Assembly (NCBI GenBank): GCA_964592785.1
Contig: CAZQHU010000003.1
Location: 3,901-67,900 of the forward strand
DNA: 64,000 nucleotides
DNA from: an uncultured Gammaproteobacteria bacterium
Lineage (GTDB): Bacteria; Patescibacteriota; Patescibacteriia; Magasanikbacterales; UBA922
Direction: 5' to 3'
Part shown: one piece after another, positions 1 to 64,000 of the stretch
Layout: every line of letters begins with the position of its first letter
Numbering within the stretch: the first letter of the stretch is position 1
Translations under genes and position numbers: made by a program
The notes under the pieces: model-generated
What the model was told of the DNA's origin: nothing
The model's input: the letters and a program-made list of their open reading frames with translations, nothing else
The model's database searches: none

Positions 1-3000
1 GACGACAAAGTTTTTCAAAACCAGTAGCATAGACCGATACTCCTCGAGAATTGGTGTAAGCTTTACAACCCAAGGCCGCACCTGGGAAAGCATCACTCGG
101 ATTATCATCACAAGCTAGAGGCACATCATAACCGGCTGAAGTTTTCCAAGAATCTTTGACCCTATATAGGTGATCATCCAAACGAGTAATTTGTATATTA
201 TCAAAGAAATAACTGACTGGTTGTGTTCCTTGAGAAATAACAAAACGTAATTTGGCTACTTGGCTACCATCCCCAGTAAACTGTACTGGACCAAGTTTGT
301 ATTGTTGCCAACCAGTGCCAATACTCACACTAAAATCACCTTGAATATCACTGGAAGTAAAGCGCCCCTGAACTCCATTTTCTTCAAAATAAATATTACT
401 AATCACTGTCTCTGAACTACCTGTGCCTCTGGCCCAAAAACTTATTTCATACCAATCATTCCTTTCCAAAGTATTGGTGGCAAAAACATATTCAAAAGCT
501 CCAGCTTCTCCGGCCACTTGAGCTTGAACGTTCAAAGAATATTGCCCGACGACGATCGATTCGGGGCGAACTCTAAGATTTACATTATCAGTGAGACTAG
601 ACCAACCCTCCATGGCCTCATTGAGAGCATCGCTAGAAGTACCGGTCGGTTCAAAAGCAAAAGTTAAAATTTGTTTGATATTATTGCCAGCATTACCAAT
701 ATAGGCGCGACAGCCATTGGCAATGGCTGGACAAGAAGTGGATTCTCCGGTCCGAGAAATAGTCCAATAAACACAAGAACCATTCTCATAAGTTCCCCCG
801 CGATAACAACGGTTACATTCTCCATTTTGCATTACCCCGCCTCTGTTTGAACAAATAGCTGGATCACTAATACTATCATCCACATAAAATTCTGAGACTG
901 TTTTTCGGAGTGGATGACAACTTTGGTCCACAGTCACAGTTTCTTTGAGTAAACGATAATAAACTTGACCTTGGTCATCATAGAGCGCCCGGCAATCTTG
1001 TAGAGCCGCTCCAACCAAAGCTGGGCTTTGGAGCAACAGAGCATAAGCACTGGCATTACAATAAGTATAATTAAACTCCAAAGTTTGTTTATTATCATCC
1101 ACATAAGCTGGTCCCACTGCCAGTTCATTTTGCATTTCTGGGCTAAGACCCAAACCAGGACTTTGTAAATAATTTGCCTCTTCACTATCTACCGGCATCA
1201 AGCGATGAGTTTTCAAAACATAACCTTGATTGGCATCCCCTTCCCAAGAGTAGTAAGTTTTTTGGTTATTAGTTGTCGGTCGTTCACAATAACGAAGATC
1301 AGTATAATATTCCAATCCTTCTCCACCTTTGTTCAATTCATCAATATTGGTAAATTCATCACAACCAGCATACTGTGGTTCACAAGCTCGACCATCCAAA
1401 GGATTGAAATACATTGGGAAAACCACTGGAGAAAAGTTGGTTTTTTCTTGTTTATAAGTATCATAACCAACACATTCTTGACTGCAACTATTCTCTCCCA
1501 CTATGCCAGGTATTGTCACTCCGCCAGCAGTTGGCCGATAATTTTCACAACCCACTTCATCGGCCAAACAGACCTGAGCAAAATTTTTACATTCTGCCGG
1601 ACGATCGGCCAAAGATGCCAGCTCGACTGTGGTCCCTGGCCAATCTATTTCATCATCGGTCAAGTCTATATCATAACAACCCAAATAATCCGGGGCCCGA
1701 CGTAAATATACATCACCTGCTAGTTGTCCATCGTCAGTAATGCCACTAAATAAACTACAACCATCAGCACCCGAAGAACAAGTGTAGTTCTTGACTTTGT
1801 CATTCAAAAATAAAACTTGCGTACGACCCAACTCTTTGCGATCTTGCCAATCAGGATCGTCATCTATTTGTTCGCTATTTATCCATTGACCATTATTTTT
1901 TTCCAAAGAATAAGCCCGACAACCCACTGACTCACTATTACAAACTCCATAATCCAGAGTCCTGGCCAAATAAGAAGTCAATCGGCCATTACGATCACTA
2001 AAAGTAGTACAGGTATTATAATAAGGTTCACAACTAGTACCACCAATATCCCAAATATTTTTTTCTTTCAAACAATAACTAAAATAGCCCAGATTTTCAG
2101 GATTTTCTTCTTCTACTATGCGAGTAGAAATATCCACACAAACTTCTTGCCTTTGGGCCGATTCGCTATTTGTAAGAATTGGTCCTACTACTTTGGTCTC
2201 GCAACGAGCTTCAGGACTCTTGATAATCCAGTTGGGGTCAATAAGATGACAAAAGGGATGCGCTGTGCTAGGTTTGGCTTTGTCTGAAACACCATTAACT
2301 GTATCACCCAACCTGCCACTATTATTGGTATCTTCATAATCACAATCATCAAAACCTTGCACCACTTTACCCAAAGTCCAATCCTGTGGATTGTCTGGGC
2401 TGGCTTTCAAAGCTGCCAATTCAAAACCAATCGGCAATACTCGGGCCTTGCGTAATTTTTGTAAATTGGAATAACAATACCCTCGTAAAAAACAACCTGC
2501 AACATCTGTATTATCTGTCACTCGACGTGGCGAAATAAGTGGCCAGTCAGCATGAAGCATCCCATCTGTCAGAGCTTGCGCTATGGTTACCGGTTGATTA
2601 GTGCGAGCTCGTTGCAGAGCATCCTGTAAACCAGTATCAATAACACAATTATTTAATCCAGGATTATCAGGACAAGCGGCAAATTCATCGCTTGGAACAT
2701 AATTTTGTAGCTGTTGTGTAGAAACAGAAGCAATCAAAAATCCAAAAGTTTGTTCAGCTTGTTTGCGATTGTTAGCCACTTGCTGGGAATAAAAATCTAT
2801 CACATTATTACCAGATGAACCGCTTTTGTCACCGCTCAAAAGTCCAGAAGCCCAGCTGGTCAAACTTTTCAAAAGTTGAGAGGTCAAAGTATTGAGAAAA
2901 ACAGAGGCGGCCATTGGTAAAAGTTGTAATGAACCAGAACCATAAACGCCGGCAATCTGGCTGGTGCTTAATTCTGAACTTTGTTTAGAAGAAATTGATT

Positions 3001-3778
3001 CAGTTTCTTTTTTCACCACCTCAGCAGGAGTTTTTATTTTGCCACTAATAAGATCAGTGACAGCTTTAAATCCACCACCCTCAAGCCGAGAAGTATTGGC
3101 CCCGGCAATGGCATTAGCATTTATACGATCGATCCTACCCATAGCCCCAAGAGCAATACCAAAATCACTTTCTTCTATGCGGATGGAGTTGGCAAAAGTT
3201 TGTGATAAAAATTTACTGGCCCCAGCCCCATATCTTTCTTCAAAAGAATCCGCACTCCAAGCATTGGAAAGTTTTTGCCAATTACAAGAAGACTGTGGAC
3301 CGGTGCCGGCTTGTTTTACTGTTGGATCTGAATAAAGATTACGCAAACCTACTTGCAAAAAAGTATTCAAACGAATATCTGGAGTCTGACAAAGATTCAA
3401 ACCAAACTCTGTACCCAACTGTTCAATGGCGCTGGCCGCGCTGTCTAGAGCCACTCCTTTGAAATAAGTGCCAGCATCTTGATCAAAAACTAACGGCTTT
3501 TGACCTTTGGAACCAGAGACTACCGCCATGGCCGCGTCATAAGCCAATTTGCGCATAAAATAAGAAGCTGCTTGAAGCAAGGCTGACAAAGCAGCTGACT
3601 CTAGAGATTTCAAAATCTGGTCAGCCGAAACTTTACCAGTAAAAGCCGCTGTAATCGCCGCATCCATCTGGGCTTGAGCTGGTTTGGCAAAAGCTAAAAT
3701 TCCAAATAACTGAACAAAAATAAAGATCGCTACCATTAGTCCGAAAAATCTTTTTTTTGTCCTAGTAAAATTGAACAT
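1..3778 (-). CDS. Giant secreted cysteine-rich surface protein, over 1259 aa; C-terminus lies beyond the left edge of the window
   Basis: The minus-strand frame starts at ATG 3778 and reads MFNFTRTKKRFFGLMVAIFIFVQLFGILAFAKPAQA-QMDAAITAAF..., a signal peptide with an AQA cleavage site. The codon phase was checked at both ends (triplets starting at plus-strand positions congruent to 2 mod 3) and spot-checked for stops in several stretches. It is missing from the ORF track because there is no stop inside the window. No other long ORF occupies 1-3780. The body is Cys/Gly/Asn/Asp-rich, typical of CPR giant surface proteins. Confidence 0.6.
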   Translation of the reverse strand, partial: MFNFTRTKKRFFGLMVAIFIFVQLFGILAFAKPAQAQMDAAITAAFTGKVSADQILKSLESAALSALLQAASYFMRKLAYDAAMAVVSGSKGQKPLVFDQDAGTYFKGVALDSAASAIEQLGTEFGLNLCQTPDIRLNTFLQVGLRNLYSDPTVKQAGTGPQSSCNWQKLSNAWSADSFEERYGAGASKFLSQTFANSIRIEESDFGIALGAMGRIDRINANAIAGANTSRLEGGGFKAVTDLISGKIKTPAEVVKKETESISSKQSSELSTSQIAGVYGSGSLQLLPMAASVFLNTLTSQLLKSLTSWASGLLSGDKSGSSGNNVIDFYSQQVANNRKQAEQTFGFLIASVSTQQLQNYVPSDEFAACPDNPGLNNCVIDTGLQDALQRARTNQPVTIAQALTDGMLHADWPLISPRRVTDNTDVAGCFLRGYCYSNLQKLRKARVLPIGFELAALKASPDNPQDWTLGKVVQGFDDCDYEDTNNSGRLGDTVNGVSDKAKPSTAHPFCHLIDPNWIIKSPEARCETKVVGPILTNSESAQRQEVCVDISTRIVEEENPENLGYFSYCLKEKNIWDIGGTSCEPYYNTCTTFSDRNGRLTSYLARTLDYGVCNSESVGCRAYSLEKNNGQWINSEQIDDDPDWQDRKELGRTQVLFLNDKVKNYTCSSGADGCSLFSGITDDGQLAGDVYLRRAPDYLGCYDIDLTDDEIDWPGTTVELASLADRPAECKNFAQVCLADEVGCENYRPTAGGVTIPGIVGENSCSQECVGYDTYKQEKTNFSPVVFPMYFNPLDGRACEPQYAGCDEFTNIDELNKGGEGLEYYTDLRYCERPTTNNQKTYYSWEGDANQGYVLKTHRLMPVDSEEANYLQSPGLGLSPEMQNELAVGPAYVDDNKQTLEFNYTYCNASAYALLLQSPALVGAALQDCRALYDDQGQVYYRLLKETVTVDQSCHPLRKTVSEFYVDDSISDPAICSNRGGVMQNGECNRCYRGGTYENGSCVYWTISRTGESTSCPAIANGCRAYIGNAGNNIKQILTFAFEPTGTSSDALNEAMEGWSSLTDNVNLRVRPESIVVGQYSLNVQAQVAGEAGAFEYVFATNTLERNDWYEISFWARGTGSSETVISNIYFEENGVQGRFTSSDIQGDFSVSIGTGWQQYKLGPVQFTGDGSQVAKLRFVISQGTQPVSYFFDNIQITRLDDHLYRVKDSWKTSAGYDVPLACDDNPSDAFPGAALGCKAYTNSRGVSVYATGFEKLCR

Positions 3779-3792
3779 AATTTGCTAATTTT

Positions 3793-4518
3793 TTATTGGG
3801 TTGAACCAGAGGGAGTGGTTTCTTTGAGATAATCCACTCCTGATTCCAAGGCTGAAGCTGAATCCAAAATCTGCTCTCCTCCAACTTGTCCACCGGTTTG
3901 TTCTGACAAAAGTTCACCAACCATTTTCATCAAAGTTTCATCATCAATCTTGCTCAATTCACTTTCAGAAATGCCACCAGAATCAATCAGGAGTTGTCTG
4001 ACCTTGGCTGGATCTGACAAAGTGTACAAAACATTGGAAATATCATCATTTTCTACACCAGTAAGCCCGGCTTGAGACAAGACATCCACTGGAGTTACAA
4101 AACCAGAAGCCACTGGAGAAGTCATAGGTTCCACTGGAAGATTGGGGATAGATTGAGCACTTTCACAAACTTGGCCCTTGGGACAAAGAGGATCAGAACC
4201 AGATGTTATTTCTTCTTTATCACTCATACCATCTGAATCTGAATCTGGTAAATAGGGGCTGGTAAAATAAAAATTTAATTCTTCCCAATCATTCAAGCCA
4301 TCGTGATCAGTATCAATACTTTGCAGACGAGCTTCTTGATTGTCCAAAAGTTCAGACAAACCACTATTGTCCGAAAGATGAATAGCAAAAGGATTATAAA
4401 TAGTATTACGCATCTGTAAGACTCCCAAACTAACCGCCAATAAACCAAAAACTAACAATAAGACAAAACCTGTCTTTTGTGTATTTGTAAGACCGTCTTT
4501 CTTCCGGCTATCAAGCAT
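3793..4518 (-). CDS. Membrane-anchored protein with two Ca-binding-type DxDxDG motifs (DTDHDGLNDWEE, DSDSDGMSDKEE; thrombospondin-3/dockerin-like); probably co-transcribed with the giant protein
   Basis: ORF track. N-terminal TM helix FVLLLVFGLLAVSLGVL. There is a 14-nt gap to the start of the giant ORF on the same strand. Confidence 0.55.
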   Translation of the reverse strand: MLDSRKKDGLTNTQKTGFVLLLVFGLLAVSLGVLQMRNTIYNPFAIHLSDNSGLSELLDNQEARLQSIDTDHDGLNDWEELNFYFTSPYLPDSDSDGMSDKEEITSGSDPLCPKGQVCESAQSIPNLPVEPMTSPVASGFVTPVDVLSQAGLTGVENDDISNVLYTLSDPAKVRQLLIDSGGISESELSKIDDETLMKMVGELLSEQTGGQVGGEQILDSASALESGVDYLKETTPSGSTQ

Positions 4519-4661
4519 AAATAGATAACCAATTATGATCCCATTATAACAAAAAAATCACTTTTGAGCAATTTTTTTGTTAAAACTGGGGATAACATAG
4601 ACTATATTATGACAAAGCTTAAATTTTCAATCACCAATTTCCAATTCTCAATAAATTTTAT

Positions 4662-5549
4662 TCACTTGATTCCCAAGTTTTTCAATTTCTCTATGATTCT
4701 TTTCCAATCATCTACAGCCAATTCTTCAGCCCTGATTTTTTCATTATTCAAAACATCTTTTAAAACATTTTTTACTTTTTCATTCTCAATTTTCAATCCA
4801 ACTGATAAATTTTTATGCAACTGTTTCCTCTTGTTTGCAAATCCAGCTCTCACTACTCTAAAAAACTCCTCATCACTAATCTTTTCCCTCCCCTCGTAGG
4901 GGAGGGAAGGGATGGGTTTTGCTTTATTGTTTTCATGTTTTAATGTTTTAATGTGTAAAATCGCACTATCCACTTTCGGACTGGGCCAAAAATTTCCTCG
5001 TGAAACAATATCCACAATTTTGGGCTCACTATAATATTGAACTGAAACTGCCAGTAAACTCATATCGCCAGGTTTTGAACAAATCCGTTCGGCCACTTCT
5101 TTTTGTACCATAATAGTAATTGATTCTGGTTTATTTTCCAATTCTAAAAGAGCGCGTAAAACATTGGAAGTAATTTGATAAGGAAGATTGGCTACAACTT
5201 TGTAATTTATAATTTGAAATTTGAAATTTGAAATTTGAGTGAGTGCATTTCCCCAAATGATTTCTAAATTTTTTAATTTCTTGATTTCTATTTCTTCTTG
5301 CCAATACTCCCTCAACTTTTTCTCAATTTCAAATGCTACTACTTGCCTCGCCTTTTCTGCCAGGGCAAAAGTAAGCACCCCAAAACCCGGCCCGATCTCG
5401 ATCACTGTATCAGTCTTAGCCACTCCCGCCGCCTCAATCATTTTTTTTATCGGCCAATCTTGAATAAGATAATTTTGACCATACTTCTTGCTGGGAGTAA
5501 GGTCGTATTTACTACAAAGAGATTTGAGGATTGTAGGAGTAAGGGACAT
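4662..5549 (-). CDS. rsmA: 16S rRNA (adenine1518/1519-N6)-dimethyltransferase RsmA/KsgA; contains an in-frame palindromic insert and a 7-nt x4 tandem repeat
   Basis: KsgA-like motifs (GQNYLI, EIGPGFGVLT, NLPY). Confidence 0.85.
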   Translation of the reverse strand: MSLTPTILKSLCSKYDLTPSKKYGQNYLIQDWPIKKMIEAAGVAKTDTVIEIGPGFGVLTFALAEKARQVVAFEIEKKLREYWQEEIEIKKLKNLEIIWGNALTQISNFKFQIINYKVVANLPYQITSNVLRALLELENKPESITIMVQKEVAERICSKPGDMSLLAVSVQYYSEPKIVDIVSRGNFWPSPKVDSAILHIKTLKHENNKAKPIPSLPYEGREKISDEEFFRVVRAGFANKRKQLHKNLSVGLKIENEKVKNVLKDVLNNEKIRAEELAVDDWKRIIEKLKNLGIK

Positions 5550-5658
5550 AGACAGAAAGAATTTGAGATTTTTAATTTAGAATTTAAAAACAATTTATAA
5601 TTTTAAAATTAATTAATTTAAAATTGTTTAAAAATTAAAAATTTTAAATTAAAAATTA

Positions 5659-6828
5659 TTACTCGGTCTTCAGTCCTGCACTCGTGTATCTGTTGGAAGC
5701 ATTCCACAGTAACCACCCGGCATCACTATATTTCTCCACCATATCTATCTGCTCTCTAATGCGTATACCATCTGAATAAATCGCCCCCATGTCAAATGCT
5801 TGAAGCCAAGGACGAACTTTGGCTCTTTTACCTTCAAAAGTTGGCAAACCTTTTTTCATGCCATTTTCAATAATCCGTCCGGCGATTTCAGCTGGGTTAT
5901 CGTGACCTAATGAATTCCAAGCATAGTGTGAAGGATACATCATCGGACAAATAAAATCTGCCGAGTCTACTGCATCTACCAAGCGCTGACCGATACGCAT
6001 ATCATCGGTTCTCTCCATCACATAGCCAAACATATCGAGCGATATCCAGGCTGGTTCGCGATCAAGTTTATGGCGCAGATAAGAATAAAAACGATGCATC
6101 ACTTCTTGACGCGATTCATCACCAATATTATAAACCACCAAACTCATGTTGCCGTCCGAAGGAAAACGCACATAATCAAAATTTATTTCATCAAACCCTA
6201 GACGAATAACTTCTTTGGCAATCGCCACATTATAATTCCAAACTTCCACTCGTGTCGGATCTACCCAAGACAAGCCTTTGTTATCTCGCCACAGACCGCC
6301 ATTTTTTGATTTGATGGCCCACTCAGGTTTTTTATTGGCCAGTAAAGGATCCTGAAAAACAGTCTGACGAGCAATAGTATAAATATTATTTTCATGTAAT
6401 TTTTTCAGTAAAGCTTTCAGATCTCCCAATTGATTGTACTCCGCCCCAAACTCTTCTACCCAAAGCAAATTACTATCATACAAAACCTTGCCAGAATAAT
6501 CCTTGATATCAATGACCACAGCATTCAATTCAGTTTTATTTATAAGATCAATTATTTGCTCCATTTTTTTAGCATTACCGGCTGAATATGCGGTCAAATA
6601 AATCCCTTTGACTGTTTGTAAATTGTTTTTTTCTCGCTTGGGCTGAAGATTGTAGGATGAATTATCTTGAGAAACGATCGCCAACTCTTGCGCTCGTGTA
6701 GTCCCAACCCATTGCCAACCAATCAACAAAAAAGCCATCATTCCGATGATCATTATAAAAATTAAAAATAAACGAGGATGGTTGGACATAAAATTAAAAA
6801 AATAAGAAACTAAGAAACAATTCCTCAA
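5659..6828 (-). CDS. Membrane-anchored putative glycoside hydrolase-like TIM-barrel protein (DUF4015-like)
   Basis: N-terminal TM segment followed by a block resembling DUF4015 (GIYLTAYSAG...VIDIKDYSGK...INFDYVRFPSDG). The family assignment is from memory, not a search. Confidence 0.5.
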   Translation of the reverse strand: MRNCFLVSYFFNFMSNHPRLFLIFIMIIGMMAFLLIGWQWVGTTRAQELAIVSQDNSSYNLQPKREKNNLQTVKGIYLTAYSAGNAKKMEQIIDLINKTELNAVVIDIKDYSGKVLYDSNLLWVEEFGAEYNQLGDLKALLKKLHENNIYTIARQTVFQDPLLANKKPEWAIKSKNGGLWRDNKGLSWVDPTRVEVWNYNVAIAKEVIRLGFDEINFDYVRFPSDGNMSLVVYNIGDESRQEVMHRFYSYLRHKLDREPAWISLDMFGYVMERTDDMRIGQRLVDAVDSADFICPMMYPSHYAWNSLGHDNPAEIAGRIIENGMKKGLPTFEGKRAKVRPWLQAFDMGAIYSDGIRIREQIDMVEKYSDAGWLLWNASNRYTSAGLKTE

Positions 6829-7442
6829 TTTCTCAATTTTTCAATTTCCAATTTTCCTTGCCGTAAAACTTTCAACTCATCATTTACCACACTGACAATA
6901 GTGCTGGGAGGATTGTGGGGCAAAACACCGGCGTCAATAATTGCATCGGGTTGAAATTCTCGGTCTTCATACATCTTGATTAATTCCTGAGAATCATAAA
7001 TATCTCCTGCATCAGCAAGATTGGCCGAAGTTGCCACCACTGGCCTGCCCAGTTGTTCTGAAAGATATTTTGGTATTTCTGCATTCGTAACACGAACTGC
7101 CACTGTCCCATCAGTGCCAACTACTCCTTTTGCCAATTCACTAACTTTTACCTTTTCACTTTTCACTTTTAACTTGCTCACCACTGTCAAAGCTCCGGGC
7201 CACAACTTACTTAACTTCTCCAATTTATCATTCCAAACAAGATATTCTTTTGCCATCTCCACAGTCGGTACCACAACCAAGAGTGGTTTATCTGGTCTCC
7301 GTCCTTTGATTTGAAAAATTTTGTCCACAGCTTTTTGATCACAAGCATCACAACCAAGACCGTATGATGTCTCCGTAGGAAAAATTATTATTTTACCACT
7401 TTGGAGATAATCTAAAGCTTCAGTTTGACTAATAAATTTCAT
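6825..7442 (-). CDS. tsaC: L-threonylcarbamoyladenylate synthase TsaC/YrdC
   Basis: YrdC/Sua5-like sequence (IIIFPTETSYGLGCDA, KGRRPDKPLLVVV). Confidence 0.8.
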   Translation of the reverse strand: MKFISQTEALDYLQSGKIIIFPTETSYGLGCDACDQKAVDKIFQIKGRRPDKPLLVVVPTVEMAKEYLVWNDKLEKLSKLWPGALTVVSKLKVKSEKVKVSELAKGVVGTDGTVAVRVTNAEIPKYLSEQLGRPVVATSANLADAGDIYDSQELIKMYEDREFQPDAIIDAGVLPHNPPSTIVSVVNDELKVLRQGKLEIEKLRN

Positions 7443-7462
7443 AAAACTACATCACTTTTATA

Positions 7463-7858
7463 CTACATCACAAAATCACCTTGTGACAATTTTTCTGCTA
7501 ATTTAATTTCTGACCAAAGCATAGCGCCAATTTCCTCACCCAATTTTATCGCATGTTTGTATTGTTCATTTTTTATCCAGTCTGTATCTAAAGCAAAATA
7601 ATATAAATATCTTGATTCTCCAAGCGAACCATAGGACATTTCATAAAAATTTAACTTAACTTTCGGCCTTCTTCTACAATATCCTTCTACATAATTTAAA
7701 ATAACTGACAATGATGTCCTGCGCAATTGAGAAACTGATGAATACATTTCTTGTTTTGGAAAATCTTCTGTTATTTTGTAAGTATATTTTACAAATTCAT
7801 GCATTAATTTTTTTAATTTATTCTGAAATGGCGTCATCGTTTTTTCAAGCATAATCAT
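7463..7858 (-). CDS. Four-helix-bundle protein of the 23S rRNA intervening-sequence family
   Basis: Typical CPR four-helix-bundle protein. The track ORF 7463..7915 overlaps prfB, so the start was trimmed to the internal Met (MIMLEK...). Confidence 0.6.
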   Translation of the reverse strand: MIMLEKTMTPFQNKLKKLMHEFVKYTYKITEDFPKQEMYSSVSQLRRTSLSVILNYVEGYCRRRPKVKLNFYEMSYGSLGESRYLYYFALDTDWIKNEQYKHAIKLGEEIGAMLWSEIKLAEKLSQGDFVM

Positions 7859-7890
7859 TGTATAATTTAGTGATGTTGTGATGTAATGAC

Positions 7891-9000
7891 TTAGTGATTC
7901 AGTGACTTTCGCCATCTCAAATAACTTTCTACAAACCCATCCAGATCTCCATTCAAAACTCCTTCATCATCAGTCGTTTCGTGATCAGTTCGCAAATCTT
8001 TTACCAAATGATAAGGATGAAGTACATAAGAACGAATCTGGCTCCCCCATTCTGGAGATTTGTATTCACCACGTAATTTTTGTTTTTCCGCTTCTTCTTC
8101 CTCGTCTTTTATTTTTTGTAATTTGGATAATAAAATCTTCATCGCCACTTCTTTATTTTGTTGTTGTGATCTTTCATTTTGGCATTGTACAGTAATACCG
8201 GTCGGCAGATGAACAATCCTCACTGCTGAATAAGTAGTATTCACGGATTGCCCACCCTTGCCACCACTCATAAAAGTGTCTATACGTAAATCTTTGGAAT
8301 CAATCTGAATTGTTTCAGATTCATCAAGCTCTGGAATAACTTCCACTAAAGCAAAAGAAGTATGGCGCATTTTCTCGGCATCAAAAGGTGAAATCCGCAC
8401 CAAACGATGCGTGCCGTGTTCTGATTTCAAATGTCCATACGCATGATCCCCCTCAACCCGAAAAATAATTGATTTAAACCCAGCTTCCTGCCCTCTGGTT
8501 TCATCCAGAATAAAAACTTGCCAGTCCTTTTTTTCACAATAACGAAAATACATACGACTAAGCATCTCTGCCCAATCTTGGGCTTCGGTCCCACCCGAGC
8601 CAGCATGAATCGCGACAATAGCACCGTGATCATCATATTTTTCACTCATCAATGTTGTAAATTCCAACTTTTCAACTTGTTCGCTTGCCAATTCATATTG
8701 TTTCTCAATCTCTTCCCGTAAATTTACATCCTTGTCTGCCTCATCAAATCTCGCCATTTCTAATAAATCATTTATTTGTTGAGACAATTTTAACCAATTA
8801 TTTTGTTCACTTTGTAAATAACTAAGTTGCTTGCTTATCTTGGCTGCATTTTCTTGATCATTCCAAAAATCAGGAATATTCATTTTTTCTTCCAAATTTT
8901 TTATTTCTTGCTTTTTTTGTTCCAATTTTAACATCACTTGTAAATCTACAAGTTTTTTATTTAACCTTTCCAAAGATTGAACAAGTTCATGCATTTCCAT
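7891..9000 (-). CDS. prfB: Peptide chain release factor 2
   Basis: SPF and GGQ motifs (RISPFDAEK; [12 protein letters not shown]). The ORF is continuous, with no programmed +1 frameshift. Confidence 0.9.
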   Translation of the reverse strand: MEMHELVQSLERLNKKLVDLQVMLKLEQKKQEIKNLEEKMNIPDFWNDQENAAKISKQLSYLQSEQNNWLKLSQQINDLLEMARFDEADKDVNLREEIEKQYELASEQVEKLEFTTLMSEKYDDHGAIVAIHAGSGGTEAQDWAEMLSRMYFRYCEKKDWQVFILDETRGQEAGFKSIIFRVEGDHAYGHLKSEHGTHRLVRISPFDAEKMRHTSFALVEVIPELDESETIQIDSKDLRIDTFMSGGKGGQSVNTTYSAVRIVHLPTGITVQCQNERSQQQNKEVAMKILLSKLQKIKDEEEEAEKQKLRGEYKSPEWGSQIRSYVLHPYHLVKDLRTDHETTDDEGVLNGDLDGFVESYLRWRKSLNH

Positions 9001-9007
9001 AATAAAT

Positions 9008-9367
9008 CTACAAATTTATCTTCCCAGCATACTGACCAATCCAAGGTAATTCTTTCATTTGTCCTTGAGCAGCATTGACAATACCTACAATCATGAGAAC
9101 CAGACAGGCGATATTACCCACAAAGCCGGCTATCCAACCAAGAACAGGAACAATCATCACAGCATTTACTATTACCCAAGCGATGAGTAATACCAAACCT
9201 TGTTTACCATGATATTGGGCATATTGACTATCTTTTTTGAGAAGCAATGGGATCAAACAAAGAATACCCAGATAACTAATCATTGCCAAAATTTTATTTT
9301 CTTGAATATCCTGAGGTCCTGATTTAACTTGAACTGGCTGGACAGGTTGATTTGACTGTTGATCCAT
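9008..9367 (-). CDS. Small integral membrane protein, 3 TM (DUF4870-like)
   Basis: ORF track; hydrophobic profile. Confidence 0.5.
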   Translation of the reverse strand: MDQQSNQPVQPVQVKSGPQDIQENKILAMISYLGILCLIPLLLKKDSQYAQYHGKQGLVLLIAWVIVNAVMIVPVLGWIAGFVGNIACLVLMIVGIVNAAQGQMKELPWIGQYAGKINL

Positions 9368-9423
9368 ATATTTTTCTTAAAAATTAAATTTATCTAACTA
9401 TATTTTAGCTTATTTTAAGAATA

Positions 9424-9452
9424 TTGACAACAAAACTATTCTATGTTAGCAT
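9424..9452 (+). promoter_or_regulatory. Sigma70-type promoter (TTGACA-17-TAGCAT) of GC-rich cassette a
   Basis: TTGACA at 9424-9429 followed by a 17-nt spacer. Confidence 0.4.
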
Positions 9453-9479
9453 AAAAATGCCTAAGAGAAGGAGTCCCAC

Positions 9480-9617
9480 ATGTTCTGGAAGGAAAGGCTC
9501 CTGGATTTCAAGGACTGGCTTCGAAGGATTTTCCGTCGAAGCGCCAAGATCGAGGTGGGGTTTGACTCCACCATGTTCCCTCCCCCCGGACACTCCCAGC
9601 CCACCAAGAAATCCTGA
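9480..9617 (+). CDS. GC-rich small ORF of 45 aa (cassette a); frame chosen by its Shine-Dalgarno site
   Basis: GAAGGAG sits 6 nt upstream of ATG 9480. The region is about 58% GC in an AT-rich genome. The motif tccgttcttt follows the TGA stop. The alternative 70-aa frame from ATG 9457 has no SD and a Pro/Ser-rich product. Confidence 0.4.
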   Translation: MFWKERLLDFKDWLRRIFRRSAKIEVGFDSTMFPPPGHSQPTKKS

Positions 9618-9706
9618 CTCTCCGTTCTTTCCCGCCTCCAACCCTCCAGTTCCTTCCCCAGAGTCTTGAATTTATTCAAAATTTTGGAAAAAACTGGAGG
9701 AACATA

Positions 9707-9740
9707 TAAAAACGACCGGATATTCTCCGATCGTTTTTTG
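9707..9740. terminator. Bidirectional intrinsic terminator (A-run, hairpin, T-run)
   Basis: aaaaACGACCGGatattctCCGATCGTtttttt. Confidence 0.5.
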
Positions 9741-9743
9741 ATT

Positions 9744-9810
9744 GTCATCCTGAATTTATTTCAGGATCTTTTATTTTTAAGGGAGATGCTGAAACAAGTT
9801 CAGCATGACA
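9744..9810. repeat. Two-hairpin MITE-like element, copy 1 (GTCATCCTGAAtttaTTCAGGATC ... GATGCTGAAacaagTTCAGCATGAC)
   Basis: Near-identical to the copy at 33606-33698 and to the ends of 51796-51920. It lies immediately after the groEL stop. Confidence 0.75.
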
Positions 9811-9812
9811 TT

Positions 9813-11453
<1,641 letters not shown>

Positions 11454-11566
11454 TTAAAATTTATTAAACTCAAAGTTCAAAACTCAAAATGCAAAATTTA
11501 AACTTCATAACTCAAAACTTTTTAGTTTTTAGTTGTAGTTTTGATTTTTGATATTTGAGTTTTGAG

Positions 11567-11857
11567 TTATTCAATAATAGCTAATATCTTCTCACTCTCA
11601 AGTATTTTATATTCTTCACCCTCAACTTTAACTTCCTCCCCTCCCCATTTTTCAAATAAAACTCGATCACCAACTTTTACTTCCATAGTAGCACGCTCAC
11701 CAGACTCTAATAATTTACCCGGACCAATAGCCACGATTTCACCTTCGGCTTTTTTTTGTTTATCGACTGTATCAGGGAGAACAATCCCAGACGCAGTCAC
11801 TTCTTCCTCCTTGATTGGTTTGACCAAGACTCGGTCACCCAGTGGTTTTATATTCAT
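11567..11857 (-). CDS. groES: Co-chaperonin GroES
   Basis: MNIKPLGDRVLVKP... The track ORF extends upstream through the CIRCE site; the start was trimmed to the conserved MNIKPL. Confidence 0.9.
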   Translation of the reverse strand: MNIKPLGDRVLVKPIKEEEVTASGIVLPDTVDKQKKAEGEIVAIGPGKLLESGERATMEVKVGDRVLFEKWGGEEVKVEGEEYKILESEKILAIIE

Positions 11858-11883
11858 AGGATTAAAAAAATTAAAAATAATTT

Positions 11884-11910
11884 TTATCACTCAATATGTA
11901 GGAGTGATAA
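11884..11910. promoter_or_regulatory. CIRCE-like HrcA operator (TTATCACTC-N9-GAGTGATAA)
   Basis: Perfect inverted repeat with a 9-nt spacer, about 27 nt upstream of groES. The established consensus is TTAGCACTC-N9-GAGTGCTAA. Confidence 0.7.
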
Positions 11911-11921
11911 ATAACTACCTC

Positions 11922-11949
11922 ATTTTACTATAACTAAATACTTTGTCAA
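11922..11949 (-). promoter_or_regulatory. groESL promoter (TTGACA-16-TAAAAT on the minus strand)
   Basis: The minus-strand sequence reads ggtcTTGACAaagtatttagttatagTAAAATgagg just upstream of CIRCE. Confidence 0.55.
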
Positions 11950-11979
11950 GACCTCAAAAAATCCACTTTTCCACAAACT

Positions 11980-12003
11980 AAAATAGCCCAAAAGGCTATT
12001 TTC
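11980..12003. terminator. Bidirectional terminator hairpin
   Basis: aaaaTAGCCcaaaaGGCTAtttt. Confidence 0.45.
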
Positions 12004-12373
12004 TTATCTCCTGCTTGCGGGCTTTCTTGATCCGTCTTTAATGCTATTTGGTCCAAAATAATTCACCCTTACCCTCCTTTTCAAGGGTTAAATTCTCTGG
12101 AACAAAAAAGCCCAAAGTAGGAGACAAGCCCAATATGCCGTCCAGATATGATTTCGTGATGCCTGTCAGTATGCACGAAATCGCTGGCGAACACTATGCG
12201 CCTGCCACCAACTTTAGGCTTTTACCACTTTGTCGCCAAACCCCACCTAAAGTTGGCGACGTCCCTAAGTTGTATCACAGTACCTTCATTATGCCACTAT
12301 CAGAAATTACTGTCAAAAATATTTATCCAAAAAATTTTGGCTAAAATTAGCCAAAGAGTGTATAAACCGTGGA

Positions 12374-13813
12374 TTAACTGGGGAGTTCTTGTGGGTTACT
12401 CTTCAAAATTAGGCCCCAAAAGACAGCTGAAAGTGCCAAACCAACAAAAGAAGAATAAAGATAATGGTCAAAAGACATTAAAACAAGAAAACAAAAAAAC
12501 AAAAAAACAAAATCGGGGAGATTTTTTGTTTTATCGCTTTCTTGATTTTTTGATAAAAAATAAATGATAAATGATACACTCACAAAAACTAACAAGATTA
12601 TCCCCACTATCCCCCCTTCAGCTATAAACAATACCAAAGTATTGTGTACTGGTTGATATTCCCAACCAACGCGAGCAGGGTCTGCGAGATAAGCTGACAG
12701 AGTATAATTCCCCGCCCCCACACCCAAGATCGGTTGTTTTTTAAACAATTGCCAGGCTTCATCATAACCAGAAATTCTCTCAGTAGCAGAACGAACTTCA
12801 GAAATTGATTGTCCGGAAAAACGAGTTTGAACCAACGGAAAATAAATTACTGACAAAATAACAAAACACGTAACGCCAAACACATACCATATAACCTTGA
12901 CTTTTTGATATGTGATATGTGATATGTGATATGTAATAAATAATCCAACCGCTATGGCCAACCAGGCACTTCTACTAAAGGTGAAAAATAATGCAACAAA
13001 CGATAAAAAATAAACAATAAAAAATAAAATATTTCTCATTCCTCGCCCCTCGTTCCTCAAATTAACAATATGACAATGTAACAATGTAACAATCACTACC
13101 ACCAAATACCCACCGAAAATATTCGGATGACTAAAAGGTCCATAAGCTCGGAGCCAACGCCCGATAGTTTCACTTTGAACAATTGAAGTCCCTGCTTGCC
13201 AAGAAGGATGATCCGCCAAACCCAAAAGGGTGCTGGCAAAAGTTGTTTGAGATAAAAACTGCCAAATACCTAAAATTGCTGGAAAAATCGTCCCATAAAT
13301 AAACCATTTAAGCAAATTTTCTTTTTCAAAAGGACCAATAAAAATAATTAAAAATAATAAAATTGCTTCCATCACACGCAGTGATTGTTGGAGAGCCAAA
13401 GATTTATCACTAGACCAGACGATAGATAATAAATTATAGACGATAAATAATAAACAAGTGAATAAAAATATTCTGTCTTTCGTCAAACTAAATTTCTTAA
13501 TTTCCAAATTTCTTAATTTTCTCTCTTTCCAAAACCAAACAATAAACAAAACAACAATTACCCAAAGTAAAATCTCCGTCCCACAAAAACCCAAAGTTCC
13601 ATATTCCCATTTCACCCCATTCAAAAAAGATTCCCGATAAATCCAAATCGTTTGCCAAGGCAAAACAAAAAGAAATAAGTAAGTTAAGAACTGTATTATT
13701 TTTTCTAATTTTAATTGTATATTTAATTTTTCTAACACAATACTTAATTTGAAATTTATAATTTTTAATTTAAAAACAATTTTAAATATTAAAATATTGT
13801 TTAAAAATTTCAA
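12374..13813 (-). CDS. O-antigen ligase / Wzy-like polytopic membrane protein; contains (tgatatg)x4
   Basis: More than 10 TM helices and a FTFSRSAWLA motif typical of the Wzy_C/O-antigen ligase family. Confidence 0.6.
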   Translation of the reverse strand: MKFLNNILIFKIVFKLKIINFKLSIVLEKLNIQLKLEKIIQFLTYLFLFVLPWQTIWIYRESFLNGVKWEYGTLGFCGTEILLWVIVVLFIVWFWKERKLRNLEIKKFSLTKDRIFLFTCLLFIVYNLLSIVWSSDKSLALQQSLRVMEAILLFLIIFIGPFEKENLLKWFIYGTIFPAILGIWQFLSQTTFASTLLGLADHPSWQAGTSIVQSETIGRWLRAYGPFSHPNIFGGYLVVVIVTLLHCHIVNLRNEGRGMRNILFFIVYFLSFVALFFTFSRSAWLAIAVGLFITYHISHITYQKVKVIWYVFGVTCFVILSVIYFPLVQTRFSGQSISEVRSATERISGYDEAWQLFKKQPILGVGAGNYTLSAYLADPARVGWEYQPVHNTLVLFIAEGGIVGIILLVFVSVSFIIYFLSKNQESDKTKNLPDFVFLFFCFLVLMSFDHYLYSSFVGLALSAVFWGLILKSNPQELPS

Positions 13814-13821
13814 ATTAAAAA

Positions 13822-14754
13822 TTAAAAAATCTTTTTACACTTCTCCAACCACTTATCTCTATACTCTTCCCTTTTGTCTTTCTCATGAAACTTGAGTATT
13901 GAATCGGAAACAACCACTCGTGTATCATTAGCATTTTGTACGCTTGTATAATTCAGTTTCATTTTGGCCAACTGTGCTCCCTTAGCCTGCTTCTCCAGTA
14001 AATTTCCATATTCTCCACCCCACATTTTCTCTATTAACCCCTTAAACCACTTTCCACTTTCCACTTTCCACTTTCCACTTTCCACATTTTTCAATCCATT
14101 CACCAAATATTTATTCACCCAACCATTAGCTCGCAAAACATCCTCGTGCAAATCATCTGGATCGTAGACTGGAATTAAATTATTCAACCAATTAACCAAA
14201 TAAATGTCATCTTTGATGGCGATCTTCTCTAAATTCAAATTATCATCAGCTAAATAAAAACTCAAACAAATTTTGTTATTTATTTTCTTCTTGGTACGGC
14301 GTAAACGGAACAAACTTAAGACTAAAACCGACAATACCCGCACCAAAAATATCCGCCCTTTTCTTGCAATAATCAAAATATCAATATCACTATCTTTGTC
14401 AGCTGTCCCCATGGCGACAGTATTGCAAACAAAAACCGCACGTACAAAAGGTATAGCAAATAACTTTTTAATTCCTCGCTTGGCGATCTTCATTTTCTTT
14501 TCTATCCATTTTACTTTATTCTGACGCACCGCGACTACTTCTTCCTGACCTGGCAAGAAATAAAACCCCCGGCTTTGCTCCACTACACCGTGCAAGCTGT
14601 CCAACTGAATCAAAAACTCAGTATAATCTAATTTAAAATCAGTATAATCAGTGTATAAAAACCGCCACAATTCTTCTTTTGTCAAAGGATATTCAAAAAT
14701 ATCCCAATAGGCCAAAGTTTGTAAAATTGATTTTTGTAGTTTTTCTTGTTCCAT
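13822..14754 (-). CDS. Nucleotidyltransferase-fold protein; contains (tttccac)x5
   Basis: GTADKDSDIDILII motif, characteristic of the Pol-beta-type NTase fold. Confidence 0.5.
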   Translation of the reverse strand: MEQEKLQKSILQTLAYWDIFEYPLTKEELWRFLYTDYTDFKLDYTEFLIQLDSLHGVVEQSRGFYFLPGQEEVVAVRQNKVKWIEKKMKIAKRGIKKLFAIPFVRAVFVCNTVAMGTADKDSDIDILIIARKGRIFLVRVLSVLVLSLFRLRRTKKKINNKICLSFYLADDNLNLEKIAIKDDIYLVNWLNNLIPVYDPDDLHEDVLRANGWVNKYLVNGLKNVESGKWKVESGKWFKGLIEKMWGGEYGNLLEKQAKGAQLAKMKLNYTSVQNANDTRVVVSDSILKFHEKDKREEYRDKWLEKCKKIF

Positions 14755-14842
14755 AACCTCACTATTCTATAACAAATCAAATAAAAACAAAAGACGCGTA
14801 TCCGCGTCTTTGTAAAATTTCTAAATTTCCTAATTTCTGAAT

Positions 14843-15154
14843 TTATTCACTCATCATTGTCACTTTGTCCTGAGCTACGCCGAAGGGTTCTGGCTCAGCT
14901 ACCACTTTCTCTTTTTCTTTTTCTTCTTTCTCACTCTCTCCAACGACAGTGTCTTCAACAATCATCTTTTCTTCATTAATATTCAAAACCTCCTCCCGAC
15001 TGACTAAATATTTTTTTCCTACTAATTTTCCAACTTCATACTGTAAAATATTCTGTCCTTCTGTTTCTAAAATCAAATCCTGAACTTTTCCCAAAATCAC
15101 ACCAGACTTAGTCTGTACCTCCAACTTTTTCAAATGTACCAAACTAATTCGCAT
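14843..15154 (-). CDS. PRC-barrel domain protein with an acidic C-terminal tail
   Basis: ORF track; YlmC/YmxH-like sequence pattern. Confidence 0.45.
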   Translation of the reverse strand: MRISLVHLKKLEVQTKSGVILGKVQDLILETEGQNILQYEVGKLVGKKYLVSREEVLNINEEKMIVEDTVVGESEKEEKEKEKVVAEPEPFGVAQDKVTMMSE

Positions 15155-15199
15155 ACTTTATAACTTTATGGACTTTATAAACTTGATAGACTTTCCATT

Positions 15200-15952
15200 C
15201 TACTCCACCTTCCCCTCAATCACAGTATTATCTTTCACTTTATTTCCACCATTCTTTTTGAACACTAATAATTGCTGTAAAGCAGTAAGCAAAGTGGACA
15301 AAAACCAATACAAGGTCAGACCAGCTGGAAGTTGAGCACCGATAAAAATTGTCAAAACCGGCATAAAATAAAGCATTTGTTTATTCATCATGGCCATCAT
15401 CCCCTCATCTTTAGCGCCAACTCCCGCTTCTTTGGGGGGTTGTTTTCTCATCATCATCTTGGCTTGCCACCATTGGGCCACGCCAGCCAAAACTGCCAAA
15501 ATGATACTAGCTTTTCCAAGTTCTACAAAACCCAAACTCATGGTCTTGATCATTTCTGGATTTTTTACAAAAGGATAGAGTAATTCAAAATTATTACTAG
15601 TCAAGCCTCTTTGTAAAACATAGTACAGCGCAATCAAAATCGGCAATTGAATCAAAAGAGGCAAACAAGAAGCAAAAGGATTTACCTGATTTTCTTTATA
15701 AAGTTTCATGGTTTCTTGAGCAATCAATTGTTGATTGCCAGCATGTTTCTTTTTTATCTCTTCCAACTTTGGCTGAAGTTCAGTCAAAGCCTTTTGTGAT
15801 TTTATAGACTTGGCGTTTAGAGGATACAGAATAAGCTTGATCAAAACAGTTATTATTAAAATAACTACGCCCACATCGGGAATTAAATTGTATAAAGCCA
15901 CAAAAGCATTGAAAATCGGCTGATAAAGTATGGTGGTAAAAAATTCGGTCAT
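15200..15952 (-). CDS. yidC: Membrane protein insertase YidC (short form)
   Basis: Conserved YidC/Oxa1 core (NPFASCLPLLIQLPILIALYYVL). Confidence 0.85.
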   Translation of the reverse strand: MTEFFTTILYQPIFNAFVALYNLIPDVGVVILIITVLIKLILYPLNAKSIKSQKALTELQPKLEEIKKKHAGNQQLIAQETMKLYKENQVNPFASCLPLLIQLPILIALYYVLQRGLTSNNFELLYPFVKNPEMIKTMSLGFVELGKASIILAVLAGVAQWWQAKMMMRKQPPKEAGVGAKDEGMMAMMNKQMLYFMPVLTIFIGAQLPAGLTLYWFLSTLLTALQQLLVFKKNGGNKVKDNTVIEGKVE

Positions 15953-16012
15953 AACATCTTAAATTAACAAATTTATTAAGTTTAACAATTATAACAAATT
16001 AGCTATTAATTA

Positions 16013-16732
16013 TCAAGATCGGTCCCAAAGATGATTGAACATTGCTTTTTCCATGTCAATTAGTTCTTTACTTTCAATTACTACACACACCAAATCACCA
16101 GTAAAAGAAAACATCGCTACTTTATTTTTCCAAATATATTTCACACCATGAAAAGAATAAACTGATGGAACAATTTTTACTTGTCGTAAATGTTTCTGCC
16201 CAAGAGCCTGCCTTTTCTTTGCCAGTTCGGATTCTTCCAAAATAACACGTAGAGGAATTTTATTTTTTATTCTTTTTTCTACAAATTTATGAAAAGATTC
16301 CAATTCCCTAAATAAATCGTCGGCAGATCCAAATGCCAAAAGAATATCTGCCTCATCCAAAATTTCTTCCAAAATTAATTTCATTTCATCTTTACCTTGA
16401 TAAAATCTCACAGTCGGTCTTTTGCGAAATTGCCCAGCAATCGCATTTAACTGCGGTAAAACATCACGTAAAATATTAACTTTGCTTTCAGCCAAACGTA
16501 CTATTTGTGCTGGATCCTCGGCTGAAAAATATTTTATTTTCTTTTTATTAAAAGTGGAAACAAAACCCTCATGTGACAAATGTTCCAAAATTTCATAAAC
16601 AGTGGAACGTGGCAACCCAGCTTTGGCGGATATTTTTACCACCGATGCCGAACCCAATTCTAAACAAGCCAAATATACTTTAGCTTGTTTTTCTGACAAA
16701 CCATAGGATTGGAGTATTTTAGACAGGTTCAT
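16013..16732 (-). CDS. TrmB-family HTH transcriptional regulator
   Basis: N-terminal TrmB-like HTH (LSEKQAKVYLACLELGSASVVKISAKAGLPRSTVYEILEHL). Confidence 0.6.
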   Translation of the reverse strand: MNLSKILQSYGLSEKQAKVYLACLELGSASVVKISAKAGLPRSTVYEILEHLSHEGFVSTFNKKKIKYFSAEDPAQIVRLAESKVNILRDVLPQLNAIAGQFRKRPTVRFYQGKDEMKLILEEILDEADILLAFGSADDLFRELESFHKFVEKRIKNKIPLRVILEESELAKKRQALGQKHLRQVKIVPSVYSFHGVKYIWKNKVAMFSFTGDLVCVVIESKELIDMEKAMFNHLWDRS

Positions 16733-16740
16733 ATTTTAAA

Positions 16741-17225
16741 TCCCCTCTAGAGAGGGGTGGCTCCGACGTCGCAGTCGGAGACGGGGTGTGTTACCGTTGG
16801 TTAGTGATATAATTTTCTATTGTATAAAGTACTGATTCAATATTTTTTCTTACTTCAGTTTCTGTAAATCTTAAAAATTTTAGGCCTTTATTTTCTAAAA
16901 ACTCTTGTCTCTGTTTATCGTAATCTGACTTCATATCATGACTAGCAAAACCATCTATTTCTATTGCTAACATTAATTTGGGGCAATAAAAGTCTACAAT
17001 ATAGTTGTGGATTGATTTTTGACGATGAAAGTCAAAACCCAACATTTGTTTATTTTTTAAATATTTCCAGAGTATTACTTCGCCTAGTGTGGAATGTTTG
17101 CGTAGTTCCCGGGCCTTTTGTTTTAATGATTGTTGGTAGTTAATAACTGGCATAATTTTGCAAACCACGGTCACACACCCCGCCCGCTCGAGCGGGCACC
17201 CCTCTCTAGAGGGGATTTTGTCGGT
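16741..17225. mobile_element. Putative mini mobile element: a DUF559 endonuclease gene flanked by about 55-bp structured terminal inverted repeats
   Basis: Left TIR (16742-16796): CCCCTCTAGAGAGGGGTG-[hairpin gctccgacgtcgcagtcggagac]-GGGGTGTGTTACCGTTGG. Right TIR (17163-17217, reverse complement): CCCCTCTAGAGAGGGGTG-[hairpin cccgctcgagcgggc]-GGGGTGTGTGACCGTGG. Confidence 0.6.
16791..17153 (-). CDS. DUF559 endonuclease-like protein (Vsr/restriction-endonuclease-like fold)
   Basis: GFDFHRQKSIHNYIVDFYCPKLMLAIEIDG...EFLENKGLKFLRF is typical DUF559. The ATG start MPVINYQQ was chosen; the track's GTG start lies inside the TIR. The stop codon is supplied by the inner end of the left TIR. Confidence 0.75.
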   Translation of the reverse strand: MPVINYQQSLKQKARELRKHSTLGEVILWKYLKNKQMLGFDFHRQKSIHNYIVDFYCPKLMLAIEIDGFASHDMKSDYDKQRQEFLENKGLKFLRFTETEVRKNIESVLYTIENYITNQR

Positions 17226-17390
17226 ATTTCCGACGTTTTTTTTATAGATAAATTATAGCATATTCAAGCTATTTTGTCAAGAGTGTTGATAACATTTAGA
17301 CAGAAATAGTGACAAGTTTTAAAAAATTTAATAAACTTTTCTATTCAGCTTAGGGCTGAATAAACGTTCCTTACAACGCAACCAAAAAGC

Positions 17391-17906
17391 ATGGAGGAAA
17401 CCATGGACAGAAACCAACTTCTCAAAAAGATCCAAACAAAGCTTCAAGAAGAAAGAAGCAAAAAAGAAAAAAGGGCTTTGTGGTTGAAATTGTTCAAGGC
17501 TTGTCGATGCCACCGAACTGATTTCATAGATCCAGAATATTTTCCCATCCATGATGAAGAAGGCGAATTCACCGAAAGAGACATACGCCCATATGTTGAG
17601 GAGTATGCCTTCCTCAATCCAGTCACTGGCTATGAAGCCGTTGAACAACTTCTAAAAGGAGGATATTATCTGCTTGAGATGAGGGACGGCCTACTCTACA
17701 TCGGACAGAAGCCCGAAGCAATTGAAAAGCATGAGCTGATAATCATCGGAGCGGTACGCGAAACTGATGATTACATGGCAGTCCCTATTTTCCGTACATC
17801 CAAGATCTTCAGAAGGCGCATAGCTGATTACTATTTCCTCCACTACACTTTCGACACCAACTGTCGCTTTTTGGTCTTCAAAGACAGGACCAGAACTAAT
17901 CCGTAG
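17391..17906 (+). CDS. Hypothetical protein, about 45% GC; possible cassette g
   Basis: GGAGG lies 4 nt upstream of the second ATG (17403). GC-rich palindromic mini-hairpins follow the stop. Confidence 0.5.
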   Translation: MEETMDRNQLLKKIQTKLQEERSKKEKRALWLKLFKACRCHRTDFIDPEYFPIHDEEGEFTERDIRPYVEEYAFLNPVTGYEAVEQLLKGGYYLLEMRDGLLYIGQKPEAIEKHELIIIGAVRETDDYMAVPIFRTSKIFRRRIADYYFLHYTFDTNCRFLVFKDRTRTNP

Positions 17907-18138
17907 CCCTCCACCCCGGCTGGCAGGGCCGTTCTCTCTGCCATTCCCACTCACCCCCCTTAATAAAGGGGGGCGAGGGGGGATGTTGACCAATATCCCT
18001 CCTAACCTCCCTTTACTAAGGGAGGAACCATGACCATCAAAAAACTCCCCCAACCTCTTAGTAAGAGGGGGACAATAAAACCGCCCTCACGGACGGTTTT
18101 AACTTATTAAACTTAGTTACTTAGTCAACTTAAAAAAC

Positions 18139-19434
18139 TTACTCCTCTTTATCCTGAGCGTCAGTCGAAGGATTTTCCTCAACAACTTCATCCACAACTG
18201 GCTCTACAGTTTCACTGGGCTTTTCTTCCAATACTTCCTCTACTTTTTCAACTTCGTCTTCACTACTTATCACTTTTTCTTCATTACCTTGCTCTACCAC
18301 ATTGATTTTCCAACCAGTGAGCTCAGCCGCCAAACGGACATTGGCGCCACCACGACCAATGGCCAAAGAAAATTGATCGGAAACAACATTAACTGTCGCT
18401 TCTTGTGTTTTTTCATCCAATTCCACACTTTCCACCTTGGCAGGAGAAAGTGCATGTTTGATGTATTCTTCTGTTTTTTCACTGTATTGAATAATATCTA
18501 TTTTTTCTCCACCCAATTCTTCAATAATAGTATTGATACGACTACCACGTTGACCAATACAAGAACCGATTGGATCAATAGACTCATCATCAGTGGCTAC
18601 TGCCACTTTGGAGCGTACTCCAGCTTCACGAGCAATACCCTTGATCACCACTGAACCAGAAGCAATCTCTGGAATTTCCTGAGCAAAAATAGCTTCCACC
18701 ATTTTGGGAGTAGCGCGAGATAAAATAATTTCCAAACCACGAGTGCCCATATTAACAGCCGAAATATAAAAACGCATTCTTGCTCCTGGACGATACATTT
18801 CACGCTGAATTTGTTCACTTACTGGCACCAAAGCCGTGGTTTTACCAAGATCAATAATAATTGCACCAGTTTTATCACGACGTTGCACCGTGCCCTGAAT
18901 TGTCTCGCCCACTTGTTCTTTCAATTCATCATAAACTGTACTGCGTTCAGCTTCACGCAAGCGCTGGATAATAACCTGCTTGGCGGTTTGTGCAGCCATA
19001 CGACCAAATTCCCCAGGAACTTCAAGGGGTATTTCCATAGTCTCACCTACTTTGACTTTCTTATCTATAGCTTTGGCTTCGGTAATCATCAACTGGGTTT
19101 TGGGATTGAAACGAGCCAAGTCGGCCATTTCTTCTTCTTCCAACTCTCGCCCTTCGGCATGAGCTTTTTCCCTACGAACGTTTAATTCTTCTTGATCGCG
19201 TTCCAATTTTTCCGGATCAATATCTTCTACTATTTCCTTGATATCCCAAGCTTTCATATCCTGAGTTTCTGGATCATATTTGACTTTGATATTTTGCTGA
19301 CGATTGCCAAAATCCTTGCGATAGGCGGCTGCGAGTGCTGCTTCAATAGACTCCAAAACTGCTTCATAAGTAAGACCTTTCTCAGCGCAAATGGCTTGAA
19401 TGGCTTTGGTGATTTCTGACATAGGATTATTCAT
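18139..19434 (-). CDS. nusA: Transcription termination/antitermination factor NusA
   Basis: NusA N-terminal, S1 and KH regions, plus an acidic C-terminal tail. Confidence 0.9.
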   Translation of the reverse strand: MNNPMSEITKAIQAICAEKGLTYEAVLESIEAALAAAYRKDFGNRQQNIKVKYDPETQDMKAWDIKEIVEDIDPEKLERDQEELNVRREKAHAEGRELEEEEMADLARFNPKTQLMITEAKAIDKKVKVGETMEIPLEVPGEFGRMAAQTAKQVIIQRLREAERSTVYDELKEQVGETIQGTVQRRDKTGAIIIDLGKTTALVPVSEQIQREMYRPGARMRFYISAVNMGTRGLEIILSRATPKMVEAIFAQEIPEIASGSVVIKGIAREAGVRSKVAVATDDESIDPIGSCIGQRGSRINTIIEELGGEKIDIIQYSEKTEEYIKHALSPAKVESVELDEKTQEATVNVVSDQFSLAIGRGGANVRLAAELTGWKINVVEQGNEEKVISSEDEVEKVEEVLEEKPSETVEPVVDEVVEENPSTDAQDKEE

Positions 19435-19623
19435 TCCGAGCGTAGCGAGGAATCTTTATTACCTCGTACTCTCTAAAAAAATTAAAATATTGAATTAAAA
19501 ATAAATTATTTTAGGAAGGATTTCTCACCCCGACCTGAATCAGGATTCGGAATGACCTAAAAATAAAAGCAGCATTTATAATGCTACCTAACAAAGATAT
19601 TATAACACAAGTAAATTTATTTG

Positions 19624-20622
19624 TCAAGGATTAAAAACTTTCAACTTTTTGTTTTGGTAATCTCCTATCAATACGCCCCTAACTTCTAATCTTTTTGCTT
19701 TCTTCAAAATATCGGCAAAATTTTTATCATTTAAACTCAAACGCTTTAATTTTTTATTTTCCAAATATAGTGGATCCAGATAACGAAATTTTTTTCTTAA
19801 AATTTTCTTTCTTTCTTCAACGGTAAAAAATAATTTCTTTTTACCCGATAACATAGAAAAAATAAACTCAATATCTGCATCTTTGGCTTGATAAATTTTT
19901 CCCATTATTTCTTGATCAAACCCCCAAAAATCCTGCCAACTGATAATTTTCTTATCCAAAGCAATCCTAATGGCCTTGGCAAATAAATAATAAACAACCA
20001 CATGCTTTGGTTCTCCCCAATATTCTCGCTGACATTTCAAAAAATCTTTAGCAAAAACCTGAGCTGCTTTTTTATTTTTCAAAACCACCCGACCATGACG
20101 GGCTGTTAAATTTTTTAAAATCAATTCAATATGTCCTGGAGCCAACCAATAAAAAATTTCCTCAAGAGAATATTCTATTCTATCAACACAAAGGCTTGGT
20201 AAATGACTTTCCAATAAAGTGAAATTTTTTTCTTCTGCCAAACGTCGCCAATCGTAGTGATACTTTTTCAAAATAGAAGGCAATTCTGAATTTTTAAAAA
20301 AATTAAGATGTGCTCTATCCTGATGATCCTCTCTTTGGCTATTATCATGAACCCAATCTATAATATGTGAAAAAGCTGAATGAGAAACATCATGAAGCAA
20401 ACCAGCCACTTGCTCTTCTATACTAGCCCCCAGACGACGAAGTAAGAGCATTACTCCCAAAGAATGTTGAAATCTAGAAAAACCTTTTTTTGAATCAAAT
20501 TCTTGTGGTAAACCGTGTTGAGAAATGCCTTTCAATCTTTGCACACTGGGAGAATTGATCAGATCCAACAAAATTGTCTCTTTGATATTGTATTTTCCGT
20601 AAATTTTATGACTAACAATCAT
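19624..20622 (-). CDS. HD-domain phosphohydrolase
   Basis: LLHDVSHSAFSH motif. Start trimmed to the internal Met to avoid a 56-nt overlap with yraN. Confidence 0.6.
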   Translation of the reverse strand: MIVSHKIYGKYNIKETILLDLINSPSVQRLKGISQHGLPQEFDSKKGFSRFQHSLGVMLLLRRLGASIEEQVAGLLHDVSHSAFSHIIDWVHDNSQREDHQDRAHLNFFKNSELPSILKKYHYDWRRLAEEKNFTLLESHLPSLCVDRIEYSLEEIFYWLAPGHIELILKNLTARHGRVVLKNKKAAQVFAKDFLKCQREYWGEPKHVVVYYLFAKAIRIALDKKIISWQDFWGFDQEIMGKIYQAKDADIEFIFSMLSGKKKLFFTVEERKKILRKKFRYLDPLYLENKKLKRLSLNDKNFADILKKAKRLEVRGVLIGDYQNKKLKVFNP

Positions 20623-20623
20623 A

Positions 20624-21001
20624 CTAATCAAGCTCCAAAATATATTTTTTAAATTTAATTGTTTTGGCTTCACGATCAAGATAAACGCTCACGTGTTCAA
20701 AACGCATCTCTGTATCATACATATCTATATTTTTATATTGGCAATACTGTTTAGCGGCAAAAAATAATTTTTTCATCTTCAGCTGGTCAGTAGCTTGTTC
20801 GGCATTGGCAAATTCTTCCCAATAAGTTCTGGTTTTTACTTCTATAAAACAGATAGCTTCGCCTTGTTTCCCCACAATATCTATTTCTCCACCTACTGCA
20901 TAAAAATTGCGATCCAAAATCTCATAACCCTGACGGATTAAAAAAGAGCACGCTTGGCTCTCTCCCCACTGGCCTATCTTTTTTCCATCTACTGAACACA
21001 C
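20624..21001 (-). CDS. yraN: YraN/UPF0102 family endonuclease
   Basis: GESQACSFLIRQGYEILDRNF...GEIDIV...FIEVKTR. Confidence 0.75.
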   Translation of the reverse strand: MCSVDGKKIGQWGESQACSFLIRQGYEILDRNFYAVGGEIDIVGKQGEAICFIEVKTRTYWEEFANAEQATDQLKMKKLFFAAKQYCQYKNIDMYDTEMRFEHVSVYLDREAKTIKFKKYILELD

Positions 21002-21053
21002 AAATAATAATTTAAAATTAAAATATTAAAAATTTTAAATTAAAAATTCAACA

Positions 21054-21608
21054 TCAGTCATGTTTAAACAACACCAACCCATGATGATACGGCCCCATGT
21101 CAAACTCTTCCTGAACTACGAAGCCGTGCAAAGTACACCAGCGCTTTATATCTGAAAAATCCACATAGCGCTCGCTTGGCGGCGCAAAAGGTAAACCACG
21201 TTTCGACCAATCAACCACCAAGAGTCTGGCTTTATCTTTTAATAAACGCCAAGCTTCTTCCAAAATAGCATGCCGGTTGTCGGACTGGTTTAGAACATTG
21301 ATAACAAAGGCTGCATCCAAACTGCGTGAAGGAATAGCTGTATGCCCCACTGCTTCCAAATTGGACCAAACTGTTTGTACTGCCGGCAGACATTCCATAT
21401 CAGCTCGTTTTTTAATTTCTGCCAAAATATCTTTCAAAACATCAACTGCATAAACAATGCCTCGCTCTCCCACAAAAGCTGCTGCTGGAAAAACCACATG
21501 ACCAACGCGACCGCAACCCAAATCAGCTATATGCATACCCGGATGTAGCTTGGCTTTGAGAAAAAGTTCTTCTACATCTATCAATTGACTGCCAGAGCTA
21601 TAAGTCAT
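21054..21608 (-). CDS. Class I SAM-dependent methyltransferase
   Basis: HIADLGCGRVGH glycine-rich SAM motif. Start trimmed to MTYSSG. Confidence 0.6.
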   Translation of the reverse strand: MTYSSGSQLIDVEELFLKAKLHPGMHIADLGCGRVGHVVFPAAAFVGERGIVYAVDVLKDILAEIKKRADMECLPAVQTVWSNLEAVGHTAIPSRSLDAAFVINVLNQSDNRHAILEEAWRLLKDKARLLVVDWSKRGLPFAPPSERYVDFSDIKRWCTLHGFVVQEEFDMGPYHHGLVLFKHD

Positions 21609-21612
21609 ATTT

Positions 21613-21861
21613 TTAAATTCCAAAAGTAAACAAACGGCCGACTGTGCCCATAATAAAACCACCCAAAAGCCCGGTCATACCCATCATGGCAATAAAAATT
21701 ATTGCCAAGCCGATTAACTTATAAAGCGTGCGAGTGCCACCGCTTGTACCAAAATGTTCTTCAGCCCAAGCGCTGTTCCCAAAATTTTGAATAAACCACT
21801 CAGTTTTCACTACCAAAAAAATTCCTATAGCCAAGCCCAATAGACCAAGAAAATATTTCAT
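21613..21861 (-). CDS. Small 2-TM membrane protein
   Basis: ORF track. Confidence 0.45.
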   Translation of the reverse strand: MKYFLGLLGLAIGIFLVVKTEWFIQNFGNSAWAEEHFGTSGGTRTLYKLIGLAIIFIAMMGMTGLLGGFIMGTVGRLFTFGI

Positions 21862-21915
21862 AAAAACCTAATGATAATATAATTATAATACCGGTTTAAA
21901 ATACTGACAAGAATT

Positions 21916-22908
21916 TTATCTTATACCCACCAGTTCCCGTACTTCTTCCATGGTTTCCGAAGCAATAATTTTGGCTTTTTCTTTACCTCGGAGCAAAATT
22001 TTTGCCAATTTATCAAAATCATCAGAAAGCAACTGATCCCGTCGCATTCGAAACTCAGCAAAATGATCCGCGATTGCTTCTGCCAATTCATTTTTCAAAT
22101 CTCCATAAAGAATAGTACCGGCTTTTTCTGCTCTTACAAACTTCTCATAAGTTTCCTGACTGCCAAAATTCTTAAGCAACAATAAGAGATTAGCAACACC
22201 CGGAGCCTTTTCTCCACCTTCGGTAGCTGTTACCGCTCTTTTTATTTTCTTCAAAATAATTTCCGGCGCATCGCCAATATTGATCACGTGATTGTCTCCC
22301 AGACTCTTACTCATCTTCTTCTCTGGTTCCAGAAGACTCATAACTTTGGGAATATCAGTAAGCAAGGCTTTGGCTTCAGGAAAATAATTTTTTTCAAAGC
22401 GATTATTAAACCAACGTGCTATATCACGAGTCAGCTCCACATGTTGAACTTGATCTTGGCCCACTGGCACAGTATCACCATGATAAAGTAAAATATCCGC
22501 GGCCTGAAGAATCGGATAAGTAAGCAAACCGGCATTAATATTTTTTTCTTGCCTAACTGACTTGTCTTTGAATTGTGTCATGCGATAAAGCTCGCTGATC
22601 GGCGTTACACAATTCAAAATCCAGGCCAGATCAGTGTGGGAAGTAATATCTGATTGAATAAAAAAAGTGGTTTTATCTGGATCAATGCCAGCAGCCAATA
22701 ACTCTGCTGCCAAACGCATAATTTGATGTCTTCTGTCTTCAGATTTCATATTGCCGGTAAGAGAATGTAAATCGGCAATAAAAATATACATTTCATATTT
22801 GCCCGAATTCTGTAAATCCACCCAGTTTTTCACAGCACCCAAATAATTACCTACATGAAGACTACCAGTAGGTTGAATACCAGAAACGATTACTTGTTTT
22901 TTAGGCAT
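21916..22908 (-). CDS. trpS: Tryptophanyl-tRNA synthetase
   Basis: Class I HIGH-like motif (TGSLHVGN) and KMSKS. Confidence 0.9.
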   Translation of the reverse strand: MPKKQVIVSGIQPTGSLHVGNYLGAVKNWVDLQNSGKYEMYIFIADLHSLTGNMKSEDRRHQIMRLAAELLAAGIDPDKTTFFIQSDITSHTDLAWILNCVTPISELYRMTQFKDKSVRQEKNINAGLLTYPILQAADILLYHGDTVPVGQDQVQHVELTRDIARWFNNRFEKNYFPEAKALLTDIPKVMSLLEPEKKMSKSLGDNHVINIGDAPEIILKKIKRAVTATEGGEKAPGVANLLLLLKNFGSQETYEKFVRAEKAGTILYGDLKNELAEAIADHFAEFRMRRDQLLSDDFDKLAKILLRGKEKAKIIASETMEEVRELVGIR

Positions 22909-22956
22909 AAAATTGTTATTTATTTACACCTATATTTTACCCAATTTAGCAAAAAA

Positions 22957-24090
22957 TCACAAGTTTATTCTCTCTGCCACATAATCCACGTCTTTGTCGC
23001 CTCGACCAGAAAGATTAACAATGATGATTTTACTCTTATCCAAAATTGGCGCCAATTTTATGGCCTCGGCCAAAGCATGTGAACTTTCCAAAGCCGGAAT
23101 AATACCTTCTGTCCTTGATAATTCTTGAAAAGCGTTTAGAGCTTCTGTATCATTAGCCGTCTTATACTCTACCCTACCCAAATCTTTTAAATATGAATGC
23201 TCTGGACCAACCCCCGGATAATCAAGACCTGAAGCAAGAGAATGCACAGGCGCTGGTTCACCAGATTCATCTTGAAGTAAATAAGTCACCATCCCATGCA
23301 AAATGCCCGGCTTGCCCAAAGTCAGCGTGGCTGCATGTTCTCCTAGTTTAAAACTCTTGCCGGCTGGCTCTACACCAATCATCTTTACTGTGGAATCATC
23401 CAAAAATTCATTAAAAAGTCCAATCGCATTGGAACCACCACCCACACAGGCAATCAAATAATCTGGTAATCTTTTTTCTTGTGTCAAAATTTGTTCCCGA
23501 GCTTCTCGTCCAACTACCGACTGGAAATCTCGCACCATTCCTGGATAAGGATGAGGCCCAACGACCGAACCAATGCCAAAAAAAGTATTTTGATAATCCT
23601 GCATATAAGCACCAAAAGCACTATCCACCGCATCTTTCAAACAACGCCCACCAGAATTTACTTCCACTACCTTGGCGCCAAGAAGTCTCATGCGAATAAC
23701 ATTGGGATGTTGTTTGGCAACATCAATCGCCCCCATATGAATCTCACACTCCAAACCAACAATGGCCGCCGCCGTGGCCAAAGCCACACCATGCTGGCCA
23801 GCACCGGTTTCTGCCAAGAGTTTTTTCTTGCCCAAACGTTTGGCCAAGAGCGCCTCACCCAAAGTGTGATTGATTTTATGTGCCCCCGTATGATTTAAAT
23901 CTTCGCGCTTCAAATAAATTTTGGCTCCGCCCAATTTAGCTGTCAGATTTTTGGCAAAATAAAGTGGCGAAGGACGACCCACATAATTTTTTAACAAATC
24001 TTCGTATTCATGAATAAATTCCGGATCATTTTTTGCTTTTTCATATTCACACGCTACTTCGTCCAAGGCTGGTTTTAATTGTGGTGGCAC
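22957..24090 (-). CDS. trpB: Tryptophan synthase beta chain (stand-alone TrpB)
   Basis: PLP-dependent TrpB motifs ([17 protein letters not shown]). GTG start. Confidence 0.85.
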
Positions 24091-24194
24091 GAGTTGTCCA
24101 CCATACTCTCCAAAATAACCAGAACTACTTGGTAAAGATTTAAATAAATTAAATTTTTTTTTTTTAATTTTTTTAAATTTAAATTTAATAAATT

Positions 24195-24370
24195 ATTTTT
24201 TTTTTTCTGGGCCCCCCCCCGCAACTGCGGGGCGCTCCACTAACCAGGACTCGACCCTAACAGCCGAGCAATGTCTTACCCTCCCGCCTCATCTGCTCTA
24301 GAACTTTGAGAAACATCGCGTAGCTGTAAGGACGTGGATCCATGGTCATGCCTCCCCATAAAGAACGAAC
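24195..24370. ncRNA. GC-rich (about 60%) structured element of unknown class between yerC and trpB-trpS
   Basis: Flanked by an extreme AT-rich, low-complexity stretch. It matched neither tmRNA, RNase P, SRP, T-box nor tRNA signatures when checked by eye. Confidence 0.3.
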
Positions 24371-24398
24371 AAAAAAACGTCCGGCTTAGGGCCGGACG
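24371..24398 (-). terminator. Intrinsic terminator of yerC
   Basis: Minus strand reads CGTCCGGCcctaaGCCGGACG followed by TTTTTTT. Confidence 0.6.
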
Positions 24399-24495
24399 AT
24401 GTTCACCAAAACACCATCAAACTAGACCCTTCGCCAGAGAAGATATTGCCACCAAGCAAATTGTCTAGTTTGACTATTTTTCATATAAATTCTCG

Positions 24496-24789
24496 TCATT
24501 CCCGCGTCGGCGGAAATCTTTTATTTTTTAAAATCTTATAAAAACCACCTTTTTTATCTAACATCTCTCGCGCTCCTCGCTCTACTTTGGAAATACTCAC
24601 CGCGAGCTTCTTGGCGACTTCACGTTGAGTCAAACCTTGATGTAGGAGTTTCACAATCTGCAAGCGCATGACCACATCTTTTATTTCCGCCGGAGTAAGT
24701 AAATCCGCCAAAAAATCTTCCATCAATTTTTCATCTTTAATACCTACTAAAACTTTTAATAATTCTTTTTTGGCTTGAACAAAACCCAT
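24496..24789 (-). CDS. yerC: TrpR-like YerC/YecD family DNA-binding protein
   Basis: 97-aa protein with the conserved C-terminal HTH (LTQREVAKKLAVSISKVERG). Confidence 0.75.
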   Translation of the reverse strand: MGFVQAKKELLKVLVGIKDEKLMEDFLADLLTPAEIKDVVMRLQIVKLLHQGLTQREVAKKLAVSISKVERGAREMLDKKGGFYKILKNKRFPPTRE

Positions 24790-24867
24790 ACATTATTACT
24801 TTATAAACTTTTTAACTTTACAAACTTTAAACTACCCCGTACTGCTGTACCAGTACAAAAGTATTAT

Positions 24868-24902
24868 ATAAAATAAAAAACCAGCCGTCAATCGACGGCT
24901 GG
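24868..24902 (-). terminator. Intrinsic terminator (or attenuator) at the 3' end of the GC-rich leader
   Basis: Minus strand reads CCAGCCGTCgattGACGGCTGG followed by TTTTTTATTTTAT. Confidence 0.6.
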
Positions 24903-24904
24903 GG

Positions 24905-25150
24905 ATAAAATTGAGCCTATACGAATTTTTTTGGGGAGGTGGACTGCTGCGCCAGTCCACCCCAAGTCTTGCGCTGCGTTCCCCTACTCGCAGAGGGGCG
25001 GTGGAGACGAAGATTGTCTGGGTGTTTATCCCTAAATACCTTCACTTTTCTTCGTCTACCCCGACGGGCCGGTAGGTTGGGACGTCGTCGCCCTACAACA
25101 CCACCACGCAGCGGCTGGAACGGCTGGCCATAGAGCACCTCCTGTTGGCC
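24905..25150 (-). ncRNA. GC-rich (about 60%) structured leader RNA upstream of yerC; riboswitch- or attenuator-like, class unknown
   Basis: Own promoter, AGGAGG SD plus a 12-codon ORF (MASRSSRCVVVL), mutually exclusive helices sharing one GGGG run, an anti-SD CACCTCC, and a terminator about 80 nt before yerC. Confidence 0.45.
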
Positions 25151-25159
25151 ATTACAAAA

Positions 25160-25188
25160 ATATTACTAAATAACCAATAAAAAAGCAA
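25160..25188 (-). promoter_or_regulatory. Promoter TTGCTT-17-TAATAT driving the leader and yerC
   Basis: Minus strand reads aaacTTGCTTttttattggttatttagTAATATttttgta. Confidence 0.5.
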
Positions 25189-25334
25189 GTTTATAAAAAA
25201 TTTTATAAATATAAATAAAGGCTAAACACCACCCTTGAAAAAGATAATTACTTATGTTAAATTTAGTTTAGACAAACACACTCGGAATGGTCCGGGTGGT
25301 GCAACTATGTCTTGCTTCGAAAAGGAGGAACACG

Positions 25335-25601
25335 ATGTACATGGGCATGACGTTCACATTTCCAAAGGAAGGTGTAGAGGATATGTTGACGGCCTTGCGG
25401 ACGTTACGGGGAGTCACCCAGGTGATGGTGCAGGAACCGTACATACCTGTACACCCAACGATCTTTGTCCTTGTCAAGGTGGAAAAAGGGCAAGAATCTG
25501 AAATGCAACGCTATTTCTCAGCTCTTCTCTCGGCCACATGTGGCCGAGATATCCACGACCTGCGTTTCTTCAAAGTCCATGTCTACCCCAATCAGGGGTG
25601 A
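25335..25601 (+). CDS. GC-rich small ORF of 88 aa (cassette c)
   Basis: AAGGAGG lies 6 nt upstream of ATG 25335. The region is about 50% GC. It is followed by the conserved 45-nt 3' module and a terminator. Confidence 0.5.
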   Translation: MYMGMTFTFPKEGVEDMLTALRTLRGVTQVMVQEPYIPVHPTIFVLVKVEKGQESEMQRYFSALLSATCGRDIHDLRFFKVHVYPNQG

Positions 25602-25677
25602 CCTATCTTCGACTGGGTACACCAATCGCACTTTTCCAACTTCGTTGGAGCACCTGAACCTGGAGGATTCAGGGTGA

Positions 25678-25745
25678 CTCAAGTGTTTATAAGTATTTTG
25701 TAAATAGTTGAGAATAAAAAATCCCGATTATATCGGGATTTTACT
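25678..25745 (+). repeat. Conserved cassette 3' module, copy A (caagtgtttataagtattttgtaaatagttgagaataaaaaat plus terminator hairpin)
   Basis: Near-identical to 35240-35306 and 35848-35925. The hairpin sequences differ but the structure is conserved (cccgattatatcggg). Confidence 0.8.
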
Positions 25746-25758
25746 TTATAAACTTAGT

Positions 25759-27546
25759 TTACACCTCAATCACCACTGGGAGAACCATCGGACGCTTTTC
25801 AGTTTTGCTAAATAAAAATTGTCCAACTTTATCGCGAATATTATTTTTTATCTGGTTGGTATCAGCCCAGCTCATAGGATCAGACTCGATCACCATCTTC
25901 TTTACTTTGTGACGAAGATCTTCTATTAGTTGTTTATTATCTTTCAAGAAAATAAAACCTCGAGAAATAATATCTGGATTTTGAATCAGTTTGCCGGTCT
26001 TACTATCTATAGTAGCAATCACCACCACCATACCGTCTTCAGCCAGAACTTGACGATCGCGAAGCACTACATTTTGAGTATCAGAAACTCCCAAACCATC
26101 TACAAACACATAGTTGGATGGCACTTTTTTATCCAGCATCCGCGCGCCAAACTCACCCACTTCGATGATTGAACCATTGTCTGGCACAAAAATCTTATTG
26201 GCATCAAAACCATTTCGAATTGCCAAATTTCTCGCTTCTTTGAGAAAATAGTGATTGGCATAAACGGGGATAAAATAGGTAGGCCGAATTTGTTTGATCA
26301 TTTCCACAATATCTTCGCGGGTAGCATGACCAGAAACATGCACGTCCATGATCTCACCGTGGATCACATTGTCACACTGACGATAAATATTGTCTTTGAG
26401 ACGTTGAATACTACGCTCATTACCAGGAATAATCGAAGAAGAAAAAATCACGGTATCATTTTTGCGCAAACGAATCTGCTTGTGTTCACCAGTAACAATC
26501 CGCACCAAAACTGCGTTTTCTTCACCTTGAGCGCCAGTACAGATAACCACGATTTGCTTGTCAGGATAGTCATCCACTTTTTTGATATCAATTAACAAAC
26601 CTTTGGGTATATTGATATAGCCAAGTTCTTTGGCAATCTCAATATTCATCTTCATAGAGTAGCCATCGAGCGCCACTTTCTTACCCAGTTTGTCTGCCGC
26701 TTCCAAAACCCATTTGATTCTTTCTATTTGCGAAGAAAAAGTGCCAATGATCACCCGCCCAGGAGCACTGTTCAAAATATTTTGTAAATTTTTGTACATT
26801 TCTTCATAGCTACCAGTATGACGATCATTTAGGGAACCCAAACTCTCAAGCATGAGCACTGTGGGTTTATTTAATTTTTGTAATTGAGAATAATTCAAAG
26901 TCGGCTGACCATTCTTGTCACGTTCCATTGTCCAATCGCCCGGATGAATCACTGTGCCCGAAGGAGTTTCAATGATCACTCCTACTGCATCCATGATCGA
27001 ATGTTCAACTTGAAAAAATTTAATTGTAAATTTACCTAGTTGGATACGATCGCCCACGCTTTTGATAAGAATACTCTTCAAACTCTTGGACATGCCTTTT
27101 TTATAATCTTCCAGCTTATGCTTGATAAGCGCCAAAGTCAGGTTACGGCCTACTACCAGAGGATTACCCAACTTTTCCAGTAAAATAGGGGCCGCCCCAA
27201 TGTGATCCAGATGACCATGAGAAAAAACTACTCCGCGAATATTTTTTTCTTTACCTTGTAAATATTTAGTATTAGGAATGATGTAATCAATCCCGGGCAT
27301 GTCTTCCTCAGGAAATTGAATTCCCATGTCCAAAATAACTATATCATTCTCATATTCAAACATCGTCATATTACGCCCCACTTCTTCACAACCACCAAGG
27401 GGGATGATTCTCAAAACTCCTGGGGCACTACCCTTTTCTTCTGGCGTTAAACGTTTGAATGTTGAAAAACCCGGCTTCTTGTGAGGGTGCTTACTACCGC
27501 CAAAACGCCGCTGGCGTCGTGGCTGTGTTTTTTCTTGTGCTATCAT
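25759..27546 (-). CDS. rnj: Ribonuclease J (beta-CASP metallo-beta-lactamase RNase)
   Basis: HGHLDHIG motif in an MBL/beta-CASP/RMMBL architecture, with a basic N-terminal tail. Confidence 0.9.
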   Translation of the reverse strand: MIAQEKTQPRRQRRFGGSKHPHKKPGFSTFKRLTPEEKGSAPGVLRIIPLGGCEEVGRNMTMFEYENDIVILDMGIQFPEEDMPGIDYIIPNTKYLQGKEKNIRGVVFSHGHLDHIGAAPILLEKLGNPLVVGRNLTLALIKHKLEDYKKGMSKSLKSILIKSVGDRIQLGKFTIKFFQVEHSIMDAVGVIIETPSGTVIHPGDWTMERDKNGQPTLNYSQLQKLNKPTVLMLESLGSLNDRHTGSYEEMYKNLQNILNSAPGRVIIGTFSSQIERIKWVLEAADKLGKKVALDGYSMKMNIEIAKELGYINIPKGLLIDIKKVDDYPDKQIVVICTGAQGEENAVLVRIVTGEHKQIRLRKNDTVIFSSSIIPGNERSIQRLKDNIYRQCDNVIHGEIMDVHVSGHATREDIVEMIKQIRPTYFIPVYANHYFLKEARNLAIRNGFDANKIFVPDNGSIIEVGEFGARMLDKKVPSNYVFVDGLGVSDTQNVVLRDRQVLAEDGMVVVIATIDSKTGKLIQNPDIISRGFIFLKDNKQLIEDLRHKVKKMVIESDPMSWADTNQIKNNIRDKVGQFLFSKTEKRPMVLPVVIEV

Positions 27547-27590
27547 AAAATATTTTATTTTTATTTAAATTAAAAAGAAGAAAAAATTTG

Positions 27591-27674
27591 TACCGCGAGA
27601 GAGACTTGAACTCTCATGGCCTTGCGGCCGCTGACACCTGAAGCCAGTGCGTCTACCAATTTCGCCATCGCGGC
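27591..27674 (-). tRNA. tRNA-Leu (anticodon CAG), type II with a long variable arm
   Basis: Minus strand: GCCGCGA-TG-GCGAAATTGGTAGACGC-A-CTGGC-TTCAGGT-GTCAG-CGGCCGCAAGGCCAT-GAGAG-TTCAAGT-CTCTC-TCGCGGT-A. The acceptor, D, anticodon and T stems all pair. The anticodon loop TTCAGGT gives CAG. Confidence 0.85.
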
Positions 27675-27731
27675 TAAGATTATAAATTTCATTTACCCGC
27701 CAAAGCTTTAGCGACGACGGGCCACAAAAGG

Positions 27732-29729
27732 CTATTTCCCAAAATTCCATTGACCGGCAGTTTTGAGATACCAAGAAGTAATGTCAGCAAACCTGTCAGC
27801 TGGCTGTGCAATGCGAGTGACATCCATACCTTTTATGCTGTCGGATAAAGCATAGGTATAAGTCGGAGTGTAGAGAAAAATCGCTGGCAATTCGCTTATC
27901 AAAGTTTCTTGAAATTTTTTATAAAGTTCATTTTTTTCCAACTCATCCATGGTTTCCCGAGCTTTTTGTAAAATAGTGTCAACATTGCGATTGACATAGC
28001 CGGCCAAATTCAAACCCGGATAATCCACTTGGCTAGAATGCCAAAAAGGAAACTGATCCGGATCACTGCCTACTATTTCACCATATAATAAAATATCATA
28101 ATTTCTGGTTCGCAAAACTTCTTTGGTAAAATCCCGAGCTGAAACATAACGCACATTGGCTTTGACACCAATGCCCTGCCAAAAACCAGCCAAGAGCCCG
28201 GCCGCCTGCTTGTACTCTTCTGTACCCACGGTCACCAAATTTACTTCCAAAATTTTTCCTTCTTTATTACGACGATAAAAAGTTTGAGCTTGATTCAATT
28301 CAGCTTCCACTTGAGTTTTAATCTCTTGTCTCACTAAATCTTCCGTGCTTGAGGCCATCTCCCCACTTCCTTGTTCTGGAGTAGTAGTGGCTGTTTCAGG
28401 ATTATTTTTTCGCCATTCTTCAAAAAGTTTCTTTTCCATTTCGATCTGATAGTCACTGGCTGAAATACGTGGCCAGTTTTTATCCAAAAGATTATTAGCC
28501 TCATCCAAATTGTAATTTATTTTACCCAAATTTTCGTCATAAGCAGGAAAACCCGGCAAAACTGGACTATGAATTACCTGCCCTTCACCATTCAAGGCCT
28601 CACGCAAAATTCTATCTTTATCCACTGCCTGGGCCAAAGCCAAACGAACATCCTTGTCTTTCAAAACTTCATTGTTGCGCTGATTGAAAAATAAAGCTGT
28701 ATACTGAGGTAACTGTAAAGTTCGCAAAGCCACATGTTTACGTTCCACCCGTTCACGCAAATTTTTGGGTACAAAACTCAAACTCTGAACTTTGCCTTCT
28801 CTCATGGCCTGCACAGCCCCTGTCTCTCCTTCATAGGCAGAATAAAATTGGAAAATAAATTCTTCAATAAAAGCTGACTGGCGATAAAAACGTTCAAATC
28901 TTTGCAATTCATAGGTATAGATCTTGCCACTGGAATCTTTGGAAAACTTTTTAAACTGAAAAGGTCCGGTGCCAACTGGCTGAATATTGGCTTGAGCCAA
29001 ACGCATTTGTTCAGGAGGAACATTGAACCAAACATGCTCTGGCAAAATACCCACTGTCAAAGACGAAAGAAATGAAGCATAAACTTCGGGGAGTCTAAAA
29101 ACTACAGTATATTCATCTGGTACTTCCACCTCAACTCCTTGAAAACCCAAATACAAAGGACTGGCCGCCAAAACATTTTGAATAGTTTCAACAGTAAATA
29201 ATACATCATTGGCCGTAAAACGCTCCCCATCATGCCAATAAATGTCCTGGCGTAAAACAAAGGTGTAGGTTTTTTTATCATCACTTAAACTATATTTAAC
29301 TGCCAAATCTGGCAACAAACGATTTTTTTTGTCATAACGCATTAACCCTGAAAAAACCAAACGGCTAATATCCGCATCCACTTCATTACTGGCAGCAAAA
29401 ATCGGGTTGATGTACTGGGGACTGCCCACTACCGCCTCGGTCACGATACCACCAACAGTGGGGGCTTCAAGCCGATGAACTCTAACCCAATTGTAACCCG
29501 CCCAAAAAAAACCAAATAAAAAAACTAAAAAACTTATTTTCAAAATCCATTTTTCACGCGGACTCAAAATCCTGGCAATCTGACGCAACTGACAAAAACG
29601 AGGCCAATATCGACCCTGAACCTTTTGTAAAAGTTTGGTATCATAATGATGGGCAACAATCGGCCGTGGATTTTTCCTTTGTTTTTTAATTTTCCATTTG
29701 ACAAACTTGGATCGAAGTAACGATAACAT
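27732..29729 (-). CDS. ABC transporter substrate-binding protein, family 5 (OppA/DppA-like), with an N-terminal membrane anchor
   Basis: SBP_bac_5-like sequence of about 665 aa. Confidence 0.75.
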   Translation of the reverse strand: MLSLLRSKFVKWKIKKQRKNPRPIVAHHYDTKLLQKVQGRYWPRFCQLRQIARILSPREKWILKISFLVFLFGFFWAGYNWVRVHRLEAPTVGGIVTEAVVGSPQYINPIFAASNEVDADISRLVFSGLMRYDKKNRLLPDLAVKYSLSDDKKTYTFVLRQDIYWHDGERFTANDVLFTVETIQNVLAASPLYLGFQGVEVEVPDEYTVVFRLPEVYASFLSSLTVGILPEHVWFNVPPEQMRLAQANIQPVGTGPFQFKKFSKDSSGKIYTYELQRFERFYRQSAFIEEFIFQFYSAYEGETGAVQAMREGKVQSLSFVPKNLRERVERKHVALRTLQLPQYTALFFNQRNNEVLKDKDVRLALAQAVDKDRILREALNGEGQVIHSPVLPGFPAYDENLGKINYNLDEANNLLDKNWPRISASDYQIEMEKKLFEEWRKNNPETATTTPEQGSGEMASSTEDLVRQEIKTQVEAELNQAQTFYRRNKEGKILEVNLVTVGTEEYKQAAGLLAGFWQGIGVKANVRYVSARDFTKEVLRTRNYDILLYGEIVGSDPDQFPFWHSSQVDYPGLNLAGYVNRNVDTILQKARETMDELEKNELYKKFQETLISELPAIFLYTPTYTYALSDSIKGMDVTRIAQPADRFADITSWYLKTAGQWNFGK

Positions 29730-29780
29730 AATAATAACCTTTCCCCACTTGAGGAAAGTAGAAGAAAAACACTGCCTCTA

Positions 29781-29996
29781 TTATATCATTAAATTGGCAA
29801 TAGAAACAGCAAAGAAAAGAATAGAGATAACAATTGTCACTTGAAAAAGCACTTTATCAACTCCACGACGGCTATTATAAACACTGCCACCGCCTCCAAA
29901 GGCACTGCCCAAACCTGAACCACGCTGTTGTAAAAGCACGGCCACGGTCAATAAAATCGCTAAAACTGCCTGTAAAACTGTCAAAACTTTATCCAT
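29781..29996 (-). CDS. secG: Preprotein translocase subunit SecG
   Basis: 71 aa, two TM helices, Gly-rich loop (GSGLGSAFGGGGS). Confidence 0.75.
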   Translation of the reverse strand: MDKVLTVLQAVLAILLTVAVLLQQRGSGLGSAFGGGGSVYNSRRGVDKVLFQVTIVISILFFAVSIANLMI

Positions 29997-30106
29997 AGAT
30001 GTTATTATAATACCCCTCTATTCGAGGTTCTATTAACTGATTTATTTTTTAAGACAAAACAATTATACACCAAGGCCAAAAATAAATCAAGGGGGATACG
30101 CCCCTA

Positions 30107-30135
30107 TTGACAACTTAAGCCACTTTTGCTATAAT
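30107..30135 (+). promoter_or_regulatory. Consensus sigma70 promoter TTGACA-17-TATAAT for rpmE
   Basis: TTGACAacttaagccacttttgcTATAAT lies 25 nt upstream of the ATG. Confidence 0.65.
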
Positions 30136-30159
30136 CACCGCACTTTAATATAAATAAAT

Positions 30160-30438
30160 ATGAGAAAAGACATTCACCCAGAATATTTTGAAAATGCCAA
30201 AGTCACTTGCGCTTGTGGCAACAGTTTTGAAGTTGGCTCCACCAAAAAGGAAATTCGCGTTGAGCTCTGCAATGCCTGCCACCCTTTTTATACCGGCAAG
30301 CAAAAATTTGTAGATACTGCCCGTCGCGTGGAAAAATACAAAGAAAAAATGGATAAAGTTGGCCAAGCAGCTGCTGTACGCAAAGGCAAAAAAGTGAAAA
30401 AAGCTGTGACCAAAGCCAAGAAGACCACCAAAAAATAG
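30160..30438 (+). CDS. rpmE: 50S ribosomal protein L31 with a Lys-rich C-terminal extension
   Basis: MRKDIHPEY...CxxC...CxxC. Confidence 0.85.
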
Positions 30439-30514
30439 CTTTACAAAATAAAAGACAGACTTGGAATTTTCCGGTCTGTTTTTATTTATTTTTTAAACTG
30501 GTATACTTAAATTT

Positions 30515-31573
30515 ATGAATAATAAATACAAGCAAATCAAAGAAAAATATTTAATACTCGAAAAACAACTACAAGACCCAGCTGTGCTTAATGATACACA
30601 AAAATTAAAAAAAACTTCCCAAGAATATGATGATCTAAAAAATACTTATGAAAAAATAGCTATTTTGGAAAATCTTGAAAGAAATCTTGGCGAAGCTGAA
30701 GTCATTGCCAATGACGAAAACAACGAAGAATTGAGACAGCTGGCAGAAATTGAAGTGGAAGAATTGAAAACTAAAAAACAAGAGCTGGAAAAAGAGTTAG
30801 AAGAACTTACTCGTCCTCAAGATCCATTGGATAAAAAAAATGTTATTATAGAAATTCGTGCTGGCGCTGGTGGTGATGAATCGGCTCTCTTTGCTGGTGA
30901 TCTCATGCGTATGTATCTCAAATATGGAGAAGGTAAAGATTGGAAAGCCAGTCTCATTAGTGAAAATCAAATCGGTATTGGCGGTTACAAAGAAGTCATT
31001 TTTTCTTTATCAGGAAAAAATGTTTATCGGGATATGAAATATGAAATGGGTGTGCATCGCGTACAAAGAGTGCCGGAAACTGAAAAATCTGGACGCATCC
31101 ACACTTCCACTGCTTCGGTGGTAGTGCTTCCTGAGATTGATGAGATTGAATTCAAAATCGATCCCAAGGATCTACGCATTGACACTTTCATGGCTGGCGG
31201 ACATGGCGGACAAAGCGTCAATACTACTTATTCAGCAGTCCGCATTACCCATATTCCTACCGGCCTCGTCACTCAATCACAGGATGAAAGATCTCAACTT
31301 CAAAATAAATTAAAAGCCATGAATGTGATGCGCGCCCGACTCTACGAAATGGAGAGAGAAAAGCAAACCGCGGAAATTGATGCCAAACGCAAAAGCCAAA
31401 TCGGCACTGGGGATCGTAGCGAAAAAATCCGCACTTACAACTATCCCCAAGATCGCATCACTGACCATCGCATCCACGAAAGCTGGAATAATATCGGAAC
31501 CATACTAAACGGAAACTTGAATCCAATAATTGATGCACTGAGAAAGGTTGACTATGAAAGACTTGATAGTTAA
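30515..31573 (+). CDS. prfA: Peptide chain release factor 1
   Basis: GGQ motif ([12 protein letters not shown]) and a PxT-type tripeptide region (PET). Confidence 0.9.
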
Positions 31574-31641
31574 AAAGTTCATCAAGTTCATAAAGTCTTT
31601 AAAGTCACCAACTTTATAAACTTTATAACTTTACAAACTTT

Positions 31642-33099
31642 ATGAACTGGTTCAAAAAATATTACCCTCTTCTTATCATTATTCTACTTGGCCTAATACT
31701 CCGTCTTTTTGTAATAATTAAGTATGGTTCATTCTGGGATGACGAAATGTTCAGCTTTGTTTTTAGTCAAAAATCCTGGACAGAAAGTTTTGTTTATTGG
31801 CTCTATGAAACCAACCCGCCTCTGCACTTGTTGTTTTTGAAAATTTGGTTTTATTTTTTACCGGCTAGCGAATTTTTCGCCAGATTACCCAGTCTCTTAT
31901 TTGCTCTCGCCACCATACCTCTCGTCTATTTACTGGGAAAAAATTGGCAAGGAAAAATGACCGGCTATATCACCGCTTTTTATCTAGCTCTTCATCCTTA
32001 CCATATCTTTTGGTCAGCTACTGCCAGGACTTATACCCTAACAATTTTTTTAACTACCGGCGCAGTTTATTTTTTTTATAAAATATTTTTTCTGGAAGAA
32101 AAAAATAGAAAAAATTATTTGGGTCTGGCCATTTTCAACCTACTCTCACTATTATCACACTTATCCGCTAGCTCAATCATACTCACACAAATTTTGTTAT
32201 TGCTCTACAAAAAAACAAATTTCAAACTCTGGTGGCAGATAAATATTACCCCTCTAATTCTCGCTGGCTCTTGGCTAATCTCTTCGCTTTGGTTGAAAAT
32301 GTCTAATCTAAATAAATCGTGGTTTTTCAATTTGAATCATGATCTAGATACATTTCTCACTCCTCTATCTAATATTTTCCTCGGCGTCTACCCACCAAAA
32401 ATGACTTTACTTTTCATTATTCCCCTACTAATTATTTTGTTTATTTTTCTCAGTAAAAAAATTAAAGAAAAAGCAGAAAAAACTTTTGTCATCTTGGCTA
32501 TCGCTCTCCTACCGATGTTTATTTCTTTTTTCTTAAATCTCTGGCATATCAAATTTTTCCTAGTCAGTTTGCCTTTTTGGCTCTTATTGGTAGCTGGAGC
32601 TTTTGCAGAAGTTTTGAAAAACAAAAAATTAATTTTTATAGCCTTGGGATTATTTTGTAGTAGTGGACTTATTTTTTTATGGTCTTTCTTGCCACTGACA
32701 AACTGGCAACCACTGCAAAAATATCTCACTACAAATTTTAATCCAGCCAAAAAACAAGCTCTGGTTTATAACAACTACATATTGGACCCACAAATAGAAA
32801 AGTACTTGAAACCGCCACAAGAAAACATGCCTTTTGTAATAGAATCAGAAAAAAATTGGGAAGATTGGGCAGTAAAAAGAAATTATCTTTATATTAAATA
32901 CTCCCAAGAACAGCTAACAAATTGGCTATCAAAAAATAATTTATTTGCCAATCAAGAAATCTTTCTTATTCAGGGCGAATATGATTACATGACCAATTTA
33001 AATAAATTACTGGAAAAAAATAATTATATTTTAGAGCAACCTGCTTGGCGTTTGCCTATTCTCGGTCGTTATTATCTCTATCACTATGTCAAAAATTGA
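31642..33099 (+). CDS. GT39/GT83-family glycosyltransferase (ArnT/PMT-like), polytopic
   Basis: N-terminal DDE-containing loop, more than 10 TM helices, and the family architecture. Confidence 0.65.
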   Translation: MNWFKKYYPLLIIILLGLILRLFVIIKYGSFWDDEMFSFVFSQKSWTESFVYWLYETNPPLHLLFLKIWFYFLPASEFFARLPSLLFALATIPLVYLLGKNWQGKMTGYITAFYLALHPYHIFWSATARTYTLTIFLTTGAVYFFYKIFFLEEKNRKNYLGLAIFNLLSLLSHLSASSIILTQILLLLYKKTNFKLWWQINITPLILAGSWLISSLWLKMSNLNKSWFFNLNHDLDTFLTPLSNIFLGVYPPKMTLLFIIPLLIILFIFLSKKIKEKAEKTFVILAIALLPMFISFFLNLWHIKFFLVSLPFWLLLVAGAFAEVLKNKKLIFIALGLFCSSGLIFLWSFLPLTNWQPLQKYLTTNFNPAKKQALVYNNYILDPQIEKYLKPPQENMPFVIESEKNWEDWAVKRNYLYIKYSQEQLTNWLSKNNLFANQEIFLIQGEYDYMTNLNKLLEKNNYILEQPAWRLPILGRYYLYHYVKN

Positions 33100-34006
33100 T
33101 CAGCGTGAAATTGAGTTAATTAAAGCATTTGTGTTGAAAAAACCACGCGAATTTTTTATTGCCCACCCGGAGTACCAAGTTAGCAAGTTAGCAAGTGAAC
33201 AAGTGAATAAGTTGATTAAAAAACGTACTCGTGGTATTCCACTCGCTTATTTACTTGGCAAAAAAGAATTTTTTGGGTTGAATTTTACAGTAAATAAAAA
33301 TGTTTTGATTCCTCGCCCAGAGACAGAACTGATGGTAGAAAAAGTTTTACAAAAAATCAAGAATTCAAAAAACCAAGAAATTATTTTAATTGATATTGGA
33401 ACTGGTACTGGATGTATTCCCATTTCAATCATAAAAACAATTAACCCCACCCTACCCTCCCCTACAAGGGGAGGGAAAGGGAGAGGTTTCGCCGTCTTTG
33501 CCACGGACATCTCCCAACCAGCTTTGTCTGTCGCCAAAAAAAACGCCAAAAAACATAATGTAAAAATAAAATTCCTTCACGGCAACTTGCTTGAACCATT
33601 TCTCTGTCATCCTGAATTTATTTCAGGATCTTTCCCAAAATCAAACCTGCTAAAAAGTATATCTGGAGAAAAGATGCTGAAACAAGTTCAGCATGACATC
33701 ATCATCACCGCCAACCTCCCCTATCTTACACCTCAACAACTTAAACAAGAACCCTCAATAAAACACGAACCTCACCTCGCCCTCGTCGCTGGCAAAGATG
33801 GACTAAAATACTACCGAGAACTTCTTAAACAAATTAATATATTGACTTCGGACTACAGACTACAGACTACAGTTTTTTGCGAAATAAATCCGGAACAAAC
33901 AAAAAATATAAAACTCCTTACTAAAAAAATTCTTCCCCAAGCCAAAATAACCCTCCACCAAGATCTGGCTGGAAAAAATAGAGTGGTGGAGATAATTCCC
34001 CTCTAG
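33086..34006 (+). CDS. prmC: Release factor glutamine N5-methyltransferase PrmC/HemK; contains two in-frame palindromic-element insertions
   Basis: SAM motif IDIGTGTG and NLPY (a variant of NPPY). Classic prfA...prmC linkage. Confidence 0.85.
   Translation: MSKIDQREIELIKAFVLKKPREFFIAHPEYQVSKLASEQVNKLIKKRTRGIPLAYLLGKKEFFGLNFTVNKNVLIPRPETELMVEKVLQKIKNSKNQEIILIDIGTGTGCIPISIIKTINPTLPSPTRGGKGRGFAVFATDISQPALSVAKKNAKKHNVKIKFLHGNLLEPFLCHPEFISGSFPKSNLLKSISGEKMLKQVQHDIIITANLPYLTPQQLKQEPSIKHEPHLALVAGKDGLKYYRELLKQINILTSDYRLQTTVFCEINPEQTKNIKLLTKKILPQAKITLHQDLAGKNRVVEIIPL
33606..33698. repeat. Two-hairpin MITE-like element, copy 2; 93 nt, inserted in frame in prmC
   Basis: It encodes LCHPEFISGSFPKSNLLKSISGEKMLKQVQHD between the SAM-binding region and the NLPY motif. 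Confidence 0.75.
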
Positions 34007-34150
34007 AGAGGGGTGCCCGCTCAAGCGGGTGGGGTGTGTTACAATAGCAAAAATTAAAAACAACGGTCACACACCCCGTCTGCCTCCCGCCTGCCATGCC
34101 TGGCACTGGCGGGCAGGGCGAAGGCATACACCCCTCTCCAGAGGGGATCG
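34001..34150. mobile_element. Cargo-less TIR pair (MITE) of the DUF559-element family
   Basis: CCCCTCTAGAGAGGGGTG-hairpin-GGGGTGTGTTAC, an 18-nt spacer, then CGGTCACACACCCC-long hairpin-CACCCCTCTCCAGAGGGG. Confidence 0.6.
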
Positions 34151-34164
34151 CCTCTTGACAAACC

Positions 34165-34193
34165 CATAAAAATAAGCTATAATGCCCTGTTCT
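34165..34193 (+). promoter_or_regulatory. Consensus promoter TTGACA-17-TATAAT of cassette d
   Basis: TTGACAaacccataaaaataagcTATAAT. Confidence 0.65.
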
Positions 34194-34393
34194 TTGAAAA
34201 TTTTCAAACGGCTTATAAATTAGCCAATTTTTGACTAATGTCTAGGCCGTTTGAGGCTTAGGGAACAGAAAAACTACTGTTGAAGGAGTGGCCTGTATAG
34301 GGGGCAACTACCGAGACCTTTTTGAAGGTCATTACAGCAAGTTTCTGTTTTCCCGACTTCCTGTTCCGCCCGAGGCGGACAAGAGGAGGTACC

Positions 34394-35161
34394 ATGCCCA
34401 GTTTCTCCAACAAGTTCCTGAAAGTGGAGAGCGACCGCTCTCCGGTGGGACAGCGGACCCGTCTGCTGGTCCTCTGGTCATACTTCATGGCCATTCTCCT
34501 GGGTGGCCTGTGGCTGATGCCCAGCTCGATGGCAGTGGCGAACCTGATCCTGATGGGTTTGAACACCCTCATCTTCGCCCGCTGGGTGTCCAAGAATGGG
34601 GTGGATTACTACCCCAAGAAGGAAAACAGAAAATACCCCCCGTTTCTTCCGAGATGGGGAGAGGGTACGCGTCGGTACTACTTCGTACCGGCGATCATGA
34701 CCAGCACGATCTGGTCGGCAGTGTTTTTCGGCTGGAACACCTGGTTCAGCGAAAACTTGTTGTGGATTGTTTTGGGTGTTATGTGCATCCTTCTCGCCAT
34801 CTTTCTGGTCCCCTACCTGTGGGGTAAGAGGGCATCCAGGAAAAGCAAGAGATTCATGGCCCAGCAAGACGAGGAGAGACGAAAGCAGAAGGAGATCGAC
34901 GAGCTGATTCAAGCGGCGATGGGAAGGAAGGAACTCGAGATTTACGAGAGGGAGAAAGAGTTCCTTCGTGACCTGGCAGTAATCATCGCCAACTTCCACT
35001 ACGAAAAGGGAAGAAAGCCCTCGAAGAGGGACGCCGAACTCCGGCAGAAACTCGAGGCGATCCTCGAGTACTTCGTCGGCCCGAGCGAGGCCGAGGCCAT
35101 GGTCGCCGAGGAGCTCTACCGCCTCACTCGTGAGGCGAAGAAGGCCACGGTGGCCACTTAG
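34394..35161 (+). CDS. GC-rich (about 57%) membrane protein of 255 aa: about 4 TM helices plus a charged coiled-coil C-terminus (cassette d)
   Basis: GAGGAGG lies 5 nt upstream of ATG 34394. The overlapping track ORFs 34258-34999 on other frames are GC artefacts. gttcgttcttt follows the stop. Confidence 0.6.
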   Translation: MPSFSNKFLKVESDRSPVGQRTRLLVLWSYFMAILLGGLWLMPSSMAVANLILMGLNTLIFARWVSKNGVDYYPKKENRKYPPFLPRWGEGTRRYYFVPAIMTSTIWSAVFFGWNTWFSENLLWIVLGVMCILLAIFLVPYLWGKRASRKSKRFMAQQDEERRKQKEIDELIQAAMGRKELEIYEREKEFLRDLAVIIANFHYEKGRKPSKRDAELRQKLEAILEYFVGPSEAEAMVAEELYRLTREAKKATVAT

Positions 35162-35180
35162 ACACTGTTCGTTCTTTAGA

Positions 35181-35232
35181 GGGGCGCCGACCGGTTGAGT
35201 TGAGATTTACTTCTCCTCCCGGTCGGCGCCCC
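35181..35232 (+). repeat. Conserved 3' hairpin of cassette d (14-bp stem GGGGCGCCGACCGG / CCGGTCGGCGCCCC)
   Basis: Cassette e carries GTCCGACCGG/CCGGTCGGAC, a compensatory variant, and shares the loop start ttgagtt. Confidence 0.7.
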
Positions 35233-35239
35233 GATGTAA

Positions 35240-35306
35240 TCAAGTGTTTGTAAAATATTTTGTAAATAGTTGAAAATAAAAAATCCGCTGATAAGGCGGT
35301 TTTTTT
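35240..35306 (+). repeat. Conserved cassette 3' module, copy B, plus terminator
   Basis: tcaagtgtttgtaaaatattttgtaaatagttgaaaataaaaaat-CCGCTGataaGGCGG-ttttttt. Confidence 0.8.
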
Positions 35307-35341
35307 GTTTGTCATCCCTTTTGTAAAAGGTAAGATGGGTA

Positions 35342-35370
35342 TTGACAAAAACACAAAAATAAGCCAATAT
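35342..35370 (+). promoter_or_regulatory. Promoter TTGACA-17-CAATAT of cassette e
   Basis: Shares the spacer motif aaaataagc with the promoter at 34165. Confidence 0.55.
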
Positions 35371-35408
35371 TGTTATAGGAAATTCGTCATCTACAGGAGG
35401 TTTTCTCA

Positions 35409-35747
35409 ATGGCAAATAATTATCACTTGTCTGGTCCTTTTTCCTTCGGTATCCTATCTCCAAAGAACAAGGAGGAAAAGTACAGTATTTTCTTCCTGTC
35501 AATTCTTAGGGGCGACGAAGTGCACCGAGCCTATCTCTGCTACTCCAAGCAACAAGTTCGAAACGTGTTTGACCAGTTCAGACCTTGTATTGCACCAGAC
35601 GAACTCAAGATAGCGGAAGATTTCGTAACCCATAACCAGCACGTACCCGAATTCTCGAACCACAAGATGAGGGAATACAACGGACGAGAGGCCGAAGTGT
35701 TCACCGCGCTCATGTCCACTGGGCACTACGCAAGCATTGCCAACTGA
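35409..35747 (+). CDS. GC-rich small protein of 112 aa (cassette e)
   Basis: AGGAGG lies 8 nt upstream of the ATG. A tttcgttctttag motif and a hairpin follow the stop. Confidence 0.55.
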   Translation: MANNYHLSGPFSFGILSPKNKEEKYSIFFLSILRGDEVHRAYLCYSKQQVRNVFDQFRPCIAPDELKIAEDFVTHNQHVPEFSNHKMREYNGREAEVFTALMSTGHYASIAN

Positions 35748-35792
35748 CCATCCGCCCGAGTCAGGGCAAACCAAATTGTTTCGTTCTTTAGC

Positions 35793-35841
35793 GGGTCCGA
35801 CCGGTTGAGTTAATGCCTCCTTGGCATTCTCCCGGTCGGAC
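35793..35841 (+). repeat. Conserved 3' hairpin of cassette e
   Basis: GTCCGACCGG-ttgagtt...-CCGGTCGGAC. Confidence 0.65.
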
Positions 35842-35847
35842 AATCCA

Positions 35848-35925
35848 ATCAAATGTTTGTAAAAATTATTTTGTAAATAGTTGAGAATAAAAAATCACTT
35901 AATAATCTAAGTGATTTTTTATTTT
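35848..35925 (+). repeat. Conserved cassette 3' module, copy C, plus terminator
   Basis: atcaaatgtttgtaaaaattattttgtaaatagttgagaataaaaaat-CACTTaataatctAAGTG-tttttt. Confidence 0.8.
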
Positions 35926-36172
35926 TTAGAACGACAATTGGCTGGGGTTTGGGGCCGCCAACCTGTTTGAGCTAGAAGTGCTTGATGGATATGTATATTA
36001 TTAGTATGGCGAGTCTTGGCGGCCCCAAAACTTTTTTGTTACTTTTTTGGTTACAAAAAAGTAAAGAGTGATTATTTTGTCATAAACTTCGGCAAACTCT
36101 CCTGGCCTACGGGCCACCCTCTCTTGGAAAGAGAGGGATGACAAACATCCACCTATATTTTTATTTTTTGTT

Positions 36173-36577
36173 TCACTGTCTCCTCCACCACAACCCAACA
36201 CAAAACAACACTGCGCCGGTAAGACCATTTGCCAAATCTGCCATAGTGTCTAGTGCTCCTGCTTGATAACGCCAGCCTTGAAAAAGTAAATCATGATAAA
36301 ATTCATATACTTCCCAAACGACAGCAGCAAAACAAGCAAAACCAACCAATAAAAAATACTTAAGCCAAACAGGTTTGAATTCTGCTTTTATATATTTCAA
36401 AAATAAATAAGCGGTCCAAGCAGCCACCAGTCCTCCAATAATATGAAATGGCAAATCTACCCAAGGAAAATTTTCTACAAAAAAATCTTTAAAAAATCTG
36501 AACAAAAATTCATTGAGCAAAAACACCACCCACATTGGTGAGGTGATACGAAAAAATGTTTTTAAAAATTTATTCAT
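36173..36577 (-). CDS. Small polytopic membrane protein (VanZ-like?)
   Basis: ORF track. Start trimmed to MNKF to limit overlap with the upstream gene. Confidence 0.45.
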   Translation of the reverse strand: MNKFLKTFFRITSPMWVVFLLNEFLFRFFKDFFVENFPWVDLPFHIIGGLVAAWTAYLFLKYIKAEFKPVWLKYFLLVGFACFAAVVWEVYEFYHDLLFQGWRYQAGALDTMADLANGLTGAVLFCVGLWWRRQ

Positions 36578-37664
36578 AATTAATTTTGGTATTTTGATTT
36601 GCCACTTCAATCCAAATCTTACCTGGATTAAAAATTATTTCTTCACCATTGACCCCATAAAAACGCGTTCGACCTACCCTATCTTTCTTCACCCAAGTAC
36701 CAGTATAATCCAAACCATTTTGAAAAACTACTGCCTCGCCAGAACCAATAGTTTCCATACCCAGTCTCCCAATACTATCCAAAATTTCAGTTTCAACCTT
36801 TTGGACTATCACCACATCGGCCGCGATCGACATACCATCGGCATCCACATGCGGACGACCCATCTGATAACGTTCATATTTATTGGTGGAAGTATTGTAT
36901 TTCCACACTGCTTCATACACTGGCGGAAGAAATGAGACAGTTAGACTACCAACAATTTCGGAATTTCCTAATTTCTCAATTTCTTCTTTTGTAGTTGTCA
37001 CAAATTTCCAGCTTTTATATTCATCATTCAAATAATTTTCTGAATAACTATTCAAGGCTCTACTACCCAACTCGCTAGAAGTATAAACATTATGCGGAGC
37101 GCTTCTTTCCTGCGCTCGCCAATAATATTGCCCATTATAAAATTCATTTAGATCATTTATTTTATATTTTTTAATCAAATCCAAAGCCTCTGGTGAACCA
37201 CCGACATGCATATAAACCGGTGTACCATATTCTGAAAGCCAATCTAGATAATAAGACCGGGCACTACGCACTGGGCCGATCTTTCCAACTTCCGAGTCAG
37301 CTGGATAAATCGCCAAAAATCTAGTATAGTTGGCTTCTACCGGCGCTTCATAAACAACACTGGCTTTGGATAAGCCCGCCTGCGGACGTGCTTCACTATG
37401 GTTTTCTATCATCACCGCCAAAAGCCGAGGATTCATTTGATCGGACTCTTCCACACAAACTCCATCCAAAAAACGACGAAATTCGCAATCTTTTTGTTCT
37501 TCCAAATTTGACAAATCCACCAAGGCAATTCTATCAATCTTATCAGTGAAATATTGCCAACCAAACCAGACCAATAAAAATAGTCCTACCAAAAAAACCA
37601 ACCCTGCCAAAAGATAGACAAATTGTGCTTGAGTAAATTTAAATTTTTTGAAATTATTCTTCAT
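36570..37664 (-). CDS. DUF3048-domain lipoprotein-like protein (YerB-like)
   Basis: VMIENHSEARPQAGLSKASVVYEAPVE block characteristic of the DUF3048 N-terminal domain, plus an N-terminal TM segment. Confidence 0.65.
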   Translation of the reverse strand: MKNNFKKFKFTQAQFVYLLAGLVFLVGLFLLVWFGWQYFTDKIDRIALVDLSNLEEQKDCEFRRFLDGVCVEESDQMNPRLLAVMIENHSEARPQAGLSKASVVYEAPVEANYTRFLAIYPADSEVGKIGPVRSARSYYLDWLSEYGTPVYMHVGGSPEALDLIKKYKINDLNEFYNGQYYWRAQERSAPHNVYTSSELGSRALNSYSENYLNDEYKSWKFVTTTKEEIEKLGNSEIVGSLTVSFLPPVYEAVWKYNTSTNKYERYQMGRPHVDADGMSIAADVVIVQKVETEILDSIGRLGMETIGSGEAVVFQNGLDYTGTWVKKDRVGRTRFYGVNGEEIIFNPGKIWIEVANQNTKINYE

Positions 37665-37700
37665 AACTTTGACATCATACTACAAAAAAATCAAAAAATC

Positions 37701-37733
37701 AAAAACCGCCCCGCAATATGCGGGGCTGTTTTT
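37701..37733. terminator. Bidirectional terminator
   Basis: aaaaaccGCCCCGCaatatGCGGGGCtgttttt. Confidence 0.6.
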
Positions 37734-37806
37734 GACTGTCCCCGACTGTTCGGTGCGACAGTCGGGATCTCCTTGCTTGTTTGCCCTGAGACGGGCAGAG
37801 AGAACC

Positions 37807-38319
37807 CTAGTTCCAAAGACGCTGAAGCCCTGTGGCTTCCTGTCGCACGATTCCCAAAGCGACAACAGCATCCTTGATGTAGACAGCGATGAGCTGAGAC
37901 AATTCCATCCAAAAGATCCCGGAGTGAATCATGCTGTATTGCATGTTCTTCTTTTCCCTCAGGAATCCTTGGCTCAGCCAATCGGGAAAGTCTATTCCGT
38001 ACAAACTCTCGTCAACAATGAACGAAAGAAACACTGCGAAATAGTCCTCCAAGAGAACGAAACGATCCCTTGGAAAAAACAAATCTGTCAGTTCACGAAT
38101 CCTCTGCTGTTGAACTTGCGGTGCCCGAACAATATCCTTGGGATGACTGGGGAAACCCCAAGTCTGCAAAAGAGGCGCAATCACTCGATGTCCGGGAAAT
38201 TCCAAAAAGGCACGACCCTCCCTTACAAAACCTCCGAAAATCAAACGCCCGGTGACTTGGATTTGTAACTCCCTGTCTCTGTCAGTAACCAAAGAATAAT
38301 CCACCATTTCTCCCTCCAT
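37807..38319 (-). CDS. GC-richer (about 50%) hypothetical protein of 170 aa (cassette f); the overlapping plus-strand 206-aa ORF is the alternative
   Basis: A TTGACA-17-TAAGCT promoter (38344-38372) lies immediately upstream on the minus strand. A stem-loop and the terminator at 37701-37733 lie downstream. Confidence 0.4.
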   Translation of the reverse strand: MEGEMVDYSLVTDRDRELQIQVTGRLIFGGFVREGRAFLEFPGHRVIAPLLQTWGFPSHPKDIVRAPQVQQQRIRELTDLFFPRDRFVLLEDYFAVFLSFIVDESLYGIDFPDWLSQGFLREKKNMQYSMIHSGIFWMELSQLIAVYIKDAVVALGIVRQEATGLQRLWN

Positions 38320-38382
38320 CTTGCTAACAAGCTGTCAGAGACAAGCTTAACAAAAGCATTCTTGACTGTCAATAATTACACA

Positions 38383-38416
38383 TAAAAAAATACCCTCTGG
38401 ATTTTGGGGGTATTTT
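38383..38416 (-). terminator. rplY terminator
   Basis: Minus strand: a hairpin TACCC...GGGTA followed by TTTTTTT. Confidence 0.5.
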
Positions 38417-38431
38417 TTCAATAAAGTTTTA

Positions 38432-39103
38432 TTAATCTTTCTTTTCTTCAGTTTTCTCGCCTTCACCTTCAGTTTCTTCTTTTCCTTTCTTCTCCACTTC
38501 GATCTGGTCAATAGCTGGAGCAGCTGCTTCTTCCATAGCCTTGAGTTCATCCTCACTAAGTGGAGCAGCCACTTTGACAATAACTTGTCCAGCATCCTCA
38601 TTGGCAATAATACCAGCTGGCAATGACAAATCTTTCACATGAATAACTTTTTCAAAAGTATCCAAAACACCCAAATCAATATCAATTTCATTGACCAAAT
38701 CTTTTGGCAAACATTTGATATCTAGAGTATCTTGAGCTTTTACCAAAGTACCACCAAGGGCTTTGACAGCTGGGGCTTCGCCTACAAAATTCAATTTCAC
38801 TGTAGCTTCCATTTCTTTATTCATATTGATCTGACGAAAATCTACATGAGTGACTACGCCCTTGACTGGATCATGTTGTAAATCCTGAATCAACACCTTG
38901 AGCGGAGCACCGCCATCTATACTTAAATCAATAATACTAGCTTCACCAGCTTCATTATAAAGTTTCAAAAACTCATTATAATCAAAAGCCAAAGAAACCG
39001 GTTCCAAACCTGGTCCATAGAGCACACCGGGCAATTGACTTTGGGCACGCAAATCGGCCGCCTGTCCGGCAGTTCTCTTTTTAACAGAAAAACTAAGAGT
39101 CAT
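38432..39103 (-). CDS. rplY: 50S ribosomal protein L25 / general stress protein Ctc
   Basis: Two-domain L25/Ctc sequence with an acidic tail. Confidence 0.85.
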   Translation of the reverse strand: MTLSFSVKKRTAGQAADLRAQSQLPGVLYGPGLEPVSLAFDYNEFLKLYNEAGEASIIDLSIDGGAPLKVLIQDLQHDPVKGVVTHVDFRQINMNKEMEATVKLNFVGEAPAVKALGGTLVKAQDTLDIKCLPKDLVNEIDIDLGVLDTFEKVIHVKDLSLPAGIIANEDAGQVIVKVAAPLSEDELKAMEEAAAPAIDQIEVEKKGKEETEGEGEKTEEKKD

Positions 39104-39106
39104 AAA

Positions 39107-39433
39107 TTAATATTTAAAATTAAATTGATTAGTTTTTAAAAATTGATGAAAATTAAGCAACTCTTCTTCACTCACCGGTCCCCTAGCCAACAACCTCTTG
39201 GCGTCGGCAAAATCCAAATCTGTAAGCATACCAACTGAACTGGCTCCAAAAGGTGTGGAAACCATCAATGCCACCACTGCATGCCGACAACTGCCACAAA
39301 ACAAATGCAATAAACTGGCGCTTTCCTTTTCTTCCAAAACTCGGGACTGCTCCTTGGTATATTGATTTTGACAAACCGGACAATGTTGCAAAGAACGAAG
39401 ATTGTCGGGAAAAGAATTTTCTAATTTAGACAT
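39107..39433 (-). CDS. Zinc-ribbon hypothetical protein (CPVC...CGSC)
   Basis: ORF track. Confidence 0.45.
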   Translation of the reverse strand: MSKLENSFPDNLRSLQHCPVCQNQYTKEQSRVLEEKESASLLHLFCGSCRHAVVALMVSTPFGASSVGMLTDLDFADAKRLLARGPVSEEELLNFHQFLKTNQFNFKY

Positions 39434-39497
39434 AAAATTATTCTGTCCCCGCGTTAACCTGCGGTGGACATTACTCTACCATTATTATAAAAAAAAG

Positions 39498-40622
39498 TCA
39501 AGACTCATACAACTCGTGTTTGGCAATAGTGCCACTTTGCGCCACACTTTCCACCATACCCAACAATAATAAGTTGATAATCAACGAAGAGCCACCATAA
39601 CTCAAAAATGGCAAAGTCACCCCAACTACTGGCATGAAACCCATGGCTGCTCCCAAATTGATGACAATTTGTGTAAGAAATAATAACAAAACCCCGGATA
39701 CCAAAAAAGCAGAAAAATCATTTTTGGCCCGCCGAATAATAGTGATCAAACGCCATAAAAATAAAAAATATAATAAAAGCACCAAACCACCACCCACAAA
39801 CCCCAACTCTTCAGCAATCACTGAAAAAATAAAATCTGTTTGTGCCTCTGGTAAAAAATGTAGTTGTGATTGGGAACCAAAACCCAAACCGCGCCCAACA
39901 ATCTGTCCAGAGCCAATGGCAATCATTGATTGAGTCACATTGTAGCCCGAACCCAAAGGATCCAATTCCGGATTGATAAAAGTCAAAATTCTGCCTCGCT
40001 GATAATCTTGAAAAAGAAAAAACCAAGCAAAAATCACCATCAATACCGCCAAAATTACCAAAGCAAAAATATAACGTTTTTTAGTTCCTGAAAGACATAA
40101 AATTCCAAACCAAATGGCGCTCAAAACAATGGCTGAACCCAGATCTGGTTGCAATAAAATCAAACCAGCCAAAAATAAAGTAACCAAAGCACTGGTAAAA
40201 ACAAACTGCCATTTTTCAAAACGTCGACCAAATCTCTCCAACCACCAGGCAAGCATAATAATAAGACCAACTTTGGCAAATTCAGCTGGTTGAAAAGAAA
40301 AACCAAAAAAATGAAACCAGCCGCGAGTGCCACGAATTGTTTCCCCAAAAATTAAAACTCCCAACAAAAGTAAAAATGCCAACAAATAAAAAAACTTGGC
40401 CTTTTGACGATAAAAACTTACATGAAAAAAACTGGCAAACAAAAAAAACACCAGACCAATGACAACCGCACTGCTCTGGGTGGAAAAATAATCAAGTTCT
40501 GCACCTCGGGATAAATCTACACTGTAAATCGCTACCAAACTTATGGCCACCAAACCCGCCACCAATAATACTAAAATCCAATCAAAATTACGCGCCAATT
40601 GTTTGAATCTAGACAAATCCAT
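39498..40622 (-). CDS. ftsW: SEDS-family peptidoglycan glycosyltransferase (FtsW/RodA)
   Basis: About 10 TM helices and conserved SEDS blocks. Start could alternatively be at 40667. Confidence 0.8.
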   Translation of the reverse strand: MDLSRFKQLARNFDWILVLLVAGLVAISLVAIYSVDLSRGAELDYFSTQSSAVVIGLVFFLFASFFHVSFYRQKAKFFYLLAFLLLLGVLIFGETIRGTRGWFHFFGFSFQPAEFAKVGLIIMLAWWLERFGRRFEKWQFVFTSALVTLFLAGLILLQPDLGSAIVLSAIWFGILCLSGTKKRYIFALVILAVLMVIFAWFFLFQDYQRGRILTFINPELDPLGSGYNVTQSMIAIGSGQIVGRGLGFGSQSQLHFLPEAQTDFIFSVIAEELGFVGGGLVLLLYFLFLWRLITIIRRAKNDFSAFLVSGVLLLFLTQIVINLGAAMGFMPVVGVTLPFLSYGGSSLIINLLLLGMVESVAQSGTIAKHELYES

Positions 40623-40629
40623 AAAAACC

Positions 40630-41556
40630 TTACCTTTCTCCTGCCCGCAAATACTCCCTGGAATCAAAGATATTTATAAGTGGATGCACTCTAATTTCCG
40701 TCACATAAAGACCATCAATATAAGAACGCAAATCCACATGGCGAGTCTCCCGAGAAGTAAATTCTGCCTCTGGTAAATAGAGAATGCCCACTCGACTGCC
40801 CTGGTCCAAAAGCTCTACATAAAAATTGGCTTCCCAAAAACCATAAGCAGAATTATTGGTCAGGTCAAATTCAATAAAATTGGCTGGACTACCACTAATG
40901 CGACTGATGGGAGAAAATTCAAAATTTTCTACTAGCCAAAGATTACGTTCTGCTGTGTAGCCCGAAATATCCGGGTAAATATGACGATCCAAATGATACC
41001 ACTTGATATTTTTGATAACCAATCTGGCTCCACTGGGAAAATAATCACTGGTAAAACCCAAATAAACCAGCGGTCGCGTGCCTGGTAAAACAATTGCCTG
41101 CGCCAAAGGGGTTTCTCCACCGCTAAAAACAAACTGATATTGAATGCCAGCAAGCCAGCGTTCATTATTATTAGTCAAATCCACAACAAAATCATAACTA
41201 GATGGGCTTACTGTTTGGTAAACCTGAGGACTGCTAATGATAAATGGACGAGGCGCGTAAAAACTTTTTAAATTGTCATAATTTTCTATTTCCAAAACCT
41301 GACTATTCAACATCTCTTGGTCTCGCCAATAGCCGGTCGTAAAATAATACCCCCAATAAAATAAACTATAACCAACCGTAACGACACAAAACAAAATCAA
41401 AGCCCCCAAACCTATCTGACGCAAACGCAGTTTATGCTCCACATACCAACGGGACAACTTAAACTGACTATTGGTAAACTCCCCAGTAGGATCAATATAT
41501 TTTTCCAATTTATCTTCGGTTTTTTTGATAAACATATTATCAATATTATACAACAA
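40630..41556 (-). CDS. Membrane-anchored hypothetical protein
   Basis: ORF track; one TM segment after a charged N-terminus. Confidence 0.45.
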   Translation of the reverse strand: MLYNIDNMFIKKTEDKLEKYIDPTGEFTNSQFKLSRWYVEHKLRLRQIGLGALILFCVVTVGYSLFYWGYYFTTGYWRDQEMLNSQVLEIENYDNLKSFYAPRPFIISSPQVYQTVSPSSYDFVVDLTNNNERWLAGIQYQFVFSGGETPLAQAIVLPGTRPLVYLGFTSDYFPSGARLVIKNIKWYHLDRHIYPDISGYTAERNLWLVENFEFSPISRISGSPANFIEFDLTNNSAYGFWEANFYVELLDQGSRVGILYLPEAEFTSRETRHVDLRSYIDGLYVTEIRVHPLINIFDSREYLRAGER

Positions 41557-41620
41557 ATCAAAAAATAATTAAACAGCCAATCATTGTTTCCCTATTGCTT
41601 TATCTACTCAAAAATGATAA

Positions 41621-43906
<2,286 letters not shown>

Positions 43907-43980
43907 CAGCTTGTCCGACGCAACGAAGTAAAGCCGGATGAAAAATCTGGATATATAAAAATAAAAAATAGATATATATA

Positions 43981-44011
43981 AAAACATCCCGGCTAAGCCG
44001 GGATGTTTTTC
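43981..44011. terminator. Bidirectional terminator shared by gyrB and cassette h
   Basis: aaaaaCATCCCGGCtaaGCCGGGATGttttt. Confidence 0.65.
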
Positions 44012-44151
44012 CCTCAATCTCTTCTAAAATTTAAAAAAGATATTTGGGATGTGAAGTCTGGCGCCACAGACTTCACTCCCTCCTTGTCACACGGATAAAC
44101 GATCACACCCTTTGGCGCGCCAGCCTCCGCAAGCTGGAAAGGAACGGCTGA

Positions 44152-45006
44152 TCAGTCCTCTTGACCGAGCGGGAAAAACTTCCAGACCATCTCAGGTGGA
44201 GGTGGATAGCCGAGTCCAGTCCAGTAGTTGCGATAGCAGAGAGTTTTCTCATCGGACACAGCCAGCCTGAATTGAACACACCTCACGTCGTACCCTTCGA
44301 AAGGCAAACGTCTGCAAATCTTGAAATTCTCTGCTCCCAAGTTCAAAGCCTGCTTCATCCGCAGGAAAAGATCCGGCTTGTGACGTATGATGGCCAGAAG
44401 GATCGCCACCCCCTGCACCACCCCAAGAGGACGAGAGTCACTCATAATGGGCGACCTCGTGGCCTCGCGCCAGGATTTGGCCGTTGGGTTCGGGAAATGG
44501 CCCATAGTGTCCGCTAGTGTTGGATAGAATGCCATAACCCCCGCGGGCATTTCGGCATCTATCTGGAGATCTTCACCCACTTCGTACTTGCGGTCCTCAG
44601 ACAGTTCCAAGCCGGCCGCTTTCACCAAGTCCTGAACAGTCACGCCCGGAAGGCAATGGAAAAGGAGAGGCATCTCTCCATCCCCAAACACCGCTCCGAT
44701 ATCGGTGATGAACTGCTGGAGTTCCTGCCCCCCTTTCCGACCAAATTCCGGCTGAATGAGGTTGAGCGCCTCTTCGACCGAGAGCAAATGGGGGGTGTAC
44801 TTTTCGCCCCAGATATCCCTCTTCCACCAATCCTGCACGGCGCTGACCACGCAGTTCACCAAGGACTCCCTGAGGACAGCCTTGGCGTCGATCGCCGCCT
44901 GCACCACCTCACGGGGGGCATGTTTGGCCACCAGCTTCATCACCTTGGCGAACTCGTCGGCCTGACCAGCAGAAACCGCGCTTTCTCCGTCCCTTTTCAT
45001 GACCAT
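44152..45006 (-). CDS. GC-rich (about 58%) hypothetical protein of 284 aa (cassette h)
   Basis: Long ORF in a GC island. gccgttcctttcc follows the stop. Overlapping track ORFs on other frames are GC artefacts. Confidence 0.55.
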   Translation of the reverse strand: MVMKRDGESAVSAGQADEFAKVMKLVAKHAPREVVQAAIDAKAVLRESLVNCVVSAVQDWWKRDIWGEKYTPHLLSVEEALNLIQPEFGRKGGQELQQFITDIGAVFGDGEMPLLFHCLPGVTVQDLVKAAGLELSEDRKYEVGEDLQIDAEMPAGVMAFYPTLADTMGHFPNPTAKSWREATRSPIMSDSRPLGVVQGVAILLAIIRHKPDLFLRMKQALNLGAENFKICRRLPFEGYDVRCVQFRLAVSDEKTLCYRNYWTGLGYPPPPEMVWKFFPLGQED

Positions 45007-45163
45007 ACTCCTCTGGCAGCTGATACCCGAGAGTGGACTCCGGGCCTGACCGCCATTCGAACCACCTTGTGGCCGTATACTCCAACGAAGTGGAGCCTTG
45101 CCACAATTGAGTTAGCCTAGGACCACCCCAGACTACGCTTTTAACCTAACATATTTATCCACT

Positions 45164-45203
45164 TCTGTCAAAGCTTGACAAATCCTCGAAAATAAGATAT
45201 TAT
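45164..45203. promoter_or_regulatory. Divergent promoter region with palindromic -35 boxes (TTGTCAAagcTTGACAA); the plus-strand promoter is TTGACA-17-TATTAT
   Basis: TTGACAaatcctcgaaaataagaTATTAT again contains the aaaataag spacer motif. Confidence 0.55.
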
Positions 45204-45333
45204 TAAATCATAAAAATCAGCCCCAGGGCTGTTTTAAAAACCTTATTTATTGGACCACAGACAACAGACTACTGACAACAGAAATAAAACTGTGAGTCCG
45301 TAGACTGTAAACTGTAGTCCGTAGTCCAACTTT

Positions 45334-45519
45334 ATGAATAAAGTCACTAACTATTTCAAAGAAGCGGTGGCAGAAATGAAAAAAGTCGTCTGGCCCACCA
45401 AAAAACAAACTACTAATTACACTTTGATTGTCATTAGCATGAGTATTGGCGTGGCTCTTTTTTTCGGTATTTTGGACTATGTTTTCAATTTAGGATTAGC
45501 TCAACTTATCACTAAATAA
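45334..45519 (+). CDS. secE: Preprotein translocase subunit SecE
   Basis: 61 aa, single C-terminal TM helix, immediately upstream of nusG. Confidence 0.8.
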   Translation: MNKVTNYFKEAVAEMKKVVWPTKKQTTNYTLIVISMSIGVALFFGILDYVFNLGLAQLITK

Positions 45520-45521
45520 TT

Positions 45522-46067
45522 ATGGCCAAACAAACCCTCAACCTCGGCCGACGTTGGTATGTGCTCCATACCTACTCTGGGTACGAGGAAAATGTAAAAA
45601 GTAATTTGGAACAACGTATTGAATCTTTTGACATGCAAGATAAGATTTTTAATGTTTTGGTCCCCAAAGAAAAAAAAATTAAAATCAAAAACGGCAAACG
45701 TAATACTATTGAAGAAAAAATCTTTCCTGGCTATGTATTGGTTGAAATGATTGTAACCGATGATTCTTGGTATGTAGTCCGAAACACTCCCAATGTCACT
45801 GGCTTTATTGGTTCTGGCACTACTCCGACTCCCATTGACCAAAAGGAAATGGAAAGTCTCATGAAACGCACCGCAGCCGAAGAACCAACTCACAAGATTG
45901 ATGTGGCTGTAAATGATCCAGTAAGAATCTCTGATGGTCCTTTCAAAAATTTTGAAGGTAAAGTATCCAATGTAGATGAAGCTCGTGGCAAGATCAAAGT
46001 TTTGGTAAATATGTTTGGTCGCGAAACTCCGGTAGAGTTGGATGCCCTACAAGTGAAAAAAATCTAA
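45522..46067 (+). CDS. nusG: Transcription antiterminator NusG
   Basis: NGN plus KOW domains, in the secE-nusG-rplK order. Confidence 0.9.
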   Translation: MAKQTLNLGRRWYVLHTYSGYEENVKSNLEQRIESFDMQDKIFNVLVPKEKKIKIKNGKRNTIEEKIFPGYVLVEMIVTDDSWYVVRNTPNVTGFIGSGTTPTPIDQKEMESLMKRTAAEEPTHKIDVAVNDPVRISDGPFKNFEGKVSNVDEARGKIKVLVNMFGRETPVELDALQVKKI

Positions 46068-46148
46068 ACAATTTTCAAAATTGTTTGCTTGTAAAAGCGC
46101 TTCTAAACAATTTTAAATAAAAAATTATAAATTAAAAATTTCAAGTAT

Positions 46149-46574
46149 ATGGCTAAAAAATTACTTACTCAAATCAAACTACAAATAGTTGGTGGGGCAG
46201 CCAATCCAGCACCACCAGTCGGCCCAGCTTTGGGACAACATGGTGTGAACATCCAGGGTTTTTGCAAAGAATTCAATGATAAAACCCAAGATAAAAAAGG
46301 TGAAGTGGTACCGGTAGTTATCAATGTTTACGAAGATCGCAGTTTTGACTTTATTATGAAAGTGGCTCCGGCCTCTGAACTAATCAAAAAAGCCGCCGGT
46401 ATCAAATCTGGAGCCCACAATGCTCTCAAGGAAAAAGTTGGCAAGCTAACCAAAAAACAACTCCGCGAAATCGCTGAAAAGAAAATGCCTGATATGAATG
46501 CTAATGATGTGGAAGCAGCCATGAAAATCCTGGCTGGCACTGCCCGACAGATGGGTGTGCAGATTGAAGAGTAG
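46149..46574 (+). CDS. rplK: 50S ribosomal protein L11
   Basis: Conserved L11 sequence. Confidence 0.9.
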
Positions 46575-46690
46575 ACTAGTCAAAATCCAAAAAACCCAAA
46601 ACTCGCCAATTTATCCTGAGAGCAATTGAAGGAACCGGCGAGTTTTGTTATAATATGCTTAGAATTTTTAAAAAATTAAAATACAATTTT

Positions 46691-47629
46691 ATGTCTGAAT
46701 CAAAATTCACCAAAACCAAAATTGCGATCATTGGCGCTGGGGCTGTCGGCTCTACCACTGCCTATGTGGCCACACTAAAAAACCTAGCAGCAGAAATACT
46801 CCTGATTGATGTAAATGAAACCAAAGAAGCAGGTGAAGTAATGGACATTACTGACGGACTTTGTTTTGTAGAAACTGGGTGTATCAAAGGCGCGGGTTTT
46901 CGTGATGCTAGAAACGCAGATATTGTGGTGATCACTGCCGGCGCTCCTCAAAAACCAGGAGAAACCCGCTTACAACTGGTACAAAAAAATGTAGCCATTC
47001 TCAAATCAATTTTCCAAAAAATTGGCCAGCTCAAAAAAACTGCCATTATCATTATGGTGGCCAACCCTGTAGATATTTTGACTTATATAGCCCAAGAGAT
47101 TAGTGGTCTGCCCAAAAACCAAGTTTTTGGCAGTGGCACCACCTTAGACACAGCCCGGTTACGTTCTGAAATCGGAAAAATTTTAAATGTTAGTTCTTGG
47201 AGTGTAGATGGTTTTGTACTCGGAGAACATGGGGACAGTGAATTTGTGGCCTGGAGCTCAGTAACTATAGGTGGCATGTCAGCCAACAATATAAAAAGCC
47301 TGAACAGTCAAACAAGAAAAAAAATAGAAAACCGTGTCAAACATGAGGCCTATGAAATCATCAACAGAAAAGGCGCCACTTTTTATGGCATCGCTCTGGT
47401 TCTTTCTGATATCATCGAAGCCATAATTTATGACCAACATAAAATCTTACCAATCTCCAGTCGTCTCAATAATTGGAACGGAGTAAATAATATTTGTCTC
47501 GGCAGTCCGGCTGTAGTTGGCCGAAGTGGTGTACAAAAAGTTTGGGATCTAAAATTAACCGCTATTGAAAAGAAAAAATTGAAACAATCAGCCGACACTC
47601 TCAAAAAATATCTCAATCAAATCAAATAA
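46691..47629 (+). CDS. mdh: L-lactate/malate dehydrogenase
   Basis: Rossmann motif IAIIGAGAVG and LDH/MDH core blocks. Start trimmed to MSESKF. Confidence 0.8.
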   Translation: MSESKFTKTKIAIIGAGAVGSTTAYVATLKNLAAEILLIDVNETKEAGEVMDITDGLCFVETGCIKGAGFRDARNADIVVITAGAPQKPGETRLQLVQKNVAILKSIFQKIGQLKKTAIIIMVANPVDILTYIAQEISGLPKNQVFGSGTTLDTARLRSEIGKILNVSSWSVDGFVLGEHGDSEFVAWSSVTIGGMSANNIKSLNSQTRKKIENRVKHEAYEIINRKGATFYGIALVLSDIIEAIIYDQHKILPISSRLNNWNGVNNICLGSPAVVGRSGVQKVWDLKLTAIEKKKLKQSADTLKKYLNQIK

Positions 47630-47638
47630 TAAAAAACT

Positions 47639-48439
47639 ATGAAAAAAATACTGGCTCTGGCTTTTTTCTTAATTTTGATTGGCGCTGCCTGCTCCCAATC
47701 CAAACCAGTAGCAAACCAAGAACAAAAAACTGCACCCACAGTGATCCGTAAACCAACTACTGAACAAAATCTTAGTCCGATTTATGATTTTTGTGAAAAA
47801 AACGGCAATGAAATTATTATTCGTTTTGATTCAGAAACCCAGAGTTCCAAAGCTTATTGTCGTTTTCCAGATACCACCGAATGTCCAGCTTTGGAATATC
47901 AAGCTGGCACCTGTCTCCCTGGGCAAAACAGTCAAACCTATAAAGCAGAAAATACAGTAAATGCCACTGAAGTTTGCATCCAAACTTACGATCCAGTCTG
48001 CGGAGAAGATGGCATCACCTACACCAATGATTGCGTGGCCAAGATGCAAGGAATCAAAATCACCAAAACTGGTGTTTGCGCTCCTGTTCCACCAGTTGTC
48101 ACCCAACCCAGTCTTCCCCTACCCGAAAAAAATAACAATATTTCCCCTATCAATTCGAACATACCCACAAATATTGAACAAAATCCTGATTGGTTGGAAT
48201 TGATTAAAAAATTTGTCACTTCACAAACAGCCAAGTCTCCCCGAACTCGCATCAACCGTTGTTCCTACAATGGACAAACAGCTTATTTGCAACTTGATAC
48301 CTGTACTTCTTGCTATAGCACACTCTACAATAGTTTGGGAAGAGTGATTTGTTATCCTGATCATGATTTTTCCAATTCCTGTCCAAATTTTTCCCTAAAT
48401 ACTGCCAACTGTACTCGGATTTGGACCGATAATCGCTGA
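47639..48439 (+). CDS. Secreted cysteine-rich protein containing a Kazal-type protease-inhibitor domain
   Basis: Signal peptide MKKILALAFFLILIGAAC. Kazal signature YDPVCGEDGITYTNDCVAKMQGIKITKTGVC. About 20 Cys in total. Confidence 0.65.
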   Translation: MKKILALAFFLILIGAACSQSKPVANQEQKTAPTVIRKPTTEQNLSPIYDFCEKNGNEIIIRFDSETQSSKAYCRFPDTTECPALEYQAGTCLPGQNSQTYKAENTVNATEVCIQTYDPVCGEDGITYTNDCVAKMQGIKITKTGVCAPVPPVVTQPSLPLPEKNNNISPINSNIPTNIEQNPDWLELIKKFVTSQTAKSPRTRINRCSYNGQTAYLQLDTCTSCYSTLYNSLGRVICYPDHDFSNSCPNFSLNTANCTRIWTDNR

Positions 48440-48494
48440 TAACAATTTATCCCCTTGACATTTTTTTTATAATTTGGTATAAATATATTCCAAA

Positions 48495-48545
48495 TTAAAT
48501 CATCGGTGGGACCCGCCGAAACGGCGTGGGTTCGTACCACTAAAA
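48495..48545 (+). promoter_or_regulatory. GC-rich stem-loop in the rplA 5' UTR; candidate L1 autoregulatory binding site
   Basis: cggtGGGACCCGCCGaaaCGGCGTGGGTTCgtaccac lies directly upstream of the rplA SD. Confidence 0.4.
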
Positions 48546-48552
48546 AAGAAAT

Positions 48553-49230
48553 ATGTCCAAAAGAATTTCTGCCCTGAAAGCTCAGGTAGACAAAAACAAA
48601 GTCTACACTCTTTCCGAGGCTGTAGCGCTAGTGAAGAAAACTAGCAATGTTAAATTTGACGCTAGTGTAGAAGTACATGTGGTTTTGGGAATTGATCCTA
48701 AAAAAACTGAACAACAAATCCGCACTACCGTAGCCCTACCTCATGGTACGGGCAAAACCAAAATCGTTGCCGCTTTTGTCGGACCAAATGATGAGAAAAA
48801 AGCCAAAGAAGGTGGCGCTGATTTTGTCTATGGTGAAGAGGATATCAAAAAAATTAAAGATAGCGGTAAAATAGAATTTGAAATCGCTGTCGCCACTCCG
48901 GAAATGATGCCCAAACTAGCTATCGCTGCCAAAGTTTTGGGGCCCAAAGGCCTGATGCCCAATCCCAAGACCGGTACTGTTAGCCCTGATGTGAAAAAAA
49001 TGGTGGAAGAATTGAAAAAAGGCAAAGTCACTTTCAAAAATGATGATGGTGCCAATGTTCATTTGGCAATCGGGAAAGTCAGTTTTGATGAGACACAACT
49101 TCAAGAAAACTTTCTGGCCTTTGTAGAAGCCTTGAAAAAGGCCAAACCTCAGTCGGCCAAAGGCACTTATATTAAAACTCTTTTCCTTTCCAGCTCCATG
49201 GGACCAAGCATTAGAGTAGAAAATAACTAA
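48553..49230 (+). CDS. rplA: 50S ribosomal protein L1
   Basis: Conserved L1 sequence. Confidence 0.9.
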   Translation: MSKRISALKAQVDKNKVYTLSEAVALVKKTSNVKFDASVEVHVVLGIDPKKTEQQIRTTVALPHGTGKTKIVAAFVGPNDEKKAKEGGADFVYGEEDIKKIKDSGKIEFEIAVATPEMMPKLAIAAKVLGPKGLMPNPKTGTVSPDVKKMVEELKKGKVTFKNDDGANVHLAIGKVSFDETQLQENFLAFVEALKKAKPQSAKGTYIKTLFLSSSMGPSIRVENN

Positions 49231-49257
49231 AAACTTAACACCCTGTTTTTTAGCAGG

Positions 49258-50274
49258 GTGTTTTCATCTGGTATGATCATTATCGCCAGTATCAACCTTA
49301 ACAATTTTTCTGAAGAGAAAATCCGTAAAGCCATCCTCACCGGCGCTGATATCATGCGTTTCAATTTTGGCTACGAACTTACTCAAGAAAAAATAGAACA
49401 TCTTCAAAAAGTAGATGAACTAATAGAAGATTTGCATTCTGATACAAAAATTCTAGCTGATTTACCCACCAACCATATTCGCCTGGGAGATTTTTATGAT
49501 CATTATTTTCCAATCAAAGAAAGTGAAGAAATGATTTTCAAGTCCGCCAATTATTCTGCTGACTGTAATGAATTTATACCCATTAATTCTGAAAATTTTG
49601 CCCGAGGTTTGCGACCCAACCAAAGTATTATCATTGGTAACGGCGAAGTAGTAGTAGAAATTCTTGAAATCATTGATGAAAATAATATTAGAGTCAAAGC
49701 CCTGAACAATGGCACTATTCAAGCCGCTCGCAGTTTAAGCATTACTGCTGACGCTGAAGAATATTTGAAAAAACTGACTGAAAAAATAGCCACTTTTTCT
49801 TTGGTGGACCCAGATTTTGTAGCTTTGCCATATCTCAATAAAGAACTCAATGAAAAAATTCAACAGTTGCCAGGAATAACTAGACACGGACGAAAAATTA
49901 TTATCAAAATTGATGATAAAAATGGTCTAAATAATCTGGAAGAAGTTTGCGCCAATCCCCTGTATGATTTCGTCATGCTTGATCGAGGAAAAATGGCCAA
50001 CGCTCTCCCTTACGAAGAATTCGGTATCTTGCAAAAACAAATTATCCGTCAAGTAAAAAATTGTAAAAAACCTCTAATAGTCTCCACTCAAATTTTGGAA
50101 AGCACTATCAATAATACTATCCCCTCCAAAGCCGATATTACTGATTTGACTGAATTAATTCTAGAAAAAGTCGATGGCATTGTGCTTTGCAAAGAAACTG
50201 ACCCCAACCAACGACCGGCCTATACCATTTCTGTCGCCAAAAAAATTATCAAAGCTGTAGAAAAATACCAATAA
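49258..50274 (+). CDS. Pyruvate kinase-like barrel-domain protein lacking the C-terminal regulatory domain
   Basis: Pyruvate-kinase-like blocks (MRFNFGY, DRGKMANALPYEE, STQILESTI, PSKADITDL), but only 338 aa. Confidence 0.5.
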   Translation: MFSSGMIIIASINLNNFSEEKIRKAILTGADIMRFNFGYELTQEKIEHLQKVDELIEDLHSDTKILADLPTNHIRLGDFYDHYFPIKESEEMIFKSANYSADCNEFIPINSENFARGLRPNQSIIIGNGEVVVEILEIIDENNIRVKALNNGTIQAARSLSITADAEEYLKKLTEKIATFSLVDPDFVALPYLNKELNEKIQQLPGITRHGRKIIIKIDDKNGLNNLEEVCANPLYDFVMLDRGKMANALPYEEFGILQKQIIRQVKNCKKPLIVSTQILESTINNTIPSKADITDLTELILEKVDGIVLCKETDPNQRPAYTISVAKKIIKAVEKYQ

Positions 50275-50338
50275 ACAACACTTGTCATAATACCCCCAAT
50301 CGTGTTAAAATTGATACGCAAGGGGTATTTTTTTTAAC

Positions 50339-50818
50339 TTGAAAAATATGCAAAAACCTCGTGAAAACTATATTTCCTGGGATGAATGCTTCATGCGCAT
50401 GACCCATGTCATCGCCGAACGTTCCAAAGATCCTTCAACACAAAATGGGGCAGTAATCGTCAATGAAAAAAATGTGGTAGTCGGCATGGGTTACAACGGC
50501 TTTCCCCGAGGAGTTGGTGAAAATGATTTTCCTTGGGAAAGAGAGGGCAAGCTATCTGACACCAAGTACGCCTATGTTTGCCATGCTGAAGAAAACGCAA
50601 TTTACAATGCCAATTCACAAGTAAGAGACTGTAAAATTTATACCGGACTTTTTCCTTGTAATGAGTGCACCAAAGCTCTCATCCAGACTGGCATCAAAGA
50701 GGTAATTTACGAAAGCGATAAATACCATGATGATGATATTTGGTTGGCTTCCAGAAAAATGTTGGATGCGGCGGGAATTAAATACCGCCAATATATTTGT
50801 GATTGGAGCAAAAAATAA
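50339..50818 (+). CDS. comEB: dCMP deaminase (ComEB family)
   Basis: HAEENAI ... PCNECTKAL zinc motifs. Confidence 0.85.
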   Translation: MKNMQKPRENYISWDECFMRMTHVIAERSKDPSTQNGAVIVNEKNVVVGMGYNGFPRGVGENDFPWEREGKLSDTKYAYVCHAEENAIYNANSQVRDCKIYTGLFPCNECTKALIQTGIKEVIYESDKYHDDDIWLASRKMLDAAGIKYRQYICDWSKK

Positions 50819-50820
50819 TT

Positions 50821-51381
50821 ATGAATAAACTAATAATCGGGATTGTCGCCAAAAACGCCGGGGGGAAAACTACCGCCACTGAATATTTAAAAGAAAAATA
50901 TCAGGCGATCTCTTTTCGTTTTTCCGACCCTTTGAAAGACATACTCACCAGACTACATCTGGAACCTAGCCGACAAAATTTTCAAACACTCTCAACAATT
51001 TTACGCCAAAATTTTTCTGAGGATATTTTATCCCAAGTAATTGCCGAGGATGTAAAAAATTCTTCAGCGAAAATAATTATTACTGAAGGAGTCAGAAGGC
51101 CAACTGATGTAAAATATCTAAAAGATCTGCCTGGATATCAGCTTGTCTACATTGAAGCTGATCCAAAAATCCGCTATGAAAGACTCAAACAACGAATAGA
51201 AAAGCCCGGAGATCAAAATAAAACTTGGGAAGAATTTTTAGCTGAAGAAAATCAAGAATCCGAACAAAAAATTGATGAGATCGCCACGACAGCTAAGTTT
51301 AAACTAAATAATAATGGCAGTTTAGAAGAATTGTATAAACAACTTGATGAATTGTTAAAAAAATATGCAAGTGAAAATTAA
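50821..51381 (+). CDS. P-loop nucleotide kinase; possible dNMP kinase
   Basis: Walker A GIVAKNAGGKTT. The context is a dTMP-synthesis cluster. Confidence 0.5.
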   Translation: MNKLIIGIVAKNAGGKTTATEYLKEKYQAISFRFSDPLKDILTRLHLEPSRQNFQTLSTILRQNFSEDILSQVIAEDVKNSSAKIIITEGVRRPTDVKYLKDLPGYQLVYIEADPKIRYERLKQRIEKPGDQNKTWEEFLAEENQESEQKIDEIATTAKFKLNNNGSLEELYKQLDELLKKYASEN

Positions 51382-51787
51382 ACTTATTGATAAAAACCTA
51401 CCTTTACCAGAATACCACACTTCTGGCGCTGTGGCCTTTGATCTCTATAGTCGAGTTGATATAGATATTCCTCCAAAAACAGTCGAACGAATCCCCACAA
51501 ATTTAATAATCAAAATCCCTGAAGGTTTTTTATTACAAATCAAAGGACGTTCAAGCACCCCCAAGAAAAAAAATCTCTGGGTGGATGTTGGTTATATTGA
51601 TCAAGACTATTGCGGAGAAAATGATGAGATTTTATTACAAGTATATAATTTTTCTAACGAGATAACAAAAGTTGAAAAAGGTGAAAGACTCGGGCAAGCG
51701 GCATTTGTAAAAATTGAAAAAGCCCAATGGGAAGAAGTAGAAAAAATGGATGATAAAAATCGCGGAGGTTTTGGCAGTACTGGATAA
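51365..51787 (+). CDS. dut: dUTP diphosphatase
   Basis: dUTPase/dCTP-deaminase family sequence (FDLYS, GRSS). Confidence 0.8.
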   Translation: MQVKIKLIDKNLPLPEYHTSGAVAFDLYSRVDIDIPPKTVERIPTNLIIKIPEGFLLQIKGRSSTPKKKNLWVDVGYIDQDYCGENDEILLQVYNFSNEITKVEKGERLGQAAFVKIEKAQWEEVEKMDDKNRGGFGSTG

Positions 51788-51795
51788 TTTTAACT

Positions 51796-51920
51796 GTCAT
51801 CCCGAACTTGCCTGCCCGCCAATGCCAGGCAAGGCAGGTGAGTTTTAGGATCTCTCATAAAATAATTTTACTAAGCAAAACAATCTAACGGAAAGATGCT
51901 GAAATAAATTCAGCATGACA
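51796..51920. repeat. Two-hairpin MITE-like element, copy 3, with a nested GC-rich hairpin insertion; fills the dut-thyA spacer
   Basis: Ends GTCATCCcgaa... and ...GATGCTGAAataaaTTCAGCATGACA. The nested segment cttgcctgcccgccaatgccaggcaaggcagg resembles the inner hairpin of the 34001-34150 TIR. Confidence 0.65.
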
Positions 51921-51926
51921 AACGTT

Positions 51927-52799
51927 ATGCAATCATATTTAAACATTGTAAAAAATATTCTAGAAAACGGGGTGAAAAAATCCGACCGCACTGGTACTGG
52001 CACTTTGGCAGTTGCTGGAGCTATGTTCCAACATGATATGGCCGATGGTTTCCCCTTGCTCACAACCAAAAAAATGCCCTACCGTCTAATTGCTTCAGAA
52101 TTGGAATTTTTTATCAAAGGCATTTGTGATAAACAATGGCTGTTGGACAAAAACAATCACATCTGGGATGAATGGTGCACTCCACTAAAAGTCCCCTATG
52201 CGCATGATGAAGAAACTAAGAAAAAAATGTTGGCTGAACGCGATCTTGGACCAATCTACGGTTGGCAGTGGCGACATTTTGGAGCCAAATACGTAAGTTA
52301 TGACACAGATTACACTGGTCAAGGTGTAGATCAATTGAAAAGATTGGTTGATGACCTAAAAAAAACTCCCCATAGCCGGCAAATGCTGGTACTTGCTTGG
52401 AACCCCATGGATCGCGATATTGTGGTGCCACCATTTTGTCATTATGGTTTTCAAGTCACGGTGCTTGATGGCAAACTAAATTTATTCTGGAGTCAACGCT
52501 CGGTGGATACTATGCTTGGACTGCCATTTAATATTGCCAGTTATGCTACTCTGCTTCATTTACTAGCAAAAGAAACTGGATATAAGGAAGGCAAACTCAC
52601 TGGTTTTTTGGCTGATGTGCATATTTACACAGACCATCTTGAAGGTGCCCGTGAACAACTCACGCGCGATCCCAATCTCTACCCACTACCACAGATTCAG
52701 ACTAATAAATTTACTAATATTTTTGATTGGGAGTATACGGATACAGAGTTGATTGGATATCAATCATACCCTGGTATAAAATTTCCCATTGCTATATAA
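51927..52799 (+). CDS. thyA: Thymidylate synthase ThyA
   Basis: RTGTGT and active-site Cys in the PPCH block. Start at MQSYLN, aligned to ThyA N-termini. Confidence 0.9.
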   Translation: MQSYLNIVKNILENGVKKSDRTGTGTLAVAGAMFQHDMADGFPLLTTKKMPYRLIASELEFFIKGICDKQWLLDKNNHIWDEWCTPLKVPYAHDEETKKKMLAERDLGPIYGWQWRHFGAKYVSYDTDYTGQGVDQLKRLVDDLKKTPHSRQMLVLAWNPMDRDIVVPPFCHYGFQVTVLDGKLNLFWSQRSVDTMLGLPFNIASYATLLHLLAKETGYKEGKLTGFLADVHIYTDHLEGAREQLTRDPNLYPLPQIQTNKFTNIFDWEYTDTELIGYQSYPGIKFPIAI

Positions 52800-52866
52800 A
52801 TAAACAGTGAATAAGTGTGCAAGTATATAAGTCAATAAGTACTTACAAACCTACACACTTGCATAC

Positions 52867-53352
52867 TTGCACACTCCTATGTTTAGTCTCATCGCCGCTG
52901 TAGCTGACAACAATTGTATTGGTGTAAATAACAAAATACCTTGGAATATTCCTGAGGATTTTAAATATTTCAAAGAAAAAACTCTAGGTAAAACTTGTCT
53001 CATGGGCCAAGCAACTTTTGAATCCATTCTTGGTTACCTTGGTAAGCCACTACCTGGACGCCAAACTGTAGTTCTCAGTAAAAATCCAGATTTCAAAGCA
53101 CCAGAAAACGTGCGTGTTTATGATGACATTGATAAAGCTTGGGAAGAACTTAAAAACGAAGATGTTTTTGTTTGTGGTGGGGCAACGATTTATCGACTGG
53201 CTATCAACCGCGTGGACACTCTCTATATCACTGAAGTACACATGGAGCCTGTTGGTGATGTCTTTTTTCCTGAGATAGATAAAAATATCTGGCAAGAAGT
53301 CTGGCGGGAAAACCACGAAAGATTTTCATTTGTAAAATACGAAAAAATATGA
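52867..53352 (+). CDS. folA: Dihydrofolate reductase
   Basis: MFSLIAAVADNNCIGVNNKIPW... Confidence 0.85.
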   Translation: MHTPMFSLIAAVADNNCIGVNNKIPWNIPEDFKYFKEKTLGKTCLMGQATFESILGYLGKPLPGRQTVVLSKNPDFKAPENVRVYDDIDKAWEELKNEDVFVCGGATIYRLAINRVDTLYITEVHMEPVGDVFFPEIDKNIWQEVWRENHERFSFVKYEKI

Positions 53353-53951
53353 GTGAAGAAGAAAGAAGTAGAGAATTAGCTTATTTAGAAACTTTAACAA
53401 CTCTACAAAGCAGAGCTGACATTGAAAATGGTAGGGTAATATACCAAAAACAAAATTTAGTTTTCTCCCCTTTTCTCTACGAAAACACCAAACAAATAGT
53501 CCAATCACGACAAGAAACAAGAGGAATTATTTTATCCAATCAACAAACAACTGGTGACAAAAAGTTTTTTCTGGCCCTATACATGCAAATACTAGGAATG
53601 GGAGATGAAGTAAGTGTCTATGTTGATCCTGATAAGAAAAAAGCTATAATGGAACTACTACAAAGACACCCTGAGTTAAAAGCTGTTGAATTCCACAGCC
53701 ACACTACAGAGACAGGTAAAATATGGGAACAAAGATTTTCTCCTGGCGATTACAATTCAATACACCAAATGCGAAAGAAAAATCCAGATTATACCCACGT
53801 ATTATTTACTCCAACACATATTCTAACAAACGGTAGAGAAAAAACCTCTTTTGTGTTGGCTAGATCTGGAGCTGACCAAACTCCTCATGAAGAAAATTAT
53901 GAAAGATTTGATACTGAATACAGAAGTATTTTAGAAAGAATAAAACAATAA
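53349..53951 (+). CDS. Hypothetical protein; weak JAB/MPN-like H-x-H...S-x-x-D arrangement
   Basis: EFHSHTTE...SPGD. The spacing is atypical, so this is low confidence. Confidence 0.35.
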   Translation: MSEEERSRELAYLETLTTLQSRADIENGRVIYQKQNLVFSPFLYENTKQIVQSRQETRGIILSNQQTTGDKKFFLALYMQILGMGDEVSVYVDPDKKKAIMELLQRHPELKAVEFHSHTTETGKIWEQRFSPGDYNSIHQMRKKNPDYTHVLFTPTHILTNGREKTSFVLARSGADQTPHEENYERFDTEYRSILERIKQ

Positions 53952-53952
53952 T

Positions 53953-54681
53953 ATGAACTCTGAACCCCAAACTCGGAACCCTGAACTCCCAAAAGGACTC
54001 TTCATCATGATCGAAGGCACAGACGGTTCAGGCAAAAGCCTGCAAACCGGTCTTTTGCTTGAACGGCTAAAAAAAGAAGGAAAAGATGTGGAACAAATAA
54101 GCTTTCCTCAATATGGAGAAAAAAGCGCTGGTTTAGTTGAATCCTATTTAAATGGTGAATTTGGCACTGCCCAAGAAGTTGGACCTTATCGTGCTTCTAT
54201 TCTTTATGCTGTAGATCGTTTTGCCGCCGCTCCAAAAATCAAACAATGGTTAGAGGCTGGAAAAATAGTAATCGCCAATCGCTATGTAGCTTCCAATATG
54301 GGACACCAAGGCGGAAAAATAAAAAATGAAGAAGAAAGAAAAAAATATTTTGAATGGAATTATAATTTGGAATACAATATTTTGGGAATTCCTCGTCCTC
54401 AAGTAAACTTAATTCTTCATGTCACTCCAGAAATTTCTCAACAACTGGTTGATAAAAAGGATGAACGTGAATATCTGCATGGGAAAAAAAGAGATATTCA
54501 CGAAGATGACCTAAGCCATCTTCACGATGCTGAACAAGCATATTTAAATATTGCCAAACTGTATCCAGAATTTAAACTGGTTGAATGTGTAAAAAACGAC
54601 CAAATCTTACCTCCAGAGGAAATTCATGCTATAATATGGGAAGAAATAAATAAACATTTAATTCAAAAGCCTAAAAGCTAA
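53953..54681 (+). CDS. tmk: Thymidylate kinase
   Basis: Walker A IEGTDGSGKS, DRY-like motif, LID region. Confidence 0.85.
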   Translation: MNSEPQTRNPELPKGLFIMIEGTDGSGKSLQTGLLLERLKKEGKDVEQISFPQYGEKSAGLVESYLNGEFGTAQEVGPYRASILYAVDRFAAAPKIKQWLEAGKIVIANRYVASNMGHQGGKIKNEEERKKYFEWNYNLEYNILGIPRPQVNLILHVTPEISQQLVDKKDEREYLHGKKRDIHEDDLSHLHDAEQAYLNIAKLYPEFKLVECVKNDQILPPEEIHAIIWEEINKHLIQKPKS

Positions 54682-54707
54682 CAGCTAGAAGCTATAAGCT
54701 AAAAAAT

Positions 54708-55499
54708 ATGTTAATCAAAGCTTCGGAAATAATCACTCAAAGCCTGGAACTTTACCAGAAAAATTATAAAGTAATTGGCCGTTATTTATTGCTTTTATTT
54801 ATCCCGACTGCCTTACTTACTCTAGTGGAATTGTTTTTTGGTTCCACTACCGGAGTTTTTCTAATTTTTGGTTTAAGCGCGCCGCTTTTTGTTTATTTTG
54901 CTTTTATCATTATTGCTTCTTTGGTAACCATGTGGCTTACTATCGCCCTATCTAGAAATATTTATTCAGAATATTCCACTAACCAGAGTCTGTCCATCAA
55001 ACCAGAACTACAAAAGAGCCTACATCTTGTTTTACCGGCTATTCTTGTTTCTATTTTAACTTTTTTAATTATTACCGGTGGCATGATTTTGTTAATTATC
55101 CCCGGAATAATTTTTGCAGTCTGGCTCGCTTTTTCATTTTACGCAGTAATTTTGGATGAACACAAAGCTACTGAATCATTAACCCTCAGTAAAAATTTGG
55201 TAAAAGGACGCTGGTGGCCAGTACTCTGGAGATTATTTGCTCCGGCAGCTGTTTTTGGTGTCTTCCTACTCCTGGTACAATGGTTGGTAGCCATACCCGT
55301 AGAAATGATTGTCAACAATGTTACTGAAGGAAGTTTGGCTTTCAATATTTGGCTAACTTTCTTTTCTCTAGTAGGCGTGGCTTTGGCTTTGGCTTTTACC
55401 CCGCTTACTTCGGCTGCCACTATTATTCTTTATCAGGAATTGAAAAAAACTCCCATTCAACAGCCTGAACCAATTTCAGAAACTTTGAACGAAAATTAA
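54708..55499 (+). CDS. Polytopic membrane protein (about 6 TM)
   Basis: ORF track; hydrophobicity. Confidence 0.5.
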   Translation: MLIKASEIITQSLELYQKNYKVIGRYLLLLFIPTALLTLVELFFGSTTGVFLIFGLSAPLFVYFAFIIIASLVTMWLTIALSRNIYSEYSTNQSLSIKPELQKSLHLVLPAILVSILTFLIITGGMILLIIPGIIFAVWLAFSFYAVILDEHKATESLTLSKNLVKGRWWPVLWRLFAPAAVFGVFLLLVQWLVAIPVEMIVNNVTEGSLAFNIWLTFFSLVGVALALAFTPLTSAATIILYQELKKTPIQQPEPISETLNEN

Positions 55500-55503
55500 A
55501 ATT

Positions 55504-57081
55504 ATGAATGAAAAATACGTGGCAATTATTGGCATGGAGGTTCATGTAGAACTCAAAACCAAGAGCAAAATGTTTTGCTCTTGTTTTAACGATCCTCTCG
55601 CAAAAGAACCAAATACCAATATCTGCCCCATCTGTCTGGCTCACCCTGGCACTCTACCTGTACCCAATAAACAAGCTATTGTTTGGACAGTTTTGATTGG
55701 TAAAGCATTGAATTGTCAGATTCGTGAATTATCCAAATTTGATCGCAAACATTATTTTTATCCAGATCTACCAAAAGGTTACCAAATTTCCCAATACGAC
55801 GAACCGATTGCTGAGCGTGGCTTCATCGCTCTCAAATTTCCGCTTGAAGAAAATATTCGACAAGAAGCCAGGATTGGCATTACCAGAGTTCACCTAGAAG
55901 AAGATACAGCTAAACTTTTACATGATAACGATGGTTCAACCCTAGTTGATTTCAATCGCGCCGGCACCCCACTAGTAGAGATAGTTACTGACCCAGATTT
56001 CAAAACTGCCATTGAAGCCAAGACCTACTGTCAAGAATTACGCGCCATTTTTAGATATTTGGAAGTAAGCGATGCTGACATGGAAAAAGGTCAGATGCGT
56101 TGTGAGGCCAATGTCTCGGTTCAAGAAGCTGGAAAATTTGAAATTGTTGACGGTGTGGTCAAACCTCTAGGTGACTATAAACTAAACAATAAAATAGAAG
56201 TAAAAAATATTAATTCTTTCCGGGCGGTGGAAAAAGCCATTGAGTTTGAAATTCAAAGACAGATTAAACTACTCGAAGAAGAAGAAAATTGGGGTCAAGA
56301 AACTCGTGGCTGGGATGAGAACAAAGGAGAAACTGTTTTACAACGGGTAAAAGAAAATGCTGCTGACTATCGTTATTTTCCTGATCCAGATATTCCCCCC
56401 TTTCACCCACTCAAAATCGCCACCGCCTCGAAGCGGGGCACCGCTGTAGCGATGGCTGGAAAAATTTCTCTGCCAGAATTACCCTCACAAAAAAGAAATC
56501 GCTTTCATGAAGAGCTGGGTTTTTCCTACGCGGATGCACAAATTTTGACTGAAAATAGAGAACTGGCAAATTTTACTGAAAATGTTATGACTGAACTCCA
56601 AGAATGGCTAGACGAAATGCCGGAAAGCAAAAACAAAGCTGAAGATTTGCCTCAAAAAATGGCGCGCTTAGCCGGCGGTTGGATTACTAGCAAACTTTTA
56701 GGAATTTTAAATGAAAAAAATCTCTCAATAGCTGATATAAAATTTACCCCGGAAAATTTTGCTGAGTTAATCGCTCTTATCTATAATAACCGAGTCAATT
56801 CTACCAATGCTTATAAAATTCTCTTAATCATGGTTGGTTCTGACAAAGATAAAGACCCTACTCATATTTTGGAAGATAAAGGTTGGGGCCAAGTAGCTGA
56901 TGAAAATAAACTAAGCGAAGTAATAGTTGAAGTAGTCAAAAGTTACCCGCAACAAGTTGAACAATTTCGGACAGGCAAAGAACCAGTACTCCAATTTCTC
57001 AAAGGCATGGTCATGAAAGCCACCGAAGGCTCGGCTGATCCAGAAGTGGTGGAGAAGTTGTTAAGGGAGAAATTGAAATAA
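55504..57081 (+). CDS. gatB: Asp/Glu-tRNA amidotransferase subunit B
   Basis: Full-length GatB sequence. Confidence 0.9.
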   Translation: MNEKYVAIIGMEVHVELKTKSKMFCSCFNDPLAKEPNTNICPICLAHPGTLPVPNKQAIVWTVLIGKALNCQIRELSKFDRKHYFYPDLPKGYQISQYDEPIAERGFIALKFPLEENIRQEARIGITRVHLEEDTAKLLHDNDGSTLVDFNRAGTPLVEIVTDPDFKTAIEAKTYCQELRAIFRYLEVSDADMEKGQMRCEANVSVQEAGKFEIVDGVVKPLGDYKLNNKIEVKNINSFRAVEKAIEFEIQRQIKLLEEEENWGQETRGWDENKGETVLQRVKENAADYRYFPDPDIPPFHPLKIATASKRGTAVAMAGKISLPELPSQKRNRFHEELGFSYADAQILTENRELANFTENVMTELQEWLDEMPESKNKAEDLPQKMARLAGGWITSKLLGILNEKNLSIADIKFTPENFAELIALIYNNRVNSTNAYKILLIMVGSDKDKDPTHILEDKGWGQVADENKLSEVIVEVVKSYPQQVEQFRTGKEPVLQFLKGMVMKATEGSADPEVVEKLLREKLK

Positions 57082-57216
57082 ATAAAAACAAAAAATATCC
57101 ACAGTTCTATTTGTCTCATAAATAAAAATTTGGTACACTTGGACACGGTATGAATAAAACGCCATTCAAAAAGAAAAGAAAAGCCCCAGAACAATTTTTA
57201 AATTTTATTATTTCCA

Positions 57217-57244
57217 ATCCCGACATTTAGTCGGGATTTTTTTA
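57217..57244 (+). terminator. gatB terminator
   Basis: ATCCCGACatttaGTCGGGATttttttt. Confidence 0.6.
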
Positions 57245-57348
57245 TCAAGAAATTTATCGGTACAAGTATAAGTTTAGGACCAAACCGGTCCAAAATAACT
57301 TTCTTGCATCGAGATGCTCTTGGTAAAACTCAAACCAATAGGTGCAAT

Positions 57349-57612
57349 ATGTCCAGTCAGCTCATGCCCCCGGCTCCGGCTCAGGTAATCGTGGACGCCA
57401 ACTGGGATGAATGGGTGGAGAAGTACAGTGGTCTCCCGATCGTGCCCATTCAAGTGGAATTTCGTTTCACCTACCCCACCTTGTTTGGATGCGGTTGTTC
57501 CGGCACTCAATTCATCTGCACTTTCAACAGTGCGGGCATCCTCACCCACAACCGCTGTCCTCGACAGATCGAAGTCCACCGCAAATACTTCAACAGACCA
57601 CAAGCCAATTGA
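57349..57612 (+). CDS. GC-rich (about 52%) Cys-rich small ORF of 87 aa (cassette i)
   Basis: AGGTG lies 4 nt upstream of the ATG. It sits between two terminators. Antisense track ORFs are artefacts. Confidence 0.4.
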   Translation: MSSQLMPPAPAQVIVDANWDEWVEKYSGLPIVPIQVEFRFTYPTLFGCGCSGTQFICTFNSAGILTHNRCPRQIEVHRKYFNRPQAN

Positions 57613-57624
57613 CCAATTCCAAGA

Positions 57625-57663
57625 GCGAAAAGCCGACCCTTCGGGGTCGGCTTCGCCTTTTTT
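57625..57663. terminator. Terminator hairpin
   Basis: GCGAAaaGCCGACCCttcgGGGTCGGCTTCGCcttttt. Confidence 0.6.
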
Positions 57664-57670
57664 AAAAAAT

Positions 57671-58381
57671 TTAATGTGGAAGATTGTCTGTAAACTTTTT
57701 CAAATCTCTGGCATCTTCCAAGCTAATCACTCCTTTACGGCGATCCCGCTCTATTTGCATTTTTATTCCTTTACGAACCTGCCTGCCCAGCCCTGTACCC
57801 ACGCGCACTTTGGTAGCATGTTTTTCCACCAAATCAAGAAAATATTTCCTATCACTTTTATCAAGATGTTTGAAAGAAGCCCGCGATTGTTTTTGAGCGG
57901 TTTTGAAAAATTTACGATCCAACCCAACTTGAAACTTGCGGCCAAATCCCGTGCCAGTAGTCACGCCGATATCATATTTATTTGGCTCTGGTTTGGCTGA
58001 TAAGGCACTCGCTTCTGCTTCTTTTTTTTGGCGTCTGGCCATTGCCAAGCGACGCACATATTCATAACGCTTATCATCTGCCTCAGAATCAGAGTTGGTT
58101 GATTCTTGATTCAAATCTCTTTTTTTACCATTTATTGAAGTGGAAACTGTATTTTTGTTATTCAAACGTGAAATAGAACTCAAAGCTCTGGCGCCAGGAT
58201 TACTTACTTGATTAGTAGAAACTTTGGCGTTGTCTATGCTCTTCTGATAATTGAGCCGAGACACGGAAAGATTTTGCGCTCGAGGATTGACGCCCCCCAT
58301 CCGACCCGAAGCAAAGCTAGAACCACTAGCCAAAGAAGGGGTCAAAGAATTTAAAGGTTTAATAGCAACCATAAAAAACAT
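57671..58381 (-). CDS. Hypothetical basic protein with a low-complexity N-terminal half
   Basis: ORF track. Confidence 0.45.
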   Translation of the reverse strand: MFFMVAIKPLNSLTPSLASGSSFASGRMGGVNPRAQNLSVSRLNYQKSIDNAKVSTNQVSNPGARALSSISRLNNKNTVSTSINGKKRDLNQESTNSDSEADDKRYEYVRRLAMARRQKKEAEASALSAKPEPNKYDIGVTTGTGFGRKFQVGLDRKFFKTAQKQSRASFKHLDKSDRKYFLDLVEKHATKVRVGTGLGRQVRKGIKMQIERDRRKGVISLEDARDLKKFTDNLPH

Positions 58382-59317
58382 TTAATTTTTCAAAAAATCA
58401 TCAACTATAACTTCTGCTTCTGACAAATTTTCCACCCACTGAATATTTTTATTTTTACGAAACCAAGTGAGCTGACGTTTGGCATACTGCCTAGTATCTT
58501 TTTTGAGTTTTTCTACTGCTTGCTCCAAGGAAATTTGTCCTTCAAAATAATCTTTAAATTGTCGGTAACCAATACCACTCATGCTGGGTAAACTCCAGGC
58601 GTATTTTTGCTTTAATAAACTCTTTACTTCTTCAAGCAAGCCCTTTTCAATTTGTTCTTCTGTTCTTTTTTCAATATTATTATACAATAATTCTCGGGGT
58701 CTGGCTATGCCAATTTGTAAAAAATCAAACAAAGGTTCACCTTGTTTTTTTTGTTGTGAAAAAGATTCACCAGTGGTCAGAGTGACTTCCAACGCCCTCA
58801 CCAAACGTCGTTTGTTTTTGGTGTCAATCTTCGCAAAAGTATCTGGATCCATTTTTTTCAACCAAACTTGTAATTCTTCCAAACTTTTATTTTCCAAACT
58901 TTCACGCAATTTTTTATTGGGAACAACCTTGGGAATATGAAAATTATTCACCAAAGCATCAAGATAGAGCCCGGTGCCACCTATGACTATTGGTAAACGA
59001 TTGTTTTGCAAAGCCAATTTAATATATTTAACGGCCTTGTCGCGAAATTCAGCTACAGTAAAAATCTTCCCCGGATCTAAAAAATCCAATAAATGATGCG
59101 GAATACCCCGAACAAAATAAGTTCGACGCAAGCCATTCCAACGCCATTCCCCTGGCTCTTTGGCTGTGCCAATACTCATTTTTTTATAAATTTGCCGAGA
59201 ATCTGCAGAAATTATTTCACCATTATATTTTTCAGCCAAATCCAAACTCCAAGCCGTCTTACCGCTGGCTGTCGGTCCACAAATTACAATAACTTTGGGC
59301 AATTTATTTTTTGACAT
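58382..59317 (-). CDS. miaA: tRNA dimethylallyltransferase
   Basis: GPTASGKT P-loop and MiaA blocks. Confidence 0.9.
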   Translation of the reverse strand: MSKNKLPKVIVICGPTASGKTAWSLDLAEKYNGEIISADSRQIYKKMSIGTAKEPGEWRWNGLRRTYFVRGIPHHLLDFLDPGKIFTVAEFRDKAVKYIKLALQNNRLPIVIGGTGLYLDALVNNFHIPKVVPNKKLRESLENKSLEELQVWLKKMDPDTFAKIDTKNKRRLVRALEVTLTTGESFSQQKKQGEPLFDFLQIGIARPRELLYNNIEKRTEEQIEKGLLEEVKSLLKQKYAWSLPSMSGIGYRQFKDYFEGQISLEQAVEKLKKDTRQYAKRQLTWFRKNKNIQWVENLSEAEVIVDDFLKN

Positions 59318-59332
59318 TTTATTTTTTAGTTT

Positions 59333-60673
59333 TTAATTCGCCAATTTTCCGTATAATATCCATTCCCCAGCTTCCACTATTTCTACTGTCAAAATTTGTC
59401 CGATCATTTCTTCTGCACCAGGGAGACAAACCAATTTCATTTCATTTGAATTGCCATAGATATAGCCATCCTCATACCTATCTGCCAAAACTGAAACCTT
59501 TTTTCCAAGATATTTTTGATTTTTTTTAAAAACTGTTTCTTCCATCAAATCTTGTAATATTTGCCAGCGTCTTTTCTTTTCTTCACGGCTAATATCATCC
59601 AAAAACTTTTTGGCTGCCACTGTGCCACTTCGTTCACTATACATGGCATGATAAGAAATATCAAACTCGCACTGATGATACAAACCCACAGTATTTTGAA
59701 ATTGTTCCTCGGTTTCTCCACAAAAGCCCACGATGATATCAGTCCCCAAAGCCATATCTGGGCGAACTTGTTTGATTTTTTTTATCAATTCAAGATATTG
59801 TTCTCGGGTATATTTACGGTTCATCTTTTTGAGTATTTCATTATCGCCAGATTGTACTGGTAAATGCAAATAATTCACTTGATGTGACAATTTCAAAGCC
59901 TCAATCTGATAATCACTAAAATATTGAGGGTCGGCCGCTGTCCAGTTTATCCTCTCTATACCCTCTATTTGATTTATTTCCCAAAGTAAAGCTGAAAAAT
60001 CATCTTTTTCAGCAAACAAATTACCCTCACTCAATAGTCCATAGTCCGTAGTCTGTAGTCGATAATTATTCACCACTTGACCAAGCAATGTCACTTCTTT
60101 ACAACCATGTTTGGCTAAATCTCTAATTTCATCCAAAATACTTTTCAAAGAACGATTTTTCTCTCGACCGCGGGCATAAGGTACAACGCAATAGGTACAA
60201 AAATTATCACAACCAGTCTGAATACTGACAAAAGCGCGAAAATTTTCTGCACGCTTGGGTATAAACTGCCAATAATTTTCCAAATCAGTAAAATCTGTAT
60301 TAAATAAATCCGGATTGAATTCACGCAAACGTTTCGGAAGCTGAGGCAAATCGTCTATGGGGAAAAACCAATCTACGCCTGGTAATTTCTTTTGTAGTTT
60401 TCCGTCTTTATCACGCCCTGGCATACAGCCGGTCACGCCGATAAATAAATTCGCTTTATTTTTTCTAAATTTTTGCCATTCACGTACAAAACCAAAAACC
60501 CGATCTTCAGCCTGTTGGCGCACGCTACAAGTATTGATCAACAAAACTTCGGCTTCCTCCGGCTCCTCTGCTTCACTTAAACCCAAACTAGACAATAAGC
60601 CAACAATTCTTTCTGAATCATTTTTGTTCATCTGACATCCGAAAGTTAAGATGTGATATTTATGCTTTTCCAT
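59333..60673 (-). CDS. miaB: tRNA-i6A37 methylthiotransferase (radical SAM MTTase)
   Basis: UPF0004 N-terminal cysteines, CxxxCxxC radical-SAM motif, TRAM domain. Start trimmed to MEKHKYHILTFGCQMN. Confidence 0.85.
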   Translation of the reverse strand: MEKHKYHILTFGCQMNKNDSERIVGLLSSLGLSEAEEPEEAEVLLINTCSVRQQAEDRVFGFVREWQKFRKNKANLFIGVTGCMPGRDKDGKLQKKLPGVDWFFPIDDLPQLPKRLREFNPDLFNTDFTDLENYWQFIPKRAENFRAFVSIQTGCDNFCTYCVVPYARGREKNRSLKSILDEIRDLAKHGCKEVTLLGQVVNNYRLQTTDYGLLSEGNLFAEKDDFSALLWEINQIEGIERINWTAADPQYFSDYQIEALKLSHQVNYLHLPVQSGDNEILKKMNRKYTREQYLELIKKIKQVRPDMALGTDIIVGFCGETEEQFQNTVGLYHQCEFDISYHAMYSERSGTVAAKKFLDDISREEKKRRWQILQDLMEETVFKKNQKYLGKKVSVLADRYEDGYIYGNSNEMKLVCLPGAEEMIGQILTVEIVEAGEWILYGKLAN

Positions 60674-60798
60674 ATGGGGGTATATTATAGACAGGTAAAT
60701 AAAAAAAAGCAACAGTTAGCTAAATTTAGCTAAAAAAATTGACAAATCAGCTAAAATATGATATAATCTCTTTAGATTATAAATTTTAACCAAAAAAT

Positions 60799-61470
60799 AT
60801 GACTGTAGCTTCTCATGAAATAACTCCAAATCATCCAAGACCAAAAAGAAAAAAACATGAAGACCCTGATTTTGCAGGTTTGCCTTTAGATCCAAAAGCA
60901 CCAAATTGGAAAGAATTAGCACAAAGAACAGATGAACAGGATGCAATAAACCGTGAAAAAAGAGCAAAAATATTCAATTTAAAAAAAGAGCTAGGATTGG
61001 GTCGGGTAAATGTGGAAGAACGAGCAGCAAAAGAATCACGTGAACAAGCTGCTATACATGCCGAAGATCAAGCCAAATTAGAAGAATTAAAAGAAAGATT
61101 TGGTCTGAGTAAAAAAACAGCCGAACCAAATGTCCAAGAATCAACTGAAAACACATCACATTTAACAGTTGATCAAATTCTTGGGGCAGCTGCTTCTGGC
61201 TCTTTGAGCGATATTGAAATAATAACCCCAGCTGATAGAAATATTTTTGACCAAGCTTGGCAAAAAGCTTCCAGTCAAGTAGAAGAAGAGGATGCCCAAA
61301 CCAGTTTTTTTGGTAAATTGAAAAGAATGTTTTCAAAACCAAGTCAAATAGAAAAAACTTTTGATATCCTAGAAAATCGCCGAATAGAACTTGATGGTGG
61401 ACATGCTGGAGAAATGGCCAGAAAAATTCTTGACCAACGTGAAAAAGAATATCCTGAATTGGAAAGATAA
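60799..61470 (+). CDS. Highly charged hypothetical protein
   Basis: ORF track. Confidence 0.45.
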   Translation: MTVASHEITPNHPRPKRKKHEDPDFAGLPLDPKAPNWKELAQRTDEQDAINREKRAKIFNLKKELGLGRVNVEERAAKESREQAAIHAEDQAKLEELKERFGLSKKTAEPNVQESTENTSHLTVDQILGAAASGSLSDIEIITPADRNIFDQAWQKASSQVEEEDAQTSFFGKLKRMFSKPSQIEKTFDILENRRIELDGGHAGEMARKILDQREKEYPELER

Positions 61471-61482
61471 AAAAATAAATCC

Positions 61483-61580
61483 AAAACCCCCAGGCTTCAC
61501 TTCGTTACGCCTGGTAAACTAGTATAATTATTACAATACTAGCTTGCCAGGCGTAGCCCGAAGGGCGAAGCCTGGGGGTT
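61483..61580. repeat. About 100-nt three-tier near-perfect hairpin (12-bp outer stem CCCCCAGGCTTC/GAAGCCTGGGGG)
   Basis: Nested inverted repeats acgcctgg...ccaggcgt and ctagtat...atactag, in a convergent intergenic spacer. Confidence 0.6.
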
Positions 61581-61581
61581 T

Positions 61582-62298
61582 TTATTCCAAAATATATTCA
61601 AAATTACTCCTTTGCCAAAAACGCAGACGACTAGCCACAGAATGCTCCCCAATAGCAAATTTCCCTTCTTGGGGTGCCCAGACAAAATACTGCGACAAGG
61701 CCGCGCTTTTTTTCTCCAATATCTTGTTATTCAATCTGATCTGTAATTGTGGTGTCAAAAAATCAGTATAAAAATGTTTTTCCTGTATAGGAAAATCACG
61801 CAAAGCCTTTTCCAAAGCCAAATGATCCCCATGAGGATAAAAAGAATACCGCGAATCGCCAATAATAGTAATATAAATACCATCGCCAAAACGTTCAAAA
61901 ATCTGACCAATAACCTCAGTCGCCTGCTCTCTAGCAAGCTGGCCGTCACGATATTTTGGATTTTTGCTCGAAGTATTAGCAAAAATAATATTTTCTTTTT
62001 TGACACCCAATTTTAACATCGAACGAATAAATTCATCATTGCGTGACTGGCTAAAAAACTCTCTGTTAAAATCACGATAACCCTGTTTTACAAATACAGA
62101 TCGAACAGCCGAAGCCCCACCATCAGTCACCATGATCACCTTCACTTCCTGACCTTGTTCCAAATAAGAAATAATTCCTCCAGCCAAAATCATTTCATCA
62201 TCTTGATGTGGTAAAAAGAAAAACACTGGCAATTCTTTGGCTGAAACCGAAAAAACTAAAAATAAACTCAAAATAATAAATAAAACTACCCTCCCCAT
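61582..62298 (-). CDS. PIG-L/LmbE-family N-acetylglucosaminyl deacetylase
   Basis: PHQDDE, VTDGG, HGDH motifs. Confidence 0.7.
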   Translation of the reverse strand: MGRVVLFIILSLFLVFSVSAKELPVFFFLPHQDDEMILAGGIISYLEQGQEVKVIMVTDGGASAVRSVFVKQGYRDFNREFFSQSRNDEFIRSMLKLGVKKENIIFANTSSKNPKYRDGQLAREQATEVIGQIFERFGDGIYITIIGDSRYSFYPHGDHLALEKALRDFPIQEKHFYTDFLTPQLQIRLNNKILEKKSAALSQYFVWAPQEGKFAIGEHSVASRLRFWQRSNFEYILE

Positions 62299-62302
62299 AA
62301 AA

Positions 62303-64000
62303 TTAGAGACGATTTTTTATTTCATTTTGCAGACGTTCCAAAAATTTCTTTTTATCCATTTTTTCTTGTTTTTCTTGCCCGCGAATGCGTATCATCCATT
62401 CTTCACCAGTCAGTTCTTTGTCACCCACAGCCACAATGTAAGGGATCTTTTGCCCCACAGCTTTTCGTACTCGATTACCCAAAGTTTCGTCAGCATTATC
62501 CACTTCCGCCCGAATACCCAGATTTTTCAATTCTTCTTGCAACTTTTTCGCGCCTGCTGCATGCTTATCATTTGATACTGGGATGAATTGCACTTGCACT
62601 GGTGAAAGCCAAGTAGGAAAGGAACCTGCATGATGCTCGATCAAAATTGAAAGAAAACGTTCAATAGAACCCATAATGGCCGCATGAACCATAACCACTT
62701 GTTCATCTTTACCATCCTCACTAGTACAAAATAGACCAAAGTTCTTGGGCATACTCCTGTCTGCTTGAATGGTGGCTACTTGCCATTCCCGACCCAAAGA
62801 ATCTTCGGCCATAAAATCAATCTTGGGCCCATAAAAAGCTGCTTCACCAACACCTTCATAAAAATCTGCCCCGCGGGATCTAATAAAACCTCGTAATTGT
62901 TCCTCAGCTTGATCCCAAATTTTTCTATCACCCAAATATTTTTCCATATGTTCAGGGTCAGACAGAGATAATCTTATTTTTAATTTTGGAAAACCACACT
63001 TGGCATAAAATGTTTCAATAATATCCCAAATCGCAAAAAATTCTACCTGTAGTTGTGATTCGCGACAAAAAACATGAGCATCATCCTGAGTGATACAGCG
63101 CACACGTGAAAGACCATTCAACTCTCCAGTTTGCTCATCACGATAAACCATAGTAGTTTCAGCATAGCGCTGTGGCAGATCACGGTAGCTCCTATGTTCA
63201 CAAGCATAAATTTGCGTATGATGCGGGCAATTCATTGGTTTCATCGCAAACTCATGCCCTTCACGGGTATTTATTTTAAACAAATCATTGGAAAACTTGG
63301 CCCAATGCCCACTGGTTTCATATAAATCTTTTTTGGTGATATGAGGTATTGTCACTTTCTCATAACCTTTGGCATGACGCAGCTCCCAAACAAACTCATC
63401 CAAAGTATTACGAAGCAATGTTCCCTTTGGAGTCCAAAGCGGGAGCCCAGCTCCAACGAGATCAGAAAAAGTAAACAGACCCAACTCTTTTCCCAACTTT
63501 TTGTGGTCGCGCTTTTTGGCTTCTTCCAAAAAATTTAGATATTTTTCCAGTTCTTCTTTGCTCTCAAAATATACTCCATAGACTCTGGTCATCATCGGGT
63601 TCTTTTCACTACCACGCCAGTAAGCACCAGCTAAACGCATTAACTTTAACCCAGCCAAATTTAAATCCTTGGTATTCTCTACATGGGGACCACGACAAAG
63701 ATCCACAAAATCTCCAGTGCGATAAATAGACACCACCTCTACTGAATTTCCAAGATCCTGAAGTTCCTCACCAGTCATTTTGGTGGTACCACGTTTTTTT
63801 AAATCTTCCAAAAGTTCAACTTTATAAGTTTGATTGATTTTCTCAAAAAATTTTATGGCTTCAGCAATTTTCATCTCCTCACGTTCAAAGTTTAATTTCT
63901 GTTTTGCTAACTCTCTCACCTTTTTTTCTATTTTTTCCAATACTTCTTCTCCGACTTTTTCACCAAAATCTATATCATAATAAAAACCATTTTCCACAAT
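62303..64000 (-). CDS. thrS: Threonyl-tRNA synthetase; N-terminal part lies beyond the right edge
   Basis: Class II aaRS core plus anticodon-binding domain. The window starts within the N2-like region (ENGFYYDIDF). Confidence 0.85.
   Translation of the reverse strand: MVENGFYYDIDFGEKVGEEVLEKIEKKVRELAKQKLNFEREEMKIAEAIKFFEKINQTYKVELLEDLKKRGTTKMTGEELQDLGNSVEVVSIYRTGDFVDLCRGPHVENTKDLNLAGLKLMRLAGAYWRGSEKNPMMTRVYGVYFESKEELEKYLNFLEEAKKRDHKKLGKELGLFTFSDLVGAGLPLWTPKGTLLRNTLDEFVWELRHAKGYEKVTIPHITKKDLYETSGHWAKFSNDLFKINTREGHEFAMKPMNCPHHTQIYACEHRSYRDLPQRYAETTMVYRDEQTGELNGLSRVRCITQDDAHVFCRESQLQVEFFAIWDIIETFYAKCGFPKLKIRLSLSDPEHMEKYLGDRKIWDQAEEQLRGFIRSRGADFYEGVGEAAFYGPKIDFMAEDSLGREWQVATIQADRSMPKNFGLFCTSEDGKDEQVVMVHAAIMGSIERFLSILIEHHAGSFPTWLSPVQVQFIPVSNDKHAAGAKKLQEELKNLGIRAEVDNADETLGNRVRKAVGQKIPYIVAVGDKELTGEEWMIRIRGQEKQEKMDKKKFLERLQNEIKNRL

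Follow-up and report, generated by a model that had tools for sequence, protein, structure and literature searches.

A stretch of 64,000 nucleotides (the window) carries a very GC-rich palindromic sequence directly behind the gene prmC, which raises the question of what this sequence is, where it came from and what, if anything, moves it.

Two facing hairpin units without cargo follow prmC

The upstream gene was assigned as prmC (PrmC_N E 6e-10; HemK structures E 7e-27), and it is followed by an ORF-less doublet of 149 nt (33998-34146, or 33994-34150 with its AAWT flank) composed of two hairpin units placed tail-to-tail, U3 on the left and U4 on the right, each with the layout CCCCTCTNNAGAGGGG-T-variable GC hairpin-GGGGTGTGTKAC. 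A first-pass annotation had described two facing terminal inverted repeat (TIR) units at prmC without an ORF between them, and we found the motifs within 3 nt of the positions it gave; in the ORF list, the region between the units holds no ORF of at least 50 aa except antisense stop-to-stop artefacts. The distance between the 12-nt boxes is 23 nt (34043-34065) and not the 18 nt previously proposed, and the second inner hairpin is indeed enlarged, although to 52 nt rather than 50. A covariance model matches U3 at 33994-34041. The doublet and its right border contain the following features:

33994-33997, plus strand: AATT, 5' lead of U3 (family consensus AAWT)
33998-34013, plus strand: U3 outer hairpin CCCCTCT-AG-AGAGGGG (motif match), holding the prmC stop codon TAG at 34004-34006 (ORF 33086-34006)
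34014-34030, plus strand: U3 invariant T and inner hairpin GCCCGCT-CA-AGCGGGT, identical at 14 of 16 positions to the inner hairpin of the cassette 5' unit
34031-34042, plus strand: U3 G-box GGGGTGTGTTAC (motif match)
34040-34068, plus strand: spacer TACAATAGCAAAAATTAAAAACAACGGTC, DUF559 ORF remnant (alignment to the cassette); loop of the central stem when folded
34066-34077, minus strand: U4 G-box, GGGGTGTGTGAC on the minus strand (motif match)
34078-34130, minus strand: U4 enlarged inner hairpin, 52 nt plus T, with an 8-bp stem containing an A.G mismatch and a loop that holds a nested palindrome (covariance model, 34067-34150, 48.9 bits)
34090-34117, plus strand: nested 28-nt palindrome CCTGCCATGCCTGGCACTGGCGGGCAGG, with an inverted second copy (93%, 26/28)
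34131-34146, minus strand: U4 outer hairpin CCCCTCT-GG-AGAGGGG on the minus strand (motif match)
34155-34183, plus strand: perfect sigma-70-type promoter TTGACA-17-TATAAT of the next gene (12/12), right border of the intergenic niche and outside the element

The nested palindrome had been noticed before as related to a GC hairpin near 51810-51840, and this relationship was borne out, as 34090-34117 and 51811-51838 form 28-nt arms that are 93% complementary, the second copy sitting inside the loop of an unrelated hairpin repeat. When folded, the whole doublet adopts a four-way junction (z -8.0 and -8.7). It occupies a harmless niche between prmC, whose stop codon is now supplied by the element, and the promoter of the next gene, a GC-rich ORFan whose protein was not on record in a database look-up. 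In the window, units of this kind account for the unusual GC-rich palindromes seen within prmC and where genes meet.

The remaining units of the window enclose a DUF559 gene

With up to 3 mismatches, CCCCTCTAGAGAGGGG occurs in the 64-kb window at 16742, 17199, 33998 and 34131 (8 strand-matches against 0.18 expected), GGGGTGTGTKAC matches at 16783 (+), 17170 (-), 34031 (+) and 34066 (-) where 0.28 are expected, and the whole-unit pattern gives 3 perfect matches (0.00 expected). The covariance model, run without filters, recovered exactly four units in the 64 kb (E 2e-19 to 2e-8), and the family is represented here by one doublet and one DUF559 cassette only. The two units outside the doublet, which match those of the doublet with 49-nt arms that are 92% complementary, bracket a DUF559 gene (16742-17214) in an intact cassette at 16738-17218:

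16738-16794, plus strand: U1, unit at the 3' end of the DUF559 gene, whose TAA stop overlaps the G-box (pattern and covariance model, 52.9 bits)
16791-17153, minus strand: DUF559 ORF, 120 aa, Vsr-like PD-(D/E)XK, cargo of the cassette (Pfam E 6e-32)
17170-17218, minus strand: U2, unit on the 5' side of DUF559, 19 nt ahead of its ATG (pattern and covariance model, 58.4 bits)
17252-17280, minus strand: perfect promoter TTGACA-17-TATAAT just outside the cassette, pointing inward (12/12)

The cassette protein was assigned to DUF559 (PF04480) with 110.1 bits against a cut-off of 20.6, its only Pfam matches being DUF559 and REase_MTES_1575, and its nearest structure is PDB 3hrl (E 5e-12). D54, E65, D67 and H72 are invariant among the DUF559 proteins of six cassettes, and the protein of the window is on record only in a 1.1-kb Logan contig, derived from SRR11845629, that is identical to the window. 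A second cassette from Magasanikbacteria (locus L108) is 82.5% identical to that of the window over 487 nt, with homology that ends at the outer hairpins and with different flanking genes. Between these two copies the DUF559 gene has a dN/dS of 0.042 with a dS of 1.77, yet the unit boxes are identical, and this comparison indicates that both the gene and the boxes are under selection. On the plus strand, the U2 outer hairpin and the ATTTTG behind it score as terminator-like.

The doublet as a deletion derivative of a DUF559 cassette

The left unit of the doublet, U3, is identical to the cassette 5' unit at 43 of 46 positions, and the spacer between U3 and U4 is co-linear with the 33 nt that end the DUF559 ORF (..YTIENYITNQR*), cassette positions 395-427, with an alignment score of 15.5 that was matched by 7 of 5000 shuffles and by 8 of 4943 random 29-mers from the window. 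This region lies inside the Pfam domain, the profile of which is matched up to residue 115 of 120, and it is kept in L108 as YTIENYLTHQR. Because the U3 inner hairpin resembles that of the cassette 5' unit and the spacer is co-linear with the 3' end of DUF559, the doublet is, judged from its sequence, an internal-deletion derivative of a unit-DUF559-unit cassette, and the deletion spans about 350 nt, starting immediately after the 5' unit and ending roughly 11 codons ahead of the DUF559 stop. Of the two origins suggested by the first-pass annotation, a derivative of the DUF559 element and a common ancestor, only the former stands, and we regard the identity of the feature as a cargo-less doublet from a DUF559 cassette as very probable.

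The doublet could also be an unoccupied homing or landing site older than the DUF559 insertion, the gene having entered between existing units elsewhere. Such sites are required by a homing model, units exist and spread without DUF559, and among unit-seeded loci cargo-less doublets are about as common as cassettes; it is the coding remnant, co-linear, within the domain and conserved in L108, together with a U3 inner hairpin nearly identical to that of the resident cassette, that makes an older empty site improbable here.

The unit is a widespread module that most likely folds as DNA

The TIR had been tied to the DUF559 element of this stretch, a description that proved too narrow, since at least 119 stretches, taken from species-representative genomes of more than 20 bacterial and archaeal phyla, contain the same unit of about 45 nt, mostly as solo copies, and viral contigs contain it too. 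Solo copies far outnumber cassettes, and units cluster around an ordinary NUDIX gene as well; sometimes they lie in frame inside genes, on either strand, for example in tgt and in T9SS tails. Cargo-less doublets are present in other genomes (L013, L022, L054 and L114), and the doublet behind prmC is therefore no unique spacer without additional copies, an outcome for which the first-pass annotation had allowed.

Throughout the family the layout is AAWT, a 7-bp C/G outer hairpin, an invariant T, a variable inner hairpin and the G-box GGGGTGTGT, with T at position -1 in 95% of the units (position frequencies, 161 units). The two conserved boxes are invariant, and the inner hairpins, distinct in 140 of the 161 units, vary in sequence with a structure that co-varies: compensatory double changes occur at 7 of 7 pairs of the inner helix, with 229 cells against 72 ± 6 in shuffled alignments, none of 500 being as high. 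A hypervariable inner hairpin is at odds with simple copy-and-paste from a master copy. Among the 124 loci that we inspected, only one pair is orthologous (L102 and L060, 67% identity), and where one member has the unit the other has unrelated DNA of about the same length, which looked like replacement and not insertion, and no clean empty/filled pair was found at DNA level for a solo unit.

Loops and mismatches across units are strand-specific, with GNA exceeding TNC (32 vs 3), G.T exceeding A.C (27 vs 7) and G.A exceeding C.T (75 vs 5), and from the GNA loops and the G.T and G.A mismatches it follows that one strand folds. GNA triloops exceed GNRA tetraloops (32 vs 5), which suggests DNA, and the orientation of units relative to neighbouring genes shows no bias, nor any preference for gene 3' or 5' ends. 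Because of this lack of orientation bias, the unit fold most likely acts as single-stranded DNA rather than as RNA. If the unit coded for a structured RNA, whether an sRNA, a ribozyme-like motif or an element controlling DUF559 in cis, this would also account for a strand-asymmetric fold with compensatory changes, and the 5' unit does occupy the DUF559 leader in the sense direction, with a perfect promoter upstream; in every cassette, however, the mRNA would contain the 3' unit in antisense, and against Rfam 15, with gathering and E-value thresholds, no family reached threshold for the unit, the best match (anti-hemB, 31.9 bits against a gathering score of 49.5) being a generic hairpin run. 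Given in addition the DNA-type loops and the random orientation, a function at RNA level was rejected and is the reading to which we give hardly any weight.

The same data bear on a host regulatory element, that is, a bidirectional terminator, an insulator or mRNA-stabilising hairpins between prmC and the next gene, with recurrence explained by selection. The doublet lies exactly between a stop codon and the next promoter, its GC hairpins are very stable, and the U2 outer hairpin with its ATTTTG resembles a terminator; on the other side, there are 0 terminator-like sites in 33800-34400 and no T-run after either unit, units lack an orientation preference at gene ends and occur in frame inside coding regions, and convergent terminators would not be expected to have boxes almost identical across more than 20 phyla and phages. 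A regulatory element is thus very unlikely, and an intrinsic terminator in particular was discarded, as the GC stem-loop has no direct T-run and the units no orientation bias.

Units and DUF559 genes are linked by position across genomes

To the facing pairs of units that carry cargo, DUF559 contributes that cargo in 7 of 8. We typed the hairpins flanking DUF559 genes with an explicit stem finder at loci drawn from metagenomes and cultured bacteria, including Picosynechococcus PCC 7002 and Deinococcus, and C/G hairpin units lay within 160 nt of the DUF559 gene at 69 of 86 loci, with the same unit type on both sides in 35 of the 39 DUF559 loci typed on both sides. Unit density reaches 5.4 per kb beside a DUF559 gene and drops to 0.075 per kb at more than 400 nt from it (about 72-fold). 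Several metagenome cassettes share homology confined to the cassette, and in Deinococcus psychrotolerans a cassette of about 490 nt lies between paaD and paaZ, genes that are adjacent in Deinococcus sp. QL22, a pair that shows a filled and an empty site. DUF559 identity is 51.5% within unit types and 48.5% between them, a significant difference, but one too small to demonstrate sequence-specific co-evolution in which the DUF559 clade would specify the unit type; the link between DUF559 and the units is positional. In a phage collection just 3 weak DUF559 matches were obtained.

This weak coupling of hairpin type and DUF559 clade would also be expected if the units were REP-like and mobilised by an enzyme encoded elsewhere (a Y1/HUH transposase of RAYT or IS200 type, or an IS110-type recombinase), with DUF559 as a frequent passenger or landing preferentially beside units. 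The strand-specific hairpin signature is typical of the substrates of HUH enzymes acting on single-stranded DNA, and the excess of solo units and the bracketing of a NUDIX gene fit as well. What makes an enzyme encoded elsewhere unlikely is the 72-fold enrichment of units beside DUF559 genes, seen across phyla and with matching unit types to the left and right of the gene, and a cassette homology that stops exactly at the outer hairpins; moreover, no HUH gene came up beside units in a non-systematic look at 124 loci, and the GTAG/CGTC tag of REPs is absent from the family (PMC3733652).

Comparison with known mobile elements

The closest analogue is REPIN/RAYT, with a Vsr-like nuclease in place of the RAYT (PMC3116915, PMC3733652). 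Both systems have short GC-rich imperfect palindromes, inverted doublets with a short spacer, decayed or solo singlets, an enzyme gene bracketed by two inverted repeats of one family (here of the same type in 35/39) and a substrate that folds as single-stranded DNA. They differ in the enzyme, an HUH Y1 (IS200-like) transposase there and a DUF559 PD-(D/E)XK nuclease here, and in the repeat, which in REPs carries the GTAG/CGTC tag at the palindrome 5' end, whereas our consensus starts with AAWT-CCCCTCT and the unit consists of two hairpins and a G-box. REPs are also lineage-specific and extragenic, with numerous near-identical copies in each genome, while the present units lie inside genes too, have inner hairpins that are hypervariable even within a genome and share boxes across more than 20 phyla.

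The first-pass annotation had called the doublet a MITE, and like bacterial MITEs (PMC10969869) it is short (below about 500 bp) and non-coding, shares terminal inverted repeats with a gene-bearing parent and resembles a deletion derivative. However, no target-site duplication was found in the window, in seven cassettes or at the Deinococcus filled site; the doublet is flanked by AATT and ATCG, and the cassettes by AAAT and ATTT, which prolong the inverted repeat and do not form a direct one. No recognised transposase is encoded by the parent, whose only cargo is the Vsr-like nuclease of 120 aa (DUF559/REase-like), and the "TIR" exists also as an independent solo module. The element is therefore not a classical MITE, owing to the missing target-site duplication and transposase.

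DUF559 has been grouped with Vsr and the homing endonuclease I-Bth0305I (PMC3424549), and free-standing Vsr-like (EDxHD) homing endonuclease genes are known from I-Bth0305I and the "fractured gene" endonucleases (PMC3239194, PMC2677866). With these the DUF559 gene has in common that it encodes a small nuclease and stands alone, that PMC3424549 places it in the same PD-(D/E)XK clade, and that it is present or absent at a locus in related genomes (Deinococcus paaD-paaZ), spread by break repair being plausible; the direct match of the window protein to the I-Bth0305I-type structure 3r3p is weak (E 0.16). Unlike them, it does not lie in an intron, an intein or a conserved host gene, and it carries its own structured inverted repeats. 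Rickettsia palindromic elements (summarised in PMC10969869) likewise enter unrelated housekeeping genes in frame, where the extra peptide loops are tolerated, but they measure about 100-150 bp, occur in Rickettsia only and lack an associated enzyme gene, in contrast to a unit of about 45 nt in many phyla.

The ends of IS200/IS605 elements were rejected as a model, the units being inverted and not on one strand.

Integron attC sites have conserved ends and a variable centre whose structure is kept, and they are recognised as a folded single strand with unpaired bases. The units share the conserved ends and the structure-conserved variable centre, but we found no RYYYAAC/GTTRRRY core sites, no integrase and no promoterless cassette array, the neighbouring ORFans having their own promoters, and the attC model was rejected for want of core sites and integrase.

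A possible role of DUF559 in the spread of the units

We propose, tentatively and from sequence comparison, a mechanism mediated by DUF559, to which we would give somewhat less than an even chance. The units would act as DNA and on one strand, so that a single-stranded or extruded unit forms two adjacent hairpins which keep non-Watson-Crick features (T.G at the junction, G.A near the base of the inner stem, GNA triloops), and a folded doublet would form a four-way junction. DUF559, as a PD-(D/E)XK nuclease of the Vsr/I-Bth0305I type, would recognise these structures and nick or cut them, and repair of the break with another copy as template would allow units, doublets and the DUF559 gene to spread, any doublet serving as a landing pad with two short homology arms. 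The doublet near 34 kb would then be a non-autonomous copy with no nuclease of its own, on which the 17-kb cassette could act in trans. Identity and mechanism taken together give the overall explanation that we favour, with reasonable though limited confidence.

More speculative, and in our view rather doubtful as a general statement, is that DUF559 proteins are the trans-acting nucleases of a selfish system across many prokaryotic phyla, a PD-(D/E)XK counterpart of REPIN/RAYT with a mobile 45-nt DNA unit of two hairpins and a G-box folding on one strand, structure-specific nicking and templated repair, in-frame insertion into housekeeping genes and passage between phyla and domains. As a family DUF559 is very large, with 20,274 cluster representatives (50% identity, E<=1e-3), and it has a solved structure and an unassigned role. 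In full-text literature outside paywalls nothing linked it to repeats or hairpins, and we found no description there of a nuclease-plus-hairpin selfish element, to which the frequent bracketing of DUF559 genes by the module points. If the link is functional, it would reveal a new enzyme class behind the proliferation of miniature repeats and explain a repeat "grammar" that extends from CPR bacteria and DPANN archaea to cyanobacteria and Deinococcus; Picosynechococcus PCC 7002 (pAQ6) and Deinococcus would be tractable test systems, and a structure-specific DNA nuclease could be of practical use.

The hairpin modules also affect annotation and proteins. They add peptide loops to real proteins (Tgt, PrmC, T9SS tails), and they corrupt gene calls, which gain spurious extensions at the N and C termini with an abundance of PLxRG-type peptides: in the gene calls of databases, peptides coded by units amount to 84 per 4193 aa of extension against 0 per 14731 aa of core.

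A gene-less doublet of hairpin units follows prmC

Directly downstream of prmC, the preceding ORF, two hairpin units face each other, as the first-pass annotation had described with coordinates accurate to within 3 nt. A unit consists of AAWT, an outer hairpin (a 16-mer with a CCCCTCT arm), an invariant T, an inner hairpin and a 12-nt G-box. The elements concerned are the following:

16738-16794: unit U1, on the 3' side of the DUF559 gene
17170-17218: unit U2, on the opposite strand to U1, on the 5' side of the gene
16738-17218: the intact DUF559 cassette, U1 to U2
33998-34146: the doublet, left unit U3 and right unit U4

Reading window positions 33600-34600 gave the layout AATT CCCCTCTAGAGAGGGG T GCCCGCTCAAGCGGGT GGGGTGTGTTAC / AATAGCAAAAATTAAAAACAACG / GTCACACACCCC GTCTGCC...(52 nt)...ATACA CCCCTCTCCAGAGGGG ATCG, in which the spacer measures 23 nt instead of the annotated 18 and the second inner hairpin is indeed enlarged, to 52 nt and not 50. 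With up to 3 mismatches allowed, the 16-mer occurs in the window only at 16742, 17199, 33998 and 34131 (8 strand-matches vs 0.18 expected), the 12-nt G-box was matched 4 times (0.28 expected) and the complete-unit pattern 3 times (0.00 expected). In a filter-free scan of all 64 kb, a covariance model derived from unrelated copies found exactly these four units (E 2e-19 to 2e-8). The prmC stop codon, TAG, is formed by the T and the loop of the doublet's first hairpin, and the sigma-70-type promoter of the next gene (12/12 consensus match) begins 9 nt past the doublet.

The inner-hairpin loop of U4 carries a 28-nt palindrome (34090-34117), gained after the doublet formed. The related hairpin reported by the annotation is its second copy (51811-51838, 28 nt, 26/28 match), which belongs to an unrelated hairpin repeat, again within the loop; no third copy was found among the retrieved loci. 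This nesting in two repeat families suggests that hairpin loops may be favoured insertion points.

The doublet appears to derive from a DUF559 cassette by deletion

The 17-kb cassette comprises two tail-to-tail units, oriented as in the doublet, around a 120-aa ORF matching Pfam DUF559 (E 6e-32) and also REase_MTES_1575. Its closest solved structure is 3hrl (E 5e-12), and the Vsr-like homing endonuclease I-Bth0305I (3r3p) matched weakly (E 0.16); according to Steczkiewicz et al., Vsr, DUF559 and I-Bth0305I share one PD-(D/E)XK clade (PMC3424549). The DUF559 stop codon (TAA) shares bases with the G-box of the 3' unit, the ATG begins 19 nt past the end of the 5' unit, and a perfect TTGACA-17-TATAAT promoter just outside the cassette (17252-17280) is directed into it, away from the neighbouring ORF of the 17-kb island.

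We aligned doublet and cassette permitting one long gap. U3 is identical to the 5' unit of the cassette at 43/46 positions, inner hairpin included, while elsewhere inner hairpins are distinct in 140 of 161 units. The spacer TACAATAGCAAAAATTAAAAACAACGGT is co-linear with the final 33 nt of the DUF559 ORF (codons YTIENYITNQR-stop), codons that are part of the DUF559 domain and are kept in the Magasanikbacteria copy. With both strands of the whole cassette interior searched, 7/5000 shuffled spacers and 8/4943 random window 29-mers equalled or exceeded the spacer score, and the actual match sits at the expected end of the cassette. The simplest reading of this alignment is that the doublet is the cassette minus positions 47-394, in line with the annotation's suggestion of descent from the DUF559 element. 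Two other origins, a common ancestor of doublet and cassette or an empty target, are both rejected by such a loss, given the co-linear ORF remnant and the near-identity between U3 and the 5' unit. The comparison shows the 34-kb feature to be a gene-less doublet of hairpin units that arose by deletion, and we hold this identity to be highly probable.

Units are constrained, strand-specific DNA modules in many phyla

Regarding the repeat as the terminal inverted repeat of one DUF559 element proved too narrow, since the unit occurs in many phyla and mostly solo. The exact pattern CCCCTCTNNAGAGGGGT-N14-44-GGGGTGTGT matched 5 IMG/VR contigs and at least 119 stretches in species-representative genomes, with hosts including Ignavibacteria, Cloacimonadota, Bacteroidota, Aminicenantes, Glassbacteria, Zixibacteria, Gemmatimonadales, Verrucomicrobiota, Bacillota (Pelosinus), Desulfobacterales, Planctomycetota, Saccharibacteria, Falkowbacteria, Magasanikbacteria and Nanoarchaeia. 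The consensus of 161 units is AAWT / CCCCTCT NN AGAGGGG / T / inner hairpin / GGGGTGTGT / T(A), with T at position -1 in 95%. Changes in the G-box track those in the G-arm of the outer hairpin. Inner hairpins are hypervariable in sequence and differ in length, yet fold far more stably than shuffles (-0.45 vs -0.18 kcal/mol per nt). In an alignment of 145 distinct copies, itself fitted to the structure, all 7 of 7 inner-helix pairs showed compensatory double changes, with 229 compensatory cells vs 72 +/- 6 in shuffles (0/500) and slid controls more than 6-fold lower. Between the window cassette and that of another Magasanikbacteria locus (L108), synonymous sites are saturated (dS 1.77, dN/dS 0.042); despite this the two boxes are the same in each, and the differences between the inner stems are compensatory and surround a conserved GTCGCA loop.

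Strand asymmetry of inner hairpins, counted in the CCCC-to-GTGTGT sense (sense-strand feature, count; complementary-strand equivalent, count)
GNA triloops, 32; TNC, 3
GNRA tetraloops, 5; TYNC, 0
G.T pairs, 27; A.C, 7
G.A / A.G mismatches, 75; C.T, 5

Since a double-stranded palindrome would give symmetric counts, this asymmetry places selection on one strand. GNA triloops are frequently GCGAAGC, a very stable hairpin. Unit orientation is random at gene 3' ends (51 antisense, 42 sense) and 5' ends (31 and 32), units inside ORFs lie on the same strand in 28 cases and on the opposite one in 27, and each cassette has its two units on opposite strands. These orientations and the excess of GNA over GNRA loops favour a unit that folds as single-stranded or extruded DNA rather than mRNA. 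When folded whole as ssDNA, either strand of the doublet gave a four-way junction (-49 and -50 kcal/mol; z -8.0 and -8.7) of a 16-mer/16-mer outer stem, two inner hairpins and a central GGGGTGTGTKAC/GTMACACACCCC stem. These data show the unit to be a strongly constrained, strand-specific structured DNA module.

A Lacunisphaera MAG (L011, 5700-6571) holds tandem DUF559 cassettes and several unit doublets; this GC-rich verrucomicrobial genome retains the same boxes despite its very different base composition.

Solo, paired and in-gene arrangements

Most unit copies are solo. The cargo-less arrangement recurs, as the annotation anticipated, in Pelosinus (L013, L022) and Magasanikbacteria (L054, L114), and back-to-back pairs with one common outer hairpin were also seen; no target-site duplication was visible in any unit arrangement. 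In L114 (6438-8000), the doublet, just downstream of secY, is flanked by GC-rich ORFan stretches rich in other hairpin repeats, a setting like that in the window. At a solo unit (L102, 5532-5572), the orthologous intergenic region of L060 holds unrelated sequence of nearly equal length, which could reflect short-patch replacement rather than insertion, or mere divergence at 67% identity.

Deep inside long ORFs lie 26 units, several in frame in recognisable genes, among them an NRPS and a Mur-ligase-like gene of a Nanoarchaeon. Unit-coded residues 178-198 of a Saccharibacterium tgt are a clean insertion relative to solved Tgt structures. Five Ignavibacteria T9SS substrates carry an in-frame unit at one fixed position of the C-terminal sorting domain, where it appears to replace the usual 5-residue loop (..NPFNPxTxIxFxI / PLSRGV..GRGV / xLxVYD..; L051, L090 at two sites, L092, L096).

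DUF559 genes across phyla are bracketed by hairpin modules

A profile search found DUF559 in the window and in 6 of 124 unit-seeded loci, always directly between or beside facing units, in CPR, Ignavibacteriae, Bacteroidota, Verrucomicrobiota (tandem cassettes) and an unclassified bacterium. DUF559 was the cargo of 7 of 8 cargo-bearing facing pairs, the remaining one being a NUDIX gene amid five units. Conversely, 19 of 80 DUF559-seeded JGI metagenome loci (47-60% identity) were flanked on one or both sides by exactly this unit type, and with six genome cassettes added, 69/86 had a same-grammar unit within 160 nt of DUF559. The types are A (CCCCTCT..GGGGTGTGT), B (CCCCTCC..GGGGTGGGT), C (CCCCCTT..AGGGGGTTGT) and D, and 35 of the 39 loci typed on both sides carry the same type on each. 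Hairpin density is 5.4/kb beside the gene vs 0.075/kb more than 400 nt off. Additionally, 1.84 billion proteins were scanned, and in 125 single-domain DUF559 representatives taken from that scan the motif P[LSP]x1-2[REKG]G, which the hairpins encode, occurs 84 times per 4193 aa of called N-/C-extensions and 0 times per 14731 aa of domain cores. These results show that DUF559 genes across phyla are bracketed by hairpin modules. DUF559 identity is 51.5% within a unit type vs 48.5% between types (permutation 0/2000), so sequence-specific co-evolution of protein and unit type is weak.

Cassette architecture also occurs in cultured Picosynechococcus sp. PCC 7002 (pAQ6), Pseudanabaena ABRG5-3 and Deinococcus psychrotolerans. 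In these (L206, L207, L208), lineage-specific hairpin-plus-G-box versions flank DUF559; the Deinococcus polarity is reversed, with the hairpin gene-proximal and the box distal, and the PCC 7002 gene adjoins PIN-domain and DUF1156 genes.

The cassette behaves as a discrete insertion, with a possible nuclease-driven spread

The window and L108 cassettes are 82.5% identical over 487 nt, their homology ends at the outer hairpins and their neighbouring genes differ; several metagenome cassettes share homology over the cassette length only. D. psychrotolerans has a ~490-nt cassette with inverted ends of ~50 nt between paaD and paaZ, where Deinococcus sp. QL22 has an unrelated 83-nt spacer: a filled and an empty site with flanks 78% identical and junctions that are not base-precise. 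The cassette thus behaves as a discrete insertion.

We tentatively propose a mechanism that we consider possible, somewhat short of probable. DUF559, as a Vsr-type nuclease, would recognise the folded unit, perhaps through a T.G between the invariant T and the G-box's first G, the G.A mismatches or the four-way junction of the doublet. T.G is the classical Vsr substrate. Units and gene would then spread as a nick or break is repaired from another copy, the two short homology arms of any doublet could allow it to take up the gene, and the 34-kb doublet would be non-autonomous, reliant on the 17-kb cassette. Feature identity and mechanism taken together, we find the overall reading reasonably likely.

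Like REPIN/RAYT, the system combines doublets and singlets with an enzyme gene that inverted palindromes flank, but the features that define REPIN/RAYT, an HUH Y1 enzyme, a GTAG/CGTC tag and extragenic near-identical copies, have no counterpart in it. The MITE label given to the doublet is loosely apt: descent from a cassette fits, whereas target-site duplication and transposase are both absent. RPEs are alike solely in their in-frame insertions, and unlike homing endonuclease genes the DUF559 cassette bears its own structured inverted repeats. We rate it as a system of miniature palindromic repeats that includes a resident enzyme gene, but of a different enzyme class and with a far wider host range. 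A 2024 MITE review (PMC10969869) does not mention endonuclease-borne elements, and the openly accessible full-text literature searched held no DUF559-repeat connection, though one may already have been described. The doublet, small in itself, reveals a widespread association, open to experimental testing, for DUF559, a large family of unknown function.

Other repeats and GC-rich islands in the window

A second, unrelated hairpin-repeat family occurs at 9742-9810, 33605-33698 and 51807-51920, pairing TGTCATCCTGAA..TTCAGGATC with GATGCTGAA..TTCAGCATGACA. The middle copy lies in frame within prmC and makes up most of residues 173-206, a stretch that spans only about 10 residues in T. maritima HemK. 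A variant unit, CCCTCCCCT..AGGGGAGGG + GGGATGGGTT, lies at 33443-33478 (-) and 4883-4918 (+); the copy within prmC adds 14 aa in frame, NPTLPSPTRGGKGRG, that HemK structures lack.

The GC-rich islands (46-58% GC vs mostly 30-45% in the remaining window) are probably foreign cassettes; their four ORFs (17391-17906, 34394-35161, 35409-35747, 44152-45006) had no Pfam match. The ORFan islands starting beside U2 and U4 have at their far ends variant hairpin-plus-G-box units (17954-17990 and 36094-36141 (-); CCCCCCTTaataAAGGGGGG cga GGGGGGATGT and CCCTCTCTTtccAAGAGAGGG..), which are weak covariance-model matches (E 0.27 and 2.3). Immediately upstream of the 34-kb island is the consensus TTGACA-17-TATAAT promoter that follows the doublet (34155-34183). 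A 3' module of ~140 nt, a stem-loop plus ..TTTGTAAATAGTTGA(A/G)AATAAAAAAT.., is conserved at 35163-35300, 35770-35910 and partly at 25690.

Follow-up and report, generated by a model that had tools for sequence, protein, structure and literature searches.

A probable CGTC-type REP dimer carried in-frame by the prmC gene of a CPR bacterium

Palindromic repeats that lie in-frame in genes are commonly treated as a peculiarity of Rickettsia, and small CPR genomes are generally regarded as streamlined. The locus described here raises the question of how a pair of palindromic hairpins came to lie inside the reading frame of prmC in a CPR lineage, and what becomes of it there. We examined it within the window, by which we mean the whole 64-kb stretch of DNA that was analysed. 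In our assessment it is likely that a REP dimer of the CGTC/TGTC type was inserted in-frame in prmC and is tolerated as a disordered loop, possibly as a sequence handled by an Ssn-type nuclease.

The hairpin pair in prmC and its copies in the window

The first-pass annotation had described an in-frame, two-hairpin element inside prmC, and such an element is indeed present within the 306-codon ORF 33086-34006 (Table 1). The ORF scored 218 bits against the NCBIfam equivalog TIGR03534 (cut-off 199.1), prfA lies upstream (30515-31573) and the predicted protein retains all residues that are invariant across 120 orthologues. Its model matches the HemK structures 1NV8/2B3T in Foldseek with TM scores of 0.80-0.85. 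Motif IV reads NLPY, not NPPY, in all 120 orthologues.

While the location given earlier for the element was right, its ends were not: in place of 93 nt (33606-33698) we prefer 94 nt starting at 33605, because the T at this position completes the terminal inverted repeat TGTCAT...ATGACA. The element contains two mutually inverted 26-nt hairpins, each made of a TGTC tag, a perfect 8-bp stem starting with AT and a 5-nt loop, which we call family A (hairpin sequence TGTCATCCTGAACTTGTTTCAGGATC). The loop of the right hairpin reads ACAAG on the plus strand and CTTGT from its tag. We refer to the prmC element as a heterodimer because its two stems differ at one position (CC vs GC). The whole element folds as a single long hairpin (-30.6 kcal/mol, z=-5.5). 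Rfam at gathering thresholds yielded only a tRNA in the window, a permissive scan returned only sub-threshold long-hairpin miRNA look-alikes and no known RNA family for the element, and a full-text literature search with the hairpin sequence matched only unrelated primers.

The element accounts for 31 residues and for one further base, the first of the I205 codon. The 32-letter peptide first reported for it includes L173, which lies outside. The junction peptides are QVQHDIIITANLPYLTPQQLK and FLHGNLLEPFLCHPEFISGSFPK. As originally stated, the insert falls just before NLPY (residues 210-213), ending six residues ahead of it. When the 94-nt element is read in all six frames, the prmC frame is the sole one free of stops. 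A length of 94 nt is 3n+1, and therefore a plain insertion would shift the frame; a flanking change must have come along with it.

The two intergenic copies reported earlier, after groEL and in the dut-thyA spacer with its nested GC hairpin, were both recovered, and their starts are refined from 9744 to 9743 and from 51796 to 51795. A decayed copy proposed at 19533-19556 is rejected as a member of family A: an nhmmer profile built from 178 foreign hairpins gives it E=1.8, at noise level, in contrast to E<=1e-7 for each of the five intact arms and 0.0024 for the interrupted one. In total the 64 kb hold three dimers, or six hairpin arms, one of which is interrupted by a nested hairpin, and TGTCAT can be read directly in all six. 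A regex census of tagged hairpins counted five arms against 0.3 expected in shuffles, the interrupted arm at 51795 being missed by the census and found only by the profile. Each 26-mer occurs three times in the window at <=3 mismatches (0 expected in shuffles). No empty site for the intergenic copies was found among related contigs.

Table 1. Palindromic and repeat features in and around prmC, with the related copies in the window
Feature	Position	Strand	Remarks
prmC, release-factor glutamine N5-methyltransferase, 306 codons	33086..34006	+	TIGR03534, Pfam PrmC_N, HemK fold
Family A element, heterodimer of two TGTC-tagged REP hairpins, tags outward	33605..33698	+	encodes PrmC C174-D204
Left hairpin	33605..33630	+	tag TGTC at 33605-33608, stem ATCCTGAA/TTCAGGAT, loop TTTAT, tail C; nhmmer E=5e-8
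Spacer, 42 nt	33631..33672	+	encodes lowest-confidence loop part, residues 186-198, pLDDT<50
Right hairpin, inverted	33673..33698	-	minus-strand TGTC tag at 33698-33695, stem ATGCTGAA/TTCAGCAT, loop CTTGT; nhmmer E=2.8e-9
Family A copy, intergenic	9743..9810	+	3 nt after groEL stop; short spacer, 16 nt; groEL by Pfam
Family A copy, dut-thyA spacer	51795..51920	+	nested GC-rich hairpin splits left hairpin's loop
Family B GC-rich palindrome CCCTCCCCTACAAGGGGAGGG	33443..33486	+	in-frame in prmC, encodes about NPTLPSPTRGGKGRG, loop after motif I
Family B copy, inverted	4883..4918	-	in-frame in rsmA/ksgA (ORF 4662-5549, -); peptide PIPSLPYEGREK
Family C palindromic element	33994..34042	+	overlaps prmC 3' end, supplies last codons and TAG stop 34004-34006
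Second family C end, nested GC hairpin	34066..34150	+	23 nt after first
Heptamer tandem repeat (GACTACA)x3, third variable prmC site	33851..33872	+	L001 has (ACATTCC)x3 instead

Derived state, protein loop and diverged flanks

An alignment with orthologues, the check proposed at the outset, found the insert in only two of 120 sequences, the window protein and a 60%-identical orthologue (P0005), while the nearest relatives (88%, 71% and 65% identity) all lack it; we did not find the pattern in which relatives carry the same residues without DNA-level palindromy. As judged from this comparison the element is derived, not ancestral. The segment at this site (site 2) is 35 aa long in the window protein against an orthologue median of 15, and 34 residues of the window protein face 9 in T. 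maritima HemK, net gains of about 20 and 25 residues. The earlier statement that the element adds 31 residues stands insofar as 31 are encoded, but this is no simple addition, as the native loop has been replaced.

At the DNA level, the P0005 gene (locus L002) keeps the palindromes nearly base for base, agreeing at 29 of 30 positions over the start of the element (33605-33634), and its coding flanks are ~70% identical (~50-90%, mostly ~70%, per 30-nt block). Stems also covary between genomes (CCTGAA/TTCAGG, GCTGAA/TTCAGC, CCCGAA/TTCGGG, TCCGAA/TTCGGA) with a constant tag and loop. Both observations are offered as support for a constraint that would act on DNA rather than on protein. The segment might instead be an ancestral, functional PrmC loop, for example a release factor-binding or regulatory one, that is palindromic by chance; the preserved frame, and a 60%-identical orthologue with this peptide at the matching position, are what such a loop would give. 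However, 118 of the 120 orthologues lack it, the three nearest among them, it has near-identical copies in intergenic DNA of the window, the hairpin recurs in genes and phyla unrelated to this one, its DNA is conserved above the protein level and the segment is predicted to be disordered, leaving the ancestral loop barely credible.

By eye, the intergenic dut-thyA copy and the L002 prmC copy carry spacers as long as the 42-nt one of the window prmC and partly similar to it in sequence. Because of this visual match we judged it unlikely that the spacer is the original PrmC linker trapped between two separate hairpin insertions.

The structure model has a mean pLDDT of 88 and drops below 50 solely at residues 127-132 and 186-198, both of which are palindrome-encoded. 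Modelling had been suggested as a way to see whether the insert forms a surface loop, and it places the insert in a low-confidence, unstructured connector between helix 170-179 and strand 204-209, with the catalytic core and NLPY intact. The element seems to be translated into a floppy surface loop of 31 residues. An alternative is that the insert is never translated, either because it is removed or bypassed on the mRNA as an intervening sequence or because prmC is a decaying pseudogene. The strong RNA hairpin (-30.6 kcal/mol) would suit removal, yet the sole stop-free frame coincides with the frame in use, as it should if the ribosome has to read through the insert, and excision would leave this coincidence unexplained. 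The ORF is moreover intact, scores above the equivalog cut-off and keeps the residues invariant in 120 orthologues, and the family A hairpin or dimer also recurs independently, in-frame and stop-free, in five further housekeeping genes (LigA, TsaD, FemAB and the glycosyltransferase GT2 of four other CPR lineages, and Treponema GltB), found in a screen that could detect open frames only. We consider an untranslated insert very unlikely.

The connector is, we infer, one of three length-variable, insert-accepting PrmC loops in this lineage. At the family B site the alignment with T. maritima HemK has a 14-residue gap. This one essential gene carries three palindrome families, two of them in-frame and one giving the stop codon. 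The first family C sequence is 92% complementary to 17170-17218, and the two family C ends together look like a gene-less derivative of a DUF559 cassette. The closest relative (L001) has a different palindrome at the same PrmC loop, CCCCCCTTTTTAAAGGGGGG..., of a type also present intergenically in the window at 17954-17990.

Comparison with L001 revealed a sharp change in identity around the element. The prmC DNA is 100% identical up to 33545, identity then drops from 99.5% to ~67% within 45 nt of the element, and about 40 nt on both sides are diverged (flanking blocks 20/30 and 18/26 identical). Over 33725-33842 the two sequences are back at ~97%, and the next variable loop is ~55% identical. 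Beyond it, 33987-38365 forms a strain-variable island, and from 38365 identity is back to 99.8%. For these diverged flanks, recombinational import of a patch fits at least as well as transposition. The element could have arrived with a ~200-nt patch from a diverged prmC allele by homologous recombination, as a passenger or a marker of the tract end, and we give this a little less than an even chance. In keeping with import, the identity profile falls and recovers on the two sides of the element, P0005/L002 represents related organisms with family A alleles at exactly this codon position, and the Neisseria repeats dRS3/NTS have been linked to locally raised diversity and the nuclease SsnA to truncation of recombining ssDNA (PMC11893778). 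Import would nevertheless explain the allele of this strain and not the original entry of the element into any prmC, and the window flanks match L002 at 21/30 and 19/30, no closer than the gene average, and so single out no donor. It is compatible with the in-frame insertion that we favour rather than exclusive of it.

We also weighed an assembly artefact, in which a chimeric contig was joined at the repeat and the element is not truly in prmC. The window allele is recorded on one contig of one assembly, and short-read contigs from related samples, which share the dut-thyA copy, break exactly at its end. Against a chimera, both junctions of the prmC element run in frame straight into prmC coding sequence, the point at which identity with L001 gives way to diverged sequence is ~45 nt upstream of the repeat and not inside it, and for P0005 independent assemblies of two other samples (L002 and L003) show this arrangement as well. 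An artefact of this kind is extremely improbable.

Family assignment and relation to Rickettsia elements

The passages of Di Nocera, De Gregorio and Rocco (2013, BMC Genomics 14:522, PMC3733652) that describe the CGTC-tagged REP superfamily include among its members Rickettsia RPE-4/RPE-6 and Neisseria dRS3/NTS. As described there, CGTC-2 units have an unpaired CGTC tag (often TGTC, with CCTC allowed), the stem is 8 bp in families 1 and 2 with complementary A-T at its first two positions, the loop is 5 nt in families 2-4, and a short unpaired tail follows with the consensus CCA. Units mostly come as oppositely oriented pairs separated by 20-100 bp, and heterodimers predominate in CGTC-2. The same passages place them mostly after ORFs, with some units or dimers in-frame in known genes, and identify no dedicated transposase. 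The in-frame dimers that they list, of 20-40 aa, come from R. conorii (RPE-4/6) and, outside Rickettsia, from Sphingomonas (S. wittichii), Rhodopseudomonas (R. palustris) and Erythrobacter (E. litoralis), with Coxiella as a further genus.

Judged against the wording of those passages, the family A hairpins agree with CGTC-2 in tag, stem length, AT-first stem, 5-nt loop, outward-tag (inverted) dimers and the heterodimer rule. They differ in having A+T-rich stems (CCTGAA) and a CTY tail in place of the CCA consensus. The base before GTC in 214 foreign hairpins is T in 188, C in 20 and A in 6, and the commonest loops of foreign copies are CTTGT (84), CTTGA (35) and TTTAT (25). Tails are CTT or CTC in the window and CTC (64), CTA (39), CCA (37) or CTT (30) in foreign copies; their first base C is constant and the later positions deviate from CCA. 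Across loci we counted 44 outward-tag dimers, two of them the window's own, with spacers of 4-102 nt and nearly all heterodimers. In the window, each of the three copies pairs two unlike stems with their tags facing outward. On these sequence features family A fits the CGTC-tagged REP superfamily, a known repeat type that is found here in a CPR genome. Within the searchable literature, a search combining CPR/Patescibacteria with MITEs or palindromic repeats found no description of such elements in CPR genomes.

The first-pass annotation had likened the insertion to Rickettsia palindromic elements. This likeness holds for the TGTC-tagged hairpin and is strengthened by a complete two-hairpin family A copy in the chromosome of a Rickettsia endosymbiont (L042); it does not hold for the classic RPE-1, and the element is not peculiar to Rickettsia. 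Since family A fits the superfamily that includes RPE-4 and RPE-6 (CGTC-4 and CGTC-1, respectively, in the part of PMC3733652 that treats them), the likeness is likely to reflect real kinship beyond analogy. The kinship is with the short RPE-4/6-type REPs and not with RPE-1, which at ~150 bp is unrelated in size. Like family A, RPEs are repeated palindromes that lie in-frame in housekeeping genes; they are read as extra peptide, as family A appears to be, and the frames agree, with CH... read from TGTCAT and ...HD/ND running into ATGAC (CHSRESGNP and DSRLRGND in R. conorii, CHPEFISGS and MLKQVQHD in the window PrmC). The fold compatibility considered for RPEs is also seen here, the in-frame insert falling in a low-confidence connector of an otherwise confident PrmC model. 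On the other hand, RPE-4/6 differ from family A in stem sequence and loop length, and the RPE host is an intracellular alphaproteobacterium whereas the host here belongs to a free-standing CPR lineage.

Other named systems fit less well. REPINs built from GTAG REPs and moved by RAYT resemble family A as inverted REP doublets with a one-hairpin fold that are non-autonomous and lack evident target-site duplication, but their tag is GTAG and not TGTC, and no RAYT (Y1 transposase) was seen here; CGTC REPs are reported to lack a RAYT association. We rejected REPIN/RAYT membership on the TGTC tag. MITEs fused in-frame (ERIC/RU, Coxiella QMITE, Correia) are likewise short and multicopy, have terminal inverted repeats (here TGTCATsCTGAA.../...TTCAGsATGACA) and are occasionally intragenic with an open frame. 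In family A, by contrast, the ends are themselves hairpins, the spacer is variable, and there is no recognisable target-site duplication or parent IS. The sequences flanking the three window copies and a handful of foreign dimers showed no target-site duplication, nor was a transposase-bearing relative found, and MITE membership was rejected. The family A hairpin was seen across many phyla. A search of a large protein database with the X-padded insert peptide returned two short, probably spurious ORFs.

Proposed origin and a candidate nuclease

In the explanation that we favour, the 94-nt element would be repeated, probably mobile or recombinationally spread DNA and not native prmC sequence. 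It would have entered the connector between strands beta-3 and beta-4 of the methyltransferase domain in the sole stop-free frame of six, replacing an earlier short linker, and the ribosome would read through it to give a 31-residue disordered loop that the enzyme tolerates. Less certainly, the hairpins, when extruded as ssDNA, may serve as substrates for an Ssn-type nuclease, a small GIY-YIG protein with a single domain. Such an enzyme would explain how the hairpins spread and why they are associated with the ends of recombination tracts. The same element class would then act in CPR bacteria in the way it does in Rickettsia, with a bearing on the origin of new surface loops. In annotation, CPR proteins with such inserts would receive lower domain scores, and the tally of their 'lineage-specific insertions' would be inflated.

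The GIY-YIG enzyme SsnA cuts the single-stranded form of the CGTCAT-tagged NTS hairpin, and hairpins of this type lie on either side of ssnA genes (Nat Commun 2025, 16:2388, PMC11893778). We found a layout resembling the NTS-ssnA-NTS arrangement of Neisseria in a Flavobacteriaceae MAG (L119, 2510-3100), where a 100-aa GIY-YIG gene lies between pairs of family A hairpins on both sides. Its product has a single domain (Pfam GIY-YIG, E=2.9e-16), and the spacing of Y12/Y23/E70 equals that of Y6/Y17/E64 in SsnA. Among the best 120 of 3116 homologues, identity is 75-100% and every source named is Flavobacteriaceae or Bacteroidetes. NTS/dRS3 and family A have the layout [C/T]GTCAT-stem-loop-stem-ATC in common, as in NTSvar CGTCATACTCGGGN5CCCGAGTATC, and both adjoin locally diverged sequence. 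The SRM pattern HGTCWYN(0-2)YYVSBRHN(0-5)WNVSBRGN(0-2)RNCYNB recognised the NTS and NTSvar controls, had no match in the window and hit none of the family A arms; family A misses it because of failure at stem positions that require G+C. Motif scan and tblastn turned up no GIY-YIG gene in the 64-kb window, in L001 and L002, or in the remaining loci. The nuclease link is the less certain part of the explanation, coming as it does from one locus in another phylum. The candidate enzyme for CGTC/NTS-type hairpins is recent and the published motif misses the A+T-rich variant, and the L119 nuclease with its family A hairpins offers a concrete candidate enzyme-substrate pair.

An extension that we hold to be unlikely is that TGTC-tagged AT-rich hairpins are pan-prokaryotic ssDNA elements, present in CPR and possibly in DPANN archaea and serviced by Ssn-type GIY-YIG nucleases, and that in CPR genomes these hairpins and several unrelated palindrome families may repeatedly settle in, and displace one another from, a small and recurring set of protein loops. 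The elements would then also set the ends of inter-strain recombination tracts. If true, palindromes would drive loop evolution in reduced CPR proteomes and would not be just passengers. Nested copies suggest that the hairpin loops may themselves be insertion targets.

As a separate observation, the right tag of the dut-thyA copy overlaps a possible thyA ATG at 51915.

The palindromic element within prmC

The ORF at 33086-34006 is PrmC: it scores 218 bits against the NCBIfam equivalog TIGR03534 (cut-off 199.1), contains a PrmC_N domain (Pfam) and lies two genes downstream of prfA, and its AlphaFold model (pLDDT 88, pTM 0.86) matches HemK/PrmC crystal structures with TM scores of 0.80-0.85. Within it sits a copy of family A, a TGTC-tagged two-hairpin element. 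At either end of the element a perfect 8-bp stem encloses a 5-nt loop and, because the ends are inverted repeats of each other, the entire 94 nt can also fold into a single long hairpin (-30.6 kcal/mol, z=-5.5). The window has three occurrences of each 26-mer arm at no more than 3 mismatches, and shuffles have none. Of the element's six frames a single one is stop-free; it is in phase with prmC and codes for residues C174-D204, ahead of NLPY (210-213). The 31-residue in-frame insert described by the first-pass annotation therefore stands, with an extent of 94 rather than 93 nt (33606-33698 in the annotation). NLPY itself, motif IV of PrmC (window 33713-33724; canonical NPPY), is invariant in 120/120 aligned Patescibacteria orthologues.

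The intergenic copies previously placed after groEL and between dut and thyA are both present. The proposed decayed copy at 19533-19556 was rejected as a fourth copy by every measure applied; with a profile of 178 foreign hairpins it falls among noise (E=1.8), compared with E<=1e-7 for intact arms. The dut-thyA copy leaves two candidate thyA starts (site 51915-51929), an ATG within its right tag (CATGACA, 51915) or 51927, and in the longer form the Pfam alignment of the product starts at residue 6. Three contigs assembled from short reads of different samples (L124, L125, L126) end exactly at the last base of this copy. Such palindromes break assemblies, and may fragment MAGs of the Candidate Phyla Radiation (CPR).

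Palindromic elements of the window (nucleotide positions) and hairpins within ORFs at loci of other genomes (host by Pfam)
Feature	Location	Context	Detail
Family A element	33605-33698	prmC	94 nt; TGTCATCCTGAAtttatTTCAGGATC - 42 nt - GATGCTGAAacaagTTCAGCATGACA
Family A copy	9743-9810	intergenic	3 nt past groEL stop
Family A copy	51795-51920	intergenic, between dut and thyA	GC-rich hairpin nested in left-arm loop
Family B element	33455-33475 (within 33443-33486)	prmC, in-frame	CCCTCCCCTACAAGGGGAGGG; codes for ~NPTLPSPTRGGKGRG
Family B, inverted copy	4883-4918	minus-strand rsmA/ksgA ORF 4662-5549, in-frame	peptide PIPSLPYEGREK
Family C element	33994-34042	overlaps prmC end	gives last codons and TAG stop
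In-ORF hairpin	L023	LigA	Nomurabacteria
In-ORF hairpin	L116	TsaD	Daviesbacteria
In-ORF hairpin	L095	FemAB-family	Moranbacteria
In-ORF hairpin	L065	Family-2 glycosyltransferase	Roizmanbacteria
In-ORF hairpin	L045	GltB	Treponema

Derived state, probable tolerance and origin of the prmC allele

The alignment comprises 120 PrmC orthologues from Candidatus Magasanikbacteria and other Patescibacteria only. The segment from GNLLxP to the IIITANLPY strand has 35 residues in the window protein and a median of 15 across the alignment; at the family A site T. maritima HemK has 9 residues versus 34. The peptide CHPEFISGS...QVQH recurs only in the orthologue P0005 (60% identical), whose DNA (L002) keeps both hairpins almost base-for-base, with 29/30 bases identical to 33605-33634 and a nested 21-nt insert interrupting the right arm; coding flanks are ~50%-90% identical per 30-nt block, mostly ~70%. 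These comparisons thus indicate that the segment is derived and that its palindromy is kept up at the DNA level. An ancestral functional loop, which the earlier annotation would have recognized by relatives carrying the same residues without palindromy in their DNA, is contradicted: 118 of the 120 proteins lack the peptide, and the only one among the 119 others to share it retains the palindromes. Family A is also not present in the three nearest PrmC relatives (88%, 71% and 65% identity). In the nearest, L001, prmC DNA is 100% identical to that of the window as far as 33545, and the same loop holds another palindrome, CCCCCCTTTTTAAAGGGGGG-CAGGGGGGAT, coding for PPFLKGGRGDFG and of the same kind as the intergenic cluster at 17954-17990.

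That cluster (17900-18080, downstream of an unannotated ORF) comprises several short GC palindromes, CCCCCCTTAATAAAGGGGGG, CCTCCCTTTACTAAGGGAGG and CCCCCAACCTCTTAGTAAGAGGGGG; palindromes like the first fill the prmC loop in L001 and in several further orthologues (PPLLKGG peptides).

In the model, pLDDT falls below 50 only at residues 127-132 and 186-198, both palindrome-encoded and without regular secondary structure. The first of these is encoded by family B and lies in the loop after motif I, where T. maritima HemK has a 14-residue gap. Three connectors, S1, S2 and S3 (window residues ~117-138, 172-206 and 251-265), differ in length among the 120 orthologues and contain palindromes of several families or species-specific low-complexity repeats, S3 being (GACTACA)x3 in the window and (ACATTCC)x3 in L001. 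These loops behave as sinks for repeated DNA. We infer that the insert is translated and the enzyme active; an untranslated or bypassed insert, or a prmC pseudogene, is unlikely because just one frame is open, the invariant residues are intact and the equivalog score is above cut-off.

Two loops of one PrmC often share a species-specific low-complexity motif (e.g. SSIFNLQSS in S2 and S3 of the orthologue P0114), and such motifs resemble A+T-rich oligomer repeats upstream of window genes (e.g. 31585-31642, 24798-24829). The rsmA/ksgA gene is a second housekeeping methyltransferase with an in-frame GC-rich palindrome, which belongs to family B like the first insert in prmC. Hairpins rich in GC, of the CCTGCC...GGCAGG type, also sit within loops of other palindromes, namely the left arm of family A (51806-51845), the right end of family C (34079-34128) and the right family A arm of L002 prmC. 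PAGRQ/LPTGKAG-like peptides suggest that orthologue loops contain this element too, and hairpin loops may be preferred insertion targets. A DUF559 gene (Vsr-like endonuclease, Pfam E=8e-32; 16791-17174, minus strand) lies between inverted ~50-nt family C ends (16741-17218), like an IS-type cassette. Both ends also stand back-to-back and gene-less directly after prmC (33994-34150), apparently a MITE-like derivative, and L002 has a DUF559 gene at that position (8626-8988).

The length of the element (3n+1) and the loss of the native linker show that it did not arrive by a clean insertion. A search for an empty site in highly similar sequence found none, nor can a target duplication be seen. Compared with L001, the window has an identity of 99.4-99.8% over 24233-33588 and 38365-44329, 20/30 and 18/26 in the blocks flanking the element, ~97% over 33725-33842 and ~55% at S3. 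Recombination that brought in short diverged patches would account for this pattern no less well than transposition, and we give that route and de novo insertion in this strain about equal odds. Misassembly at the repeat is unlikely: the switch in identity falls 45 nt before it, each junction consists of prmC sequence in frame, and the P0005 arrangement was assembled independently in two samples.

After S3 there is a strain-variable island (window 33987-38365, L001 9827-13885) between 99.5-99.8% identical backbones. Part of it (34258-35161) is GC-rich and has, on both strands, long ORFs that match no Pfam family; the L001 island has a single family A hairpin (10045) that the window lacks.

Relation to CGTC-tagged REPs and a candidate nuclease

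The text of Di Nocera et al. (2013, PMC3733652) defines CGTC-tagged short repeated palindromes (REPs) as having a short tail, with units mostly paired in opposite orientation over spacers of 20-100 bp; heterodimers predominate in CGTC-2 and CGTC-3. That text assigns them no dedicated transposase, describes units and dimers sometimes in-frame within known genes, and equates CGTC-1 and CGTC-4 of R. conorii with the Rickettsia palindromic elements RPE-6 and RPE-4. Dimers that lie in-frame and code for 20-40 residues are tabulated in the supplement of that paper for R. conorii, S. wittichii, R. palustris and E. litoralis. Family A hairpins, tagged with TGTC and built of an 8-bp AT-first stem and a loop of 5 nt, appear to fit the text definition and to be CGTC-2-like; their tags point outward and their arms differ in the stem (CC versus GC). 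The reading frames are also alike (CHSRESGNP and DSRLRGND in the published table, CHPEFISGS and MLKQVQHD in window PrmC). Together with the RPE-6/RPE-4 equivalence, these shared frames suggest that the Rickettsia comparison drawn in the first-pass annotation probably reflects kinship; the kinship is with the short RPEs, and the phenomenon was already known outside Rickettsia.

A lone CGTC-tagged hairpin with a stem like that of the Neisseria NTS repeat (CGTCATTCCCGCGTCGGCGGAA, one mismatch, 4-nt loop) adjoins a small Trp-repressor-like ORF (window 24494-24520, L001 262-288) and is evidence that family A coexists with a CGTC-1-like unit.

The Neisseria dRS3/NTS repeat (CGTCATTCCCGCGMAVGCGGGAATCYRG) is a CGTC-1 REP that SsnA, a 94-aa GIY-YIG nuclease, binds and cuts as single-stranded DNA only; ssnA homologues typically have such hairpins on their flanks, and SsnA shortens recombining DNA at the repeats (PMC11893778). 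Family A has the layout of NTSvar (CGTCAT-stem-N5-stem-ATC), and the published search pattern for Ssn-related motifs (SRM) gave no match to it. At L119, a locus of a Flavobacteriaceae MAG, a 100-aa single-domain GIY-YIG gene (Pfam E=2.9e-16) has family A hairpin pairs on both flanks, and the Y12/Y23/E70 spacing of its product equals that of Y6/Y17/E64 in SsnA. No GIY-YIG gene was found in the 64-kb window, L001 or L002. A single-domain nuclease of the Ssn kind would be a candidate handler of family A hairpins, this being one lead; that it is the trans-acting factor is possible, if on balance rather doubtful.

CGTC REP dimers and RPE-4/6 in-frame in housekeeping genes are already known. The literature searched yielded no description of such elements in CPR, in agreement with the first-pass annotation. 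New are CPR as a host lineage, an A+T-rich variant that the recent SRM motif misses and the breadth of its distribution, the stacking of three palindrome families on one essential gene, and one locus (L119) linking this variant to an Ssn-like nuclease.

Distribution of family A-type hairpins

Scanning one genome per species with TGTCATSCTGAANNNNNTTCAGSATC gave at least 120 loci. Those listed include, from CPR, Gracili-, Sacchari-, Nomura-, Roizman-, Kerfeld-, Magasanik-, Peri-, Davies- and Moranbacteria and Kazan, and from elsewhere Bacteroidota, Ignavibacteria, Spirochaetes, Nitrospirota, Elusimicrobia, Melainabacteria, several proteobacterial classes and a Rickettsia endosymbiont. A Nanoarchaeota-binned contig among them (L020; JAHIPG010000372, 3.8 kb) has a family A-type hairpin pair; cross-domain presence, in a DPANN archaeon, is a lead only, the binning of so short a contig being uncertain.

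Nine of 137 hairpins in the loci listed lie deep within long ORFs, a screen that detects open frames only and leaves the frequency of lethal insertions outside its reach. The census of these loci has at least 44 outward-tag dimers, two of them the window's own, with spacers of 4-102 nt and almost all heterodimers. The tag is TGTC (n=188) or CGTC (n=20). Hairpins outside the pattern selection have compensatory stem changes (CCCGAA/TTCGGG, TCTGAA/TTCAGA, TCCGAA/TTCGGA), and NTS-type TCCCGC stems with 4-nt loops co-occur in the same loci.

Follow-up and report, generated by a model that had tools for sequence, protein, structure and literature searches.

Small GC-rich orphan genes, each with its own promoter, are set into the tiny, AT-rich genome of a groundwater member of the Candidatus Magasanikbacteria (CPR), and our preferred reading, which we hold at a probability of about 0.5, is that they are self-contained accessory-gene cassettes, comparable to phage morons, that use a common RNA-level chassis and are exchanged by recombination. 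Two such units adjoin each other between PrmC and DUF2238 in the 64-kb stretch of DNA that we analysed (the window). Each consists of a GC-rich ORF with a consensus promoter and a strong ribosome-binding site; past its stop codon come the motif TTCGTTCTTTAG, a GC hairpin, an AT-rich module of 45 nt and a terminator (Table 1). All the features that an initial annotation of this DNA listed for the tandem pair are present in the sequence, and the ORFs are GC-rich as it stated, with corrected figures: 56% for the first (not 57%), 47% for the second (not 50%) and 38.9% for the window (not 35%). The units are also dispersed, as it had proposed, with a third copy of the module and further GC-rich units elsewhere in the window. 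The chassis does not extend to every unit: the P4 unit, the slot-C unit and the mini-cassette have no 45-nt module.

Table 1. Positions of the cassettes and their associated elements in the window
Feature	Position	Strand	Description
Mini-cassette	9424-9740	+	Promoter, 45-aa GC-rich ORF (9481-9618), CCGTTCTTTCC, hairpin, terminator
Third cassette	25235-25745	+	Promoter 25235-25263, 88-aa ORF 25335-25601, hairpin type B 25650-25675, module 25679-25722, terminator to ~25745
REP-like composite palindrome, left of island	33997-34147	.	TCCCCTCTAGAGAGGGGTG ... CACCCCTCTCCAGAGGGGA; overlaps PrmC stop; 19-nt arms, 95% complementary
Cassette 1 promoter, TTGACA-17-TATAAT	34155-34183	+	Predicted; 12/12 consensus positions
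Cassette 1 structured 5' leader	34184-34393	+	Begins GTTCTTTGAAAATTTTCAAAC; SD AGGAGG pairs with ACUUCCU
ORF P1, 255 aa	34394-35161	+	3-4 TM segments, charged helical tail; GC3-rich orphan
Cassette 1 post-stop motif TTCGTTCTTTAG	35168-35179	+	Sequence match
Cassette 1 hairpin 1, type A	35181-35232	+	Perfect 14-bp GC stem; loop UUGAGUU...CUCCUCC
Cassette 1 45-nt module	35240-35284	+	AU-rich hairpin 2 (35240-35273, G·U pairs) and A-tract
Cassette 1 intrinsic terminator	35285-35306	+	Predicted; stem covaries with L001 copy and across all copies (helix 2)
Cassette 2 promoter, TTGACA-(17)-CAATAT or 18-AATATT	35342-35371	+	Predicted; consensus match
ORF P2, 112 aa	35409-35747	+	Soluble; complete orphan
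Cassette 2 small hairpin and post-stop motif	35754-35791	+	GCCCGAGUCAGGGC, then AAAC, then TTCGTTCTTTAG (35780-35791)
Cassette 2 hairpin 1, type A	35795-35841	+	10-bp stem; CCUCCU in loop
Cassette 2 module copy and terminator	35849-35923	+	Module 35849-35895; predicted palindromic bidirectional terminator 35886-35923, arms 16 nt, 100% complementary
Structured element 3' of cassette 2	35935-36070	.	Long GC hairpin and AT hairpin
REP-like palindrome, right of island	36110-36147	.	Inverted repeat with 34005-34019
Slot-C GC-rich cassette	37690-38372	-	170-aa ORF 37807-38319; promoter at 38372
P4 unit	44152-45171	-	GC-rich orphan ORF P4, 284 aa, 44152-45006; own promoter-like site; between gyrB and secE

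The promoters of cassettes 1 and 2 have a 23-nt block in common (87% identity), and AGGAGG stands before both ATGs, the Shine-Dalgarno site annotated for each gene. Both promoters contain the spacer aaaataagc that the annotation took for a conserved signature; this spacer is close to the host's own strong-promoter consensus (gaaaataaga for secE at 45175, taaaatatga at 60739), which makes the promoter similarity largely generic. The leader of cassette 1 is predicted to fold strongly (MFE -75.7 kcal/mol, z = -3.78), and over its last 100 nt it is 99% identical to a related contig, L001, though the CDS has a dS of 0.275. The post-stop motif occurs in both cassettes as annotated, and related motifs lie past the stops of other cassettes, at 9623 in the window and in relatives L003, L007 and L008; GTTCTTT is missing from several cassettes. 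With one mismatch allowed, the 10-mer CGTTCTTTAG alone is not enriched (4 found against 3.94 expected), and it is its position and recurrence in relatives that make it meaningful. The GCCC-N6-GGGC-AAA hairpin of cassette 2 is likewise found past the stop codons of the slot-C cassette and of cassettes in L002, L003 and L007.

The ORFs depart from host genes in base composition and codon usage, the deviation that the annotation had proposed checking. Their GC3 is 0.58–0.78 in the window (P1 0.78, with GC1 and GC2 of 0.51 and 0.39; P2 0.58; the third-cassette ORF 0.60; P4 0.68) and up to 0.88 in relatives, against 0.32–0.38 for host genes. This skew, together with dN/dS values of 0.36 (P1 against L001) and 0.41, indicates at the sequence level that the cassette ORFs are real genes. 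Codon usage is common to cassette genes of five contigs (r ~0.7–0.8 for most; weaker for P2, P3 and the slot-C ORF of the window, at 0.24–0.34), and none of them correlates well with host genes (-0.28 to 0.31; ~0 when pooled).

The annotation concluded that no known family fits, and neither a protein nor an RNA family was matched. None of 13 cassette proteins had a Pfam or PADLOC match, and large protein databases returned for P1, P2 and P4 only the proteins themselves or one close relative, none outside the lineage: P1 has just 2 matches among 5.8 billion proteins (and no Pfam, PHROG or PADLOC match), P2 matches only itself and P4 only itself among 1.84 billion representatives. The same 5.8 billion proteins include no donor homologues for the GC-rich DNA. 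For P1, described earlier as a 4-TM protein with a coiled-coil tail, simple hydropathy gives 3–4 hydrophobic segments, and charged residues make up 43% of the 108-aa tail; the AF2 model of P2 is unusable (pLDDT 44). Against Rfam 15, only a tRNA-Leu passes the gathering score in the window, and relaxed scans of 33900-36250 and 24100-25800 gave only sub-threshold, terminator-like matches.

In the chassis downstream of the ORFs, a GC-rich hairpin of type A or B comes first, followed in fixed order by an AU-rich hairpin held partly by G·U pairs (hairpin 2), an A-tract and a variable, predicted intrinsic (bidirectional) terminator. The cassette 3' UTR is predicted to fold with z = -7.8. The near-identical 45-nt module reported for the pair is present in both cassettes and, as was to be checked, elsewhere in the window and in relatives; a 26-mer from it has 3 matches in the window against 0.00 expected. 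A covariance model likewise finds just three strong matches in the 64 kb, all 3' of GC-rich ORFs, and the host-gene terminators of the window lack hairpin 2. All module copies in relatives follow GC-rich ORFs in the orientation of the ORF, and 189 kb of related DNA contain no standalone module without such an ORF upstream. The search also recovered divergent analogues in L009 and L012 (E ~3e-4), both after GC-rich ORFs, and had no match on L010, a contig without GC-rich genes. Four copies of hairpin 2 have a stem that is lengthened apically, at the loop, by 34 nt.

As RNA, hairpin 2 reaches -5 to -9 kcal/mol on the sense strand (-7.2 for the cassette 1 copy) and 0.0 on the antisense strand, so that only the sense strand folds, and with DNA parameters the values are -2.2 to -3.7 against -0.3 to -0.8 kcal/mol. 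Given this sense-only fold through G·U pairs, the module resembles an RNA element and not a folded single-stranded DNA recombination site; in the folding models it looks like a 3'-UTR hairpin plus the A-tract of a bidirectional terminator. Compensatory changes affect 7 of 9 stem pairs in the L009 and L012 copies, a covariation that rests on two divergent, model-aligned sequences because the close copies are nearly invariant. Hairpin type B (in the third cassette and relatives) has three compensatory pairs, conserved bulges and 100% of cells paired. For type A, whose loops both begin TTGAGTT, the compensation claimed for the tandem pair amounts to 2 pairs in 2 sequences and depends on the alignment. 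Stem covariation, and with it the proposal of selected non-coding structures common to the units, is better supported by hairpin B and the divergent hairpin 2 copies than by type A. The UTRs are ~99–100% identical to those of L001 where synonymous sites differ by 23%.

Cassettes are replaced between strains that are ~99.5% identical, which bears out the variability predicted earlier for this locus. A related contig, L008, is 99.4–99.7% identical to window positions 24233-33585 and 38348-44329. Its PrmC-DUF2238 slot (slot B) has a homologous promoter (~86%; 86.5% in the comparison with cassette 1), an identical hairpin A and an identical module; between them lies an unrelated 300-aa ORF, and cassette 2 is missing. 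The non-homologous segment starts ~20 nt past the -10 box and ends 4–6 nt past the stop, with GTTCTTT at both edges. Slot C (37798-38348) is swapped in L008 for an unrelated 137-aa ORF within flanks that are ~100% identical; here the segment starts upstream of the -10 box, and its junctions lie at TTGACAGT and at the GCCCGTCTCAGGGC (GCCC) hairpin. Relatives further removed have these slots empty or filled with other genes, and in L010 secE directly follows gyrB, leaving the P4 slot empty. The window matches L001 or L008 in a mosaic of identity levels, which indicates frequent recombination.

We suggest that the cassettes are lodged at a small number of permissive intergenic sites in the chromosome, each unit being made up of a host-type sigma-70 promoter, a leader (in cassette 1 strongly folded, with the Shine-Dalgarno site predicted to be occluded), a GC3-rich, lineage-restricted ORF and the common 3' chassis. 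The chassis would most likely act at the RNA level, setting and protecting the 3' end of the transcript, and may insulate neighbouring essential operons against read-through; the level of translation would be set by the leader and possibly by the anti-SD-like hairpin loops. Because chassis and promoter are the sole sequences common to unrelated cassettes, within a conserved backbone, we propose that cassettes are replaced, added or lost through homologous recombination, with DNA from another strain probably taken up first, a route that would require no dedicated site-specific recombinase. Homologous recombination alone gives no account of how unrelated ORFs first joined the same promoter and 3' chassis.

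An unlikely alternative is that nothing systematic is at work and that these are ordinary horizontally acquired islets whose signals converged on the host consensus, with UTRs that arose by local duplication or gene conversion and serve termination only. The nearly generic promoter block and the unenriched 10-mer fit this account, nothing sets the A-tract and terminator apart from a normal bidirectional terminator, and frequent recombination, as seen in the mosaic, could alone keep the UTRs identical. It is hard to reconcile with the recurrence of the same hairpins 1 and 2, across loci and genomes, behind unrelated ORFs, with a fold kept in divergent copies through compensatory changes, with the confinement of hairpin 2 to GC-rich ORFs in the window, and with UTRs so much better conserved than synonymous sites.

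That the non-homologous segments end at short motifs (GTTCTTT in slot B; TTGACAGT and the GCCC hairpin in slot C) could, going by sequence, reflect a site-specific or RNA-mediated process. A dedicated exchange system, functionally analogous to an integron, would make of the promoter and three hairpins an 'expression socket' into which ORFs from a GC-rich pool circulating in the lineage are loaded at GTTCTTT and GCCC-N6-GGGC by a recombinase, a nuclease or an RNA-templated step. We regard such a system as doubtful. Neither the window nor the syntenic contigs yielded anything that demonstrates dedicated machinery for swapping, an integron for example: the 30 window ORFs include no integrase, transposase or reverse transcriptase, and the precomputed Pfam lists of L008, L010 and L012 (~9–10 kb on each side of PrmC) contain no mobility genes; neither set includes a PF00589-type protein.

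The initial annotation had compared the units to integron cassettes. An attC site is an imperfect palindrome 3' of an ORF, with R'' (RYYYAAC) and R' (GTTRRRY) feet and extrahelical bases, that acts as folded bottom-strand single-stranded DNA, and a complete integron has an IntI tyrosine recombinase with attI and Pc nearby and promoterless cassettes. As in integron cassettes or CALIN, the ORFs are small and mostly orphan, have an element of conserved structure behind them, can stand in tandem (here with similar structured ends 611 nt apart) and vary between near-identical strains. An integron-like site-specific system in which the 3' hairpins are attC-like folded-DNA sites and the recombinase is encoded elsewhere would also fit the GTT-containing motif (GTTCTTT) on each side of the slot-B segment, the two bulged bases that hairpin B retains while its stem covaries, and the match of GTTGAGT in the hairpin A loop to GTTRRRY. 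Reading the sequence at the hairpin feet, we found no attC boxes and no RYYYAAC/GTTRRRY pair; the hairpin A stem is perfect (10–14 bp), lacks the extrahelical architecture and is flanked by CTTTAG and GATGTAA; and hairpin 2, which is conserved more than any other element, needs its G·U pairs and forms in the sense orientation alone. Each unit brings a promoter and a terminator of its own, units stand singly at dispersed loci, and no tyrosine recombinase (IntI included) is found in the window or ~9–10 kb around PrmC in relatives. The analogy therefore describes modular, variable and dispersed units well and their mechanism poorly, and we consider an integron-like system quite unlikely.

REP-like palindromes bracket the tandem pair, and there are 5 occurrences of CCCTCT..AGAGGG where 0.02 would be expected. 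The structured element 3' of cassette 2 (z = -3.8 on the plus strand, -4.4 on the minus strand) is 97% identical in L008 and is also present past the L002/L006 cassette, at a different locus. A palindromic element is inserted in frame within PrmC, and a MITE-like insert of 85 nt lies inside the L002 terminator, with its reverse complement after PrmC in L009. REP/BIME and other 3'-UTR stem-loop repeats stabilise upstream mRNA, and the cassette hairpins are like them in being stable, placed between stop codon and terminator, and repeated at several loci; they are unlike them in their low copy number, their tie to one gene class and an arrangement in which three hairpins keep their order. We saw no transposase of the RAYT type, and the REP-like palindromes nearby are separate. 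The 3' module, possibly with the promoter, might itself be a non-autonomous MITE/REP-type element that supplies terminator and promoter, its association with GC-rich genes being secondary. The abundance of palindromes in the region, the inserts in PrmC, L002 and L009 and the 34-nt insert at the apex of some hairpin 2 copies would suit this idea. We judge it improbable: the module has neither terminal inverted repeats nor a target-site duplication, is always oriented with an upstream GC-rich ORF, and is accompanied by the GC-rich hairpin 1 and the post-stop motif.

RNA-mediated capture, in which transcripts running from GUUCUUU near +1 to the 3' GUUCUUU/hairpin are copied to DNA and recombined into a resident chassis, would account for a fixed promoter and 3' chassis around a changing transcribed middle and would suit the GTTCTTT at both slot-B edges, the RNA-like chassis and the bAvd-like protein encoded at 7463-7915, and is most improbable given the lack of a reverse transcriptase in the window or syntenic contigs, the start of the slot-C segment upstream of the -10 box and the cassettes without GTTCTTT. 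A diversity-generating retroelement target was rejected: P1 and its L001 counterpart differ by a 3-nt indel and by all substitution types, no reverse transcriptase is among the 30 window ORFs, and the bAvd-like gene lies 27 kb away.

The reading that we prefer, accessory-gene cassettes on a common chassis, finds its closest parallels in two known systems. Phage morons are reportedly autonomous promoter-gene-terminator units of atypical base composition that lie between conserved prophage genes. Like them, cassettes 1–3 hold one gene or a gene pair with its own predicted promoter and intrinsic terminator, deviate in GC3 from host genes and are uncorrelated with them in codon usage, and are inserted between conserved genes, present or absent among close relatives. 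Unlike morons, they sit in a backbone of housekeeping chromosome (PrmC, DUF2238/DUF3048, RNase J, gyrB, secE) and not of prophage, and they have a conserved, structured 3'-UTR chassis, with different genes swapping in one frame; we found no significant PHROG match (best E = 0.006) and no phage DNA match. Replacement flexible genomic islands resemble the cassettes in having ~99.4–100% identical flanks around unrelated inserts, as at slots B and C, and different genes in the same slots across the lineage. The cassettes differ from such islands in their tiny scale (0.5–2 kb, one or two genes), in belonging to one compositional class of GC-rich orphans and in the conserved promoter and UTR arms inside the island.

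CPR bacteria have tiny, streamlined genomes, and the routes by which they acquire and trial new genes are poorly understood. Here, small slots in a housekeeping backbone hold a compositionally distinct pool of orphan genes that differs between ~99.5% identical strains. A dedicated exchange mechanism, should one exist, would make this a cassette system of a new kind; if there is none, the locus is still a clean micro-scale example of a replacement island, with UTRs conserved far beyond the genes they flank. If the chassis is functional, it would equip an uncultivated phylum with a natural plug-and-play module for gene expression and provide a marker for the accessory genes, several of them encoding membrane proteins, that are the likeliest to mediate host or phage interactions.

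Direct reading of positions 33600-36600 reveals two neighbouring units in which promoter, Shine-Dalgarno site (SD), ORF, post-stop motif, hairpin, AT-rich 3' module and terminator occur together, as the initial annotation had described. Its GC contrast stands at corrected values: the ORFs have 56% and 47% GC (not 57% and 50%) and the window 38.9% (not 35%). The post-stop motif is present, but its 10-mer CGTTCTTTAG alone is not enriched at one mismatch. Similarly, the two promoters do share a spacer, but not a distinctive one, as it is near the host's ordinary pattern TTGACAAA...AAAATA(A/T)G(A/C)-TATAAT seen at secE (45175), 60739, 19627 and 17280. Three matches to a module 26-mer lie in the window (0.00 expected), the third of them (25697-25722) 3' of another GC-rich ORF. 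Separately, a mini-cassette at 9424-9740 comprises a promoter, a 45-aa GC-rich ORF (9481-9618), post-stop CCGTTCTTTCC, a hairpin and a terminator.

Features of the two adjacent cassettes, in window coordinates
Cassette	Feature	Position
1	Promoter TTGACA-17-TATAAT	34155-34183
1	Leader, 210 nt, then AGGAGG	upstream of ORF 34394-35161
1	ORF P1, 255 aa	34394-35161
1	Post-stop motif TTCGTTCTTTAG	35168-35179
1	Hairpin, perfect 14-bp stem	35181-35232
1	AT-rich module	35240-35284
1	Terminator	35285-35306
2	Promoter	35342-35371
2	ORF P2, 112 aa, preceded by AGGAGG	35409-35747
2	Small hairpin GCCCGAGTCAGGGC	35754-35767
2	Post-stop motif TTCGTTCTTTAG	35780-35791
2	Hairpin, 10 bp; inner stem and loop start as in cassette 1	35795-35841
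2	Module	35849-35895
2	Palindromic terminator	end at 35923

The cassette ORFs are real, moderately constrained protein genes that form one distinct compositional class, as judged by GC3, dN/dS and codon correlations. GC by codon position in P1 is 0.51/0.39/0.78; GC3 is 0.58 in P2, 0.60 in an 88-aa ORF, 0.68 in the 284-aa ORF P4 (44152-45006(-)) and up to 0.80-0.88 in related cassettes, compared with 0.32-0.38 in five host genes. P1 and its 84%-identical relative give a dN/dS of 0.36, and a second cassette family gives 0.41 (0.17 for the backbone gene DUF2238). Together with the GC3 periodicity, these values rule out a non-coding RNA as the source of the GC-rich stretch. Codon usage across cassette genes of five contigs correlates at r ~0.7-0.8 for most, more weakly (0.24-0.34) for P2, P3 and the window ORF of slot C (37798-38348), and poorly with host genes throughout (-0.28 to 0.31), bearing out the deviant composition originally reported. 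P1 has a single relative among 5.8 billion proteins; P2 has none in a large protein-database search and P4 none among 1.84 billion representatives (full HMMER). None of 13 cassette proteins has a match in Pfam or PADLOC, a PHROGs search was likewise empty, and Rfam offers no family for the RNA, in agreement with the earlier statement that no known family fits. Single-sequence AF2 models were unusable (pLDDT 44 and 35). Hydropathy of P1 indicates three to four membrane segments, where four had been claimed, and a tail of 108 aa with 43% charged residues, where a coiled coil had been proposed.

The 3' hairpins of the cassettes are specific to the sense strand and covary. The module folds as hairpin 2, UCAAGUGUUUGUAAA / UUUGUAAAUAGUUGA; the A-tract GARAAUAAAAAAU, part of a bidirectional terminator, comes next. 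Hairpin 2 contains G·U pairs and folds on the sense strand only, with energies of -5 to -9 kcal/mol for sense RNA versus 0.0 for antisense. Structured RNAs vary by apical stem extension, and copies from four relatives (L001, L003, L007 and L008) carry a 34-nt extra stem exactly at the hairpin 2 apex. The cassette 1 3' UTR as a whole forms three hairpins (z = -7.8), and terminator stems differ between copies by compensatory changes. The stem covariation first proposed for hairpin 1, the GC-rich stem, is alignment-dependent in the type A form of cassettes 1 and 2, where two pairs differ beside a common 8-bp core (G:C to T:A, C:G to G:C) in two sequences only; it is better supported in the type B form (window 25650-25675, L002, L003 and L007), where three pairs are compensatory, two bulges are conserved and 100% of cells are paired. 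Type A loops hold CUCCUCC or CCUCCU and type B loops GGAGG; the type A loops are anti-SD-like, a resemblance to which we attach little weight. The leader of cassette 1 also folds strongly (z = -3.8), with its SD paired. A known RNA family is ruled out, as gathering-score and relaxed Rfam scans gave only tRNA-Leu and terminator-like noise, and ARAGORN found no tmRNA.

A covariance model (CM) trained on seven module copies recovered only the three known copies from the 64-kb window. Its matches in 189 kb of related DNA lie only 3' of GC-rich ORFs and include divergent copies in L009 and L012 (E ~3e-4), which keep hairpin 2 with both-side changes in seven of nine pairs, in an alignment of few sequences fitted to the CM. 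There was no match in L010, a relative without GC-rich genes. The module thus recurs elsewhere in the window and in relatives, in line with the dispersal initially suggested. Of 185,579 species-representative genomes, only Candidatus Magasanikbacteria GW2011_GWC2_37_14 contains its exact 24-mer, which is also present in five metagenome contigs; three of these carry the same cassette as that genome. Just upstream of the module in every real match is an ORF of 58-64% GC: the L006 cassette, adjoining IS30 remnants, encodes a 352-aa soluble protein, L003 encodes a 67%-identical relative of it, and L007 has a two-ORF unit 3' of gyrA. The match in L005, an unrelated 43%-GC contig where it adjoins a transposase-like ORF (called by eye), is without hairpin context (CM E = 2.9) and was taken as chance.

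PrmC homologues place the organism in Magasanikbacteria and also supplied syntenic contigs. Comparison with these reveals that, in near-identical strains, the coding part has been replaced while the non-coding arms around it are conserved. Contig L008 is 99.4-99.7% identical to the window over 24233-33585 and 38348-44329. In its slot B, the PrmC-DUF2238 intergenic site that houses cassettes 1 and 2 in the window, the promoter is homologous (86%) and the leader differs; then come a 300-aa membrane ORF (X) unrelated to P1, a 32-aa peptide, and a 3' end in which a hairpin A matching that in cassette 1 exactly is joined by a long-form module and a terminator. The slot closes with sequence found 3' of cassette 2 in the window, cassette 2 itself being absent. 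P1 and X are alike in gross layout, each with a membrane domain and a charged tail, but the comparisons gave no support for their descent as diverged homologues (tblastn E = 0.09; hhalign probability <1%). GTTCTTT motifs near +1 and 3' of the stop codon mark the limits of the non-homologous segment. Slot C is also replaced (a 170-aa ORF in the window versus a 137-aa ORF in L008) between flanks that are ~100% identical, with junctions at TTGACAGT (-35 box) and at the GCCCGTCTCAGGGC hairpin. Among relatives at greater distance, these slots are either vacant or filled by different genes. A GC-rich ORF of 68 aa occurs in L009; L012 carries two GC-rich ORFs (127 and 516 aa) together with an AT-rich P63C gene; and in L010 there is an AT-rich DUF559 gene, while the gyrB-secE slot, home of P4 in the window, is empty. 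P1 and L001 share an identical run of 280 nt within a gene whose dS is 0.275, and a 94% identity block stands next to 99.7% blocks in the window-L008 comparison; this mosaic pattern is consistent with frequent recombination.

Further small elements were noted, some of them differing between these strains or recurring among them. An extra GC-rich ~122 nt lies inside the tRNA-Leu gene of L008 (3419-3542) and is absent at window 27651 (gene 27590-27674). Window positions 17391-18070 contain an ORF of 171 aa with moderately raised GC, followed by three clustered C-tract palindromes, a cluster that in L008 lies instead upstream of the slot B cassette promoter (86% identity). An in-frame insertion in PrmC/HemK at 33585-33698, absent from the 99.5%-identical L008, contains a palindromic element (ctgtcatcctgaatttatttcaggatc) of which further copies lie at 9745 and in the leader of the L008 cassette; the element is similar to the Rickettsia palindromic elements, which insert into coding genes. 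An 85-nt MITE-like insert within a cassette terminator stem of L002 (6897-6985) recurs reverse-complemented in L009 (4375-4475), directly 3' of PrmC. The 136 nt at 35935-36070, 3' of the cassette 2 terminator, are strongly structured on both strands (z ~-3.8 to -4.4) without an Rfam match, and a homologous copy lies at another locus, 3' of the unrelated L002/L006 cassette. A 60% GC, hairpin-rich non-coding stretch without an Rfam match (24850-25140) separates the terminator of a Trp-repressor-like gene from the third cassette (ORF at 25335-25601). At 24190-24440(-), a GC-rich unit has a promoter-like site and a terminator within its leader; GTTCGTTCTTTAT, GGAGG and an ORF of 26 aa come next, and a G-rich hairpin with poly-A closes the unit, for which an attenuator-controlled micro-ORF and a small RNA are both conceivable. 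The gene at 7463-7915(-), flanked by Sua5 and a second release factor, probably RF-2 (PCRF/RF-1 domains), encodes a 23S-rRNA-IVP/bAvd-like four-helix protein; its vicinity has no reverse transcriptase, and in L010 a similar gene lies between nusG and rplK.

We interpret these units as most likely autonomous accessory-gene cassettes on a common RNA-level chassis, the shared 3' order of hairpin 1, hairpin 2, A-tract and terminator. The chassis would define and protect the transcript 3' end and may insulate adjoining operons, translation could be gated by the leader, and strains would exchange cassettes when the conserved arms and backbone recombine homologously. We leave some room for a dedicated cassette-loading mechanism because unrelated ORFs occupy the same frame, the edges are bounded by motifs and the GC-rich pool is without homologues, but we consider it unlikely. 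Among known systems, replacement-type flexible islands have the pattern observed here, at an unusually small scale. Phage morons are likewise autonomous promoter-gene-terminator units of atypical composition, but the cassettes here sit in a housekeeping chromosome and show no similarity to phage. The integron analogy drawn initially captures the behaviour, namely small orphan ORFs each with a conserved-structure element 3' and content that varies by strain, but not membership or the likely mechanism, since every defining feature that could be tested differs. Unlike REP/MITE elements, the module never occurs on its own; palindromes of REP-like type, separate from it, flank the cassette island, and the same ones recur around a DUF559 (Vsr-like endonuclease) gene. 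That gene (16791-17174(-), within 16743-17213) is bracketed by palindromes CCCTCTAGAGAGGG and CCCTCTCTAGAGGG and is possibly a small selfish element; in L010 the PrmC-DUF3048 slot houses a DUF559 gene. A phage or plasmid origin has no support, with no DNA match in phage or plasmid collections and no relative of the module or the cassette proteins in IMG/VR. Hypervariation by a DGR is ruled out by an indel and by the lack of a reverse transcriptase among 30 window ORFs, and an assembly chimera by the presence of the same cassettes in assemblies from independent sources (NCBI, Logan and JGI).

The overall description in the initial annotation was largely correct, and the finding is genuine and unusual. 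Literature searches turned up general reports of horizontal gene transfer in Patescibacteria and none on this cassette architecture. We regard the units as moron-like autonomous cassettes that reside in micro-scale replacement islands and share a conserved, structured UTR chassis.
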